The translations under genes and the position numbers were made by a program. The notes under the pieces are model-generated. The model was not told the DNA's origin. It saw nothing but the letters and a program-made list of their open reading frames with translations, and did not search any database. DNA of 63,452 nucleotides, filler included, from Stramenopiles sp. TOSAG23-3 (taxonomy: Eukaryota): assembly GCA_900128585.1 (NCBI GenBank). It is 4 parts of 4 records of this genome, joined end to end, with 100 filler letters (N's around TTAATTAATTAA, not from the genome) between each part and the next. Parts side by side here need not be neighbours in the genome. Positions count along the whole stretch, not along the records: positions 1 to 29,528 come from LT642237.1; 3 more parts are not named here. The stretch is one strand, 5' to 3'. Positions 1 through 63,452 of this stretch are shown here, piece by piece. Every line of letters starts with the position of its first letter. Position 1 is the first letter of the stretch.

Positions 1-217
1 TATTATTATAATCATCAACTCAAAAGCAGCGCATTCGTTCTCTTTATGCAAAATAAAAGACACGTCAATTTCATTGCGACACTAGTTTTAACCAGAAACC
101 TTCATTCTTATTGAGGCAAATACGGACAACAGATTTTTATTGATAGTGGCGAAAGGTACCTCTAGCAACCCACCTTTCGGAAAACACAGCTTCAGTGGGC
201 ATATACGATTGTTCACT

Positions 218-3200
218 ATGAGCAACTGCACCCACCCACCTGCTCCGTGCGAACCAGTTTGTCCGCTATACTCCACGTTTAGAAGCATAGGCAAAATTTT
301 GAATGGTACAAACAATTGTCCAGAGTTTCAATATTTCAATGATCTCGCTGAGGTAAATGCGTGGAGTGGCGAGAAAGTATGCTGCTGTACTCTTTGGTGC
401 AATAGTGCAAAAGCCATAGACTTTTCAGCCTGGGGAGTAGTCTTTGTTCTTCTAGGTGCGACCGTTGTCTTGTCCATAGTATCGGTAAAAATTTTTAGAA
501 AAGTGAAGCATAGGCTGGAGAATATCCCATTTCTGTTGGGCCAGTACGTATACACTCCTCCCCTCATCGCCAAACATTGCTGCCCGTACCACTTGAAGGC
601 AGGGACGAAGTGTTCTCACCCGTGGTTTTTTACTCTCGAGGCACTGTATCACCACTGCAACGTTGAGCACAACGTCGTGGACCGAGCTGAAATAAACAAA
701 GAGCGCTCTAAACATTTGACGGCTCCAAAAATTATGCGGGGTCCCGAAGAAGAGATGTTCCAGTACAGTGGCTTGATCGTCTCGTTAGTTGTCTACGCGA
801 TTCTGATTTCGCCGTTTGTGTTGGTTTTTATTTTGTTTTTCGTTGTGAAGGGGAAACTTGCGGGGGCCTATTGCCTTAGTGTTGATGGCCGAGGAGACGT
901 GGACGAATGGGTCGTGTCAATGACGATTTTTGCGGCCCTTTTCGGGTCGCTGATGGCCCTCTTTGCCTTTGAGCGCTGGCAAACTCGAAACTGGTTGTTG
1001 GACAACACCGTATCGGGGCTGTTTGTTGGGTCGTTTGTTTGTTTTTTTTCGCCGCTAGTTGTTTACGTTGTCGTGTACGACCAGGTGAAATACAAAAGCG
1101 ATTACACATACGTAGCCGCAGTGTTTCTCACGTTGAATATGCTGCCAGCAATCATCGTCAATTTTTCCAGCGTAGGGACAGATCTCCCTCTTGATATTTC
1201 GTCTTTTATCAAACGGTATAAGAACAAAAGGTCTGGTGAGAATAGCCAATCCGTAGCAATTGTGTGTGGTGCCGCCCATGGGAAGGTCAATGGAGTCTAC
1301 GTGCCGACCCCCTGCGCGACCACCGAGTTCGAAGTCCCGCTTGGGCTTGTTATCCCGCCGCCCCACATAAAAACTTCACTTGCATCCATGAGTGACAGCA
1401 ACTTGAAGGACATGCCCGTATCAATATTGCACGCTGATGGAGAAAAGCGCGTTGAGGGGTATATTTTAAAAGTGAACCGGGAGGAAAATGCTGAAGTCAC
1501 GTTCGATATTAAGTTAACTCTTGATTTCGGGGAGTCGGCGAGAGGGAAACATTTTGTTTCTTCCGACCCCGAATTGTTTCCTACTTTTGCGAAGGTAGAC
1601 TGGAAGCACCCAGAAAAATTTACCAACACAATATCTCGCCATTCGTTTCCTGCTGGTCCAGGCCAACCTTCTATTCCGCACTGGTATATATGCGAAGGGA
1701 CTTCGGAAGATCGATACCACTCCACCTCGGCGAGGTACATCGCACGGGCAGATCCTGTCGACAGCGGTTGGCCACCGTCATCGGGTTGGCATCTTGTGGA
1801 CAATGGTGCCATCCCGAACCACGAAACATCAGTCCCGTCTATAATAATGCAAGACGTCACCATCTTCGAAGCAGAGCACAATGCTCAGGTAGAAGCTGAC
1901 AAAACCCAGCGAAAGTTTAGAACTGCGAAAGTGCTGTTGTACATTTTTTCCTTCGCTATGTTGCTTGTCTTTGCATTTTACACGTTTAACTCTATTTGCA
2001 TTGCCAGCTCCAGCAAATCCGCTCAGTTTGTTGGCTTCTTTCATTTTTTCACTGTCATCATCATCGAAATTGCTGTAGCATGGCATTACTTTGCTGGTCT
2101 TGACACAGACTCCTTAACCATAACGTATTTGCATATCGTTGCAAGGATAGCAATGATTTGGGGTGGGTCAAAGTATTACTACCTTGCTGGGTGTTTTATA
2201 TACTTTGTTTTTGCAATGCTACTCGTTTACCACATAGTAAACAGACGCTGGCCAATTTTGACTTCTCGTCAAATTATACGACGCGACCTGTCTAGTGTGC
2301 TGCCGGCCTGGTTGTACAGTGGTGGGAGTGGCAGCTCGGACGATGCGCCATCAGGCTCCGCTATAGACGCAAAGGTTTTGGATGACTTGCTTTTGGCACC
2401 TCTGCTAAAAGTCGCGGATGCGCTGGATAGCATTATCGAGAGATTGACGTTTTTTTTGCCCTGGCGAATCAGCACCAAGCAATTTTTGCAAGCCACGATT
2501 CAGAACCCTGTATGGGTGTTAGTGTACTTAAGTTCGTTGTTCTTTTGTGGAAGCCTCGTTTTCGAGTCTCATTTTCCATCATTACCAATGGTCGAAGTCT
2601 TTGGCGTAGAGAGAACACAAAGCGTCATTGGTAGATATTCGATTTGCTCTGTGCTGCTCATGTATTTTGGCTACGATGCGTTGCGGTCATACAAATATTA
2701 TGGACACCGAATAGACCGTTTCCCTTTCAAAGGCGCCACCATTCGTGCCTGCGTGTTTACACTATCAATGTGGATCTCTGGCTTGGTGTACTACGCCTTG
2801 TCCCCGAGGCGTGAGTTTGACGAGTTAGTATTGATTTTGGCAGTGTTTTCCCCATTGTTGGCTATGGTCGGGATTTGGACCATTCGAAACTGGGCCGCAA
2901 ATGATTACGTGTTCTTAATTGACCTGGATATAAGTGGCCTGCGGCCCCCCAACTTTAACGATCGCCTGCGAAAGTTAGGAAGGAAGTCTTTGAATTTGCT
3001 TGATGCAAAAGGTTTTTGGAAGCAACTGAAATTCTTTGTTTTAGATATCATTCAGAAAATTCGAAAAAGTTTTTTCACTATGATTGGCATGGGTCTTTAC
3101 ATTTTCTTGTCGATATGTGTCTCGGTAGTTATGGGACATTATATGCCAGAGGTGCCCAATGTTTTCTTCCGCGTATTACTCGCTCTGTTTCAGGTACTGA

Positions 3201-6200
3201 CATGCATGTACCTGGCTGTAGTGAAATGGTTCAGTACCTTTCGGCTTCCGATAGTGGTGTTATGTGCCGGCGGGGCTTGGGTTTCATTTCTCTCTGCGGA
3301 ACTATGGACATCCGGCATAGCAAAGGAGTGGGAAATTGTGTCGGTAGTATTTGGGATACCGCTGATTCAGCTAGTAATCATGTCATTGTATCAGCTTTAT
3401 TTGGATGAGTTTAAAATTGTGTGGCAGCTGCCACCGACTTTATTTGCATCATGCATGAAAAGAGATAAAAAAAATTGGTCAAATATTGGTGCGTGTTTAA
3501 CTTTATGTGAGCTTAGTATACTTGTGTTCTTGATTGTTATGCCACAGGTCTTCCACGACCTGGGAGCTTTGAAGGTTCCAGGTGTCGATATACATGTGAT
3601 GACTGTTTTGTGGGCGACTTATTTTTGCCAATTGATTTTTTTTTCGATAATTTATGTGTGGGTGGACAATCATTTTGTCTTGCCACCTGTACTCAAGCGG
3701 GTCATTCTATCACTGGTAGCAGCTGCTATGATCCTGTTGGCCATAGTTAACCACATTTCGAGTAAGTTTACTTTGAATCAATTAATCGACGTGTATATTC
3801 CGGTGTTGATTGTTGGATGTTACGCCACCTATAAACAAGCAGCAGCTTCCGCGACCATTTTTTACTCGGATAATATTTTCCCTGTATTTTCAATAGATCC
3901 ACGGACACACAACTTGATGGACCGGAGTACGGAAATCAAATATGCGTTTTACATACCAATTTTTGCATCCGTTTGGGGATTGTATCGTGCAATAGCAGGC
4001 GATAGTCTCAATGGCGAAGGGAGACAACGGTCCGGGTTTTATATTGTGTGTGTCATTACAGTGTTTACCGTCGCAGTAACAGGCTCTTTGAAACGCACGA
4101 CGAAAAGGAAATTTTGGGCGGCGTGGTCAAGGCTTAAACACTATTCCGATATAATCGATCATTTGCGACTGGAAACATTAAAAACGGAAACGTCCAGTAG
4201 CATGAACTCATCAAAGGAGAATGGCGACAAAATGAGAGGAGACCGGGAGTACAACTTAGCCATGAAAAATGTAGTAGCACTTTCCAAGAAATTTCCTGCA
4301 AAAAGCAAGAAAAAGTTTCATACCTTCAGGGATTGCGTCAAGGCAGCCGGTGCAGTCCCTGCGTCGATGCCAAATCTGTTTTCATTCATTGATAAAACTC
4401 TAAAGGAAACTATTGATGAGTCTGCAAATACCCTCGGAGACACATTTCATAATATTGTTCCTGATGTCATTGAGGATTCTGCTAAGGGCATATATTCCAA
4501 AACGATCGCAGTAGGCATTTCCGATGTTGCAGACCTGGCCCAGCGGGGTGTTGAACAGAGCAAGCAGTTGGCTCAGGAAGCAATACTTTCATCCACGCGC
4601 AATTTAGGAGATACTATTGACGATGCAAACATATTTAAAGACCAATTCAAGGACATAAAATTTTTGGTTGCTGGTGATGCAGATGACGAAGAAGATCTTC
4701 CAGAATTACTAGTCAGCGGCTGTGGCTTGAAGAGCGCGGAGGGGTTGTACTGTTATGTAAAAGGGCATTCAACACCATCTCTTCGGTATTCTCGAATCGG
4801 TGTTGGTGCAGAATTTGAAATCCACTTTCGGGTGTACTCTCAAGTAAATTATTGGACAATAGAATACGACAATACCCCACTCTATGCTTGCAGGGCAGAT
4901 TACGACGTTAAGGACGACAATAGCTCAACAAATGAGAGCCCTGTGTTCTCTCTGAACCCGCCAATAACAGGGTGGACACTAGTATGTACACCCGAGAGCA
5001 AGCTGAAGTCGGTTTCGCCTGCTCCGGTTGTCACTAGTACCGAGCTTGAAGATTGGGGCATGGTATTGCGAGCTTCGAACGGGATTTTACAATGGCAATT
5101 AGAGATGGGTAGAATTCTAGAGGAAGAAAGGAGAATTGAAGCTCGATTCAGGCACTTCGTTATAGAATGTGCTTCCCAGCAGGAACAAGCCGAAGAAAAT
5201 CTATTGTGGGGTTTTGTTCGTGGCTGTATGCCAAAGCTGGTCGAACAACGACGTGGAGCCCAAGTAATTAATTTAGAGACGATGAGCGCTGACGAGCTGC
5301 GGCAATGGGCAAAACGTAAAAAGAAGAAATTGAGGGAGCTTGGTCGATCATACGGCAACAGAATGAAGGCATCATACGAGGAATCGAGAAGAGAAAAAAT
5401 GAAAGCACACACAACCAACAAGGAAAGAAAAGGCCACATGAAAGCAGAGAACCACGTCATTAATTTTAGTTTGACCGACGAAATTTTGGTTGTCTCAAAG
5501 CTGTGCGACGAAATGTTGCGCTTTTGTAAACGATTCAACCGGTCGCAAAATGTAGGCAAAATGATTCAAGACTTTGAAGCTCAGATGAAGAAACTGCGCA
5601 GCAGTTCGAAGAGTAACCGCAGCGCACGAAAACATTCTGAGCTGTACCAGCGGTACTCATCGATCATCGAGAGCTTACGTGGCATTGCTGCAGATTCCTC
5701 AACCGCAGGAGATGCCAAGAATGCATTTGAAAAGCATTATGAAACTGTTTTTGAAAGACTCGCTCTGGAATATTCGGCTTCTTGCCCCGGTAAAGTACTT
5801 GGGAATCCAATTTGGAAAGAATCCCGACATTCTTCCTTGTCTTGGGGAAAGCCCCCAAAATTATTCTACCATTGGCTCGATGAAGGGTTTTTAATTGATA
5901 AAAAACAAGACGATGCCGTACGAACAAGATGGGACATGTTGAAGACTGAAGGTTTCGCCTTAGGTGACTTGGAATCTGACATAATTGCAATGGGAAATTA
6001 TCGCTACTTTAAAACATTGCCAGGAAAGAGCAAGCCCAAAGATCGTTTTTTGAGAGCGAAAGCTTTGGTACAATTTAAAAAAGATTTTCTCTCGCGGTGG
6101 TACAATGATGATAAATTTGTAAAGATAGCGAAGGAGAGTGTTCCAGAGGAATGGGGACTCTCTCTCCACGAACTTCATGCCCTGCTCACGGATGAGCATG

Positions 6201-7768
6201 GGGATGCGGTAGCTTCGCTTGAATATTTCGATCCCCACTGTACGATTGATAGTTCGGATAAATCTCTTTACGAAGCACAGCTTGAATTTTTTAAGCTGTC
6301 TCTGGAGAAAGGAGTTATTCGCTGGGAGTCTAGCAAAGACTCGCTTAAAAAATTCACTGAGATGGACGGTTCTGAAACTGGCAATTGGCCGCTTTTTTGC
6401 CCAGAAAAAGATGGTTCGCAAGCTGCAGACCCGGCAGATATTAACCAAGGCGATGCGAACGATTGTTGGCTCTTGAGTGCAATGATGATTGCTGCCGCCA
6501 AAGACCAAACTGGGTCTAATATTATTTCAAACTTATTTGTAAATTACCAAGAAGATGGAGATACCAAGGACGTACAAATTGTGAAGTTTTTCCGTCCTGA
6601 CACTGGGTTATGGGAATATGTTGTCATAGATAATGCTGTACCCGTTAGAAAACCGGCGGCGTCTGGTTCTCAAGCGCTGGCGAAGCCAAAGTATGCTTGC
6701 AGCAGACAACCTGAGACTTGGGTTATGCTCTTGGAAAAAGCTTACGCAAAGTGGATTACGTCTAGGGTCCAAGCTCCAGTAAACAAAAACCCCTACGAAA
6801 ATATAAATTTTGGTCTCATCGATGAGGCCCTAGTATCGTTCACAGGTGGAGTAAAATCGTTAATTCCACTCGATACACCCGAAGGCCAAGCGAACGCTCG
6901 CTCTGGCGCCTTGTGGAACAAACTAGTAGAATTTCAGTCGAAAGGCTACTTACTAGGAGCAAGTACCCCTTCAGGCCATGATGCTTTTTGGGACGAACAC
7001 GGCCTGGTCAAGGGCCACGCGTATGCTATACTAAGCATAATGACAACCTCGCCTCCTAGTGGTGTCAAATCGGGGTCGAAAATTATGTTGATACGGAACC
7101 CTTGGGGAATTAACCCATGGGACTTTGATCCACCAGCGCACCCGAGTAAGGACCAACCCTGGCCTATCAAACCGTTGGATTGGAGCCCGCGTTCGTCCAT
7201 GTGGCAAGGCAAGGGTGCTCAGTATATGAAAAGAAAATTACAAGTATCGTCTAATTCTGGTATCGATCCTGGCGTGTTTTGGATCACCTACGAAGACTTT
7301 GTTCGCTCATTTGCTGCAATCTTTTGCTGTCGAATGTTGGATGGATGGATAACATACTCTAAATTGTCGGAATGGCGGGAAGGGCGCATGGGAGGCGTCA
7401 TATCCGGACCCTCTGGATTTGAAAATCCGCAGTGGCGCCTCAAGGTCTTGAAAAATACCGCAGCCTATTTTACATTGTCACAAACCCTTAGTGCTTCGTA
7501 TTGCTACATGATGCTAGCGGTAGTGCCAGGGGGGAAACAGTTACGACGGCCTGTGGGGCCAGACGTGATAAAATCAAGCACATTTTTCTATTCTGGTGCG
7601 CCTGATGACAGTCGAGAAATTGGTTTTGACGTACCTCTTCTTCCTCCCGGCGATTATACGATAATCGCAAGTACGTTTGAGCCTGGCGAAACTACCGGAT
7701 GCCGTCTGTCAGTTTACTTTAAAGAGCCTGGTAGTGTAAAAGAGGAGGGGTTTGTTGAATTAAATTGA
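218..7768 (+). CDS. Large multi-pass transmembrane calpain (DEK1-like TML-CysPc-C2L architecture)
   Basis: Intronless ORF 140-7768, first ATG at 218. Many hydrophobic helices in the N-terminal ~1320 aa. Calpain catalytic motifs DINQGDANDCWLLSA (Cys, ~6464), GLVKGHAYAIL (His), IRNPWG (Asn), plus WVMLLEKAYAK and FWITYEDF. C-terminal domain III/C2L (FENPQW...GDYTIIASTFEPG). Confidence 0.9.
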   Translation: MSNCTHPPAPCEPVCPLYSTFRSIGKILNGTNNCPEFQYFNDLAEVNAWSGEKVCCCTLWCNSAKAIDFSAWGVVFVLLGATVVLSIVSVKIFRKVKHRLENIPFLLGQYVYTPPLIAKHCCPYHLKAGTKCSHPWFFTLEALYHHCNVEHNVVDRAEINKERSKHLTAPKIMRGPEEEMFQYSGLIVSLVVYAILISPFVLVFILFFVVKGKLAGAYCLSVDGRGDVDEWVVSMTIFAALFGSLMALFAFERWQTRNWLLDNTVSGLFVGSFVCFFSPLVVYVVVYDQVKYKSDYTYVAAVFLTLNMLPAIIVNFSSVGTDLPLDISSFIKRYKNKRSGENSQSVAIVCGAAHGKVNGVYVPTPCATTEFEVPLGLVIPPPHIKTSLASMSDSNLKDMPVSILHADGEKRVEGYILKVNREENAEVTFDIKLTLDFGESARGKHFVSSDPELFPTFAKVDWKHPEKFTNTISRHSFPAGPGQPSIPHWYICEGTSEDRYHSTSARYIARADPVDSGWPPSSGWHLVDNGAIPNHETSVPSIIMQDVTIFEAEHNAQVEADKTQRKFRTAKVLLYIFSFAMLLVFAFYTFNSICIASSSKSAQFVGFFHFFTVIIIEIAVAWHYFAGLDTDSLTITYLHIVARIAMIWGGSKYYYLAGCFIYFVFAMLLVYHIVNRRWPILTSRQIIRRDLSSVLPAWLYSGGSGSSDDAPSGSAIDAKVLDDLLLAPLLKVADALDSIIERLTFFLPWRISTKQFLQATIQNPVWVLVYLSSLFFCGSLVFESHFPSLPMVEVFGVERTQSVIGRYSICSVLLMYFGYDALRSYKYYGHRIDRFPFKGATIRACVFTLSMWISGLVYYALSPRREFDELVLILAVFSPLLAMVGIWTIRNWAANDYVFLIDLDISGLRPPNFNDRLRKLGRKSLNLLDAKGFWKQLKFFVLDIIQKIRKSFFTMIGMGLYIFLSICVSVVMGHYMPEVPNVFFRVLLALFQVLTCMYLAVVKWFSTFRLPIVVLCAGGAWVSFLSAELWTSGIAKEWEIVSVVFGIPLIQLVIMSLYQLYLDEFKIVWQLPPTLFASCMKRDKKNWSNIGACLTLCELSILVFLIVMPQVFHDLGALKVPGVDIHVMTVLWATYFCQLIFFSIIYVWVDNHFVLPPVLKRVILSLVAAAMILLAIVNHISSKFTLNQLIDVYIPVLIVGCYATYKQAAASATIFYSDNIFPVFSIDPRTHNLMDRSTEIKYAFYIPIFASVWGLYRAIAGDSLNGEGRQRSGFYIVCVITVFTVAVTGSLKRTTKRKFWAAWSRLKHYSDIIDHLRLETLKTETSSSMNSSKENGDKMRGDREYNLAMKNVVALSKKFPAKSKKKFHTFRDCVKAAGAVPASMPNLFSFIDKTLKETIDESANTLGDTFHNIVPDVIEDSAKGIYSKTIAVGISDVADLAQRGVEQSKQLAQEAILSSTRNLGDTIDDANIFKDQFKDIKFLVAGDADDEEDLPELLVSGCGLKSAEGLYCYVKGHSTPSLRYSRIGVGAEFEIHFRVYSQVNYWTIEYDNTPLYACRADYDVKDDNSSTNESPVFSLNPPITGWTLVCTPESKLKSVSPAPVVTSTELEDWGMVLRASNGILQWQLEMGRILEEERRIEARFRHFVIECASQQEQAEENLLWGFVRGCMPKLVEQRRGAQVINLETMSADELRQWAKRKKKKLRELGRSYGNRMKASYEESRREKMKAHTTNKERKGHMKAENHVINFSLTDEILVVSKLCDEMLRFCKRFNRSQNVGKMIQDFEAQMKKLRSSSKSNRSARKHSELYQRYSSIIESLRGIAADSSTAGDAKNAFEKHYETVFERLALEYSASCPGKVLGNPIWKESRHSSLSWGKPPKLFYHWLDEGFLIDKKQDDAVRTRWDMLKTEGFALGDLESDIIAMGNYRYFKTLPGKSKPKDRFLRAKALVQFKKDFLSRWYNDDKFVKIAKESVPEEWGLSLHELHALLTDEHGDAVASLEYFDPHCTIDSSDKSLYEAQLEFFKLSLEKGVIRWESSKDSLKKFTEMDGSETGNWPLFCPEKDGSQAADPADINQGDANDCWLLSAMMIAAAKDQTGSNIISNLFVNYQEDGDTKDVQIVKFFRPDTGLWEYVVIDNAVPVRKPAASGSQALAKPKYACSRQPETWVMLLEKAYAKWITSRVQAPVNKNPYENINFGLIDEALVSFTGGVKSLIPLDTPEGQANARSGALWNKLVEFQSKGYLLGASTPSGHDAFWDEHGLVKGHAYAILSIMTTSPPSGVKSGSKIMLIRNPWGINPWDFDPPAHPSKDQPWPIKPLDWSPRSSMWQGKGAQYMKRKLQVSSNSGIDPGVFWITYEDFVRSFAAIFCCRMLDGWITYSKLSEWREGRMGGVISGPSGFENPQWRLKVLKNTAAYFTLSQTLSASYCYMMLAVVPGGKQLRRPVGPDVIKSSTFFYSGAPDDSREIGFDVPLLPPGDYTIIASTFEPGETTGCRLSVYFKEPGSVKEEGFVELN

Positions 7769-7799
7769 GGCAAAAAAAAGAACAGTGAGAAGAGAAAAT

Positions 7800-8157
7800 A
7801 ATTACTAAAATCACAACTGTAGAGATAAGTTCGCAGTACATGAAGGAACGTAAACCTTTAATGGACAAAAGGAGTAAATTCATTAAAAAACAAGAAAATT
7901 GGCTGTTATTAAGTAAATTCATTTTCGCGTTTTATTTTTATGTCTTTTTGAGGAAGATAATTCGCAGTTCATGAAGGAATGCAAACCTAGAATATCTAAA
8001 TCTAGATTTCAGTTCGCAGTACATTTAATTACTTAAAATAACAGTCAATTTTCTTGTTTTTTATGATAACAGCCAATTTTGTTTTTCAGTTCGCAGTACA
8101 TTCAGTTCGCAGTACATTAATTTTAATTACTTAAATAACAGCCAATTTTCTTGTTTT
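7800..8157 (+). mobile_element. Array of short 3'-end fragments of the RLE non-LTR retroelement family, including one inverted mini-copy at 7885-7911
   Basis: Repeated AGTTCGCAGTACAT and TAAATAACAGCCAATTTTCTTGTTTT units matching 40810-40935, 42340-42425 and 42665-42740. Confidence 0.8.
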
Positions 8158-8181
8158 GAATACATCAACCTTGCACATAAT

Positions 8182-9525
8182 TTACTGAAAGGTCAAGCGT
8201 CTGTTTTTCCATAACAGCAGTGCCGACAAGTCGTAGCTAATGACATTCATGTACGTATTCTGCTGAGCATTGCCGCGCGCCATTCCTAAATTTACACGCG
8301 CAGTGTCTACGAGCTTTCGACTGCTCTTCCCACTAGCAACAATGCTACGAGTCGTTTCAAAGTTTTTCTCAAAAAAATGAACAGCTTTATCAAACTCTTT
8401 GCGTTGGTTGTAAATTACACCCAGGTTACAACATGCCTCTGCCTGGGCTGTTAAATTATCCGTTTGTTTTGCAATATCAAGATATTTTTGCAAGTTTTGG
8501 ATCGCCTCATCGGTATTTCCAAGTTCCTGTTGAGCTGCCGCAAGGGCAGAACAAGCTGCGCCTTGACCTTCCAGGTCCTTTACTGCAACGCAAATATCTA
8601 AATAGGATTGCAAAAATTCTGTGGCTTTGTTGGAGTTTTGTGAAAGCACGAGGGCACGCCCAAGTCGGTAGCTTGCAGCACCAATAGTTTGTTGATGGCC
8701 CGTCATTTTTGCAGAGTCTAAGCATTTTTGGTGAAAAGATATTGCTTCGTCAATTTTCTTGTCGCTGCCTTCCAATGAAACGGCCTTCTTCTCATACACT
8801 TTTACAAGTTGAAAAGCTGCCGTTCTGCTTTCTTTGACCAACGCACCTGCCAGCGCCTCGTTGTCACCCGTCTTTGTCAAATCCATTTGTTTCTCATGGA
8901 AATTGATGGCAGTGTCAATATCGTTCAATCGCATATGTGCAAGGCCTAAATTATAATTAGCCTGTATTTCTCCAACCAAATCATTGGTTAACCTGGCAAT
9001 TTCAAGGCACTTTTCGTAGAAATATATGCCGGTTTTGCTGTCTTGAGAACTCTCGAAGTGGCGGGCCAGGGTTTTGTACGAGTCGAAAACTACTTGGGTT
9101 TCGCCCTGCCTTCTTGCAGCTTCCGCCTTTGTCAAATTGTTTTTAATAAGCTGCATGTCATCGGAAGAGACCTGTATCTCCGCATCAGCTAGCTCGGGCC
9201 TATTGGGGTCTGGGTTCGGGTCTGGCCTATGCATAAGATAAAAAAAGTCGACGTAGGATTGCACGAAGCCCTGAGATAAAATGTCTACGCAGTGTTGTTG
9301 CTTTTGGAGGGCGTCCTCGGCGACCTCAGCTTTGCCGCCCGCATCGCTTCCTGGAAAATTAGATGTTGTGTTACCAGAGGGCACAGGATCACTGCTTCCT
9401 CTGGAGCCCCTACCGCCACGGCGTCCATAGGACGACATTTTTCCCCGTTTCGATCGCTGCGGCTGTTTACTACCAGCCACCTTGCTGATAGTTTGGTTCA
9501 TCGACATGCCGTTCGTGTTCGACAT
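8182..9525 (-). CDS. TTC29: Tetratricopeptide repeat protein 29-like (flagellar TPR protein)
   Basis: LSQGFVQSYVDFFYL N-terminal motif, serial TPRs (ACCNLGVIYNQRKEFDKAVHFFEK), C-terminal ARVNLGMARG...LLLWK; these match my recollection of TTC29. Confidence 0.75.
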   Translation of the reverse strand: MSNTNGMSMNQTISKVAGSKQPQRSKRGKMSSYGRRGGRGSRGSSDPVPSGNTTSNFPGSDAGGKAEVAEDALQKQQHCVDILSQGFVQSYVDFFYLMHRPDPNPDPNRPELADAEIQVSSDDMQLIKNNLTKAEAARRQGETQVVFDSYKTLARHFESSQDSKTGIYFYEKCLEIARLTNDLVGEIQANYNLGLAHMRLNDIDTAINFHEKQMDLTKTGDNEALAGALVKESRTAAFQLVKVYEKKAVSLEGSDKKIDEAISFHQKCLDSAKMTGHQQTIGAASYRLGRALVLSQNSNKATEFLQSYLDICVAVKDLEGQGAACSALAAAQQELGNTDEAIQNLQKYLDIAKQTDNLTAQAEACCNLGVIYNQRKEFDKAVHFFEKNFETTRSIVASGKSSRKLVDTARVNLGMARGNAQQNTYMNVISYDLSALLLWKNRRLTFQ

Positions 9526-10177
9526 TTTGAATAGTTATTGATAATAAAAATATGCAAATTCACCAGTGCAAGCAACTACAATTTTCTAAGTAGAGAAGAA
9601 GAAAGAGTTGCAGTTTCCATCGCTCTTGTTTTATTTAAAATGTAAAATGAATACAAACTAACTAACAATGCTTGTCTTGGGTCTACTATTTTTATTATTA
9701 TTTCTTATTAATTTTATTATTTCTTAATAATAATTATTATTTTTATTTTTTTTTGGAAGAGAAGAGAAGAGAAGAAGAAGAAGAAGAAGAAGAAGAAAAA
9801 TGAAGAAAAAAAAGAAGGTATTTTAATTTTTTTTTGTACATACATGGTACAGTATCCAATAGAACAAAACGGTCAAAACGGTAAAATTGGATTTTTAAGA
9901 TTATTTTGTTATTTTATCTATTTCATACTTAAATGTAAATGTTGTATTGTATTACTATATATTTCAACTTTATTGTTTTATTTACGAAAACCCCTTCAAG
10001 AATATTTACAATGGTATTGTATGTTAAATTATGTTTTGTATAACAGTTATTAGTATTAATTCCTTAATTATTACATTTGTTATTTTAAAGGATGCAAAAG
10101 TACCGCGGTCATCTTCTTTAGGCTATTATATCTAAATTACGAAAAGTACTATGTAGACGAATAATACACCAACTAGA

Positions 10178-11524
10178 CTAGTAAACCGAATATTTTTTCC
10201 TCGCCAATTTGATGGGAAGGATAAAGTCTACAACTGCACTTTCCACGTTATCCCTATTCTTCTTTCTGTTCTGCTTCTTCTTGTCCTTTTTTGCGTGCCC
10301 TAATTCATTCATGATGGCATCCGCGTCCGTATAGGCAGAACAGTTTTCAAACTCAGAAGTGGCCCGTTGAGCCAAAGATCGCCTCAAGGTCTGGGTGGTC
10401 TGTTTGTAGTATGTGTAGATTAATTGGCGGTAGCTCAGTTCATGGTCACCGATTTTCTTGTACGACCCGACTCCAGAAAAGAGCCCAGTGCCGTTGTTCT
10501 GTTGCTTGCTTTTATCATCTGCTTCTTCAGGGACGGTGCAACTCGCTCGCGTTATGTCCCAAGTGTTCATTTCGCAGCACCAGTTGTCTGGCAATGCCTC
10601 GACATCGATGCCAAAGCCTACTTTACGCCATTTATTGCACTTGGTGCATTCAATCCACTTTACTATTGCCCGTGGGGGTTCCTCGGCCTGGCTCTGGATA
10701 TTTTGAGTCTGCTCACGCTGCTGCTGTTTATCTTTCGCGATTTTTTTCTCTTCGTTTACCAGCTCGTACGACACGCCCCCCGTGTCCCCGGCGCCATTGT
10801 TCCGATAGTTTACTTGTTTCTTGTTTCGTGCCGTCGTTCTAATCGGGCCGTCAAACCGTGACTCTTTTTTTGCACGCTTTCTCGGCGGCTCGCCAGAGCC
10901 GTCGCTTCCCGAGGCAAACAGATTTTTTTTTCCACGTTCATTTACACTAGCCTTGCCCTTTTTTGATTTCTGATTGCTATGTTTCTCCCGCGCATTGTGT
11001 TGCGACAGGTTGTGGTTGGAATTCTTAGGCGGGCGGCCCCTGCCTCGTTTTTCTACTGGGGCACTACCCTCCGGTGCAGCCCCCTTTGCCTTCCTAGGGG
11101 ATGCAACACTTGCAATTTTCCCGGCTTTTCTTTCGCGAGGACCTAGGTTGCTTGATAAATTCTTCGGCGTAGGAGGTTTTTGCTTCAGCCTGGGCGAAGA
11201 TTTATGTTTCACTGCATTGGCAGCCGCCGCAGTGGCTTTCTTTTCCACGGTGGGCCGAGGTGTACTATCGTCTGCTTTTCGCTTGTTATTGGGTTGTTTT
11301 TGAGACGCAATCCCCCCGCTCCCTTTCGACTGAGAAGAGCTACTATCCTTTTTCTCCTTCAATTGCTTTTTAGACGAGGCAGGGGCGGATGAAACGGGTT
11401 GCTGCGAACGGTCTTGGCTTGCTTTGCCTTTCTTCCCCCCCGCGGCTTCTGCCTGCTTCCGCTCCTTCTCTGCCCGCTCAGCCTCTAACCGACTGAGCCG
11501 TAAAATTTGCCGCAGAGTTGCCAT
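10178..11524 (-). CDS. CW-type zinc finger protein with AT-hook (putative chromatin reader)
   Basis: WIECTKCNKWRKV...LPDNWCCEMNTWD...ASCTVPEE (zf-CW); KRGRGRPPK (AT-hook); Lys/Ser-rich disordered N-terminal half. Confidence 0.8.
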   Translation of the reverse strand: MATLRQILRLSRLEAERAEKERKQAEAAGGKKGKASQDRSQQPVSSAPASSKKQLKEKKDSSSSQSKGSGGIASQKQPNNKRKADDSTPRPTVEKKATAAAANAVKHKSSPRLKQKPPTPKNLSSNLGPRERKAGKIASVASPRKAKGAAPEGSAPVEKRGRGRPPKNSNHNLSQHNAREKHSNQKSKKGKASVNERGKKNLFASGSDGSGEPPRKRAKKESRFDGPIRTTARNKKQVNYRNNGAGDTGGVSYELVNEEKKIAKDKQQQREQTQNIQSQAEEPPRAIVKWIECTKCNKWRKVGFGIDVEALPDNWCCEMNTWDITRASCTVPEEADDKSKQQNNGTGLFSGVGSYKKIGDHELSYRQLIYTYYKQTTQTLRRSLAQRATSEFENCSAYTDADAIMNELGHAKKDKKKQNRKKNRDNVESAVVDFILPIKLARKKYSVY

Positions 11525-12206
11525 TATCGCTTGTCTTCACGAATACAAAAAAAAGTAAACTTCCCTAACAGCTACTTCTCCCTAATATGAAATTCCTGAT
11601 AACATGCTCGTATTTATTGAACCGTTTGCTGTCGCGTTACTTCTTCTGTTATGCTTTTTAGATGTTATAATAAATAATATCAATTAAGAAGAAGAAAATT
11701 AAATTATTATTTTAATAATAATAATAATAAAAATTATTAAAAATAATAATAATAATAAAAAATAATAAATAATTAATAAAAAAAATACGTCGACGAAGAA
11801 TAATACTACTGTAAAATATGATTTATATTTATTCTTCTTCTTCTCTTCTTCTTCTTCTAATTATTCCATTTTTTTTTTTTTGATTATTTTCACTTTTTAA
11901 CAGCAATTTAGCATCGATTATTATCGTTAGCATTAGCAGACCATAAGATTTATAGTTAATGCTGGGTGCGGCCGTCCCTCTCCTTCCTTGTCCCTTCCCC
12001 ACTTTTTTGATATACTTCTGTACTACTGAGAAAATCCCGAAAGTAATAAATTTTAAATTCCAATGATAAGTAGATGTATTACAAGGCGCTACTACTCGTA
12101 TATTAATTAGTCGAAATTACTATTTTATAAACGACGATGTTTGAAAAAGATGATACAACTGTTTAGGATAATCATGAGTTCCTGTTTCAAAAGGAAAGAA
12201 AAATAA

Positions 12207-13572
12207 TTACTTGTAAAAATCGAATTCTGTAAAAGTGTGAGAGAGGGTGAGAAATAGTTTTGTTAGAATAGTTCGTGTCGAAAGGGCGTGAGCTAGGATT
12301 AGAAGAGATTCGAGGGAGGGGAGGAGGGGTGTGGGCAGCAATGCACTTACCGGTGTCGCTTCTCTTCACGTGTTTGGTGTATCCATTTTCAAAGTCTTTC
12401 GGGATTATAATGTAGCGGTTTTTACGAACTGCTTGAAGCCCGGCTTCGGCACAGATGGCTGAAATTTCTGCCGCGGAAACTTTTTCTGGTCTTGAGACGT
12501 AGTCTTCCAAATCAACATCGTCACTCAAGTTCATCTTTGATGTACAGGCTGCAAAAATGAGTCTCTTTTGCCGACGGTCGGGAAGAGGAAACTCAATCTT
12601 TCGGTCTAGACGTCCAGGTCTCATCAAGGCTGGGTCGAGGGTGTCTTGCCGGTTCGTCGCCATTATCACCTTCACGTTCGTGGATTGGTCGAACCCATCC
12701 ATCTGGTTCAAAAGCTCCAAAAGAATTCGCTGGACCTCGCGGTCGGCCCCAGTCTGGGAATCGAATCGTTTTGTTCCTATAGCATCGATCTCGTCGATGA
12801 ATATGATCGACGGAGAGTTTTCCCTCGCCAAACGAAAAACATCTCGGACCATCCTCGGCCCTTCCCCCAGGTACTTTTGGACGAATTCTGAACCAACGAC
12901 TCTTATAAAAGACGCGTTCGTATTGTTCGCAACGGCCTTCGCAAGCATCGTCTTCCCCGTCCCCGGTGGCCCGTACATTAACACACCGCGCGGGGGGTCG
13001 ATACCAATCTGCTTGTACAGGTCAAAATGCGTCAGCGGGAGCTCGACGGCCTCCCTCATTTCCTGCTTCTGCATATCAAGGCCGCCAATATCTGCGTAGG
13101 TGACGTCCGGTTTCTCTTCCATCTGCATCATTTGGATGGTGCTGTCGGCCTCTGGGGGCAAAATGTCCACAATGGAGTGACTATAGCGATGAAGCGCAAC
13201 GGAGCTGTTCGGTTTTAGAAGCTCGCGATCAAGGGTCGAAAGCACCCGGACATAATAAGTGTTCCCAGCAGTGCTAGTAACAATGCCGTGGTTTTCGTCG
13301 ATCATTTCGTTGAACTGTCCGATCACCAGTGGAACCGCTTTGATCCGTTTGACCTCCTCCTTCGCACGAACCATTTCTCGTTTCAGGTTTTTCATTTCGT
13401 CCTTCACATAGTCCGTTTTTATGTCAAGGAATTCTAGTTTTTTCTGAAGCCTCTTCAGCTCCGTGTAAAGGTCTTGTTCCGACGGCCCGTTCGAACTGCC
13501 ATCCGCAAGGGTCACGCCCTGCATTTTTTGGTCCAGCGAGGATATAGGTGCTTCAGCAACGGCAACAGACAT
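12207..13572 (-). CDS. RPT3: 26S proteasome AAA-ATPase regulatory subunit 6B; exons 13572-12351 and 12226-12207
   Basis: GPPGTGKT Walker A, IIFIDEID Walker [39 protein letters not shown]. Splicing a GTAAGT...TTTTACAG intron (12350-12227) restores the expected C-terminus SDTEFDFYK*. Confidence 0.95.
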
Positions 13573-15198
13573 GGTTCAATACTCTAACGTTGATCAAGAT
13601 TTAAAATATTGAAACGCGGGTAAATAATGAATCGACAATGCTTCTTTTCAGTCGTTTCTAAATTGAATCCATTTTTTATCGTCTCCACGTACAACATACG
13701 TTTCATTTACGTATGTGCGTGAGTAGAAAGAGAGAAAGACAGATGAATTGCTGAGAGCTACCGACCGAAGAAGAAGGAAGAAAAGAAGTGAGAACAAAAT
13801 TCTGAAAACTACGCCCCTCCCTCCCTCCCTCTATGATGTGGTGATGTTAAGTAATTATTTATAATTAGAAGAAGGAAGGGATGATTATTAGAGTCTACAG
13901 CTATATAGCACTTATTCCATTGTTTCTTCTTGTTTGATGATAGATACTTCTTCGTCTTAATACAACAGGAGCGTAGCATAGCGGTGGTGGTTGAATTTTT
14001 TTTGTTTTGATATTATTTTTTTTATATCTTAATCTCCTTGCTATGATTATATATAAATTATTATTAAATTACATATTTATTGTTGATTTTCATTTAAAAA
14101 TAAAATCTGTCTGTGTTACACAGTGGTATAATAGTATTAATATTTTATAGTACAAAAGGAGAGGGACGGACGGACGGACGGGGCAATCCTTTCCAATATT
14201 AAAAAATTAATGTTTTTAATTCTATGCTGTACCGTGTACTAGTTTTTTAAAAAATGTTCTTAATTCCTTCATCAAAATACAGTATTGTAATACATAGGAA
14301 GAAAATTATTCAAGTATAAATTAGAAAACGGGAGTGTTTGAATTTCTTTTGGTCGATTTACAAAATACTGTATGTATTTGACGTTAAATATTAAGAAGTA
14401 GTATTCCATAAGTACATATTAATTGTAATCTAATTTGTTAGTTACCTATTGTACAGCACATACAGAGCTCTTGGAATGAACTTGTTTTTCTACTGGCTAC
14501 CTCCTCTGTATAATATAACATTGAAAGTAAAGTGAGTCACGTTTCGTCACTACTTCAAAATTATACGAAAAAGCGACAGACGAAAATGAAGCAATGAAAT
14601 AAAAAGGGCCAATTCCTCCTTGTACTATTTATCATTAATATTATACTAATTAAACATAGGTATGTTGGGTGGGTTGGTTCCTTCCATTACAATGGCATCA
14701 TCCTAATATATAGCTATTCTGATAGAACGATAGGACGATAGAACTGACTAAAACCTCCTTTCTTCTTTCTATCTTTCTCGCAAGGAGACTACTAGAAGAA
14801 GAATACAATTACACAAGGTTCAATAATCGATCCGATCCGACGATGGATGATCGATGATGATCATATTTATTACCATTCTGTGATTGTGATTTTGTTGTAC
14901 CAGTATGATGTGATAAATAAATAAATAAATAAAAATAAATATAATAAATTAGTAGTAAATAAAAAACTACCAAGTGTTGTGGTTAGGCAGGTACGGTACG
15001 GTAGGGGGTGTACGGTGGTGGTGATGGTGGTGGCGTGAGGAGTTAAGTGTATACTTTATAGTAAAGTGAATGAAGAAGGAAGACATTCATTGTGGAGAGT
15101 TATTTGTAAAAAGAAGTCTGTGATTTATTTAGTTTCATCCATATTCGCACCTTTCCTGCTTTCTTATCTCCTCGGCAGTTTTCCGTGCTTGTACAAGA

Positions 15199-18100
15199 AT
15201 GGATTTTTTGAAGAATTTCTGGTCTCCCACCAATGCGCAGCAGTCGCGGAGTTCCCAGCGCGGTGACTTTGGTGCGTCAAGCGAAGTGCAAAATTTTTCT
15301 GCTGAGGCGGGGGGGGGGTTGAACAATAGATTTTCTGGTTCGTCCGGGGTCACAGTGTCCCCGGGGCCGTCGCCAAGGCTCCGCCCTCGCCTACCAAGCC
15401 GTGGTGCCCCGCCGCCACGGTACCGCAACTTGTCCGGAAGTGCTTGTGGAATGACGTACGAGGAGCTCGAGGAACACGTTGGCGCCCTCGGTGTGTCCCG
15501 GCACACGTTTCAGGGGCACTTGGCGCATATTTTGAGAAAGTTGATGGACCACGCGGAAAATAGAGGAGTCTTCAACAAGCCTGTGAAAATACCAGGGTAT
15601 CATAAGGTAGTCGGCCAGCCGATGGATTTGCAGAGCGTGCGCGCCAAGTTAATATCAGGCGCCTACTCATCCGTCCAGGATTTTTCCGCTGACGTAACGC
15701 TTGTGTTTGACAATGCTATCCTGTACAATCCTGTAAATCATCCTATCCATAGAAGTGCCACAATTTTGAAAAGTCTGGTCTCAAGTTTTATTTTCTCATC
15801 CTTGGAGAAAATGGAAATGGAGGCAAAAAACCCAATGCTCCAAGTGCTGCCGTCGAGGAGCCAGCAAAAGTCGTCCAAGAAAACAGGGAAAAGTGGTGGC
15901 AAGTCGAAAGGCAGCGCGAGGCCAAGAGGGCCGGAGGTATCACGCTCAAAGCCGGGCAATGCCTTTGCTCCCGATGCCTTGAAACACCAATGGAGTGCGG
16001 CGGGTGGCGAGAGACAGCGCGCCGAGTCGACCCGGCCGTCCAACGCCCGTTCCACGAGCTCGCTGCCCATTGATTTTGGGAACAGGCAGTACACGTGTGC
16101 ATTGTGCAAATCGGGAGACTTGGTGCTCTCCATTCCAGTCTTGCGCTGCGGCGCACCGTGCAATGCCAAAATACAGAGGGGGGCGCGCTATTTTATCGCG
16201 TCGAAAGCATCGTCCGAAGGGCTCGCGCAGCACTGGTGCAACAAGTGCTACAACGCCCTGCCTGTGGAGTTCAACGCCCTGTACGGCGAAGTTATGAAAA
16301 AATCGGATTTGATCCAGTGCACCAATGATGAAGTGTTTTTGGAAAAATGGATCCAGTGCGGGAACCGGAAAATCGTCACCGGCCCAGCCGGTGAAAGGCG
16401 CTGCACTCGCGTCATGCACATGGCCTGTGCGCTATACATGCCGACCACGCTTATCCCGCTGCGGCCTCCGTACGTAGGTTTGGGGTGGACCGCAAACAAT
16501 CCGAAAAACGAGCCCCGAGTGGACTGCGACAAAAGGTTCAAATGCCCCAACTGTTTCCTAAGCGACGGGGAGAACCAATGGGAGACCTTTGCACTGGATG
16601 CCCCAAAATTCAACAGGAACGTTTGCAAAACGCACAGCAAAGGGGAAGGAAAAATAGCAAACGCCCCAGTATCCCCAAGCAACGTTAATTCGTGGCATGT
16701 CGCTTACTCTCCATCTCACGATTATTCTGCAGCGGCGCTTCCAGAGTCGTCGTTGAGCAAGCGGATCGAAAGGCGGCTCCGGAGGCGCATATTTTCTGAA
16801 GCGATAAAGGGGGACTCCATTGGCCGTGAGATAGCGGCGGACTTTCTCTCAGGCGTAAAGGTTAGGGCGCTGGCCGGCGAATTCAGAGACTTGAATCGGT
16901 GGCCGCGACTTAAGCGGTGGGTAACCGCCCAACGAAAAGTATATGCTGCTCGCGCCGCAGTCAAGTTTCCGTACCGTCCTGTCGCGGTGTTCCTGTTTCA
17001 ACGAATTGCGGGCACTGACGTTTGCTTGTTCGCCATGTACGTGCACGAATATGGTGTCGACGGAAATTCCCCAAACTCGAAGAAGTCCTACATATCTTAC
17101 CTTGATTCAACCAACTACATGCAGCCCAGCATATTCAGGACCCCAACATACCACGAGATAATGCTGGGGTACCTAGAAGATGCCAAACAGCGAGGGTACG
17201 AATCCGTTTACATATGGGCATGTCCGCCCCCACCAAGAGCTGGGGACTCGTACATCCTAAACTGCCACCCGAAGTACCAGCGTACCCCAAACACCGAACG
17301 GCTTGTCAAATGGTATAAAACGATTGAGGCGAAGGCGATCGAGGAGGGTTTGGTGGTACACTCGGAAGACATCACAGCTGCACATTTCTACGGTCATCGT
17401 GCTTTTCGCCAAACCCGAGGGTCTGCGCACTCGTCGCGACGAAAAGCTGGTGGGAATTCGAAAGCTTCTGCTGCCGATAAGTCCAACACTGTTCAGAGCG
17501 CGCCAGAATGGGGTAAGGCTGGATGCCCTTCGAACTTGGCTGATCTGCCCTATTTTACCGGCGATTTTTGGCTCAGCGAGGCGGAAAGTATTTTAAGGGA
17601 GTTGGAAGGTTTTTCAGAAATGGTCGACGATCCAGACGAGGGAATGCGTCTGTGGTGGCAAGAATTGACGAGACAGAACTTTCAGGGCGGTGCATCCAAG
17701 AAAGACAAACGAAAGAGGGACAACAGCAGTGCAGGAGGATCGAAGGCATACCCAACGGTTGCGGGGAAGAAAAAATCAAAGTTTTCAAGGATATTAAGCG
17801 CCAACATCCCAAAAACGCCAAAGAATGAGGTTGGGACTAAACGAAAAAGTGTCAAGGTCAAGGTCAAGATGATGCAAACGGACATTCGCTTAATCTTGCA
17901 GCGCCGCGAGGGAGAACGGGCGAGGTGGTTGGAGACTGTAAGAAAAAGCAAACTGCCTACTCCCAAGAAGCCGCCCCCGGTACCTACCGCCAGAGAACGA
18001 GAATCGTGGATTATGTCTCGGCTGGCAGCCCGAATTAGTCCTATGAAAGAGCACCACTTGGTTTGGCACCTAAAGCACAAATGTTTTGGGTGCTTGCGGT

Positions 18101-18546
18101 ACATTTCTGACAATGAAGTGCGTTATCTGTACGATTCTATTCCTCCTGTATCAAAAGAAAGCCAAACATTGTGCTCCGAATGCCACAGCAAATCCTTGGA
18201 CAAGGGCAAATTGTTTATGTTTCGTTTCAACAAGGTTAGGAAGAGGAAAGGTATCAACTTTACCGTAAAGAAAATCGTACCAGAAGCCGACAACGCAAAA
18301 AAAGGCAGTGCGCAAAACAGTTACGGCACTTTTCTACCAACCGTTTCTCGTAATAGCATATTCGATACCCGTATGGCTTTATTAGCTTATTTGCAGCGCA
18401 TGAGCTTTCAATTCGATCAGCTGCGGCGAGCAAAGCACTCGTCTATGATGATTTTATATCATATGCACACGGCGATGGGGAAGTCTGGAAAAAAATCTGC
18501 GCCGGATCAAGGGGGTTTGTCCTTGTCGGACCAAGTCTATCAGTGA
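15199..18546 (+). CDS. CBP/p300-type (KAT11) histone acetyltransferase with bromodomain and zinc fingers
   Basis: Bromodomain (PGYHKVVGQPMDL...DVTLVFDNAILYN), Cys-rich RING/PHD region, HAT motifs YISYLDS, RTPTYHEI, IWACPP, LPYFTGDFW, FDQLRRAKHSSMMILYH. Confidence 0.9.
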   Translation: MDFLKNFWSPTNAQQSRSSQRGDFGASSEVQNFSAEAGGGLNNRFSGSSGVTVSPGPSPRLRPRLPSRGAPPPRYRNLSGSACGMTYEELEEHVGALGVSRHTFQGHLAHILRKLMDHAENRGVFNKPVKIPGYHKVVGQPMDLQSVRAKLISGAYSSVQDFSADVTLVFDNAILYNPVNHPIHRSATILKSLVSSFIFSSLEKMEMEAKNPMLQVLPSRSQQKSSKKTGKSGGKSKGSARPRGPEVSRSKPGNAFAPDALKHQWSAAGGERQRAESTRPSNARSTSSLPIDFGNRQYTCALCKSGDLVLSIPVLRCGAPCNAKIQRGARYFIASKASSEGLAQHWCNKCYNALPVEFNALYGEVMKKSDLIQCTNDEVFLEKWIQCGNRKIVTGPAGERRCTRVMHMACALYMPTTLIPLRPPYVGLGWTANNPKNEPRVDCDKRFKCPNCFLSDGENQWETFALDAPKFNRNVCKTHSKGEGKIANAPVSPSNVNSWHVAYSPSHDYSAAALPESSLSKRIERRLRRRIFSEAIKGDSIGREIAADFLSGVKVRALAGEFRDLNRWPRLKRWVTAQRKVYAARAAVKFPYRPVAVFLFQRIAGTDVCLFAMYVHEYGVDGNSPNSKKSYISYLDSTNYMQPSIFRTPTYHEIMLGYLEDAKQRGYESVYIWACPPPPRAGDSYILNCHPKYQRTPNTERLVKWYKTIEAKAIEEGLVVHSEDITAAHFYGHRAFRQTRGSAHSSRRKAGGNSKASAADKSNTVQSAPEWGKAGCPSNLADLPYFTGDFWLSEAESILRELEGFSEMVDDPDEGMRLWWQELTRQNFQGGASKKDKRKRDNSSAGGSKAYPTVAGKKKSKFSRILSANIPKTPKNEVGTKRKSVKVKVKMMQTDIRLILQRREGERARWLETVRKSKLPTPKKPPPVPTARERESWIMSRLAARISPMKEHHLVWHLKHKCFGCLRYISDNEVRYLYDSIPPVSKESQTLCSECHSKSLDKGKLFMFRFNKVRKRKGINFTVKKIVPEADNAKKGSAQNSYGTFLPTVSRNSIFDTRMALLAYLQRMSFQFDQLRRAKHSSMMILYHMHTAMGKSGKKSAPDQGGLSLSDQVYQ

Positions 18547-18744
18547 AGATTGAGACTCTAAATTCAAATCTCGTTGCACCGACCTGTGCCATTATGCCTC
18601 AAGAATAGAACAAATTTGTGGATTGTTTGCTACGAGTTCCAGATGTAAGTTTGCATTGGAACATCAAAAAATAATCTCTTAAAATCTAATTTGGAAATTA
18701 TATCATCCCCTCGGTGATTGACAACCAACAACGAAACAAAATTT

Positions 18745-18788
18745 TAGAATCGAGTTAGGGTTAGGGTATGATGAAGCTAAATTTAATT
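18745..18788 (+). repeat. Short fragment of the retroelement 3'-UTR variant containing TTAGGG-like units
   Basis: AGAATCGAGTTAGGGTTAGGGTATGATGAAGCTAAATTTAATT closely matches 42630-42672 (AGAATCAAGTTAGGATTAGGGTACGACGAAGCTAAATTTAATT). Confidence 0.65.
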
Positions 18789-19011
18789 TTGTAAATAAAA
18801 TGTGCGGTGCGGAGTGATGCTTCGTATTCCTGGACGCGTCCACGGTGAGAAGACGTGAAGATCCTGTGATACCAAGCTTGAACGTTACGCCTAAAGTTTT
18901 TCATGTCTCCCCTGGCGGCATGTGAGTGCATAGAAGGAGTACCTGGGGACATAATAATACGCACGGGCTTTGGTTTCTTTACATGTATCATACATTTGCT
19001 GCAAAAGTAAA

Positions 19012-20196
19012 ATGGCATCTTTAACCAATGTAACCAATGAACTAACCAATGAAAGTCTCACTGCGAAGACGGTGGAGTTGAATACGGCCAAAGCTGAATT
19101 GGAAAAGGCAGAGCTCGCTTTGAGAGAAGCTGTAGAAGCGGTGAAGAAGGCGGAGATGGATATCGAAAGTGCAAAAGAAATTGTCACAGCTAAACAAAAA
19201 GCATTGGATGAGGAAGTTGCCGAGGCTGAGCGAGCACGTAGTGCAAAAGAAGATTTCGTGTCGTCTCTTTGCCCTTATGGGACCCCGCACGGAGCACCTC
19301 TGCCTGGTAGCGGCGAACATGATTTCAGAAATCTTGAAAATGCGATTGCCCATGGAATTAAACTTGGTCATAAACCAGTGATTGACTTTAAATTTATTGA
19401 AATAATTGAAGACAAAGTTTGGTTCTACCGAGAAGGCGAACAAATGTATCCTAACGGGGACATGTTTCAAATAGTGACCATTGCAACGGAGCGTATGCGC
19501 ATGGCACAAGAAGATTACTTACGAGTCCCTGCATCTGGAGAAAAACATGGCATTTCCTTGGCTGGTAGCGGTGTACATGCTGTTAACAATATTGAAGAAG
19601 CGGTCGCTCACGGGTTAAAACTTGGCTACACACCAGAGACGACTTACGAATACGTAGATATTGTCGATGGAATGGCATGGTTTTACGCAAAAGGGAATGA
19701 TAATGGCTGCGGAGGGAAAAACTTATGCCGAGTCGTGAAGAAGGCTTTTATTTGGAAACAAAAATCTGGTTCAGATTGTGGTAAGCAATTACCGGGTTGC
19801 AGTGGTGAAAACTCGTTTAATAATGTGAAAGATGCCATTGTGCATGCAACAAAATGTGGATATATACCTGGGGTGGACCTATGTAAGGTTCAACTTGTTT
19901 CCGGAAAATGGTATTTCTATGGTCCTGGCAGTGCCTCGGGTAAAGGAGGTGATAATGTTTACCAGGTCTTTCGAACAGATTTCAAAGTAGCTCATACACC
20001 TGGCGAAATACTAGGAAAAATTTTCCGAGTTGGCGATGGATATGAAAGTACCGCAGCTGCTGTTGCCGATTCGATGAAATTGGGCAACAAACCAGGGGTT
20101 GACTATAAATATGTTCAAATGGTCGATCGCAAAGCTTACTTTTACTTGCCTGGTACTGAGTCTGGCAGGGGGGGGGCAAAGTGTGTACCGTATTGA
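19012..20196 (+). CDS. Hypothetical protein: N-terminal coiled coil plus four ~65-80 aa repeats
   Basis: Long ORF with ATG at 19012; AEK-rich heptads, then four repeats of consensus G-x-x-L...A(I/V)AH(G)xKLGxxPxxD(Y/F)xx(V/I)x(I/L)VxGKx(W/Y)FYxxG. Confidence 0.75.
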   Translation: MASLTNVTNELTNESLTAKTVELNTAKAELEKAELALREAVEAVKKAEMDIESAKEIVTAKQKALDEEVAEAERARSAKEDFVSSLCPYGTPHGAPLPGSGEHDFRNLENAIAHGIKLGHKPVIDFKFIEIIEDKVWFYREGEQMYPNGDMFQIVTIATERMRMAQEDYLRVPASGEKHGISLAGSGVHAVNNIEEAVAHGLKLGYTPETTYEYVDIVDGMAWFYAKGNDNGCGGKNLCRVVKKAFIWKQKSGSDCGKQLPGCSGENSFNNVKDAIVHATKCGYIPGVDLCKVQLVSGKWYFYGPGSASGKGGDNVYQVFRTDFKVAHTPGEILGKIFRVGDGYESTAAAVADSMKLGNKPGVDYKYVQMVDRKAYFYLPGTESGRGGAKCVPY

Positions 20197-20503
20197 TGAA
20201 ATCACAGATAAAAGTGATATTGACCCTGGTTGCACTGTTTCGTAATTTCGCCCCCCGTGCTCGTCTCTCGGTGACCACCCTCGTTTTCGTTTTTCATACG
20301 TATTTTATGAAATGTAGCTTTAAGTTTTAAAATTACGGTGTATGATATTAAAGAAAGAGAGGATTGTTGAGGATTTGTTAAGAATTGCGGAATAGGAGAG
20401 GTCCATAAATTAAGTGCTCGTATACAACCTTTGTGCACGTATATCTCTTCTTACGAGTACTAAGAGGGTCTTGAAATATTTTTGTTAGCACTTCTTACAA
20501 AAA

Positions 20504-21766
20504 TTAAACCGGTACGCTTTTACCAGCGGGTAAAATATTTGACTCCCACTTTGCATACTTCGAGGTACCAGTGTTCATCCCCGGGCGATGGGGGGTGGCC
20601 GCCAATAATTCTGCAGACGAGGAAACTCTTAGCCCTCGACCAGCCCGGTGATACAATTCCTCATTCTTTCCGCGACAAAACTGTACCTCTGACTGCCCTT
20701 TATTCAGCCGATCTTCTAGCAAGGTAGTGAGTTCGTTCAGTGCTAATGAAACATCCCTCACGTCCTCGCTTTTCTCCGTATCAAAAAACTCCTCCTCCAA
20801 AGCTGCAGTATACTCTCGCGTATTGCTGGAGCCTGGTTGGTGCCCTACCGTGTTACTACCTGAAGACTTCTGTGCCTTTTGCAACAACTCTACCCTAGCG
20901 CTTTCCTGTTCCTCCAACTTTGCTGTCATTTCAATCTCGGAGGCTTTCTTCATTTGTTCGTACATACGCTGGTAAAATCGGACCCGCTTAGTGGTCTCGT
21001 TCGACATCTCGACAGAAGAGCTTAATTCCCTGGTCAGATACTTGTTCTTCTTCGTTAAGCGCTTGTTGTTGTGCAACAGTTGGGTCACTCTATGCGAAAG
21101 GTATTGCAGCTCGGTAGTCATCCTGGAATTTTCTGTTATAGTTGTCCTGGTGGTAGCGTCTAGCATGTGCTCTAGCTTCGCTTCCATTTCCTCTCTCACC
21201 ACCTGTACATCCTTCCGCCTTCGCCTTTCCCCGTTCTCCATTGTATCTTGAACTTTTTGTTCAAGGGCTTGCTGTTTTTCCAAGCTGTCCTGCGTCTGCT
21301 GCCGTAACTGCTCCTTTAAGTCAGCAATGGTGGCTTCGAATTCCTGTTTCAAAAGTTCGTATTCCTCAAGGTTGGCTAATTTAGCTTCAAGATTGGAAAT
21401 AGCATCCGCCGATTTTAACGATTCTGCGGAACGCTCCAATTGCATTCGATCTACAGTTTTTCTATTGTCCTGAACGGTCCTCTCGTGCACGTTGCGAAGT
21501 GTTTCGAGTTCCGATTTTAAGTCTTTTGCCTCCTCCTGTGCCAGTCCTAATTCCCTTTTCAGGTGACCGTTGCTCCCTTCTAACTCATCCTTTTCGGCCT
21601 CCATCACCTTTAACTTCTCCCTTAATTTCAGTATAGCATCTCTATTTCCTACGAAACTATTCTGCGTTTTATTCTGCTGTTTGTCACGGTTTAGCCCACC
21701 CGCAATGGACAAAAACTTCGCTTTGTCCTGCGACGAGAGTTCACTAAGGTAGAAATTAGTAGCCAT
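20504..21766 (-). CDS. Coiled-coil protein, CFAP157-like (cilia/flagella-associated)
   Basis: Long coiled coil; LDATTRTTITENSRMTTELQYLS...LLHNNKRL resembles the conserved CFAP157 segment as I recall it; ATG at 21766. Confidence 0.6.
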   Translation of the reverse strand: MATNFYLSELSSQDKAKFLSIAGGLNRDKQQNKTQNSFVGNRDAILKLREKLKVMEAEKDELEGSNGHLKRELGLAQEEAKDLKSELETLRNVHERTVQDNRKTVDRMQLERSAESLKSADAISNLEAKLANLEEYELLKQEFEATIADLKEQLRQQTQDSLEKQQALEQKVQDTMENGERRRRKDVQVVREEMEAKLEHMLDATTRTTITENSRMTTELQYLSHRVTQLLHNNKRLTKKNKYLTRELSSSVEMSNETTKRVRFYQRMYEQMKKASEIEMTAKLEEQESARVELLQKAQKSSGSNTVGHQPGSSNTREYTAALEEEFFDTEKSEDVRDVSLALNELTTLLEDRLNKGQSEVQFCRGKNEELYHRAGRGLRVSSSAELLAATPHRPGMNTGTSKYAKWESNILPAGKSVPV

Positions 21767-22964
21767 CTTCAAAGTACTAATTGCTAGTATATCTCCCCTC
21801 TCTTCTCAACCACTATGATGTACAATAGTTTGTCAACGAAATGATTTTCATATCGCTCATTTCTTAACAGACAGAAAAATGCCAAACCCGTGCCTTTGTC
21901 ATTCGAACCGTGAACATACGGTATTCAGCAACCAATTCTCGACCGAGTAATAAATGACACGAAAAAAAAAATTATTATTAATAATAATAATAATAATTAT
22001 TTGTCGATTTTTTTTTTATTAAGCATATATGCTGTGTCTATATTAATTCGGACCCTTCTTCTTCTGTCGGTTAGGGTGAAACGGACTACTCTCTTCTGGA
22101 CTCGCTAACTAATGCTCAATTTTTGGACAATTAAATTTTGGTTTGAAATACCTTAAAATATCTATTTTTCAAATTAGGGTTAAAGTCGGGGTTTGTATTT
22201 GGCTTCTACTTCTTACGCTCGTAGACGACTACCGGTTCGGTAGTCTCTATTCTCTATGTATTATGTATACATTCCAATGCAATGGATTATTTTTTTTAAT
22301 TAAAATATTTTATTAATCCGTTATCCGTTTTAAATATGAATAATATAATAAATATTAATGTATTTAATATAGAAGATGTTGTTCTATTATTGTAATGAAT
22401 TATTGAAAAAAAGAAAGAAGTATTATTTCTATTTTTTAGTAGAGACTATGTGACAAAAATAGAATTGGAAGATGAACAACGAATTTTTTATTTAATTACA
22501 TAGAATATCTTTGTCAATACTACTTTGTGTGAAATGCAAAGTCCCTAATATATACAAACAAAAGGAACAGAGCGATTAAAAGAAGGAAGAACCAATAAAT
22601 TGTTTCGATTCTAATTTGTATATAATGTAACTCAATTTTGTTACTCAATTCTCTTTTTTTTTACCATGACAACGAAAATATAAAAACTTTTAGATGCTGT
22701 GTTAGGTTGTACCTCCATTATAATTATTAAAAGAGAACAAGAAGTACAAAACAACTAGCAACACTTGGAATATTTTGCAGGATATGAAACAAACAACTAA
22801 AGACAACATGCCTTTTACAATGCACTCATAAGAAAATACCGCGCACGAATGAAGATTTCGTGCTCAAATTTGCGTGTTTGTTTCAAGAGTGAGGGCAACC
22901 AAGAATTACAGGCGTTGAATTCAATTATATTATATTCTTAAGATAACTGATTATAGCTGTCATA

Positions 22965-24767
22965 ATGTTTGATGAGCTTGACGCAGAGGTGTCCAGATTC
23001 TTAAGTTCCCCGAGCATTGCGCCAAAAGGACAGGGGAGCAAATACGTAGTCTCCCCAGATTCACAAAGTGCATGGAGAGAACAGCTACAAGGTAAGACCC
23101 AGCCGAATGCCATAGCACAGTACTCTAAGTCCCAGGAAAAAATACAGAAAACTTTGTTGCAAAAATCGTTGGGACGTGGTAGCCCAGACAAATACGCCGT
23201 ACCCGCGAAGGAGCAACGCCCGGAAAAGTCCAAAATGATGATCAAAGAAAAACGAAACCGGAGGCGAGAGGAATTCCAGTCCACGTTGAAGCAGGCTGCA
23301 ACCAGCGGCGCTGTAATACCAAAGCGTGGCACCATTGACCGGTCCCTTAATGTTGCAGAGCCTATCGAAAACAAGGCTGGGCTTGGGTTGGCTTCTAACA
23401 ATTCGACCCCCCTGAGCGTGGAGGAAAGCAGTCATTTTCGGGTCAACCGGGCACTTCGCTCACAAATTGCCGCTAACAGGAAACAATACAACGAAATGAA
23501 GCGCTTGCTCGCTCATTTGGACGCAGAACGTGAAAGATTAAATTCTGACAAAGAGGATTTGTCCTTAAGGCTTGAAAAATTAATTCGTCAACGAAGTTTG
23601 AACGAACAAAGGACTGAACTGCGAGAAACACGACCCGAAAGTCATAAGATTAAAGATAAAGTCCAAGAAGCGTTGGAAACGGAGCTGTCTCTTCTGGAGG
23701 CAGGGGCTGAAAAACTTGAAAACCAGATAGACATCGTGACGGATGTGCTTGAAGGGATGGACAGGGCAATAAATGCGGCAAAACAAATGATACAGGACAA
23801 AAAAGTAGCGATGGAACTTGATGGTACCGTGCTGAGTACTCTTAATGCTCGCACAGACCACTTGTCCGTCGGCTGCGGTCGGACGAGCGCAGGCTTCAAA
23901 AAGAAAACAGACAATTTGAAAGCCCCAAAACTCTTGACCAAAGAAATGCCCGAAATCGTTCCACTCCTCCAGATAAAAAAGGAAAGTGTTGAAACCGGGG
24001 AAGGCAACACCCAGTCGACTGACCAGAAGTCTGTCTCCCCAGAATCACAGATAGCATCGTCACCAAAGGCAAACAAATCGCTTTTGCCAGTAGACTCTTG
24101 GACCACTGCCTTTGAACGGTTGTCAAAGCGATGCAAAGAATTGGTCAATAAAGCCTGCCACACACGAGTTAACATAAAGGCCATCTGCCAGTCACTGGGG
24201 GATTTCTGCTCCAACGCAGACCTTCAGAAAGCACAGAAAGATGTGTCGTTTCAATTTCGGGAGTGTTTGCGAACAGAAAAATTGATCATTGAGAATGTGG
24301 AAGCAGAGCTAAAGGATATGAAGATCATACGTAGGGCAGAGAAAGCAGAAGTGCGCGTTGCAAGGGTGCTGAAGGAGAAGCTAGCATCCATAACTGTGTT
24401 CGAAGAGCGCATTACCGTGCGGCTGGCAAATCGGCCACCTGGGGAAACTACAAATGATAGAGCTTCGATAGAAATCAAAAATGCCATTTTGGAAATGAGG
24501 GAAGAGGCCAGGGACTTGGAAGAAGAATTAAACCGAATCCAGGCAGACTTGAAGCACCTCCAACAGCAGAAACAAGACACAGAAGAGCACATAAAGGACA
24601 AGCGAGTAGCCGTCAAAATAGACACAAAGGCATTCTTGTTGGGAGAGAAGAAGAAGAAGAAGAAGCCAGAAAAATCGCAAGGGAAAGAGGAGGCCTCGGA
24701 TGATCCAACAAAATCTTCACCGAAGAAGGGAAAAAAGAAAAGAAACATATGGACGTTTTACTACTAA
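22965..24767 (+). CDS. Tektin-like coiled-coil protein
   Basis: Two tektin-type loops, LRETRPESHKIKDKVQEALETE and VRLANRPPGETTNDRA (cf. RPNVELCRD), each followed by coiled coil ending in I(Q/K)DKxVAxx(L/I)D. Confidence 0.7.
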   Translation: MFDELDAEVSRFLSSPSIAPKGQGSKYVVSPDSQSAWREQLQGKTQPNAIAQYSKSQEKIQKTLLQKSLGRGSPDKYAVPAKEQRPEKSKMMIKEKRNRRREEFQSTLKQAATSGAVIPKRGTIDRSLNVAEPIENKAGLGLASNNSTPLSVEESSHFRVNRALRSQIAANRKQYNEMKRLLAHLDAERERLNSDKEDLSLRLEKLIRQRSLNEQRTELRETRPESHKIKDKVQEALETELSLLEAGAEKLENQIDIVTDVLEGMDRAINAAKQMIQDKKVAMELDGTVLSTLNARTDHLSVGCGRTSAGFKKKTDNLKAPKLLTKEMPEIVPLLQIKKESVETGEGNTQSTDQKSVSPESQIASSPKANKSLLPVDSWTTAFERLSKRCKELVNKACHTRVNIKAICQSLGDFCSNADLQKAQKDVSFQFRECLRTEKLIIENVEAELKDMKIIRRAEKAEVRVARVLKEKLASITVFEERITVRLANRPPGETTNDRASIEIKNAILEMREEARDLEEELNRIQADLKHLQQQKQDTEEHIKDKRVAVKIDTKAFLLGEKKKKKKPEKSQGKEEASDDPTKSSPKKGKKKRNIWTFYY

Positions 24768-25263
24768 GCTATAAACTAATCGATAGCTTGTTGGTTAAAA
24801 TAATAAGTTTTTTTGTCATTTTACCTATTATTCAATGCTATTTTTTGTAACACTAACTCCATGTTAGTTAGTTAGTTTACATAAAAATAGGTACGAAAAA
24901 ACCTTTCTTCAGCACCTTCTTTTTTTTTCATTTCTTTTTTCTTTCAGCACATCTCATTTTTTTGTTTCTTCTTTCTTTGCTATTTCTATATGTAAAGATA
25001 AAATGTAGGATCACGCACCCCTTCCCTCCTCCTCGCTTAATAATTATTATTATTATCCAAAAAAAAAAACAACACACATCCATCATCATCATCAAAGAAG
25101 ATGTAACAAGAAAAAACTGTACACACTCTTCAAGTCACATGGACGTCTACGGTAAAGCATTGGTTTTTTAAACAAACTTTTCAAAAGATTAAAGGACAAT
25201 ATGAAGCAAAATCGCAACGACAACAAAAATATAAAATCACAACAAATCAAAAGAACGAAAAGA

Positions 25264-26071
25264 ATGAAGCTAACAGCGGCTGTTGTGCTTTTAGGTGCCC
25301 TGGCGTGCGGCACACAAGCCCTCCGCCCAGCACCTGGCGTCTCCGATTTCATTTCAGAAAGCGGCCTTCCTCATTGCAATGAAAAGCAAACAAACGCTGG
25401 TTCATTCAGTGTCAGTCGTGTTCGATGTGGCTGCGACGACGATGAAGAGAAGGTTGGAAAACGCCTTGGCTACAAGTACATCTCTCATTGGAAGGTACCA
25501 GTGTTCTCTGCATACTGTGTACCGGCAGGCACTGCGGACGAGCCACGCGTTTGCCGTATGATGATGCCAGCAGATTGTCCCAAACCCGGCTTACTACCAA
25601 CAAACTGCGGTCCTTGTGGCTGTGACTGCACCTTTGTCAACCGTGAGTTTCAACTGAGAAGACCCAAAAAACACAGAAAACACAAAAAGAAAAAAGGATA
25701 TTCCAGACCAGTCGTACCAAACTATCGCCGACTTGCCGTTTCGGTTTGCCAAGAAAGGTGTGAGAACTCCAACCGATGGTGTCGATTTCGAGAAATTAGC
25801 CAATGCTCCCGTTGGAAGCGTCAATGCCTCAACAGATGCTAAAGGCTCACCAGGGACAACTACTACAGAAGCTCCGACGACTACTACAGAAGCTCCAAGT
25901 ACAACAACGACCACCGGAAACACCACAACCACCGAAACTCCCACCACAACGAAATTTAGTGACGCCAACGCAACAGCCACAAAAGGCAACCAATTAAGTG
26001 GAGCCGTTCGGTCGAAACGATATTGGTTATCGCCTACGTTCGTAACTGTAGCCTGGTGCTTTTTGTTTTGA
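25264..26071 (+). CDS. Secreted Cys-rich protein with Thr-rich stalk and probable GPI/hydrophobic C-terminus; probable intron 25643-25706
   Basis: Signal peptide MKLTAAVVLLGALACGTQA; Cys-rich domain. Removing GTGAGT...TTCCAG joins ORF 25201-25842 in frame to ORF 25733-26071 (TTTTEAP repeats, hydrophobic end). Confidence 0.6.
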
Positions 26072-26293
26072 GAATTAGGATACAGAAGATAGAGAAAAAA
26101 AGTAAAATTTAATTATTCTCACAAATTTATCTTTATTTCTGGTACTTGTATTTTCCCTATGTACTGTATTACCCAGCATCAATAACTAAAACAAAACAAA
26201 GGATATGATAAAATAACATATGAATCGTCCCAAAAATACTCGATGCTGTGTTATGATGTTCGTTTTTAACAATACAGCTATATGTGGTATTTA

Positions 26294-26531
26294 TTTTTCG
26301 TGAGCTGATCTAGATTCTAGATTCTTAGACTATTATAAACAGATTCTAAAATCAACTCTCGGGAGCTAAACCCCTGTTATTTGGTCCGGGAAGCGACACA
26401 CAATTGAGTAACACGTAGCGCCCATTATAGCTGTCTGTTGGGTTCGTTTTTTCGTGAGCTGATTTAGATAAACAAATTCTAAAATCAACTCACGGGAGCT
26501 ACGCCCTGTTATTTGGTCCGGGAAGTGACAG
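26294..26531. repeat. Two direct copies (~85-105 bp) of a hairpin-containing unit
   Basis: 26294-26400 and 26447-26531 share TTTTTCGTGAGCTGAT...TTCTAAAATCAACTC(T/A)CGGGAGCTA...CCCTGTTATTTGGTCCGGGAAG(C/T)GACA. Confidence 0.75.
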
Positions 26532-26735
26532 ACACACCACCAGGAAGTTTGAAGTCTTTATCATTAAAAGTATTACTTTAAAACAAAGACTCTCCCGCTC
26601 TGTGACAGAAATGAATATTGTTTATAATTCATATCGGACGGTACTCACCATTTCAAGATATGTTCGAGCGTTAAGCAGTCCACCTAACGTTCGGCTCGTT
26701 TTCACCTGTTTTAGTTATCCAATTTCTTTGGGACG

Positions 26736-27998
26736 ATGGCTTCAATAGCATCTTCAAAAAGCACTTCTTTACCGAGCGCGTATCTTGACTGCTCGGTGAA
26801 AGGGGGCATTGGAATCAACGCGAATTTCGATTCTGGTAGCATTCTGGTCGAAACCGTAGAATCTGATAGTGTAACTTTGCGACTTCGCAGCGAACCGTTT
26901 ACTGAGGGAACTGACCGGCGGTGCCACGCGCAATGGTTTTATTTTCGAAGCAGCCAAGTCAAAGGCCGGAACGTGACATACCGCGTGGTTAACGCCGGAG
27001 AGTCCAGCTATCCGGCGGGATGGAAGAATTACAAGACGTGCGCGAGTTATGACCAAGAGAGTTGGTTTCGAATTCAAGACACGTCGTATGACGATGTTAA
27101 CGGTGTTCTCCAGTGGAAGCATCTGTCAACGCAAGATACGGTTTGGTTTGCATATTTCGCCCCGTTCACTTACGAGCGGCACCAGCAGCTCGTTGCAAAG
27201 TCAGCAATGTCTCCGCTTTGCTCCCTCAGAGTTTTAGGCCTAACGTTGGATCACCGCCCAATTGATTATTTGATTGTAGGGACAGGGGAAATGCATTTGT
27301 GGGTGAACGCCAGAGTGCATCCTGGAGAATCTATGGCAGAGTGGTTCATGGAAGGTTTCATCGGTGCTCTGCTGGACGAAACAAATAAGGCCGGGGAAGC
27401 ACTGCGACAGCAAGCCACCATCCACGCTGTGCCAAACATGAACCCAGACGGAACTGTTCGAGGCCACTTGCGAACGAATGCTTGCGGGGCAAATTTAAAT
27501 AGGGAGTGGTGTAGCACTGGCGACTACACCGCGCCATCGTTGGAACGATCTCCTGAAGTCTATCATGTTCTGAACGAAGTTAAAGCAACAGGGTGTGATG
27601 CATATGTTGATGTTCATGGGGATGAAGAGATCGAAGCTAATTTTTTTGCGGACTGTGCTGGTTGTCCGAACTGGTCCCCACGATTAAAGTCCTTATTTGA
27701 CCAGTTTTCGGACGCATACTGTGAAGCCTCAGAAGATTTTCAAAGAGGCAAAGGGTATGGGAGCGATGCGCCAGGGCAGGCCAATTTGGCAATCGGCGCC
27801 GATCAAATTACAAATCGATTCAATTGTCTTGCCGTGACCTTGGAAATGCCGTTCAAAGACGCGACGTACAATAACCCCGAGCCGGAGAGGCAATGGACGC
27901 CTGAGCGAAGCAAAGCTTTGGGTGCTGCGCTGATTCATACATTTCTCGAAGTATTGCCAAGCTTGCGACTGAAAGAAGTGAAAGATACTAAACTCTGA
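26736..27998 (+). CDS. M14 zinc carboxypeptidase, cytosolic (Nna1-like), compact bacterial type
   Basis: NFDSG, QWFYF, WFAYFAPF, ARVHPGE (Zn His/Glu), PNMNPDG..RGHLRTN..GANLNREW, DVHGDE, TLEMPFKD. Confidence 0.9.
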   Translation: MASIASSKSTSLPSAYLDCSVKGGIGINANFDSGSILVETVESDSVTLRLRSEPFTEGTDRRCHAQWFYFRSSQVKGRNVTYRVVNAGESSYPAGWKNYKTCASYDQESWFRIQDTSYDDVNGVLQWKHLSTQDTVWFAYFAPFTYERHQQLVAKSAMSPLCSLRVLGLTLDHRPIDYLIVGTGEMHLWVNARVHPGESMAEWFMEGFIGALLDETNKAGEALRQQATIHAVPNMNPDGTVRGHLRTNACGANLNREWCSTGDYTAPSLERSPEVYHVLNEVKATGCDAYVDVHGDEEIEANFFADCAGCPNWSPRLKSLFDQFSDAYCEASEDFQRGKGYGSDAPGQANLAIGADQITNRFNCLAVTLEMPFKDATYNNPEPERQWTPERSKALGAALIHTFLEVLPSLRLKEVKDTKL

Positions 27999-28195
27999 CG
28001 GCCTACACTTCACTGCGTTTGTTTGTTGTTTGCCGGGAATACAATGTTCTGTACTGCTCTCTCCTATGTAATTTTTAGTAGTAGTAGGCGCAAGTATTAA
28101 TTTATTTTTTCGTGTGTACACAGTGTACTGTAGGCAACTCCTCTCGCATATGACATATCACGGTCTTGGACACTTTCGCCCCGACGCTCCTCTCG

Positions 28196-29149
28196 TTAAT
28201 TTTGAAAAGATATTGTGGTATCCCCAGTTGTGGGGTCAACAGAAGTACGTTCGTGACACTCAAGGTGTTCTGCCGGCTGCGGGTTAATTTGCCAGTCCGT
28301 GCCTTTGATTTTGGTGATCAGCTCTCCATTCTGATAGAGCTTGTTTTCTTTAAAGACAATCGGAGTCTGGGGAAAGGTTGAGCACCCGGAACACCCATAA
28401 CATTCCAAAGTGTTGTATGCCCAAGGCTGAAGTCTCAGCCGTTCGTTGTCCGCTACTTGCGTCGTGCTTTGGCCACTACTTTTCAAAGTTCCAGCAACAG
28501 ACCACTTTGTTTCCCCCAGGCGGGTCATATTGCACAATATTTCGTCGCCCGCCTTAACTTTTATCTCTTTGGAAAAAAGCGCACCAGCATTAACGGTGAC
28601 GTACCAACTTTTTAATCCCCAGCCTAGGTTAAGAAAACCACCTGGGAATTGAAGCACAGGCTGGATAATGTCGAACGGGTTTGATGGCGTTGGTTCAGGG
28701 TCGACTTTCGGGATCCAATTGATATTTTGGAGTCCTGGAAAGAAATATAACACTTGTGGGGTATCTTTAGGAACATCCGGCACCGTCATTACGTTTGTAA
28801 ATGCGTCAAAGCCGCCAGTCAAACCAACCTGCGAAGTGTTGAGGGCTGTATACTGAAGCCACCCGTCATAATTCGGAGGTAGGCCTTGCACAGACTTTCG
28901 TACGCTCCTTTTCAGTACTGGAAGCGTACCATTACGATCGTCACATTTTGGAATAACATATCCCTTGACGCCTTTGTTTGGTGGTACAACGAGAGTGTCT
29001 CCGGAAGGCAATTCCTTTATATGCGAACCGCTCGGTACTTCGTGAACACAGTGCGAAAGGACCTGACCATAGGGTGTAGGCGAGTACAGAGTTTCAGGCG
29101 TCGCCGTGGCAACGGCTGCCAACAACAGAGTTTGGTAAAGTACCTTCAT
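28196..29149 (-). CDS. Secreted protein, possibly glutamic-peptidase (G1/eqolisin-like) fold with propeptide
   Basis: Signal peptide; propeptide-like TPYG...CVHEVPSG; mature region GWLQY...IIQPVLQF...SWYV...GDEI...TLECYG with candidate Gln/Glu dyad. Confidence 0.5.
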   Translation of the reverse strand: MKVLYQTLLLAAVATATPETLYSPTPYGQVLSHCVHEVPSGSHIKELPSGDTLVVPPNKGVKGYVIPKCDDRNGTLPVLKRSVRKSVQGLPPNYDGWLQYTALNTSQVGLTGGFDAFTNVMTVPDVPKDTPQVLYFFPGLQNINWIPKVDPEPTPSNPFDIIQPVLQFPGGFLNLGWGLKSWYVTVNAGALFSKEIKVKAGDEILCNMTRLGETKWSVAGTLKSSGQSTTQVADNERLRLQPWAYNTLECYGCSGCSTFPQTPIVFKENKLYQNGELITKIKGTDWQINPQPAEHLECHERTSVDPTTGDTTISFQN

Positions 29150-29528
29150 TTTTTACGTGCTACTAATTTTTTAGAGTAACTTGGTCCGTGATTTGCTCGA
29201 CATATGTCATTCTTCTGTAAGGCTTTATATAGCCTGATTTTTGTATCAAAAAAGTTTTACCACGAAGGTGGCAGTCCACACTCACTTCGCAGAATTCCTC
29301 GTATCGCGGTCGTCGGAAGAAGAGGTATAATACCAAGGAAGGAGGAGGGGAGAAAACAAACAAAATGATGAACGAAAAAAACATCTTCTTCGAAGAAGTG
29401 AAGCCCGGTAGTATGTTGTGTAGCTGTATATTTTATTTTTATCTTTAACATAAACACAGCATAAGAAAACACAGAGACCGTCGATTTGCAATTGACGAGT
29501 ATCTGTGGCGCGGAATTGAAAAAGTACC

Positions 29529-29628
29529 NNNNNNNNNNNNNNNNNNNNNNNNNNNNNNNNNNNNNNNNNNNNTTAATTAATTAANNNNNNNNNNNNNNNN
29601 NNNNNNNNNNNNNNNNNNNNNNNNNNNN
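29529..29628. other. Artificial contig-joining spacer
   Basis: 44 N + TTAATTAATTAA (stops in all six frames) + 44 N; identical to the two other spacers. Confidence 0.95.
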
Positions 29629-30280
29629 ATGCGAAGAGATGAAAATGGGGTATGATGCGAGAGGCACTGAAATATTGAAAACGAGAAAGAAAATGGTTTT
29701 GTTGGAAGTGGAATGTATGAAAAAAATTACCCAAAGCATTTCAATGCGTTTTAACTATATGTGTCGTCGAAAACCCTGCTTCCTTGCAGATTTTTACAAC
29801 AAACAGTTTTTCCATAGGAGATCTATTACAAGTTTTCAAAAACCACATGGTGGGGTTAAATTGCGCCAGTGTTCTCAAAAGGAAATAACTTTTGTAAGAA
29901 GACAATTAGATCAATACATTATTCGGGCTGCCAAGGTAGAACAAATTATCAAAGCGCGCAAAACTAAGGAAAGAGATCTTACGTGCTGTTCCAAAAAAAC
30001 ATTTCTTGGAAAGATCAATTTAAAGGTGTTATGGCGAAAAATGGTGACACTTCATCTTGCTAGTAACGCAATTTACGGAGTGAACCATTAAATTTACAAA
30101 TTGCCCCGGTGTGTAGATGCTGCCTCCCACGAGACGATGGGGTCGCGGAGGGGAAACTGTCAGAAGCACAGCAATTTGTAGCCTGTTGCGAGGGTGCAAG
30201 AGGCGGAAAGTGTAATAATGATGGCCATCACACATAATTAATTGACAGGGAGACCCCCACCCTTTCTCCACCTGCGTGTT

Positions 30281-30304
30281 AAAAACAAGAAAATTGGCTG
30301 TTAT
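30281..30304 (-). repeat. Terminal motif of the RLE retroelement family
   Basis: AAAAACAAGAAATTGGCTGTTATTT is the reverse complement of the family terminus AAATAACAGCCAATTT(T)CTTGTTTTT. Confidence 0.6.
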
Positions 30305-31082
30305 TTTATAGTAAAATCTTCTTACATAAAAAAACTAATGATATAGTAAAAATAAGACTTATTTTTTTATTCCAACCAACTTAGTGTACTCTCTAGTAAA
30401 ATATAGGAAATATTCAGTAGACGAACACACAGGGTGATTTTTAACTAATAATACAGGGCAGCGAAGTGATTTTTTATTTTTTCACGAAAATATTTTGCTG
30501 CAAGTACAAGTACAAAACATTGAATTTCATCGCAAAAACTAAATAATCTGATTATGATAGATTGAGTGCACATGGTCAAACTCCTCGTACAACTGAAACT
30601 GAAAATGATATATAGGCATAAGCTGTAGTTACTGAACTGAAAATGAGATATAAACTGTAGTGTGGATATTATTTTTAGCTCTACTATAATTTTAGACATG
30701 CCTACCAAAATAACAAACTACACGGAGAACAAAAAATGTTGGTATTATAAGATGAAAGAGTATTTATGATGGGCCAAAAATGGAAGTTGCCATCAAGTAT
30801 ATCGTTGCCTATTTTTGCCTGTTTTATATTGTTGCCTATTTCGGTAATTCGCCCAGTCGCCACTTAGATAAGTTGGCAGTATGGTATTATTGAACTAGCT
30901 GCGGCACAAAACAACAAAAATAATATAAATGTTGTCCTCGCCCGCAACAACAATCGCAACAAAAATAATCAATGGTAGATACTAGAAATGAAATGCTGTA
31001 CCAATCTAAGGAGTGTCTGTGTAAGTACATTAATAGAAAACTACTATTTATATAGGTAATTTATAAAAGTACTTCGGGAGTT

Positions 31083-31897
31083 GTGGAATCTTCTTCAAAT
31101 CTCTTCCGATTTCAACGAGGCACTTGCATTTCCCGAGTCGCACAACGCACTGCGAATGAGGCGGTGTCCACGGTCGAGTTGCGCTCTCAAAACGCGATTC
31201 TCTCCGAGGGACTCCGAGTTGTGAAATCAATGATTGAAACTGGTAAGTTATTTTCGGATGCAAAGCAGGCACAGCTCCAGGTTGTGACGAACCTCAAGCT
31301 GAAGAAAGGCTAGAATGGCAAAGAGAGCGGCTTTGCAGTGTTCAGGGTCTTTTGAGGTTACCAATGGGTGCAAAATACGCACCGTTTATTTTCCAAAAGT
31401 TGGCCCTCCAGGTCATCCGGTACGCCCGTTTGCGATGGAACTACCGCCTGTCGTCGGCATACCTGGACGATAGTTTCTCGTCGTTTGGTTCAGAAGCACG
31501 CGTGCGCACCGCTCCAAACAGAGTCGTTGCCCTGTACTACTGCTTAGTTTTTCTTGTCAATGAGGCAAAGATTCGCCCACACCAACCCAACGACTGATGC
31601 ATCTTGGTTTCATCATCGATTGACTCCGAATGACTCTTGAGTCGTCAGTGCAGACCCAGCAAAAGATCAAAAGACAGGTTTCCGACCTGGTCCGGGGCGA
31701 GCTAAACGTCACGACGCCTCGAGAGCTTGCGAAGCTCCCGGGGCGTCTTATAAATCAGATGCCCGCCATCGGAGCGCTCGCGCGAATCCTAACAAAAGCG
31801 TTTGCACACTATATTTCCGCCACGATCGCAGAGGCCGGTCTAACCCCTGCGGACCGCCACGGATGGGATTTAGGGTGAAGATCCCCATTCCCCGCGG
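31083..31897 (+). pseudogene. Decayed DIRS/Ngaro-type (tyrosine-recombinase retrotransposon) reverse transcriptase fragment
   Basis: GC-richer island. Across frameshifts and stops: RLPMGAKYAPFIFQK, SAYLDD, LVNEAK, LGFIID..MTL, TPRELAKLPGRL, in DIRS-type RT order. Confidence 0.7.
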
Positions 31898-34497
31898 TTG
31901 CTTAAAAGTATGATTAAAATAAACAGATTAATAGATAGCATAAACAGAGCATCAAATACTCTATTATTTTTGTCTATCAATAAATTCTATTTTCATAAAA
32001 TTAGAAGTACATTTTTGTTCGTTGATTACAGAGGACAATATAATTTCGTAGTTAGTAGAACTATTAAGTATAATATATAGGGTGGATTTGCTTGTCTGAA
32101 GAGACCAATATTATTTGAGAGCTAACATTGAATACTATTAAAAGAGAACAGTATTATTGCAAAATTAGGGTACGGGCGGAACAAAATGCAATGCCTTTGT
32201 ATGACAGTGTAAGTATAGTGGTCTTATTTCAATTAGTTAGGGTTAGTACAGCATTAAACAAAGAAACCCAAATTTTTCTGTCTCAAACAAAATGAAGAGT
32301 AATTTAATGTACGAGAATATATATCTAATGTTGTATTTAACACATAGTGTTAAGGAATAATTGGGCATAAAGGTCCACCGAACGAACACCGACACATGAA
32401 AAAGGAAGAACTCCTATTCGGTATTCAAACGAAAACAACGAGGCTATCAAAGCCATCAAAAACGATAGAGACGGTATATAAACCGTATCGTACACAATTG
32501 GGGATGCGTCGATCAAACTCGACATTTACGAAAAAGATGAATACCGGTTGACTAAAATAAAGTCACCGGAAACGCACCACTTTTGGGAACGAAATCAGCC
32601 GAAACTGAGAATAATATTCTTAGTTCAGCATAGGAATAGCAGGGCGAATCTGATCAATTCGAACTAAGATTTAGCGAAAAAGAAATCTCCAAAAGAAGCC
32701 ATTACATGCAAATAGCATAGGCTACCACGGAAAAAGAACAAAAACATTGAGTTCATATCGTGAGAAATATTCATCAAAGTGAAGATGACGATTACTGCAG
32801 TCACCGCATGACGGTAGTAGCAGTAGTAAATGACATGTAAATGAATGAATCATTACATCCGCTCGCGAGGATGCATGTCACAAATTTAAAAAGGAAAGAT
32901 AATAATCAAAGAGAAGAGAAAAAGAAGAAATTAACGTTAAAACGTAGAAAAGATTATAAAGTTATAAATTCAGTTAAGAGACATACAATACAAGTACGCA
33001 GTTTATTATATTTTTTGTCGTTCTGAGTTTGGATTTTTGAACTGGTTGCTCAAGGCTTTAAGGAGTTCTCGACTATAAGTGACAATAGAGATGATTTGTC
33101 GTTCAGAACTAGCAGAAATACTATGTTTTATAAATATATTATACAATAAAATATTAATCCTTCTCTCTTCAGTAGTAGTCGTCTATCATATTTTATTGTG
33201 ATTCCAAGTTCTTCTACTTAACTGTACAAATAATTATTTATTGAAAAAATAATAATCATCAGATCACGACACCCATCATACATATTTTCTGACTTTGTTC
33301 TATATGTTAAGGAATTCTAGTACTGACTTGGTATATTTACTTACAGAAGTTCTTGAATGTGTGTGATGAAGTTAATTCCATGTATGTACTAATTGCTAGG
33401 GAATATAATATACTCTAATTAATACATAAGTATAAACAAGGTAAAATATTAAATAACCAATATTCCTGTATTCAATGCTATAAAACCCATTATCGCAAGT
33501 GGGCACTGCGCGCAAGGAGAGATAATTTGATACTCCTTCTCAGATCACTTTTTTAGTAGGTACATAGCAATCATGCAGGGTACAAAAATTATTACGCTAC
33601 TGTCATTACACATACATATGAATAGCATTACAACTCAGCTATTTTCGATGTACTACATTATATTGAGCACATATTTTATCGTCCAATCGAGATGAAATGA
33701 CACTTAGTGTATGACGCCTGTTATTCCTATGCTACGTTTGACTTTGTAGGTCGTTTTCTGATATTTTACAAAGTCATTTCGGATGTATACTTAACAAACA
33801 CAAGTACGTATTAATGTTGTGTATATGCTATTTATTTCCCCTATTGTGTTCTTATACACGTTACATATAACCTCAAAACCGCTGTGTGTGCCTGTATTAA
33901 ATTGACGTTTTTAGCATGTAAATACAATTATCATACACTTTTTTTTCGTTTAACAGAGGAATAGGGTTATGTAGTCACTACGTGTCTGCCGTAGCATTTT
34001 TTACTCCGACTGACTATTGCGCCGTGGCAAAAAAAAATGTTTGATGGTTGCTATTCCAATGTAAGTAAGTACAAAAATTGTTGATGTTGGAACAAAAATG
34101 TTTAGTGCTATTAGATGTACTGAAAAAATTAGAAAACGGCCTTAAAAAAATACTACAGGTAATAGGATCACGCATGACTATACATCAACACAATATAAAC
34201 TAAAAACTCATCAATGGTAACCTGATACTAAAAATAGCAGGCACACAGGCCGAGTTTGTGAAGTTGTCGTTTACTCTAATAATCATGCATGTGATGATGA
34301 TGATGAAGAAAAAGTGCAGCAACAATAATTGCAATCTTCTTGCTGCAGCACACAATAATTACGCACCATCGATTCAGGCGTGGTTCCTTTTGTTAACAGT
34401 CGGTTACAAAATAACCCATCTCCAATTTCTTGCTTTGCTGCCCAGAACCACCACCACGGGAAAACCAAACCAGATATCGACAAGAACGGGCGCAATT

Positions 34498-37400
34498 ATG
34501 ATAAAAGGGGTGTCACGAACCTCGGCGCCTAATACTGTTTTGGATGTCTTGATTGCTGTACATACTTTCAAAGGTAGTTCAACTGATACTTTGGCGGTCC
34601 GTAGTGGAGAATACGTCGCTTTAGGATTTCAAGAAGAAGACGTTGACGGATGGATTAACGTAACCAATGTTACAGGTGTCTGTGGTTTTGTGCCCATTTC
34701 GTATGTAGAACATACCATGAACTTGCAGTATGATGTCCTGGCCAAAGTTAAGTTTGCTTTTCACGGAGATCCCGGAGAGAGTCAAATAACATTATCGCAG
34801 GATGAGTTGATCTTGGTGTCATCGTCGACAAAAAATTGTGAATGGATAGCAGCGAAAAGGTTCCAAGAGCACAGCTGTGAAGAAGGGTACGCTCCAAGGT
34901 CGTATATTGAAATTGTTGCCGACGAAGATAGTCCTGAAGGTAAACGCTGTTTTGCAAAGAAAATTGGTTTGTTGGGCGATCATGTTTTTGCTGCTGCCCC
35001 CGGTGCTGTTATTGAAGAACGTAGTGGGAAAGGGCACAATTTAACACCACTGCAAGCGAGACACAATGGTTTGAGGCTCCGAAAAAATCGCGCGAGAAGT
35101 GTTAGTGACATGAGAGGTAGTAAGAAACCAATGCATAGAGTAAACGGGGATGAAAGTACTTCTGCGCGAAAACAACAAAGGAAATATGGGCCTGACCTTT
35201 TTGACTCGTGTCACACGACTCCATTACGTCATAACAAAAGAACCCACCCAATGCCAGTACGTACCGCGTATATTTTTGGCGCTGAGAATATTTTCGTAGA
35301 ACGATTTAAAACGGCAAAAGAAGGATTGTCATTGCACGGGTGGTATACCCCGACCGAGAATATGAAAGTAGTAGTTGTAGTTGATCGTGAAAAACAAAAG
35401 GAAATGTTAGGAACGATAAAGTCGGTTAATATTGACGGGACGTATGATGTACAACTAAAGCAGACGATGATGGTTGGCAAAGCAAGTGTCAGTCTTTTGC
35501 AAAATGTTTCACGGCAAGACATTGTACCATCAAAATGGTCCAAGGTGAGCGGGAACACACCCCCTCAGTTTTTAACATGCATGCAAAATGGAGCGACAGG
35601 ATCGCAGCGATGTGTAGGCACGGTAAGAGATATTCCGTTCGTTGCATCCCTGGCAAGTAGTGCCGTTGCAAACGGGACATCACCACCAGAATTCGAGCTT
35701 GAACAAATCTTAAGCACATTTCATTACCTTCGATTCCGGGACTTAGATGTAATTTTTGAGGAAGGGGAAGAGGGTCATTCTATATACATAATTCTAGAAG
35801 GCCAAGTCGGAGTACTCTCAAATGGGCGAGAACTAGTGCGCCTAAAATCCGGAGAGTGGTTTGGGGAAATTGCAGTGTTACAATGGAATCGCAGAACTGC
35901 GACTTGCTTTTCAGTAGGAAATACCACGCTGCTCTGCATTAACAAACACGAATTTAGTGAAATAGCAAATGCTTTCAAGTGGTTGCGCCCTGCAATGTCC
36001 TCACTTGCCGCGCACCGAACTGGAAAACTGTTAAGCAGGGTTACATTTCTTGAGAATTTGTCTGAAGATGAATTGACTCTGCTTGGCGGGGCGTTTGTGT
36101 ATAAAGGGTACCCAGACAATTCTGTTATTTGTCGTGAAGGAGAGGTTGGCAATGAATTCTATATCATTGTCCATGGCACTTGTAGAATTACAATTACAAA
36201 TAGTGACGGCCAGCAAGAGTTTTTAAGGGAGTTAGAAGCTGGTTCATGGTTTGGGGAGGTTGCCTTAATTGAAAATTGTTATCGAACAGCAACCATATCT
36301 GCTTCAAGCCATGTTACTCTCCTCGTTTTAGCCGCAGAAAAGTTTGAGGCTTTCATAAAACGATCCTCGCAAAAATTCGTCGACAGTCTACGCACTAACA
36401 TCACGTCTACAGTTTCTCAGATGGTGACAAATATACCATTTTTTAAAAATGTAAGTAATAAAGAGCAACTCGCATCTTTATTTCACTTACAGCAGTTTGA
36501 GGAAGGCGATGTTGTATTTCGCGAGGGGACGAAGGGTGATGCTTTTTATATTTTACAAGATGGAGCATGCCGAGTTACGATAAACAATGAAGCCGATGTA
36601 GACATGCTGGTTGCACAGTTGCGGACAGGAGATTTCTTTGGTGAAGTGGCTCTTTTGAGTCAAAGCGTAAGAACGGCTACTATTACATGCAGCGAACGCA
36701 CGCGGCTTTTGGTGCTCCCATCCTCCTCGTTCAAGAGTTTCCTCGCCGTCGCCCCCGAGGTTAAACAGCATTTGCAACGGCACATGCAGCGTGTGTTGCA
36801 AGACGATAAAACAGCAGGTGTGGTAAAACATAGCAGGGATGGGCCCCTTGGTATCAAAGCTACGTTTGTAGATATTGAAATGTTAGGAGGACTAAAAGAA
36901 AGATCGTACATTCAGTTTGCTAATTCATTAGAATGGCGAGATGCTCCATTGTTGTATCGATTGCCCCGAGGTTTGAATTCCATGATTGATTCTCTCCCCA
37001 AGCGCATTTTGAAGCCGAACATTACTCGCTTTCTGAGTTCATATCTTGACGAAAGAATGTACTCCAAAATGACGGAAAAATTCAAGAATCAGACGATTAC
37101 CTTGAACATTTTTCTACCGAGACTGAAAGATAATTTTGAATTGCATTCACACGACTTAGAGAAAAACTATCATTTTTCACTTTCCTTGAGTATTCATTGT
37201 ACCATATTAAATGCAATGGAAGAGTTAGCGAGTGCAATGGAAGATACTTTGAGTACTAAAGGAGCAGTAAACCTTGCAGGTTATGGTTTCAAAGTTCTTG
37301 GGAAAAGCAACTATTTGATTGGCAATGGAAAAACACTGGGTATGTATCGTAGTGTACAAGAATGTCAACGATCAGAGAAACCATTACAATTGGTGCTAAT

Positions 37401-40400
37401 ACAACTTATTTCAATAAGCAATGGGGAACATGTAAGCGAAGAAGCGAATTATTCAGGGACTGATTTGGACTTGCTAGAAGAGGAAATAGAGTTTTTGAGT
37501 AATGGCAAAGCAGAGGGTAACAATGATTTACGAAACAAAAATGTAACGCAACTTCGTAAAATTAGAAAAAACGCGAGTGTGTGGACTTCCATTGTTGTAA
37601 AACCCTTCAGAAAAACTAGTGTTGGGGGCCTCAAAACCACCGCTGTTCAGGAAGGGGAGATAGTGCTGGCAGTATTTGCTAATTCAACAGATGTCCGAGA
37701 AGAACATGGTTGGTGTGGTGTAATTCAGCAGTCGGTTCATGGGTTGAAGTCTGGCATTGTTCCACGGAGAATAATAGAGCCTTTGTATGAGACCCCCCCT
37801 ATTCAGTACGATATGAATCGATTTATTCAGCAAAATAAAAGGAAAAAAAGCAAAATTTTACTGAACCGCTCTTCCGTCACCATTGGAGGAATCATTGACG
37901 CTCCAATAATTAGCCACGAAGGTTCCTCATTGGGGCCTACTGCTCTAGATTCCTCTACAGTTGAATCCCTTGATGCTGCAGATGATTATTTGGTAGATGC
38001 TGGTATAATAATACCGAAGTCGGAAGTAATTCGTTCGTGTGTTTCGGCACCCTCAGGGAAAGATCAGTACATAAATATGCTAAGTGGAAAACGATGGATT
38101 GAAAGTTTTGAACATTCATCTACCGGAATTTTATACACGAAACATGCTAGACAAGCCGCATCATTGAGAGTCAAAAGAAAATCCACTTCTCAGGAAAAAA
38201 CGTTTTTGCACTCATCTAGCGTTGGTAGAATTCGCGGAGGAAGAATTGAGTCCGGGAGCTCCACTATATCTGGGTCCTGCAGTAATGCTGATACGCTTAG
38301 GCTGCCGTACAGGGTACGTCTTGTAGAAATAGTAAATTTGCGGGCATTAATTAACCAGGCACACGCTTCGGTAGACGGCTATACCCCAGGCGACACATTT
38401 CATGCATTGGGGGGGGTGGTACAGATCTTAGTTGAAATAGTATTTGGCGGTGAAGTTTTGTCCTCTAATAAATATGAAGTGAACTGCGATTGTGTGTCAA
38501 AACGCTTTGGTGTTTCTTCGAATGCAACTCTTCATTCGAAGTGGTTGAATTTTAAACTACCAGAGCCGTACAAAGATGAAACCACCCTTACTGTAGATGA
38601 TGAAAACCTACGCGGAAACTTTCACATTGAAAATATGCCTTTGAACTCGAAGTTATGTTTCTCACTTTTTCATTTCCCGAAAAACTGTAAAGAACCCCTG
38701 AAAGCTGTAGTTCTTGGTGGCACAAGCATAACCGTTTTCGATTTTCGTCGTGTTCTTCGAGATGGAGAGCGCAAATTGGGGATTTGGCCTCTCAAAGCAG
38801 CAGATAAAAAAATATACTGTAAAACAAACCCTTTGGCGCAGTCTTTTCTATATGTTCGTTTTGATAAATTCTCGCGAAAGGTTAGATGCTATTTACCTAT
38901 ACGGCTTGGATGTGAAAAACGCGCTAATAGAAATTTTCGCCACGATCGTAGTGAAACTCAACGCGAGATACCAAAAAAAGTGTTGGATAGTTTTAAGAAT
39001 ACTTGTGAACGTTTATACAAGGCTGGGCCATCTCATATTTTTACTTTAGCAGAAAAGGTGCAAGTCTGGTCTTATCGAATGTCCCTGATGCACAAGACGA
39101 TAGCTCTACCGTTCGTTATATTATCAGTCGATTTTACCAATCGTGGTCAAGTACAAAAATTGTATGGTTTGCTTTGTGAATGGGATCGCCTGAGTCCTGT
39201 TGAGGCTATGGAGCTTCTTGATTACCGTTTTAGTGACTACCGTGTAAGGCAATATGCCGTCCGGGTGCTTGAGAACTTGTCTGACAGCGAGTTAACAGAA
39301 TTACTTCTGCAGCTTGTACAAGTCCTTAAATACGAGTCATTTCACAGGAGTCCCTTGTCGATTTTTTTGCTCCGAAGAGCGCTTTTAAACCAACAGGAAG
39401 TTGGGCACACGTTGTTCTGGCTTCTACGGGCCGAAATGCACGATCCTTCGTGCTCTGAGAGATACGCTAGTCTGATGCTAGCGTATTTAAATAATGCCCA
39501 AAACCATATACCGATATTGAGCCTTCAGAAAGATGTAAACACTTTTCTTGAAAATGCAATTTCAAAGGTTGTTCAAGAAGCACAAAAAGGAAAATCTGGA
39601 AATTCACTACGAAAATTTGCACAAGAAGAACTAGCAAAAATAAATGGAATGTTACCCGAGAAATCGTTTTTGTGCTTAGGCTCTGAGTGGGAAGTAGGGC
39701 GCATTATTGTTGAAGACTGCAAAGTGATGAATTCAAAGCAAAAGCCTCTATGGGTGGTATTTCAAAATGGAGATGGACATGAAGCTAGCGAAAAAGTATA
39801 TACGATTTTCAAAAGTGGCGATGATCTTCGACAAGATCAAATGACACTGCAGATTCTCAGGTACATGCAGCGTTTGTGGCTAAACGATGGGATCGATTTG
39901 CGTTTGACACCTTACCGCTGTGTTGCAACTGGGTGGAACGTCGGAATGCTAGAAGTAGTGACAGAATCAAACACAACGGCCAATATCCAAAAAGAATTAG
40001 GCAGCATGGGTGCGCTGAAGTCATCAAGTTTATTCGTTTGGCTGAAAGCACAAAACAACGGGAAAGATAATTGGGGCGAAGTGGTTGACAACTTTGTAAG
40101 GAGTTGCGCGGGTTATTGTGTTGCATCATTTGTTCTAGGTTTGGGGGACAGGCATGCAGATAATATTATGGTGAAAAAAGATGGCCATTTGTTTCATATC
40201 GACTTCGGTCACTTCTTGGGTAATTTTAAAACAAAACTGGGATTCAAGAGAGAGCGAACACCATTTGTACTGACCCCAGAGATGGCACAAGTCATGGGGG
40301 GGGAAGGCGCAGAAGACTACAATCGTTTCGTAGATTACTGCGGAAAGGCATATAATATTTTACGCAAACATGCCCATTCGTTGGTGGTACTATGCCGGCT

Positions 40401-40587
40401 AATGATCCCAGCAGGAATGCCTGAGTTACAAGACGCTAAAGACATCGAATATATGGTAGAAATGCTTCAGCTAAACCTTAAAAGCAAAGATGCTACTGTT
40501 TTTATGAAAAAACAAATTGCCAGGTCGTTGGCAGATTTTTATAGACGAATCGATAATCTGTTGCATAATATAAAGACTGGATTATAA
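34498..40587 (+). CDS. Class I-type phosphatidylinositol 3-kinase with N-terminal SH3x2, Tudor-like, cNMP-binding x3, RBD-like, SH3, C2, helical and kinase domains
   Basis: Single ORF 34258-40587 (probable ATG 34498). Kinase: MNSKQKPLW, IFKSGDDLRQD, LGLGDRHADN, HIDFGHFLGNFKTKLGFKRERTPF. Helical: LLQLVQVLKYE. cNMP cassettes FGEIAVLQWNRRTAT, FGEVALIENCYRTAT, FGEVALLSQSVRTAT. SH3: GW...GFVPISYV, EW...GYAPRSYI, GW...GIVP. Confidence 0.9.
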   Translation: MIKGVSRTSAPNTVLDVLIAVHTFKGSSTDTLAVRSGEYVALGFQEEDVDGWINVTNVTGVCGFVPISYVEHTMNLQYDVLAKVKFAFHGDPGESQITLSQDELILVSSSTKNCEWIAAKRFQEHSCEEGYAPRSYIEIVADEDSPEGKRCFAKKIGLLGDHVFAAAPGAVIEERSGKGHNLTPLQARHNGLRLRKNRARSVSDMRGSKKPMHRVNGDESTSARKQQRKYGPDLFDSCHTTPLRHNKRTHPMPVRTAYIFGAENIFVERFKTAKEGLSLHGWYTPTENMKVVVVVDREKQKEMLGTIKSVNIDGTYDVQLKQTMMVGKASVSLLQNVSRQDIVPSKWSKVSGNTPPQFLTCMQNGATGSQRCVGTVRDIPFVASLASSAVANGTSPPEFELEQILSTFHYLRFRDLDVIFEEGEEGHSIYIILEGQVGVLSNGRELVRLKSGEWFGEIAVLQWNRRTATCFSVGNTTLLCINKHEFSEIANAFKWLRPAMSSLAAHRTGKLLSRVTFLENLSEDELTLLGGAFVYKGYPDNSVICREGEVGNEFYIIVHGTCRITITNSDGQQEFLRELEAGSWFGEVALIENCYRTATISASSHVTLLVLAAEKFEAFIKRSSQKFVDSLRTNITSTVSQMVTNIPFFKNVSNKEQLASLFHLQQFEEGDVVFREGTKGDAFYILQDGACRVTINNEADVDMLVAQLRTGDFFGEVALLSQSVRTATITCSERTRLLVLPSSSFKSFLAVAPEVKQHLQRHMQRVLQDDKTAGVVKHSRDGPLGIKATFVDIEMLGGLKERSYIQFANSLEWRDAPLLYRLPRGLNSMIDSLPKRILKPNITRFLSSYLDERMYSKMTEKFKNQTITLNIFLPRLKDNFELHSHDLEKNYHFSLSLSIHCTILNAMEELASAMEDTLSTKGAVNLAGYGFKVLGKSNYLIGNGKTLGMYRSVQECQRSEKPLQLVLIQLISISNGEHVSEEANYSGTDLDLLEEEIEFLSNGKAEGNNDLRNKNVTQLRKIRKNASVWTSIVVKPFRKTSVGGLKTTAVQEGEIVLAVFANSTDVREEHGWCGVIQQSVHGLKSGIVPRRIIEPLYETPPIQYDMNRFIQQNKRKKSKILLNRSSVTIGGIIDAPIISHEGSSLGPTALDSSTVESLDAADDYLVDAGIIIPKSEVIRSCVSAPSGKDQYINMLSGKRWIESFEHSSTGILYTKHARQAASLRVKRKSTSQEKTFLHSSSVGRIRGGRIESGSSTISGSCSNADTLRLPYRVRLVEIVNLRALINQAHASVDGYTPGDTFHALGGVVQILVEIVFGGEVLSSNKYEVNCDCVSKRFGVSSNATLHSKWLNFKLPEPYKDETTLTVDDENLRGNFHIENMPLNSKLCFSLFHFPKNCKEPLKAVVLGGTSITVFDFRRVLRDGERKLGIWPLKAADKKIYCKTNPLAQSFLYVRFDKFSRKVRCYLPIRLGCEKRANRNFRHDRSETQREIPKKVLDSFKNTCERLYKAGPSHIFTLAEKVQVWSYRMSLMHKTIALPFVILSVDFTNRGQVQKLYGLLCEWDRLSPVEAMELLDYRFSDYRVRQYAVRVLENLSDSELTELLLQLVQVLKYESFHRSPLSIFLLRRALLNQQEVGHTLFWLLRAEMHDPSCSERYASLMLAYLNNAQNHIPILSLQKDVNTFLENAISKVVQEAQKGKSGNSLRKFAQEELAKINGMLPEKSFLCLGSEWEVGRIIVEDCKVMNSKQKPLWVVFQNGDGHEASEKVYTIFKSGDDLRQDQMTLQILRYMQRLWLNDGIDLRLTPYRCVATGWNVGMLEVVTESNTTANIQKELGSMGALKSSSLFVWLKAQNNGKDNWGEVVDNFVRSCAGYCVASFVLGLGDRHADNIMVKKDGHLFHIDFGHFLGNFKTKLGFKRERTPFVLTPEMAQVMGGEGAEDYNRFVDYCGKAYNILRKHAHSLVVLCRLMIPAGMPELQDAKDIEYMVEMLQLNLKSKDATVFMKKQIARSLADFYRRIDNLLHNIKTGL

Positions 40588-40684
40588 TATTCTATTATTG
40601 GTGGCAGTAGAGTGACCGACACCGCCCGATCAAAAAATCAGTTAAATTTGAGATTATCGTTATTTAAATTACTTCAGAGAGACA

Positions 40685-40935
40685 TGAGACATCGGATGAG
40701 GAAGTTGATTATGGGTCTCCTGATATCGACGCAATTCCACACACTGATTCGGATCATGCATGGAGTACACATAGAAATGATAGTCAAGACTAAGTGACAA
40801 GGGGGTATATTGATTACTAAAATCACAACAGTAGAGATCAGTTCGCAGTACATTAATTTTAATTACTTAAATTAACAGCCAATGTTTTGTTTTTAAATTA
40901 CTTAAATAACAGCCAGTTTTTTGTTTAAAAAAAAA
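40685..40935 (+). mobile_element. 5'-truncated retroelement copy (ORF tail + 3' UTR + two terminal units)
   Basis: GGATGAGGAAGTTGATTATGGGTC...GATAGTCAAGACTAAGTGACAAGG...AGTTCGCAGTACATTAATTTTAATTACTTAAA matches 42190-42425. Confidence 0.8.
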
Positions 40936-42426
40936 CAGGTAATCAGAGGCCAAGCATTCACATGTTTAAATGAGGACAAACGCCCCAGGGCAATCGGGAA
41001 CCTTGTCACATCCATTCCCCGTACACTGGGGCAGTACAACGACGAGCACGCCAACTTCAATGAAGGAAACCAAGCAGATGGCCTTACAATTTATGGGGGT
41101 CACCTCCCCCGCGACACATTCCCGATCAACAACAGCGCCCAGGGTCCCAACGTCAACCAAACCCCGAACAGCCCGGAGCGGTGGAAGGAACAGTTCAACG
41201 CCCTTCTCAACATATGCCGCGACCGGGACCTCCATGCCGAGCACTGGGATGTACATTTCTGTCATGAAAAACACACCCAGCTACAGACCAACGAACGATC
41301 CAAAGGTTTAAAATACATGCAAGCATGGAACGATTTCAGAGAAAATGACGACAACGCGGAAGCGCTGGACATCCTGAACTACCCGAACCCTGCTCGCAAT
41401 GGCGCCCCCAAAATAGTACTTTTTGGGATGAGCCTCAGCGGAGCCTTTTCAAAGGGGGCCCAAGCCCTCCTTCACCGCCTCGCGGAAATAAAGTTCCCCA
41501 CCCCGCTCACCGGTGGAAGCCTCAGCTACCTAGCAGCACGCCCGAGATGGATGGATTGGCAGATGCGAATCTTCCAGCGGAACATATCCAATGTGGTCGC
41601 CAAGTCTATAGCATCAGGGCTCCGGATATTCCGTGCCTATATCCCAAAGGCCCTGCCAATGGACTGTGCCGCCGAAGCAGTCGACATCGCGCCATTTATT
41701 AGGCACTCCCAAATCCCGGCCCAAATCCTGGCTCTGGGCAGCTCGGGCTCGGACTCTGAAGATGAACCGTAATCCTCGGGGGACGAGCATTCCAGCAGCG
41801 ATGATCCCGATAGTGCCCTGACTATAATAGTGTCATCCCCTGGGGATGACGCGGTACCTCAATCCTCAATACAATCCAGCAGTGAGCAATCCAGCATCGC
41901 CTCGACCCTATTAGTGCCACCCTTGGATGAAGACACAGAGATACAATCCTCCACACAATCATCAGAAGAAGGGAACCAGAGCGTTGCCAGCAGGACGAGA
42001 CTCCAACTGGCATGCCAACGAACCACAACCAACGCATTCCAGACCGAAACTGACGCAAACAATCCTCCCCCGACATCCCAATTTACAAATGACAATCCCT
42101 TGACTGATTTACAAGACAGACAACGAGCACCTCTAAAACAATTACGCCGCTGCTTTGAAAATTATACAAGGAATGAGTCATCTAGGAGTGAGACACCGGA
42201 TGAGGAAGTTGATTATTGGGTCATCTGGAAGCATTGCTAATCCACTTACCGATTCAGATAATGCATGGAGTACACCTGAGAATGATAGTCAACACTAAGT
42301 GACAGGGGTATATCGTTTAGTAATACCTAAAGAGCAAAGATAAGTTCGCAGTACATGAAGGAATGTAAACCTTGAATGTCTAAAGTTAGAGTTCAGTTCG
42401 CAGTACATTAATTTTAATTACTTAAA
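40936..42426 (+). mobile_element. 5'-truncated non-LTR retrotransposon (CRE/R2-group-like) with restriction-like endonuclease C-terminus, S/D-rich tail and 3' UTR
   Basis: ORF 40921-41772 has QADG...WDV...ERSKGLKY...LFGMSLSGAFSKGAQALLHRLA...FQRNIS, the layout of RLE domains. ORF 41830-42240 is in frame after one TAA. A 1-nt insertion near 42216 hides the natural end ...NDSQ(H/D)* at 42298, as read intact in the 50379 copy. Confidence 0.7.
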
Positions 42427-42745
42427 CCACTCAACCCACAGATAACAACCCCTTGACCAATTTACAAGACAGACAACGAGCACCTAAACAACAAATAAGC
42501 CGCTGCTTNNNNNNNNNNNNNNNNNNNNNNNNNNNNNNNNNNNNNNNNNNNNNNNNNNNNNNNNNNNNNNNNNNNNNNNNNNNNNNNNNNNNNNNNNNNN
42601 NNNNNNNNNNNNNNNNNNNNNNNNNNTACAGAATCAAGTTAGGATTAGGGTACGACGAAGCTAAATTTAATTACTTAAATAACAGCCAATTTTCTTGTTT
42701 TTAAAAAAAATTACTTAAATAACAACCAATTTTCTTGTTTAAAAA
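42427..42745 (+). mobile_element. Further truncated copy or copies spanning an assembly gap (N 42509-42626), ending in two terminal units
   Basis: 42440-42508 repeats 42090-42155; 42665-42745 has TTACTTAAATAACA(G/A)CCAATTTTCTTGTTT twice. Confidence 0.75.
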
Positions 42746-42787
42746 ATAGGAATAATTATTTTGGTTTTTTAAACTTGTGAGGCAGGC

Positions 42788-45700
42788 TCATTCTTTTCGT
42801 TTCTTCTGCTTCTTCTTCTTCTTCTTACCATGCGTTGGTGCGTTCGCTTTTTTCGCCTTGTTTTTACGACTTTTTTTCTCTTTTTTGCGTTTTCGAAGTC
42901 TCGACTTTGTATCGTCGTCCAACGAAATGTCGCCCAAGCAGACGTCGTCACTCAATGTGCTGCTGCTACGCCGTCTTTTTTCAACCTGGGGTGTACCTTT
43001 AGCCGTGAGATTCACTGGCATAGCGTAGTCTTTTGCAACGATATAGTTGCCCGTGCCTGTCTGAGTTACTCGGTTCGCTATAAATGGAAGTGGAATTTTA
43101 TCACGTTTTTTGTAATCATCTCCTAATTTTTCTTGCTTGCTCTTTGAAAAATGTTAGTTAAACTACAGAATAATAAAATACTAGATGGAGAAGAAAGCGT
43201 CAAGAACAATGGAGACTGTTGTGGAAAGGTCACCCATCACCATCACCAAACCGGAAAAGATCGGTCGCAGTTTTTATCGCGCGAGCTCGTTCCTTAAAAC
43301 GCGGGTGGCGGAGAAGATATAATCGGCGCGCAATATAGCAGTTGCTTCGTTTACGCATGATAATGGAAGACGGGAAACGTTTGTAAATTACTTACCTTCA
43401 AGGATAAAGAGCCCCGCTCCCCATCCTTTGGGTCCAAAAAATCCCATTCATTTTCATGGAATTTTCCTACTTCCCGAGTTACTTCCTGTGAAACTGAAGG
43501 GATTTTGTTTGGGGTAGCGGCAAAGCAGGTGTATCCGGTTTGTTTTGGGCAAAATCTTACCTCATCAGTTACAAAATTCTGAGCAAACTTTTCTGCTGCT
43601 GCTTCATCTGCGTTAATCCACGTGTTCAAATCTAATCCTTCGGGCAAAGGTACCGAGTCTTGGGCTTTTGGGTGTACCGCCTTCAATTCCTCAGCGTGCA
43701 CAGCACGAAGAGCGCTAGCAATCGTAACATAACTTCCTGGGCCAGTACTCTTGCTCATCGTACTTCTGACATGCCCCAAAATGGCTTTTAATGCCACGCC
43801 TCTTTCTTGGACTTCGATGTGAGCACTGCTCGCAAAAGGCAGCGATAATGGCAGTGCAACTTGTACAAATTCGTCCAGTTGGGTAGATGGAATAAAATCA
43901 GGTGTTTGCAAAAAGTTCAAAACAATTTTCAAGACACTTTGAATAAAACTGCCTTGGACCGTGGATGGTAACTTGAGTGTCCTTGGGCACAAAAGTGTTT
44001 GCATGAGAAGTTTACAGTGCGATATATTGGTATCGATACCACCTTTACACTCCTCATTTCCGCTGCTCTCTCCTTGATCCACCCCCAGCATAGAGGAATA
44101 CTCCCCTACGATGAAAGCTGCAGCCACGAGTACATTTACCATACCTGCGTCGTCGTCCCTGATGGGGCCATTCAATAATCTGCCATCGGTAAGAATCTGT
44201 GCAATTTCAGTCGCCACAAAGCTACGCACGGATGCGACACGCATGCAAATATCAATTAATTGAATTGCTATAGGCCCACCAAAAGACCCATTGTTAACAT
44301 TAATGAGTTCAATAAGGATAGAAACGTACCATGCGAAGTCATTTACGTAAGCGTAACGATCCTTCGAGCACACCCACAATATTTTTTCGACAACTGCATC
44401 GCGATAGACATCGTCAGATGTCGCTGCGTGTCTCATTAATTTACGAACAACTTCTACAATATTCCGTTTAGTGATCATTCCACACAGTAAATTTAGGGCA
44501 CGAAGGCGAATAGTCATGTCCTCATCTCGCAAGCAGCCTAAGATGACCGCCCTGTGTCTAGCCACGGCTGTGGGGTATGATGCCATCATGGAAGAAAGTC
44601 CGACCAAACCCAAATACTTTAGATTTTGGTCGGGATCCGACAGGAAGCTTTGAAGTTTATCTGTGCACAAGTTTACAACTCGCAGTAAATTTGCTGGGGT
44701 TTCGCCTTCAGTTGCAAGAAGGTGCGACAACGCAATTGTCGCTGTGTTGATACACTCATACATTAGAGATTTTGCAGGAGTAGTTTGTATAATGTTGCAC
44801 AGTGGTCCCAATGCTTTCTTCGCAAGCCGTGGTTCTTCAGACATTAGCGTCCCTAATAGCTTCACAACTTTTATCAGCATCCAATTGTTTGATGCATTTT
44901 GCAAAAGGGTAAAGAACACAGGGACCAAGGATATGTAATTCTTGGGCCGCTTGCGGGCAAGCTCACAGACGACGTTGACAGCGCACGAAACGACGGATAC
45001 ATCATCGTCAAGTCTTTGGAGAATCAGAGTATGATGGTTAGGGATGTTCGCGTCCTGTGAGTAAATGAGAACTGCTAGAGTGGATTTGGCGGGGATAGCG
45101 TAAGCTTCCCGAAAGAGAGAAAAGTCTAAAATGCACTTACAGTTTCTTCTTTAGGTTAGCAAACACCAGGCGCAAACCCTGGGGGTACTTTTCAAACGCT
45201 TTGTACATTACCAAAACGGCCTTTTTCCTCACGTAGACTTGGGAGCTGGTCATCATGCTCACTAAATCGTCCAGCAGGTCTCGGGCCAGGTCACGGTCCA
45301 TAATATTTGCCACGCAATTAACAGCAGTACCAATCGCAAATGAGTGTTTGGAATGCAGATCTTTCTTAAGCAAATTCGTACAAAGTAAAACAAGCTCTTG
45401 ATTTTGTGGAAATGTTTGGGTAGCAGCCAGGTACCCCACGCGTTTGTACTTGAAACGCTGGATCGACATGACTTCAATAATATGGAAAGCCGCCCAGCTT
45501 GTGTCGAAACCGAGCATCTTTATCTGCAAAGGCGCGTTTGCGGGGTAAGAGTAACCATCAGTTAGTTAGTGCAAAAAGGTAAATCACGTTCGGAGTGTAA
45601 ACTTACATAAGTTAGCTTTGATACAGCATTTGCTTTCGTTCGATTATCGCTTTTTTTCAACTCGATCTTGATTCGCTGCAGCTCATTTGATACGTACGTG

Positions 45701-45858
45701 TCAAGGGCATCTTTGTTCGCGCTATAACTCCTTATCTCTTTAACGCTGCAACAATTGAAAATTCATATGTCAGTAATACATTTAGAAAGTGACAAAAGGG
45801 TGCCCACAGAAAAACAGAATATTCTTACTTACATATCTTGCAAAGTCTTTTCAAACAT
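42788..45858 (-). CDS. AP3D1: AP-3 complex delta adaptin; exons 45858-45833, 45745-45607, 45523-45141, 45013-43396, 43141-42788 (last junction less certain)
   Basis: Spliced N-terminus MFEKTLQDIVKEIR...KANAVSKLTY; WAAFHIIEVMS, KRVGYLAA, AVNVVCELARKRPKNY, NNWMLIKVVKL, DQNLKYLGL, EVQER. Four GTAAGT donors; CTAAC/CTGAC branch motifs. Confidence 0.9.
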
Positions 45859-47812
45859 ACTTGTACACAAGTCAAAAGATCTACGATCGCCGGTCACCGG
45901 TTCACCGCTGCGGAAGTAACTGTTCGCCCTTTCTCAAAGAACGTGTACAACACCAATTTGTTTGAACGCCGAGTGAAAGTGTGCGAATATTCCGCAAAAA
46001 GTGAAGGGAAGGTAGCAACAGCGTGGGTGTCTTACTATATTACTACTCGCTCGTCGTCGTTGACTTTTACAACAACTTGGAGGAGGAGGAAGAAGAAGGT
46101 GGAAGGCACGCCCCCACCCCACCCACCCATCAACAAGAATATTTTCTTCTTTTTTTTTCTTTTTTTTTATTAAATTTTTATAGACTATTATTATTTTATA
46201 TTATTTTAGTAGTCTATTACTGTATTTATTAATAATTAATAATTATTATTTATTAGACGACTATTATTGGAATTTATTCCATCATCATCATCATCATTAT
46301 TGTTGATCTCAGAGTTAGTGGGGGGGGTGTGGAGAGAGAAGAGAGAATTTTTTATTTTTTTTAATTTAATTCCTAGCAGGGAGTTAGTGTTACACAAAAT
46401 AACATTGAATAACAAGGAAAATAACGAAAAAACTTATAATTTTAACCAAAAAAAGTTCTCTTTTATTTTCACTCTACGCATTTATATAGGACATTGTTAC
46501 AAGAAAACAATAGTATGTAATATATTTTGTATTTTTTTATTTTTTATTAAGCTAATAATAAATATATATGATTTCTAAATAATTGAGTAGAACGAAGAAG
46601 TGCTGTATACATTATGAAATATCCCTGCTGACACTAGTCCAGGGACCAAAAATATCGAAATAGAAATAAGGAAATAATTAGTTTTTTAGTAAATAAAAGA
46701 ATTGATATATTAAGGTATTAAATAAAAACAATTAAGACATGAAGGAGTCGTCTAGTGTAACAGGGTTCCTGGAACATTAATGTGATTTTTCATATATCGA
46801 AATATCATTAGCGTTCTGTGATCTTACAAAAACTACAACACAAAATATATATAAAGATAATATTGTAAAATAAAATAAAAACCATCATTTCGTGACTCAT
46901 AAAATAAATCTAAGGTTGTAAGGATGCTGTTGTCGATGGAGCAATTTTGTACTTCATTGGCGATTTTTGGTTTTTGATACGGTGTAGACAAAGGAAGCCT
47001 GTTGTTCCCCTTCTACTACTAAACACTAACGCGGCATGGTCCTTAAAACCACAAACACTTCATGCTTTAAACGACTGCCAGACCCCTTAAATCAGCAGGG
47101 TGATCGTGCCGGAGGTACGTCTAATATCATTATTATTTTTTATAGAGAAGAGGAGTTCTTGGTATTAACCAGGTACCCTCCCAAGTCCCTAATTTAACTA
47201 AAAAATAGGAAGAAAAAAAGAAAGAAAGAAAAAGAAGGGAAAACAATACTACATTCCTATTCATCGGTTTCAGTTGCCGGCCGGGGGCACGCGCCCCCGT
47301 TATAATACCTCGTAGCCGTCGTCGCCGAAGGTTGCCAGTAAATAGTGTGTGTTAGTATCAAGGGTAATGTTCGGTCCTAGTGTAAATAGCTTCAAAACTC
47401 TATTCCATTAAAATATCGAAACGAGAAGCTACCAAGGCGTGTGATTAAATGTTTACCTGCATAATAGTGCTATTTACCCACTGAAAAGGGATCATGATTT
47501 TTATTTGTGTGAATTCCAAAAATAACAGCCTCGTCTTCTACCGCGGGTGCGTACTTCATCGTTGTATCTTCTAAATCCGTTGCCATAAACAACAACAACA
47601 AACAAAAAAAACGTTTTAAAAATAAAAATAAAATAAAAAACTATTACTAGACGACTAAAAAAAGTACAGAAATACAATAAACCGCAACGAAAAATAAAGT
47701 TTTGTCGTAAACCTTCGCATCCTATCATCATAAGATAACAAAAGCACGTAAGACCAAAACTGGTGCCTATTTACTACAATAGTTGCGCAGGGAGCAGTTT
47801 TATTCCTTGCCG

Positions 47813-50002
47813 ATGAGACTATTGCTTTTTTCCCTTTTTTTTGCCACCCCCAGCGCTGTTCCTGTATTAATACACGATGTGGTAACAGGTGTAAGTAGCA
47901 GTGATGTGGAATCTGTCACCGCATACAAGGGCTTGGTATTTTTTGTTGCCCGGGGTGAAGAAGGGAAAGAGTTGTGGTCTTCTGATGGAACCTCCGAGGG
48001 GACGAAGTTAGTGTCTGACATTCACCCCGGCTCTGATAGTTCATGGCCCCAATACCTTTTCGTATACAACGAGTGGCTTTACTTCTCAGCCGATGATGGG
48101 GTTGTAGGGTGCGATTCTGATGCTTTAAGTCTCTGCGGGCGTGAACTTTGGAAAACCGATGGCGTTGGTAGCAGAACTCACCGATTTCTGGATGTTGCAG
48201 TGGGGGAAATTAGCGGAGAGCCAAAGGGGTTTGTTATTTATAAAAATTTGTTGTACTTCTCTGCAACTGACGGTATTCATGGTCGTGAACTTTGGGTAAC
48301 AGACGGCGAGCCCGCTGTAGGGAATAGTCAAAAAATATTGCGAATGATCAGCGATATAAATACAGGCGCGGATGACGGAAACCCATTGGGGATGGTTGTG
48401 TATAATCGGCACCTCTATTTCTCGGCTACCGACGGTACGCATGGCACTGAGCTGTGGAAATCTGACGGTACGTCGCACGGCACATCACTCGTCAAGGATA
48501 TAAACACTGGGGCTGCAAGTAGTTTCCCAGCCAATTTCGCACTTTCTGGTTGTTTGTTGTTTTTTTCTGCCAACACCCCCGCCTTCGGTGTCGAGTTATG
48601 GAGAAGCAATGGGTACGATGAAGGAACATTTCTTTTGAAAGATATTTTTGACAATTCCTATTCTAGCAATCCTGCAAGGTTGTTCTTATATGGGGGGTAT
48701 TTATATTTTTCTGCAAACGGTGGAACATATGGAAATGAATTGTGGAGAACTGATGGAACACCTCTGGGAACAGTCTTGTTTAAGGATTCAAATCCTGGCA
48801 CAGGCTCTAGCGACCCATCTAATTTTTTTGAATTCAATAACAGGCTATTTTTCACTGCTAAAACGCCTACTACTGGCCATGAGATGTGGACATCCGACGG
48901 TACCATTGATGGGACATGGATGGTGGTAGATATTTTTCCGGGCCCAGAGAGCGGTGCGTTGTCCAATTTTGCAAGTGTACGGGGGAAAATATTTTTCGCG
49001 GGCCAAGACTCCCAGCATGGGGTTGAACTTTATGGAACACAAATTTGCAAAACTGGTGAATACGGCAGTCCCACTGCTACATCATGTGCAGCCTGTGCGT
49101 ATGGGAAATACAATGACCGGATCGAAGCGCTATCCTGCAAGCTATGGAGTGCATGCGCGCCCGGCACGCACATATCCTTTGTTGGAAATGGTACCACTGA
49201 TCGCACATGCGTCCCCTGCTTAGCTGGAAAGGCTTCAGCAATAGCCAACCAGCAGCACTGCTATGACTGGACCATTTGTTCGTCTTCCCAGTTTGAAACC
49301 CAGGGTCCATCTGCAAGCACTGACAGATTATGCGAAAATTGTCCAGCGGGGACATACACGTTGGAGCATAATGGTAACACTTGTCTTTCACTCTTTGACC
49401 ATGCATGCCATTCTGATTGGGACTCTTTAAACTGGAAGATGCAACGATTTTGCAAAGATCTATACAATCTCACAAGGCCAAAGAATAGCACAATTCAAAG
49501 AGGTGATCCCGGGTTGGCCGAAATATTTGACGACACGTTCCTGGTATTTATTAGCATATCTGCTTTAGTAGGTAGTGCTACTTCTGTCTTGATTACAGTC
49601 TGCATTTTGACTCATCATCACATGCGTGTGCCAACACTAGGGATGAAGAGAACAGCGGCCTCTACCCAAAAGAAGTCCGCCTCGCCAATTTTGCATGTAA
49701 ACAAGCCCTGGGAACATGTTCTAGAGGATTACTTGACTAAACCTGGGGGCACATTTTTAAAGACGAATTTATCTCACCAAAAAGTGAGCCCAAGTAGGCG
49801 GACAGGAGTCACAGGGATTCTTCAGGTCGTCCCACCAAGCTCTGGTATTAAGGAAAAAGTAAGACTGGGGCGAACCCAGAGTAAGAAAAAAGTGCGACGA
49901 GACAAACGTACTCGGCAAGTGGGAAACGGTCCAAAGAAGCCCATCACCATAGATTTTGACAAGGCACTTCAGGAATTCGAAGTTTCAATGGATCACAAGT
50001 GA
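47813..50002 (+). CDS. Type I membrane protein: ELWxxDGT-repeat propeller + TNFR/ephrin-like Cys-rich repeats + TM + basic tail
   Basis: Signal peptide MRLLLFSLFFATPSA; ELWSSDGT, ELWKTDG, ELWVTDG, ELWKSDGT, ELWRSNG, ELWRTDGT, EMWTSDGT, ELYGT; CAPGT...TTDRTC, CSSSQFE...STDRLC; TM FLVFISISALVGSATSVLITVCIL. Confidence 0.85.
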   Translation: MRLLLFSLFFATPSAVPVLIHDVVTGVSSSDVESVTAYKGLVFFVARGEEGKELWSSDGTSEGTKLVSDIHPGSDSSWPQYLFVYNEWLYFSADDGVVGCDSDALSLCGRELWKTDGVGSRTHRFLDVAVGEISGEPKGFVIYKNLLYFSATDGIHGRELWVTDGEPAVGNSQKILRMISDINTGADDGNPLGMVVYNRHLYFSATDGTHGTELWKSDGTSHGTSLVKDINTGAASSFPANFALSGCLLFFSANTPAFGVELWRSNGYDEGTFLLKDIFDNSYSSNPARLFLYGGYLYFSANGGTYGNELWRTDGTPLGTVLFKDSNPGTGSSDPSNFFEFNNRLFFTAKTPTTGHEMWTSDGTIDGTWMVVDIFPGPESGALSNFASVRGKIFFAGQDSQHGVELYGTQICKTGEYGSPTATSCAACAYGKYNDRIEALSCKLWSACAPGTHISFVGNGTTDRTCVPCLAGKASAIANQQHCYDWTICSSSQFETQGPSASTDRLCENCPAGTYTLEHNGNTCLSLFDHACHSDWDSLNWKMQRFCKDLYNLTRPKNSTIQRGDPGLAEIFDDTFLVFISISALVGSATSVLITVCILTHHHMRVPTLGMKRTAASTQKKSASPILHVNKPWEHVLEDYLTKPGGTFLKTNLSHQKVSPSRRTGVTGILQVVPPSSGIKEKVRLGRTQSKKKVRRDKRTRQVGNGPKKPITIDFDKALQEFEVSMDHK

Positions 50003-50188
50003 AAGTTTTTATAAATGCGAAGACTAAGAGCGGGTTATTTTCTGACAAATAATTTGGGGTGACGAGGCATATGTAAGAGTTCACTATTGTCCGGTGGTGA
50101 GTTAGTTCAGTTAATACCAGTAAACTTTTCTATTTCTTTAAAAAGCAAAATTTTAAAACAAATTTCATTCTAAAAAATCCAATAATTC

Positions 50189-51050
50189 AAAAAACAAGGA
50201 AATTGGCTAATTCGATTTTTCTTTTTTAAACTTAAAATTCAGTTTATCTAAATTAAAAAACAAGAAAATTTGCTGTTATTTAATATAAGTAATTGTTTTA
50301 TATTAAAATTAATGTACTGCGAACTGAAATCTATCTTTGCTCTTTTGGTCTGACTAAATCGATATACCCTGTTGTCACTTAGTCTTGACTATCATTCCCA
50401 GATGTACTCCACTTATGATCTGAATCAGTAGATGGATTAGCACTGCTTCCACATGACCCATAATCAACTTTCTCATCCGGTGTTCCACTCGTAGATGGCT
50501 CATTCCTTGTGTGATCTTCAAAGCAGCGGCGTAATTGTTTTAGAGGTGCTCGTTGTCTGCTATGTAAATCAGTTAAGGGATTGTCATTTGTGAGTACTTC
50601 CTCATCCAGTGTCTCACTCATAGATGGATCAGTCCTTGTGTGATTTTCCAAGCGGCGGTTTGAATGTTTTAAAGGTGCTCGTTTTCTGTCTTGTAAATCA
50701 GTCAAGGAATTGTCATTTGTGGGTTGAGGTGTCGGGAAAGAGTCATTTGGTTCAGTGTGTCAGTGTGTGAGTGATAATAGTTTTAAAACAAAATAAAGGC
50801 TGTTATATTAAATAGGAATCTTAATCAAAATGATCTTCTTCATGTACCGCGAATGTGAATCGGCTCCTTCTGTCAATTAACGGTTTGCTTCCTTCATGTA
50901 CTTCGAACTTATCTCTGCTCCTGTGATTTTCCTAATCAATTTACTCTTGCCAATTTACTCTTGCCACTAAGTCTAAAAACTATCATTTTCTCTAGATATT
51001 AAAAGTTTTAAAAACAAAATAAAAGGCTATTATTATTCAAGTGTAATTAA
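50189..51050 (-). mobile_element. Head-to-tail array of 5'-truncated retroelement copies
   Basis: ORF 50379-50705 (DRKRAPLK...VDYGSCGSSANPSTDSDHKWSTSGNDSQD*) is homologous to 42090-42298, with an internal duplication. Terminal motifs at ~50190, 50255, 50785 and 51010. Confidence 0.8.
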
Positions 51051-51117
51051 ATTCAAAAGAACTAAAAATATATTATGTTATTTCTAGGAAAATTGTCTTT
51101 ATTATACATTATATCAT

Positions 51118-51152
51118 CTACGAACTACGAACTACGAACTATGAACTACGAA
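51118..51152. repeat. Heptamer tandem repeat (CTACGAA)x5
   Basis: CTACGAA CTACGAA CTACGAA CTATGAA CTACGAA. Confidence 0.85.
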
Positions 51153-51607
51153 ACTAAAACGTTTTTTATGGATACTATTTCCATGCGATGCGAATCATGA
51201 ACTATATTCTATAATCTGCACCACCCTTTTCTCGGCCTAATAATAAAAAAACAAAATATATATTAAAACGATGAATTTTTAAATTTGTTTGTTTATGAGT
51301 AAAATTTATCTTGATTATTAATTTAAAAATATTGATAAGATAAATCATAAAAAGTTAATCTAAAATCACAGAGCATAATAATTTTGTTTGTAAAATATGA
51401 ATACTTTCCGTGCGATGTGATTTGTTCTTATCCGATGTTTGTCAATAAATATTTTTCATGCGATGCAATTTATTTTTATGGGTTTGTTTTGATCAATTTG
51501 GTTTGCAAATAAATATATGATAAATTTACTACAAATTTGCATCACATGGAAGAAAATGTTAAGTTAAACCAAAATATACGTGTTAAATTATAAATACACA
51601 TTTTTAT

Positions 51608-51930
51608 TAAAAACAAAAAATTGGCTGTTATTTAAGTAATTAAAATTTATCTTCTTCGTGTATCACAATATGTAAATCTGCTCATTTTGACCGTTACAGG
51701 TTTACGTTCCTTCATATACTGCGAAGTTGTCTCTGCTCCTGTGATTTTACTAATCAATAAACTCTTGTCACTTAGTCTAGACTATCATTTTCTGATGTAC
51801 TCCATGCATGATCCGAACCGGTGTTTGGATTGGCAACGCTGTCAAATGACCCGTAGTCAACTTCCCCATCTGGTGTCTCACTCATAGATAACTCGATGTC
51901 TCACTCATAGATAACTCAAACCTTGTGTGA
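51608..51930 (-). mobile_element. 5'-truncated retroelement copy (ORF tail + 3' UTR)
   Basis: AAAAACAAAAAATTGGCTGTTATTTAAGTAATT terminus; CTTGTCACTTAGTCTAGACTATCATT...GTACTCCATGCATGATCCGAA is the reverse complement of 40745-40800. Confidence 0.8.
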
Positions 51931-52146
51931 TTTTACATTTTTCAAATCATAAATTATTTGGACAACAATCAGATAAGAACAGCAGAAATAAATTGCAGTA
52001 CACAACATGAAGGAAGGAAAACTTTACTACCTCACAAAAATTAATTTAAAAAATATTATTTACCTAAATAACTAGCCATTTATTTTGTCTTCAAGTGAAA
52101 ACCTTGGTAAAGATTCAAGAAATATTCTCTTGTAAAGTTTATCTTA

Positions 52147-53988
52147 TCAATGAAGTATTTTGCAGAAACGGCCGTTTCCGTAAAAGGGTGGCACACAGTG
52201 ACATGCATACGATCCACACCCTTCCGCCAGAGTGCTTTCTTCGCATGTAGCATGTTCATCGCAGGGGTGTCCTTTGCATGGGTGCAACTTGCAGGATTGC
52301 CCCGATTGCTTAGGATTATACATCGTAGGTGATTTGACGCTCTGTTTGCGCAGGTGATTGGATAGGGGGTGGCACGAGTTGCCATTACCGTAGAAGCCCT
52401 CTCTGCATTCGCAACTATAGGAACCGCAGTGGTACTTACTCTCTTTGCAGGCAGCGTGCACAGAACAACGGGACGCCTTCTCGGTGCACGGATGCTCATC
52501 ACAAACTCCTACTTGTCCGTGTTTGGCAATACATTCCCTGTCATTTACAAGCGATGGCGGGGTTATTTCAATTTCTTTTCTGGAACAATTAGCTGACCAT
52601 GGGTTACATTGCCCATCCTTGAAGAAGTAGCCGTGGGTTGTGCACCGAGCACACAGACGGCCACCGTGTTTTAGGCAGGCTGAACCAGCGGCGGCATCGC
52701 CGTTGTCGCACTTACAGACGTTTGAGGCACACAAATTTTCAGAATCTAGGAAGAACCCTTGGTTGCATGATGCACAAATGGGCATTCCGTGGGAAATGCA
52801 CAAATACCCTGATGCTGGTAACCCATTAGGACAGTTGCACACATTTTTAAGGCACAATTTAACAACATTGCTATAATGAGAACCGCCAGTACAATTACTG
52901 GGCACACATGGCAGATCTTGGTTGACAGCAGAACTTTGATGATTCAATGGACACATCTCACAGTGGGACCCATCGTGTGTCAGCAAATACCCCGTGGATA
53001 TCTGTGTGCCGTCACCTTCAGTGTTGAACGTTGGCATATTTAATCCTAAATTTGACGCTTGAGGCTGGACAATGTGCACAAGTATATCGCTTTCCCCTGT
53101 CGCGTCCCCCCCCTTAATTTGAACTTTGATAGAGTCCCCTGGCATGCAATTTGTAGTTTGTCCTACATCCAAAAACTGCCGGAAACCGTTTATTTTTTTC
53201 AATATCCGACTCCTATACTTCGCCCTGTTGCCTGTCACATAAATTTTGATTGGACGCACTCCTTGCCCAAGGTTTCGTATTGTTATTTCCCGAGACGTTC
53301 TCCATGCATTCTTGGGAACTAGCCAGTGCAGACGCTTTACGAACGAGACACCAGGTGTTAAAATTTTATAAATGTTCTCAGCTTTCTCTTCATGCGATAC
53401 TGCTATTTTTGCGCCATAACCGGCCAGGCATCTACAGTACCCAGGATGCTGGTGTGATGACGAAGATCCTGGTTTGCAAGGCACACACATGTTTCCAACA
53501 CTTGCCTCTGTACGGGATTTACAAACTGCTCTGTTCACAGCACTTAGCAAACTACTGCTCTTCTTGGGGTGTGCTATTTGCAAAGTTACGGCCGCTACCC
53601 CTTTCGTTCCTTGTGTATCCCTTCTTGCGCTTACCATGACCAAATCACTCGGCGACAACTGCGTAGAAACCCCTGCATTTTTGTACGGTTCGTCAAATTT
53701 TGATCTAACCAATAAAAACGCTCGGCCTTGTTGCAGTCCTGGGGCTTTCAACTGGGCAGTAGATTTTGCAAACACGCCCAGGTCACTTGCTCGAAATTCC
53801 GTGGTATTAATCCACACTGGCGCACCCCGCCCATCTATGTTTTGCTCATATGTGCCACCACGCACCCGTAACTGCCTAATGGTGCTGTGCAACTCAAGAA
53901 AAATGCTATTCTTCGACGGCCATAGCCTGTGCTCCGAGGCCTGGACGCACCATGAAAAGAAAATTATAACAAGAAGAAATTGGGCCAT
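52147..53988 (-). CDS. Secreted Cys-rich protein with EGF-like and TNFR-like modules
   Basis: Signal peptide MAQFLLVIIFFSWCVQA (ATG 53988); NVCxCxNG..A....C..HG...CAxC x2; two EGF-like repeats (YSCECREGFYGNG, YACHCVPPFYGNG). Confidence 0.75.
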   Translation of the reverse strand: MAQFLLVIIFFSWCVQASEHRLWPSKNSIFLELHSTIRQLRVRGGTYEQNIDGRGAPVWINTTEFRASDLGVFAKSTAQLKAPGLQQGRAFLLVRSKFDEPYKNAGVSTQLSPSDLVMVSARRDTQGTKGVAAVTLQIAHPKKSSSLLSAVNRAVCKSRTEASVGNMCVPCKPGSSSSHQHPGYCRCLAGYGAKIAVSHEEKAENIYKILTPGVSFVKRLHWLVPKNAWRTSREITIRNLGQGVRPIKIYVTGNRAKYRSRILKKINGFRQFLDVGQTTNCMPGDSIKVQIKGGDATGESDILVHIVQPQASNLGLNMPTFNTEGDGTQISTGYLLTHDGSHCEMCPLNHQSSAVNQDLPCVPSNCTGGSHYSNVVKLCLKNVCNCPNGLPASGYLCISHGMPICASCNQGFFLDSENLCASNVCKCDNGDAAAGSACLKHGGRLCARCTTHGYFFKDGQCNPWSANCSRKEIEITPPSLVNDRECIAKHGQVGVCDEHPCTEKASRCSVHAACKESKYHCGSYSCECREGFYGNGNSCHPLSNHLRKQSVKSPTMYNPKQSGQSCKLHPCKGHPCDEHATCEESTLAEGCGSYACHCVPPFYGNGRFCKILH

Positions 53989-55106
53989 TTCGTTTCCGAA
54001 TAAAGCTGGCGAGAACACTATCCTCCCGTGCCTACGAATACGAAACTTATAAAGCCTGTTCACAAAGAAGGGAACTTCTGAAAGTGTGCATCATTTGTGC
54101 ACAATTCATCCTAAGCGGACAAGGATACTGAAACGGTACTGACGTAAGGGTGCCTGTTGCGAAGAAAGAGCGACCTAGTTTCTCTTAGCGGTTAACTACC
54201 GGTTTTTTAGTGTCGGTAGTGTCCGACCTATCAAGGAGCAACCGAGGGCCCGCTCGAGTAGCCCCCCCCTTTTTTGTCCGAGAAACGAGAGAAGTAGCTC
54301 TTTTTAGTAAATACCTTACTATATGTAATTATATAGGTAATTATTACAAGTACATTATTCTTTCGACTGACGTTAGTCGGCCCTCTGTGCATGTATTTTT
54401 CCGTTTAAAAATACAGGCAATAGGATCAACACTTTTTCGACATAACCCTAACCCTAACCATAACTGGGTTTAATCCTGCCCCTAATTCACAAAATCAAAT
54501 TATCGAGAGACGAAGCCTACCGTTTCATACTCATTTTAACTATATGATTTTATATAGACAAAACATTACAAATACAAGAAACATTGAATAGGCCACATTA
54601 ATAGTAAAAGCTTTCTTGTTATTTTAGTCCTCGTTGTATATAACTTTGGATACGATAGTTAACCCTTTCGACAAAAAAAAAAAATAATAATATATTCTTC
54701 TTCGCGCCTCAACGTTCTTTTTTAACCCAAAAAGAAACATCAGCACAGCATCCAGACTAAAAAATTGTAGTTGCTGCAACTACTATTTTATTACAGTATA
54801 TAGTATTATTATTATAAAAAAAAAAAAGAACAACAAACAACTTCTTCTCGTCCTTTCTGCTGCTGCTTCTTATTTGTTGGTTACGTGAAAATCTTGAACA
54901 CATCTCCCCGCTCAGGGGTTAAGTATACAGGAATCGAATAGTTAGCATAATTGAACTCATCTGTAGAGTTTGTGTAAGATTATTTGCTACCCATAGAGTG
55001 TACTACCCAAGCCCTTGTTTCTACACTTTACGTCTTTTCCTTTTGAAAATATATATCGCATTGCCAAGCCCAATCGAGAATATTCACACGCGATACAACA
55101 AAAAAT

Positions 55107-56856
55107 ATGTCCAAGAACAAACGACCCAACCCACCCTCGCCAGTGTTGTCCCCGACAGCTTGTACCCCGTCGAATACAAAAAAGACTCACCTTAGTAACT
55201 CTCCGGGTGTAAACAAATTCATAGAGCCCGAAGTCCCGATACTTCAACCTCCCCCCAAAAAGAAGAATTCTTCTGCTACCGTTCAGCTGATGACGTTTGA
55301 CAAAATCAAAGCAGGAATAAAGAAGAATGTAGCACCCCCCGCACCACAAGTGCCGAACAGAAACTTAAAAGTACCGACGATAAAATCAAAAGGGGGCAAA
55401 AAAGGTTCAGGCCCTGAGTATCGAGTAAATCCCTCAACCGGTCAAACAGTGGAAGCCGCTGGTGGGCGCTGGAGTAAAGATGAAGATAAGCTTCTGCGAG
55501 ACGCGGTTGAAAAATATGGTCCCAAGAACTGGAAAAAAATCAGCGAAATCGCATTTGGGTGCTCTCGCACGGATGTTCAGTGCTTGCATCGCTGGCAAAA
55601 GGTGTTAAAGCCTGGCCTTGTAAAAGGTCCATGGACGCCTGCTGAAGATAAGATTGTATCTGATCTAGTGCTTAAACATGGTGTTGGTAATATAAAATGG
55701 TCGGTAATCGCAGCGCAACTTCCCGGTCGCCTGGGAAAGCAGGCTCGAGAACGTTGGTACAATCATCTTGATACGTCATTAAATAAAGATCCATGGACCA
55801 AAGAGGAAGATGAAAAACTTATGGCCTTGCAAAAGTCCATGGGTAACCGCTGGTGTGAAATAGCAAAATTGCTGACAGGACGATCTGAAAATGCTGTAAA
55901 AAATAGATGGAATTCGGCAATGCGAAAGCGAGCACAAGCTCTAAAAAACAGCACTGGGGGTGGGTCAAAAAAAAATTCCAAGTCAAAGGCAAGTAAGTCT
56001 TCAAAGGGGAAAAAAGATTCTTCCAAGCAACCTATTGAAAAGAAAAAAACGACAAAAGCTGCAAAAGGATCAAAAAAAAACATCAAGGTCCCAAGCCAAG
56101 AAAGACACCGCTAAGAAAAGTTCAAAAGCCAAAGCATCCTCTGGCACAAGCAAAGCCACAAAAAAACGCGCTGCGAAGAAGAAAACAAAGAAAGAGAATG
56201 AAGACAATAAAAATAACTTCAATTGGGAAGTCGACGACGATATTATGAAAGATTTTAATTTTGACATCGGTTTTGAAGGAGATATGCTCCCAGTAAGATC
56301 TCCCCCCCCCGAGCTTTCGTCCATTACGGCAGACTTCTTTGACTCACCCGAACCGCGTTCTACCACCCCAGCTGGTCAGCAGAAAAGGGGAATAAATAGC
56401 AGCATTGAGTACGATATGAATTGGGCAGAAGCAAAGCTGGATGGTAGGTTGTCCACCGGGTCTGAATTTTCATACTTATTTACGAGCGACGAGAAACGCA
56501 AAAAGAGGATATCGTTGGATAGTGAAATACTGGATGTTTCTGTTTCACCAACCATTGCAGATATGAGTCAGCTGCGCATGAGCGGAAGTGGGAGAAATAT
56601 TAAGGAAGATCGACAAGGTGCAAACTCTTCCCCGATAGGTTTATTCAACAAAAACTTTTCTAAATCGCCAAACAACCCCCGCCTGAGTGTATCTCCATCG
56701 AAATCTAACTTCATATTGTCTGAGGATGTGCTTGACAAAATTTCAGCAAACTGGTCTCCTTCAGATATGATGATGAGCGACGATCTCTTGCGTCAATGTG
56801 ATGTTGATTCACCAATGCGACACCAGGCAGAAAGTGCGAACAGGTATGCCTTGTAG
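55107..56856 (+). CDS. Three-repeat (3R) MYB transcription factor, frameshifted at an A9 run (56072-56080)
   Basis: RWSKDED...NWKKI...RTDVQCLHRWQKVLKPGLVKGPWT...GKQARERWYNHL...PWTKEED...GNRWCEIAKLLTGRSENAVKNRWNS. Deleting one A joins ORF 55107-56114 to ORF 55960-56856. Confidence 0.85.
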
Positions 56857-57009
56857 AGATCGAGGATAATGATGTACAGTCACATGAAGAAAAAAAAACC
56901 TAATTCAGTTTATCTAATTATTAAGTTATCATAGTCACATAAAGGGGAAAAAACCTAAAAATTCAGTTTATTATCATCACATATAATTTGTTTTTTCATA
57001 AAGTCACAT

Positions 57010-57865
57010 AATACATGCGAGAACGAATTTCACACTGACCCGAAATATTCAATCTTGCACGCTGGTCTCTTTGCAGACTCGTTACTAAAATAAAGGACAA
57101 ACCTTATTCCAAGACATGTGCGACAGAATCCACGGGGGCGCGTACGGGAGACAGAGTGAACTCGCACTAATAGCTTGCAACTACAATTTTGGAAATTATT
57201 ATCTTCGAAAATGGCACCCAACATTGGGTACAAAGGCCATCAGGAACCCACCAACAAAAGTACGTTATCGCCCTCAGGTGATGCCGTGAATCAATACACT
57301 ACGACTGGCTGAAACGGATCAACTCCGATGAGCCTAAACGGGTGAATCACCTGCCGGTGTCTCTAAAACTTGGACCAAACTCCATGGACGATGATAATCT
57401 ACCCCCCCCCAACATCACAAGAGCCGAACAGATCCAGGCACCCAAAAAACAAATTTAGCCGCTGTTTGAACTCTGGGGATGATGTGGAAATGGATCCTAC
57501 AGCTACCTCCGCGAAGTGTAACCGAGTGCTTCACAGGCCGGGTTTTCTGGTAATAAAGGGACGATTGATTCTCCAAGTGACTCTGATGAGTTTGGCGAAG
57601 AAGTGATCTACTCACATGAGTCTCCAAAGATGGATGAAATTATCACGGACTTTGACTGGGAATTGGGTCGGTTTGTTGAGTATTGATCACCTTTAACAAG
57701 AAAAGAAATATTATCACTTGGTAGTAATTGTTCATTGGAATATAAATAATTCCTCAGGGATTAAAAAATTAAATTAAAACATCAAGCTAGGTTTAGGTCT
57801 GGAACTGAAATTGTAATTGATATAAAATGAGAGTCTTAAAGCATACTATATAATTTGTTTTTCAT
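57010..57865 (+). mobile_element. Decayed 5'-truncated retroelement-like insertion encoding an OTU-like protease fragment and the family tail motif
   Basis: Across a frameshift and a stop: FQDMCDRIHGGAYGRQSELALIACNYN/LEIIIFENG...YVIALR*CRESIHYDWL; then QAPKKQI-SRC (cf. RAPKQQISRC at 42477). Bracketed by ATATAATTTGTTTTT(T)CATAAAGTCACAT at 56981 and 57848. Confidence 0.6.
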
Positions 57866-57897
57866 AAAGTCACATGAAAAATATAGTTTATCTAATT

Positions 57898-58166
57898 CTC
57901 CGGGGATGACACGGTCTCCGGGAATGACACTTTATTCCAGTCCTCATCACAATCCAGCAGCGAGCAATCATCCAGCATTGCCTCGACCCTAGTAGTGTCA
58001 TCCTCGGATAAAGACACAGCGATACAATCCTCACCTCAATCATCAGAAGACGGGAACCAGAGCATTGGTGTATACCACAGGACGAGATCCCAACTGGCAC
58101 TCCAACGACCCCCCCACAACGACCCTCCCCCGACACCTCAACTCACAAATGGCAACCCCTTAACTG
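57898..58166 (+). mobile_element. Internal fragment of the RLE retroelement ORF tail
   Basis: ATCCAGCATTGCCTCGACCCTAGTAGTG...GATACAATCCTC...GGGAACCAGAGC...CCAACTGGCA...CCTCCCCCGACA aligns with 41840-42105. Confidence 0.8.
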
Positions 58167-58960
58167 ATAAACTAAATTTCCCCTAAATTTCCTATCATCA
58201 TCACGAAGGTTGGTTTGATTAATTCTGTGAAATAATAAGAAAAATCGCAAATCTAGATTTCATCTTTAATCAATTTTGATGTTAATATATTACCTATCAA
58301 CAGTATACTATTGAGTACATAAAATAGTTTAGTCCTAGGAAAATAAATTACACTATTGAGGAGAAAAAAGCAGCAATAATTCATACGAGAGTATGGGAAT
58401 CATATTCATACTAATATGTATACTATGTATAGGATATAATTAATAAAAATCATGGCTCGTTTCGTCTTAATATAAAAATCAATTCTTTCGATTTTTTTAT
58501 GTTTACCCGGACCTGCCATAATTTTAGATAGGAAATCTATTTTAACTACAAAACAAAGTCGAGAAAAAAACAACTTCTATGTTGTGTGGTGTAAATCTCT
58601 AATATGACACAGCGTTGGATCAAAAAAGCAGTTGCTTTTTTATTTTAGCAACCCCCTGGCAAAAAGTTACTATTCTGTATGATGTATATAATAAATAATT
58701 AATGTGAAATGCTTGTGAGTGAATACAATCGTTACGAATAAATACAAAGTCAAACCGCCGCTCTGCCGCGATATTACCATTTTTTTCAAATTCACCCACG
58801 AGCTCTTCTTCAAAGAGAAAATGAAAAATCGGGATGTGTACCCTCCACAACCAGGCATAATTCGAAATAAAACAAAAAATCCAGCAATACTCGTTTTCTC
58901 CGTCCCTACGTATCTCACATCTCGCAACGTACAAAAAGCCTTCCCCTGGTATCTTAAGGC

Positions 58961-59000
<40 letters not shown>

Positions 59001-59100
59001 NNNNNNNNNNNNNNNNNNNNNNNNNNNNNNNNNNNNNNNNNNNNTTAATTAATTAANNNNNNNNNNNNNNNNNNNNNNNNNNNNNNNNNNNNNNNNNNNN
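59001..59100. other. Artificial contig-joining spacer
   Basis: 44 N + TTAATTAATTAA + 44 N. Confidence 0.95.
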
Positions 59101-59101
59101 T

Positions 59102-60442
59102 GGCGACCTTACCATACAGTTTGTCACCAATGGGTTGCGGGCCGTACAAGGAGAAACCGCACAGATCAAAGCCGCCGACTCGGCCAGACACTTTCAAGTT
59201 ACCAGTGGACGCAAACTGACCATGAAATCCCTTGATTTGAATGGCGGGCGTTCCTCGGAAGGAGGATCCATACTGGTCGATAATGGAAACATAGATGCCA
59301 ACAACGTTAAGTTCAGCGATAATGTAGCTACCAGTTCTGGTGGAGCCATTAAAGTCAAGAACACCGCGTCGATCGTTAGTATCAGCAACATCCTGTTCGA
59401 AAACAATCAAGGGTCAGAAGGTGGAGCCTTAGACATACAAGATACCTTGGTACAACAAGCAGAAATTCACTCGTCGGATTTCATGAACAATCGAGCAGCA
59501 AGTGGAAACGGAGGAGCTATTAAGACCAATGCACCGCTGAACATTTCGCTCAGTAACTTTGAAGGAAATCTTGCCAATTCGGGCGAAGGAGGTGGTATCA
59601 CAGCCACCAAGGACATCACCATATCTGGATCCAAGTTCAAAGCCAACAAAGCCATGAAAGGCGGTGCATTGAAATCCGTTGGAAATAAAATAACCATGAG
59701 CAACATGGTCATTGAAGCCAACGAAGCGGTGGAAGACGGCGGAGCCTTTAGTGTAGAAAACGCTGAAGTAGACATCCGAACCTCTACCATCAAAGCAAAC
59801 AAAGCCAAACGTGGCGGTGCCATGAAAATTGTAGCCACAGGCTGTACCACAGACTGCAAGACCATCAAAATTCAACAGTCTACCTTGGAAGCCAACGAAG
59901 CCACCTTAGAAGGAGGAGCAGTTGATCTAGGGGGAGATGCCGGGGCAGAACCACAGTTTTGGGTTCAGGATTCCAACATGAGAGACAACAAAGCCGCGGG
60001 AGCCAGCAATGACTTTAAAAAGCGCCAAAACGCGAAAATCAAAGCCATTGACTCGGAGGTGGAGGCCATTGACGGAGGGGCTGTAGACGCTGCCTGTGAA
60101 GTCAGTCAATGCGATGGAAGGGATCATTCTACCTGTGAAGTCACTGCTACCGGTACTACGTGCGCGTGCGATGGGGTCACTCGATTCCTAGACGGAACAA
60201 GATGCAAAGTGTACAAAACCTGTCCAGAATTGGGGCTGGAAGTTACCATACACAATGGAACCAAAACGCACGACAAACTATGTGGAACACCGGAGATTCA
60301 GAACATTGTCTACAAGTTGGACGATAAAGGAAAGGCGTTGGCAGAAATGATTGAACAGAAGCTTGTTGCGGAAGGGGTAGCAGCAGATCAAGCGTACGCA
60401 CTGGCGGTAGAAGTATTTGGTGAAATTAATAAATGTTCATAG
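59102..60442 (+). CDS. 5'-partial beta-helix protein with Pmp-like GGA(I/L/M/V)/FxxN repeats and Cys-rich C-terminal modules
   Basis: Frame open to the contig start; FSDNVATSSGGAI, FENNQGSEGGAL, FMNNRAASGNGGAI, FKANKAMKGGAL etc.; EGF/TNFR-like Cys region; short helical C-terminus. Confidence 0.75.
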   Translation, partial: GDLTIQFVTNGLRAVQGETAQIKAADSARHFQVTSGRKLTMKSLDLNGGRSSEGGSILVDNGNIDANNVKFSDNVATSSGGAIKVKNTASIVSISNILFENNQGSEGGALDIQDTLVQQAEIHSSDFMNNRAASGNGGAIKTNAPLNISLSNFEGNLANSGEGGGITATKDITISGSKFKANKAMKGGALKSVGNKITMSNMVIEANEAVEDGGAFSVENAEVDIRTSTIKANKAKRGGAMKIVATGCTTDCKTIKIQQSTLEANEATLEGGAVDLGGDAGAEPQFWVQDSNMRDNKAAGASNDFKKRQNAKIKAIDSEVEAIDGGAVDAACEVSQCDGRDHSTCEVTATGTTCACDGVTRFLDGTRCKVYKTCPELGLEVTIHNGTKTHDKLCGTPEIQNIVYKLDDKGKALAEMIEQKLVAEGVAADQAYALAVEVFGEINKCS

Positions 60443-60880
60443 ATTTAATTCTTTTAATCGATAATGTAACTTTAACTTGCTCAATGGCAACCATTTGTAT
60501 TCATGCTTCATCTTGTCCGTACCTTCCATGTCTCCGAAACGCTCCGTGCTCATGTCAAACTCTGAATCCACCTCCACGACAAACAAAAGGTACTTGCTTC
60601 GTTTCCCGTACTTTACTTCGAATTCGGCGGTCTCCAAATACGCAAACAATTTTTTAGAGGCGTCTTCCAAGGTATCGTTACCGAACAATTGCCCGTTCGT
60701 TTCTTCCACCGCTTCACGAACCATCGTGTCCAACAAACAACAGTCTTTCGCGTCGGTTTTACCACCTACATCGCTCCATTTCCCTTTGCAACGACGAAGA
60801 AGGTACGTATCCCCCTTTCTAAACAAGATACCGCACGCACGCACCGGTTTGTTGTTGTAGTAAAATGTTGGTCGGTCCAT
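60437..60880 (-). CDS. NUDIX hydrolase (giant-virus-like)
   Basis: RACGILF...WSDVGGKTDAKDCCLLDTMVREAVEETNG (Nudix box GG..D......REx.EE); ATG at 60880. Confidence 0.8.
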   Translation of the reverse strand: MDRPTFYYNNKPVRACGILFRKGDTYLLRRCKGKWSDVGGKTDAKDCCLLDTMVREAVEETNGQLFGNDTLEDASKKLFAYLETAEFEVKYGKRSKYLLFVVEVDSEFDMSTERFGDMEGTDKMKHEYKWLPLSKLKLHYRLKELNL

Positions 60881-60937
60881 AATTTTAACACACAAATCTA
60901 CATATTTATAGTATATCTTTTAGTCTTGTATAAAGAA

Positions 60938-61226
60938 ATGGCTTCGATCGCTGCCGAAATACCCATCGTACCCGGAGACATTTGGTTTGATACATATGAT
61001 ACATATGCTGTGATAACAAAAATATATGGGACGACGGTAGAGACTAGATGGCTCAAACAGCCAATTGCAGAACTAAAAGCTAAACATAATAGTGATGATG
61101 TCAGCCAGCCCAGTAGACAATTCAGGCTAAACTGGACCTTCCATAAACGTGGAATACGTGTAGGAGATCGCGTGAGTAACAGTGAAGCTTATAGAAATGG
61201 TGATACTAACAACGTAGTAACTGGTA
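60938..61226 (+). CDS. Hypothetical protein, 3'-partial
   Basis: ATG 60938 (MASIAAEIPIVPGDIWFD...), open to the contig end; divergent from the NUDIX gene across 57 AT-rich bp. Confidence 0.5.
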
Positions 61227-61326
61227 NNNNNNNNNNNNNNNNNNNNNNNNNNNNNNNNNNNNNNNNNNNNTTAATTAATTAANNNNNNNNNNNNNNNNNN
61301 NNNNNNNNNNNNNNNNNNNNNNNNNN
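61227..61326. other. Artificial contig-joining spacer
   Basis: 44 N + TTAATTAATTAA + 44 N. Confidence 0.95.
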
Positions 61327-61345
61327 AGTCAGTTGATTCTTCCGA

Positions 61346-61533
61346 AATAAAAACAAAAAATTGGCTATGTTATTGAAAGTGACAAGGGTATATCGACCAG
61401 TAAGACCAAAGGAGCCAATTTACTCTTAAATTAACAGCCAATTTTTTGTTTTTAATTATCTAAATCTAGAGTTCAGTTCGCAGTACATTAATTTTAATTG
61501 TACTTAAATAACAGCCAATCTTCTTGTTTTAAT
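61346..61533 (+). mobile_element. Array of retroelement 3'-end fragments (one inverted)
   Basis: AGTGACAAGGGTATATCG, CAGTTCGCAGTACATTAATTTTAATT, two TAACAGCCAAT...TTGTTTT termini; inverted terminus at 61346-61378. Confidence 0.8.
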
Positions 61534-61583
61534 TATCTTTTCGCGCTTTTCGTCTTTTCGTCTTTTCGTCTTCTCTTTCAAAA

Positions 61584-62522
61584 TCAAAGCGTGTTGTGCA
61601 TGTCGGCTTCCTCAAGCAAGCCACTTCGCTCCGACTCGGACGCTTGGTTCTGCTGCTTGCAATTCGACAGGCGAACCCAAAGTTCGCAAAGTCCAGCATG
61701 GATTGAAAAGAGCAGCAGTAGCAGTAACGGGGACAACATTCGGTCCAACGCTAGAAATGGGTACACCGCCTCGCCAGTTGTAAACCACACGCGCAAAAAG
61801 TCAATCGAGTACAGGCACGGCCACAAACAAACAAAAATCATAAGCTTCCGAACGATCTTGATCGTTGAAAGGTAAAAGTCGGCCGCCAAAAACAGTGTAT
61901 TGAAGACATGCTCGACAATGCTGTCATAACGCAGGTAATGGGCCGCTGCTTTTTTGTGACCGTCATGCTTGATCGAGTTCGGGTACAAGACCAACCACAC
62001 GACCAGCGTCACGATGAGACACGTGGAAAGGGCTACCGCCCCACAGACCAAATGGGCCTTGTTCAGTAGCGTCTGCTCGTAGCTTTGCCCTCCACTCCCG
62101 TGGGACCCCCCCTCTGCAGCCCCCGACTTTTGCCTTTGCATTGACTGGTAGCTTTGAATAGTTCCCATCAAAAAGTACGCGTGAATAAGGTTAAAATTCC
62201 AAAACGTGTACGTATTCCACATCATCCCGTCTTTAGACGCCAAGATAATCTTGGTCCATGTGACTACAATAAACAACCACAAAGCAAGTCGAAAGAAGAA
62301 CAGCGTCCCGGTTGGCACGTTTGTAAGCCTGCTTTCCCCTAACCGAATAGCCTCGCCAGTGTTGCGTTTTACTACGGAAAAGGCTTCATTGAACCCCAGT
62401 GGATCGTCTTCTTCAGATTTGCAAAGCTGGTAGAGTTTGAAGAACAGGAGAAGGAGCAGCACAACGACTAAAGCAACGCAAATAGGGGGGTTGGCTGGGT
62501 AAGAAGAGGGTGCGACGGTCAT
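61584..62522 (-). CDS. Multi-pass membrane protein, rolling stone / FAR-17a-AIG1-like
   Basis: About 7 hydrophobic helices; TYTFWN, IVTLVVWLVLYP, SIVEHVFN, VYPFL; probable ATG 62522. Confidence 0.65.
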   Translation of the reverse strand: MTVAPSSYPANPPICVALVVVLLLLLFFKLYQLCKSEEDDPLGFNEAFSVVKRNTGEAIRLGESRLTNVPTGTLFFFRLALWLFIVVTWTKIILASKDGMMWNTYTFWNFNLIHAYFLMGTIQSYQSMQRQKSGAAEGGSHGSGGQSYEQTLLNKAHLVCGAVALSTCLIVTLVVWLVLYPNSIKHDGHKKAAAHYLRYDSIVEHVFNTLFLAADFYLSTIKIVRKLMIFVCLWPCLYSIDFLRVWFTTGEAVYPFLALDRMLSPLLLLLLFSIHAGLCELWVRLSNCKQQNQASESERSGLLEEADMHNTL

Positions 62523-62830
62523 TGTGTCCTTTGTTTTATACCATATCCCAAGGAATGGGGGGGATGATAACAACGTGCATCGCAATATCAATCGTACAAG
62601 TCTTGAGTACGTGTAAAATGACAAACCATTGGGATTGGGGGGTCAATAATTGCCGTAAGTAAACGAAAGAAAACATATTTTAAATTATTAATTACATTTT
62701 TTGAAGAATAAAATATAATATATTTCTTCTTTCTTCTAAAAAAAAATTAAAATTTTTATTATTATTTTATTTATAGTTGTTGTTGTTGTTATTATACACT
62801 AGTCGTCTACGTACCGTATAGTGTAGCTAT

Positions 62831-62932
62831 GAAAGAAGAAAAAAGAAAGAAGAAAAGAAAGAAGAAAAGAAAGAAGAAAAGAAAGAAGAATAAAAGAAAG
62901 AAGAAGAAAAGAAAGAAGAAAAGAAAGAAAAA

Positions 62933-62966
<34 letters not shown>

Positions 62967-63005
62967 AAGAAAAGAAAGAAAAAAAGGAAGATAAAAAGGA
63001 AGATA

Positions 63006-63036
<31 letters not shown>

Positions 63037-63110
63037 AAGAAGAAAAAATTATAAAAAGAGACGAGGAGAAGAAGAAGATGAAAGACGGGAGGAGGAAGAA
63101 GGAAGGAGGA
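62831..63110. repeat. Purine-rich microsatellite (AAGAAAAGAAAG)n
   Basis: Near-pure A/G tract with 12-nt periodicity. Confidence 0.9.
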
Positions 63111-63452
63111 CTAAAAAAAAATCAAATATTATTATTATTACAACATACAGTAAAGAAAAAAAAATAAATAATAATAAATTCAATCCATCAATCAAAATTA
63201 TTAACGATTGTTGATTATTAGTTAAAGAAATATGTTAGAGATTGTATTAAAATATTGAAATTATAGAAAATGATATTCGGTAGGAAATTATGTATAGAAA
63301 TTGTATTATATATCACTACACCACACCTGCTGTGTGAATTATCTAGTGTTTAAACTTTGGGAAACGTTTTTCTTTTCTTTCCTTCTTTCTTTCTTCTCTC
63401 TCAGGCCCACCTCTTTTGTTTACCTACCGACCATGGCTTCGGTGACCCTTCG

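Follow-up and report, generated by a model that had tools for sequence, protein, structure and literature searches.

Two convergent genes in the window, by which we mean the whole stretch of DNA analysed here (63,452 nucleotides), are separated by a gap at 7769-8181 that holds several pieces of a retroelement, and the locus raises the question of what placed them there. A sequence-only reading had claimed that such arrays sit just behind stop codons, with the T-rich end of the element facing the 3' end of the gene. On the left of the gap, a calpain-domain gene (ORF 92-7768, + strand) ends with a stop codon at 7766-7768. An older piece of the element 3' UTR (7784-7872, +) begins 16 nt past this stop in the sense orientation, and self-BLAST matched it at about 80% to the reverse complement of 51675-51772. 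A 27-nt stub of the element 3' end (7885-7911, -, terminus 7887) is flanked by two copies of a 12-bp target-site duplication (7873-7884 and 7912-7923). This stub had been read as an inverted mini-copy about 117 nt from the calpain stop; its orientation and distance were confirmed, but it is nested inside the older sense piece, between the duplications. On the right, a stack of truncated 3' ends (7954-8157, +, termini 8060, 8087 and 8157) points away from the calpain gene and faces the stop codon of a TPR-repeat gene (8182-8184, -). The name TTC29 for this gene is that of the earlier reading, and Pfam matched TPR repeats only. Two RNA contigs pass the calpain stop by 80-90 nt into the sense piece and end where DNA contigs also break, and the whole array was skipped by 0 of the 15 joints listed out of 58 (contigs of 4 of 24 listed runs, region 6800-9200). 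Hence, these contigs revealed no poly(A) site and no empty allele at 6800-9200. The assembly is eukaryotic (28.4 Mb in 7,088 contigs) with long ORFs mostly free of interruption, and most of the public runs containing the window sequence are metagenomes of marine or seawater origin.

The repeated pieces belong to a LINE (non-LTR retrotransposon) that has a restriction-like endonuclease (REL) and a T-rich 3' end, and they are truncated at their 5' side. The exact 25-nt terminus occurs 819 times in the genome, compared to 0 for the reversed control. This 3' terminus is constant while the 5' truncation point varies, leaving inserts of about 15-260 nt between duplications. Target duplications of at least 10 bp were found at 30 of 142 parsable termini (197 in total), compared with 6.2 when the pairings were shuffled; their length is mostly 10-17 bp, with T first, and a few are tandem repeats of tails. 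The window contains a 5'-truncated element ORF (40930-42298, +), which comprises the endonuclease region and a Ser-rich tail, has an internal stop at 41770-41772, and matches P0001 at 77% over 436 aa. In P0001 a Cys/His knuckle is followed by acidic and K..KY motifs. P0001 and the window ORF share their stop, and a short UTR and then the T-rich stretch come after it, so the T-rich end is the 3' end of the element. Judged by eye, a C-terminal CCHC knuckle and then acidic and K..KY nuclease motifs are present in P0001-P0003 and the window ORF, and the REL nuclease region gave no Pfam match and no PDB sequence match. P0005 carries a reverse transcriptase (RT, YADD) and a homologous nuclease region (35-37% over 450-530 aa) in one ORF, and an RT is also found in the homologous P0006; the RT motif readings, YADD included, were made by eye and are presumptive. 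A sister family in this genome (L110) matched RVT_1 with an E value of 8e-7 and 29.4 bits, just under the cut-off of 29.6. The main family's own RT and N-terminus were not recovered from the assembly, and the RVT_1 family search returned 8 matches, none with the element tail, which we take by eye to be Gypsy- and DIRS-like.

Several 3'-UTR subfamilies have a common tail, and a second family (family B) has a different T-rich tail. A MITE/TIR DNA transposon was ruled out, as solo termini carry their own duplications. The outermost termini of 15 multi-copy gaps were arranged -/+ in 8, on the same strand in 6 and +/- in 1. On contig C15 of this assembly (G000), the outward-facing termini 15416 (-) and 15659 (+) are followed by identical 30-nt flanks, one on each strand, so that flanking DNA is duplicated there in inverted form. 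P0004 has a DUF229-type Pfam match (PF02995) and ends in a piece of the element ORF, possibly by read-through into an insertion. We present the element as an undescribed REL LINE family that lacks the fixed polarity claimed for it.

Edit-distance matching with up to 4 edits detected 16 termini in the window. A piece without a tail at 18746-18798 (+) is complete in another assembly that lacks about 18799-20311. Behind the PI3K gene (34204-40587), whose product has three cyclic-nucleotide-binding domains and an SH3 domain, 3' pieces at 40685-40935 (+, termini 40893 and 40927) begin 98 nt past the stop and are sense to the gene. Downstream of the element ORF, 42299-42741 (+) contains its 3' UTR, an N gap and a second 3'-UTR subfamily, with termini 42701 and 42741 facing the stop at 42788. 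A stack of truncated copies (50191-50960, -) faces the stop of an ELWxxDGT gene at 50002, and a truncated copy at 51600-51940 (-, terminus 51610) points away from the stop at 52147. The tail of family B (57830-57862, +) is followed by a fragment of the main family's internal ORF (57899-58168, +, 65% by tblastn of P0001), and the termini 61350 (-), 61452 (+) and 61530 (+), spanning 61350-61530, lie behind a gene with its stop at 61584. The subfamily at 42627-42701 and 18746-18798 carries, roughly 40 nt ahead of its tail, two telomere-like TTAGG(G/A) units; its frequent position beside an N gap or at the end of a contig suggests that it is young and high in copy number. The N gaps at 29529-29628, 59001-59100 and 61227-61326 hold the linker TTAATTAATTAA and are joins made in assembly, which makes any gap context that spans them uncertain.

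The distances on which the sequence-only reading was based were reproduced: termini 8157, 42741 and 61530 (+) and 7887 and 50191 (-) lie 25, 47, 54, about 117 and about 189 nt from the stops at 8182, 42788, 61584, 7768 and 50002, respectively. The four promoter gaps that it named as empty indeed hold no terminus. A fifth start-to-start region that it did not list (29153-34203, with an N gap and RT debris) contains a solo terminus (30282-30314, -), an exception to the pattern; an unsupported ORF of 168 codons ends 190 nt from it. A degenerate RT fragment (RVT_1, E 0.003) lies at 31247-31594 in a 5-kb region without genes. The two convergent gaps named as empty hold no terminus in the window, but one of them (20197-20503) has a terminus in another assembly. 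The T-rich end facing the stop did not stand as a rule, because the five examples were a selection with counter-cases in the same window: 8060, 8087 and 8157 point away from the calpain stop, 40893 and 40927 from PI3K, 51610 from 52147 and 61350 from 61584. The first element piece faces the stop behind the TPR, 42788, 50002 and 61584 stops and is sense-oriented behind the calpain, PI3K and 52147 stops.

Placement was scored in three samples. Sample A consisted of contigs C1-C40 (741,296 bp), picked regardless of content, with genes called by a Markov model trained on long ORFs and without intron handling; after exclusion of 10 gaps that were intron-like or overlapping, all of them free of termini, 267 gaps were kept. 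Sample B covered the exact termini listed for C42-C125 (40 loci), with one contig-edge terminus skipped. Sample M was drawn from other assemblies (79 of at least 133 metagenome stretches) and is not fully independent, with two duplicate pairs and eight loci overlapping DNA of this genome. All copies in these samples are assembled alleles and have already been filtered by selection.

The positional bias behind gene 3' ends is real and very strong. In the 741 kb of sample A, 90 termini were counted, compared with 1 in each of two controls, which extrapolates to about 3,400 genome-wide. Termini were present in 30 of the 97 convergent gaps, 13 of the 90 tandem ones and 1 of the 80 divergent ones (convergent versus divergent, Fisher p=3.5e-8), with 65 termini in 36 kb of convergent, 15 in 67 kb of tandem and 1 in 88 kb of divergent gaps, and 9 outside two-sided gaps. 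The sole divergent terminus is a 4-edit match, at the control rate, and the coding DNA, 72% of the sample, holds at most 1 doubtful terminus of the 90. In sample B, the 35 two-sided loci were 32 convergent, 3 tandem and 0 divergent, and the 5 one-sided loci were all beside a 3' end. In sample M, 36 convergent, 16 tandem and 1 divergent locus made up the 53 two-sided ones, with 22 one-sided loci at a 3' end and 4 without a called gene. The claim that a retroelement with a U-rich 3' end is concentrated just behind gene 3' ends was thus borne out by gap occupancy. Within 150 nt of the stop, density was about 1.9 blocks/kb in convergent gaps and 0.7-1.1 in tandem gaps, and in tandem gaps it was 0-0.12 blocks/kb beyond 200 nt. 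Convergent gaps are about twice as dense as tandem ones, which is what the overlap of two zones would produce, and the convergent occupancy of 0.31 compares with 0.27 expected for two independent ends at the tandem rate. Family B was found in 10 convergent, 1 tandem and 1 divergent gap. One true divergent-gap copy was identified, common to two assemblies; with terminus 30282 in the window, it shows that the bias is not absolute. A segregating indel of about 98 bp lies beside this shared copy, about 170 nt upstream of a start codon.

Base composition did not account for this distribution. Divergent gaps hold 49% of the element-free intergenic bases and 54% of the motif-weighted sites (matrix from 20 flanks). 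The AT content of empty convergent gaps was the lowest (0.633 versus 0.672 and 0.671), and the density of TAAAA plus TTTTA was similar near stops and in promoter gaps. Simple AT preference, which the sequence-only reading had kept as an alternative, was therefore ruled out. The identity of the stop codon had no clear effect as a target, with TAA at 66 of 140 occupied and 88 of 211 empty ends. Targeting of tRNA genes was also ruled out, since none was found in the window or in any of the 60 loci scanned (60/60). The comparison with Dictyostelium TRE elements that had been drawn thus holds as an analogy, but not for the tRNA-gene target. Unrelated repeats of 40-330 bp in four clusters gave 7 divergent and 5 tandem gap records and 0 convergent ones, or 9 divergent and 3 convergent with three ambiguous pairs counted (Fisher p about 4e-6); these control repeats are few and might themselves prefer promoters. 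Other dispersed repeat families (24788-24889, 46353-46452 and 30400-30545 in the window; C16, C22, C4 and C39) are mainly in divergent and tandem gaps, and are possibly promoter-preferring elements. DIRS, Gypsy and RT fragments from 11 loci had no match in the 40 contigs or the window and so supplied no control.

Orientation was close to neutral. Tandem gaps provide the cleanest test, and the facing to away counts there were 8:7, 1:2 and 8:8 in samples A, B and M, or 17:17 in sum, so a fixed orientation largely fails. The raw counts in convergent gaps showed an excess facing the nearer stop (45:20 and 55:17), which is partly geometric; after masking, 84 of 137 termini faced the nearer stop, 52 the farther, and 1 was tied. 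Neither the exact termini (31:22) nor the single-terminus gaps (19:11) leaned significantly toward the nearer stop. Of 140 first termini past a stop, 81 faced it, with a ratio of 36:15 in the 50 element-free nt nearest the stop (p=0.005, in a bin picked post hoc) and 45:44 beyond. Independent masking gave 36:9 within 50 nt and 48:62 beyond, and incomplete masking of element bodies pushes such counts toward facing. No strand asymmetry of A/T or of the target motif was detected after stops. A modest orientation bias near stops is possible; a rule is not. The tandem parity, the 81 of 140 and the absence of motif asymmetry all leave without support the proposal of the earlier reading that the element primes on the sense strand of the gene.

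Several insertions are recent. Ten loci of other assemblies, chosen for holding a terminus, were compared with orthologous DNA of this genome, and in 2 of them (L180 and L197) the focal terminus was missing from G000; ortholog look-ups gave no match for 2 of 4 loci. Five presence/absence insertions were found, and all lie in 3' gaps, which counts in favour of biased integration. The inserts measure 349 nt (with a 12-bp duplication and a filled/empty pair), 207 nt, 38 nt (family B) and 24 nt, the fifth case being L197. At the empty site of L180 the duplication starts with one T, which argues that the T-run is largely element-derived and that pairing can be minimal. The L197 assembly carries a full terminus and lacks about 1.5 kb of the window (18799-20311, including ORF 18958-20196), a difference that may reflect an insertion-linked deletion or a later gain in G000. 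The ORF in this segment has 412 codons and belongs to no clear family, and it represents a gene presence/absence polymorphism at an element end.

The best reading of these results, one to which we give slightly better than even chances, is integration that is biased toward the 3'-end zones of genes but neutral as to strand, with selection sharpening the pattern. A single-ORF LINE with RT and restriction-like endonuclease would insert via target-primed reverse transcription (TPRT), a chemistry that is established for non-LTR elements. The nuclease is predicted to nick AT-rich DNA on either strand just 3' of one to five A's, and the U-rich RNA end would pair with those A's. Reverse transcription would usually halt after about 15-260 nt, and a second nick 10-17 bp off would create the target duplication. 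Insertion would favour, on either strand, a zone formed by the roughly 200 nt that follow every protein-coding stop codon, and two such zones would overlap in convergent gaps. Older copies would offer more target sites and give rise to stacks, with selection trimming the result. The bias probably arises at insertion, with open chromatin, R-loops or tethering to zones of Pol II termination as candidate causes. A stronger version, in which two T-tailed REL LINE families are actively tethered to Pol II termination or 3'-processing sites genome-wide and gene ends serve as a safe harbour, seems to us rather doubtful; we identified no tethering domain or partner for the element.

Selection alone is a serious alternative that we nevertheless consider unlikely. 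It supposes insertion across all AT-rich DNA, with copies in coding DNA and promoters purged in a very large population. The near absence of termini from the 72% of sample A that is coding is as it predicts, as are the bigger stacks in convergent gaps without a nearby promoter (65 termini in 30 gaps, versus 15 in 13), and the scarcity of sense copies within 50 nt of stops (36:15) looks like selection in 3' UTRs. However, it needs a more than 100-fold stronger purge of 20-60-nt stubs from 1-kb divergent gaps, which do carry other repeats and length polymorphisms. The drop in tandem density past 200 nt begins hundreds of bases before the next start, and near-exact termini (32/9/0 in convergent/tandem/divergent gaps) are distributed in the same way as decayed ones (33/6/1). 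Between targeting and selection, we are leaning toward targeting.

It is quite improbable that the arrays seeded themselves, that is, that some few old seeds persisted behind genes and that later copies mainly targeted older ones through tail motifs or RNA/cDNA homology. With a generous mask, 110 of 156 termini have repeat-derived 3' flanks, and older tails enclose or adjoin the stub at 7885 and several of the polymorphic inserts. Yet one count per gap still gives 30/13/1, so the seeds would need an explanation of their own, and solo stubs with duplications also occur in unique DNA. The strand-specific model, in which priming by the U-rich end of the RNA takes place at the poly(A) site on the A-rich sense strand and leaves antisense copies with the T-end facing the stop, is very unlikely and largely refuted already: the facing excess within 50 nt (36 of 51) and in masked convergent gaps (84 of 137) is in its favour, but 17:17 in tandem gaps, 45:44 past 50 nt, the non-significant 19:11 and 31:22, the lack of asymmetry after stops and a masking bias that itself favours facing all speak against it.

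The safe-harbour strategies known from compact genomes rely on tRNA genes, telomeres, rDNA or promoters. If a LINE picks the roughly 200 bases behind protein-coding genes, a new niche is added. True targeting would mean that Pol II gene ends carry a host feature readable by a simple nuclease-RT protein, and tethering to Pol II would make the element a Pol II counterpart of TRE3 and a mirror image of promoter-biased Zorro3-type elements. A LINE that picks gene ends could serve low-damage gene insertion. If selection alone is at work, thousands of polymorphic stubs still map insertion tolerance finely across a wild marine genome. Exact-phrase searches of the open-licence literature, judged by the listed entries and the openings of abstracts, returned no paper on a LINE with such a gene-end niche, a result that does not establish its absence from print.

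EhLINE1 of Entamoeba and its SINE partner EhSINE1 resemble this element in a REL nuclease without a fixed target gene, a T-rich 3' tail, target duplications and an exclusively intergenic location in a gene-dense protist genome (PMC1635306, PMC3118788). Their T-rich tail was proposed to pair with the A-rich bottom strand, so the idea of U-tail priming on an A-rich strand is not new (PMC1635306). Unlike those elements, for which we found no gene-3'-end or convergent-gap bias reported in the available text (the word 'convergent' appears 0 times in that of PMC3118788), the copies here are biased in placement and are mostly stubs of 20-260 nt. Elements of the CRE group (CRE1/2, SLACS, CZAR, MoTeR1, Cnl1 and FoTeR) have a single ORF in which an RT precedes a CCHC-type knuckle and a PD-(D/E)xK-type nuclease, an arrangement that the element here probably has too, and both have repeats near the 3' end (PMC12857005). 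P0006, the RT of a relative, is similar to P0009, which has a CRE-like knuckle (BLAST similarity, E 5e-18). However, CRE elements target telomeres or spliced-leader genes, whereas insertions here are dispersed with unrelated flanks, and the knuckle reads C-X7-C-X8-H-X3-C-X8-PHN instead of the published C-X1-3-C...RHD/N (PMC12857005). Since knuckle and target depart from the published CRE definition, we did not file the element as CRE despite its CRE-like architecture.

Dictyostelium TRE3 and Skipper-2 are alike in an insertion window about 100 bp downstream of a gene class, a compact genome and the safe-harbour logic, but TRE3 is an APE-nuclease element with a poly(A) tail and tRNA-gene targets, whereas the neighbours here are protein-coding (PMC5006619). 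Zorro3 of Candida albicans is also a LINE with many targets in simple AT-rich DNA beside genes, scored by gap type; unlike this element, it belongs to the L1 clade and has a poly(A) tail (PMC1965478). Its 30 new insertions (16 divergent, 13 tandem and 1 convergent) show the opposite bias (PMC1965478; also PMC7175516). Leishmania SIDER1/2 comprise about 2,000 truncated retroposon copies, roughly three quarters of them in 3' UTRs (PMC2689281). Those elements are extinct, domesticated and, in UTRs, strongly sense-oriented, in a polycistronic genome (PMC2689281), whereas the element behind the calpain and TPR genes is active, polymorphic and nearly strand-neutral.
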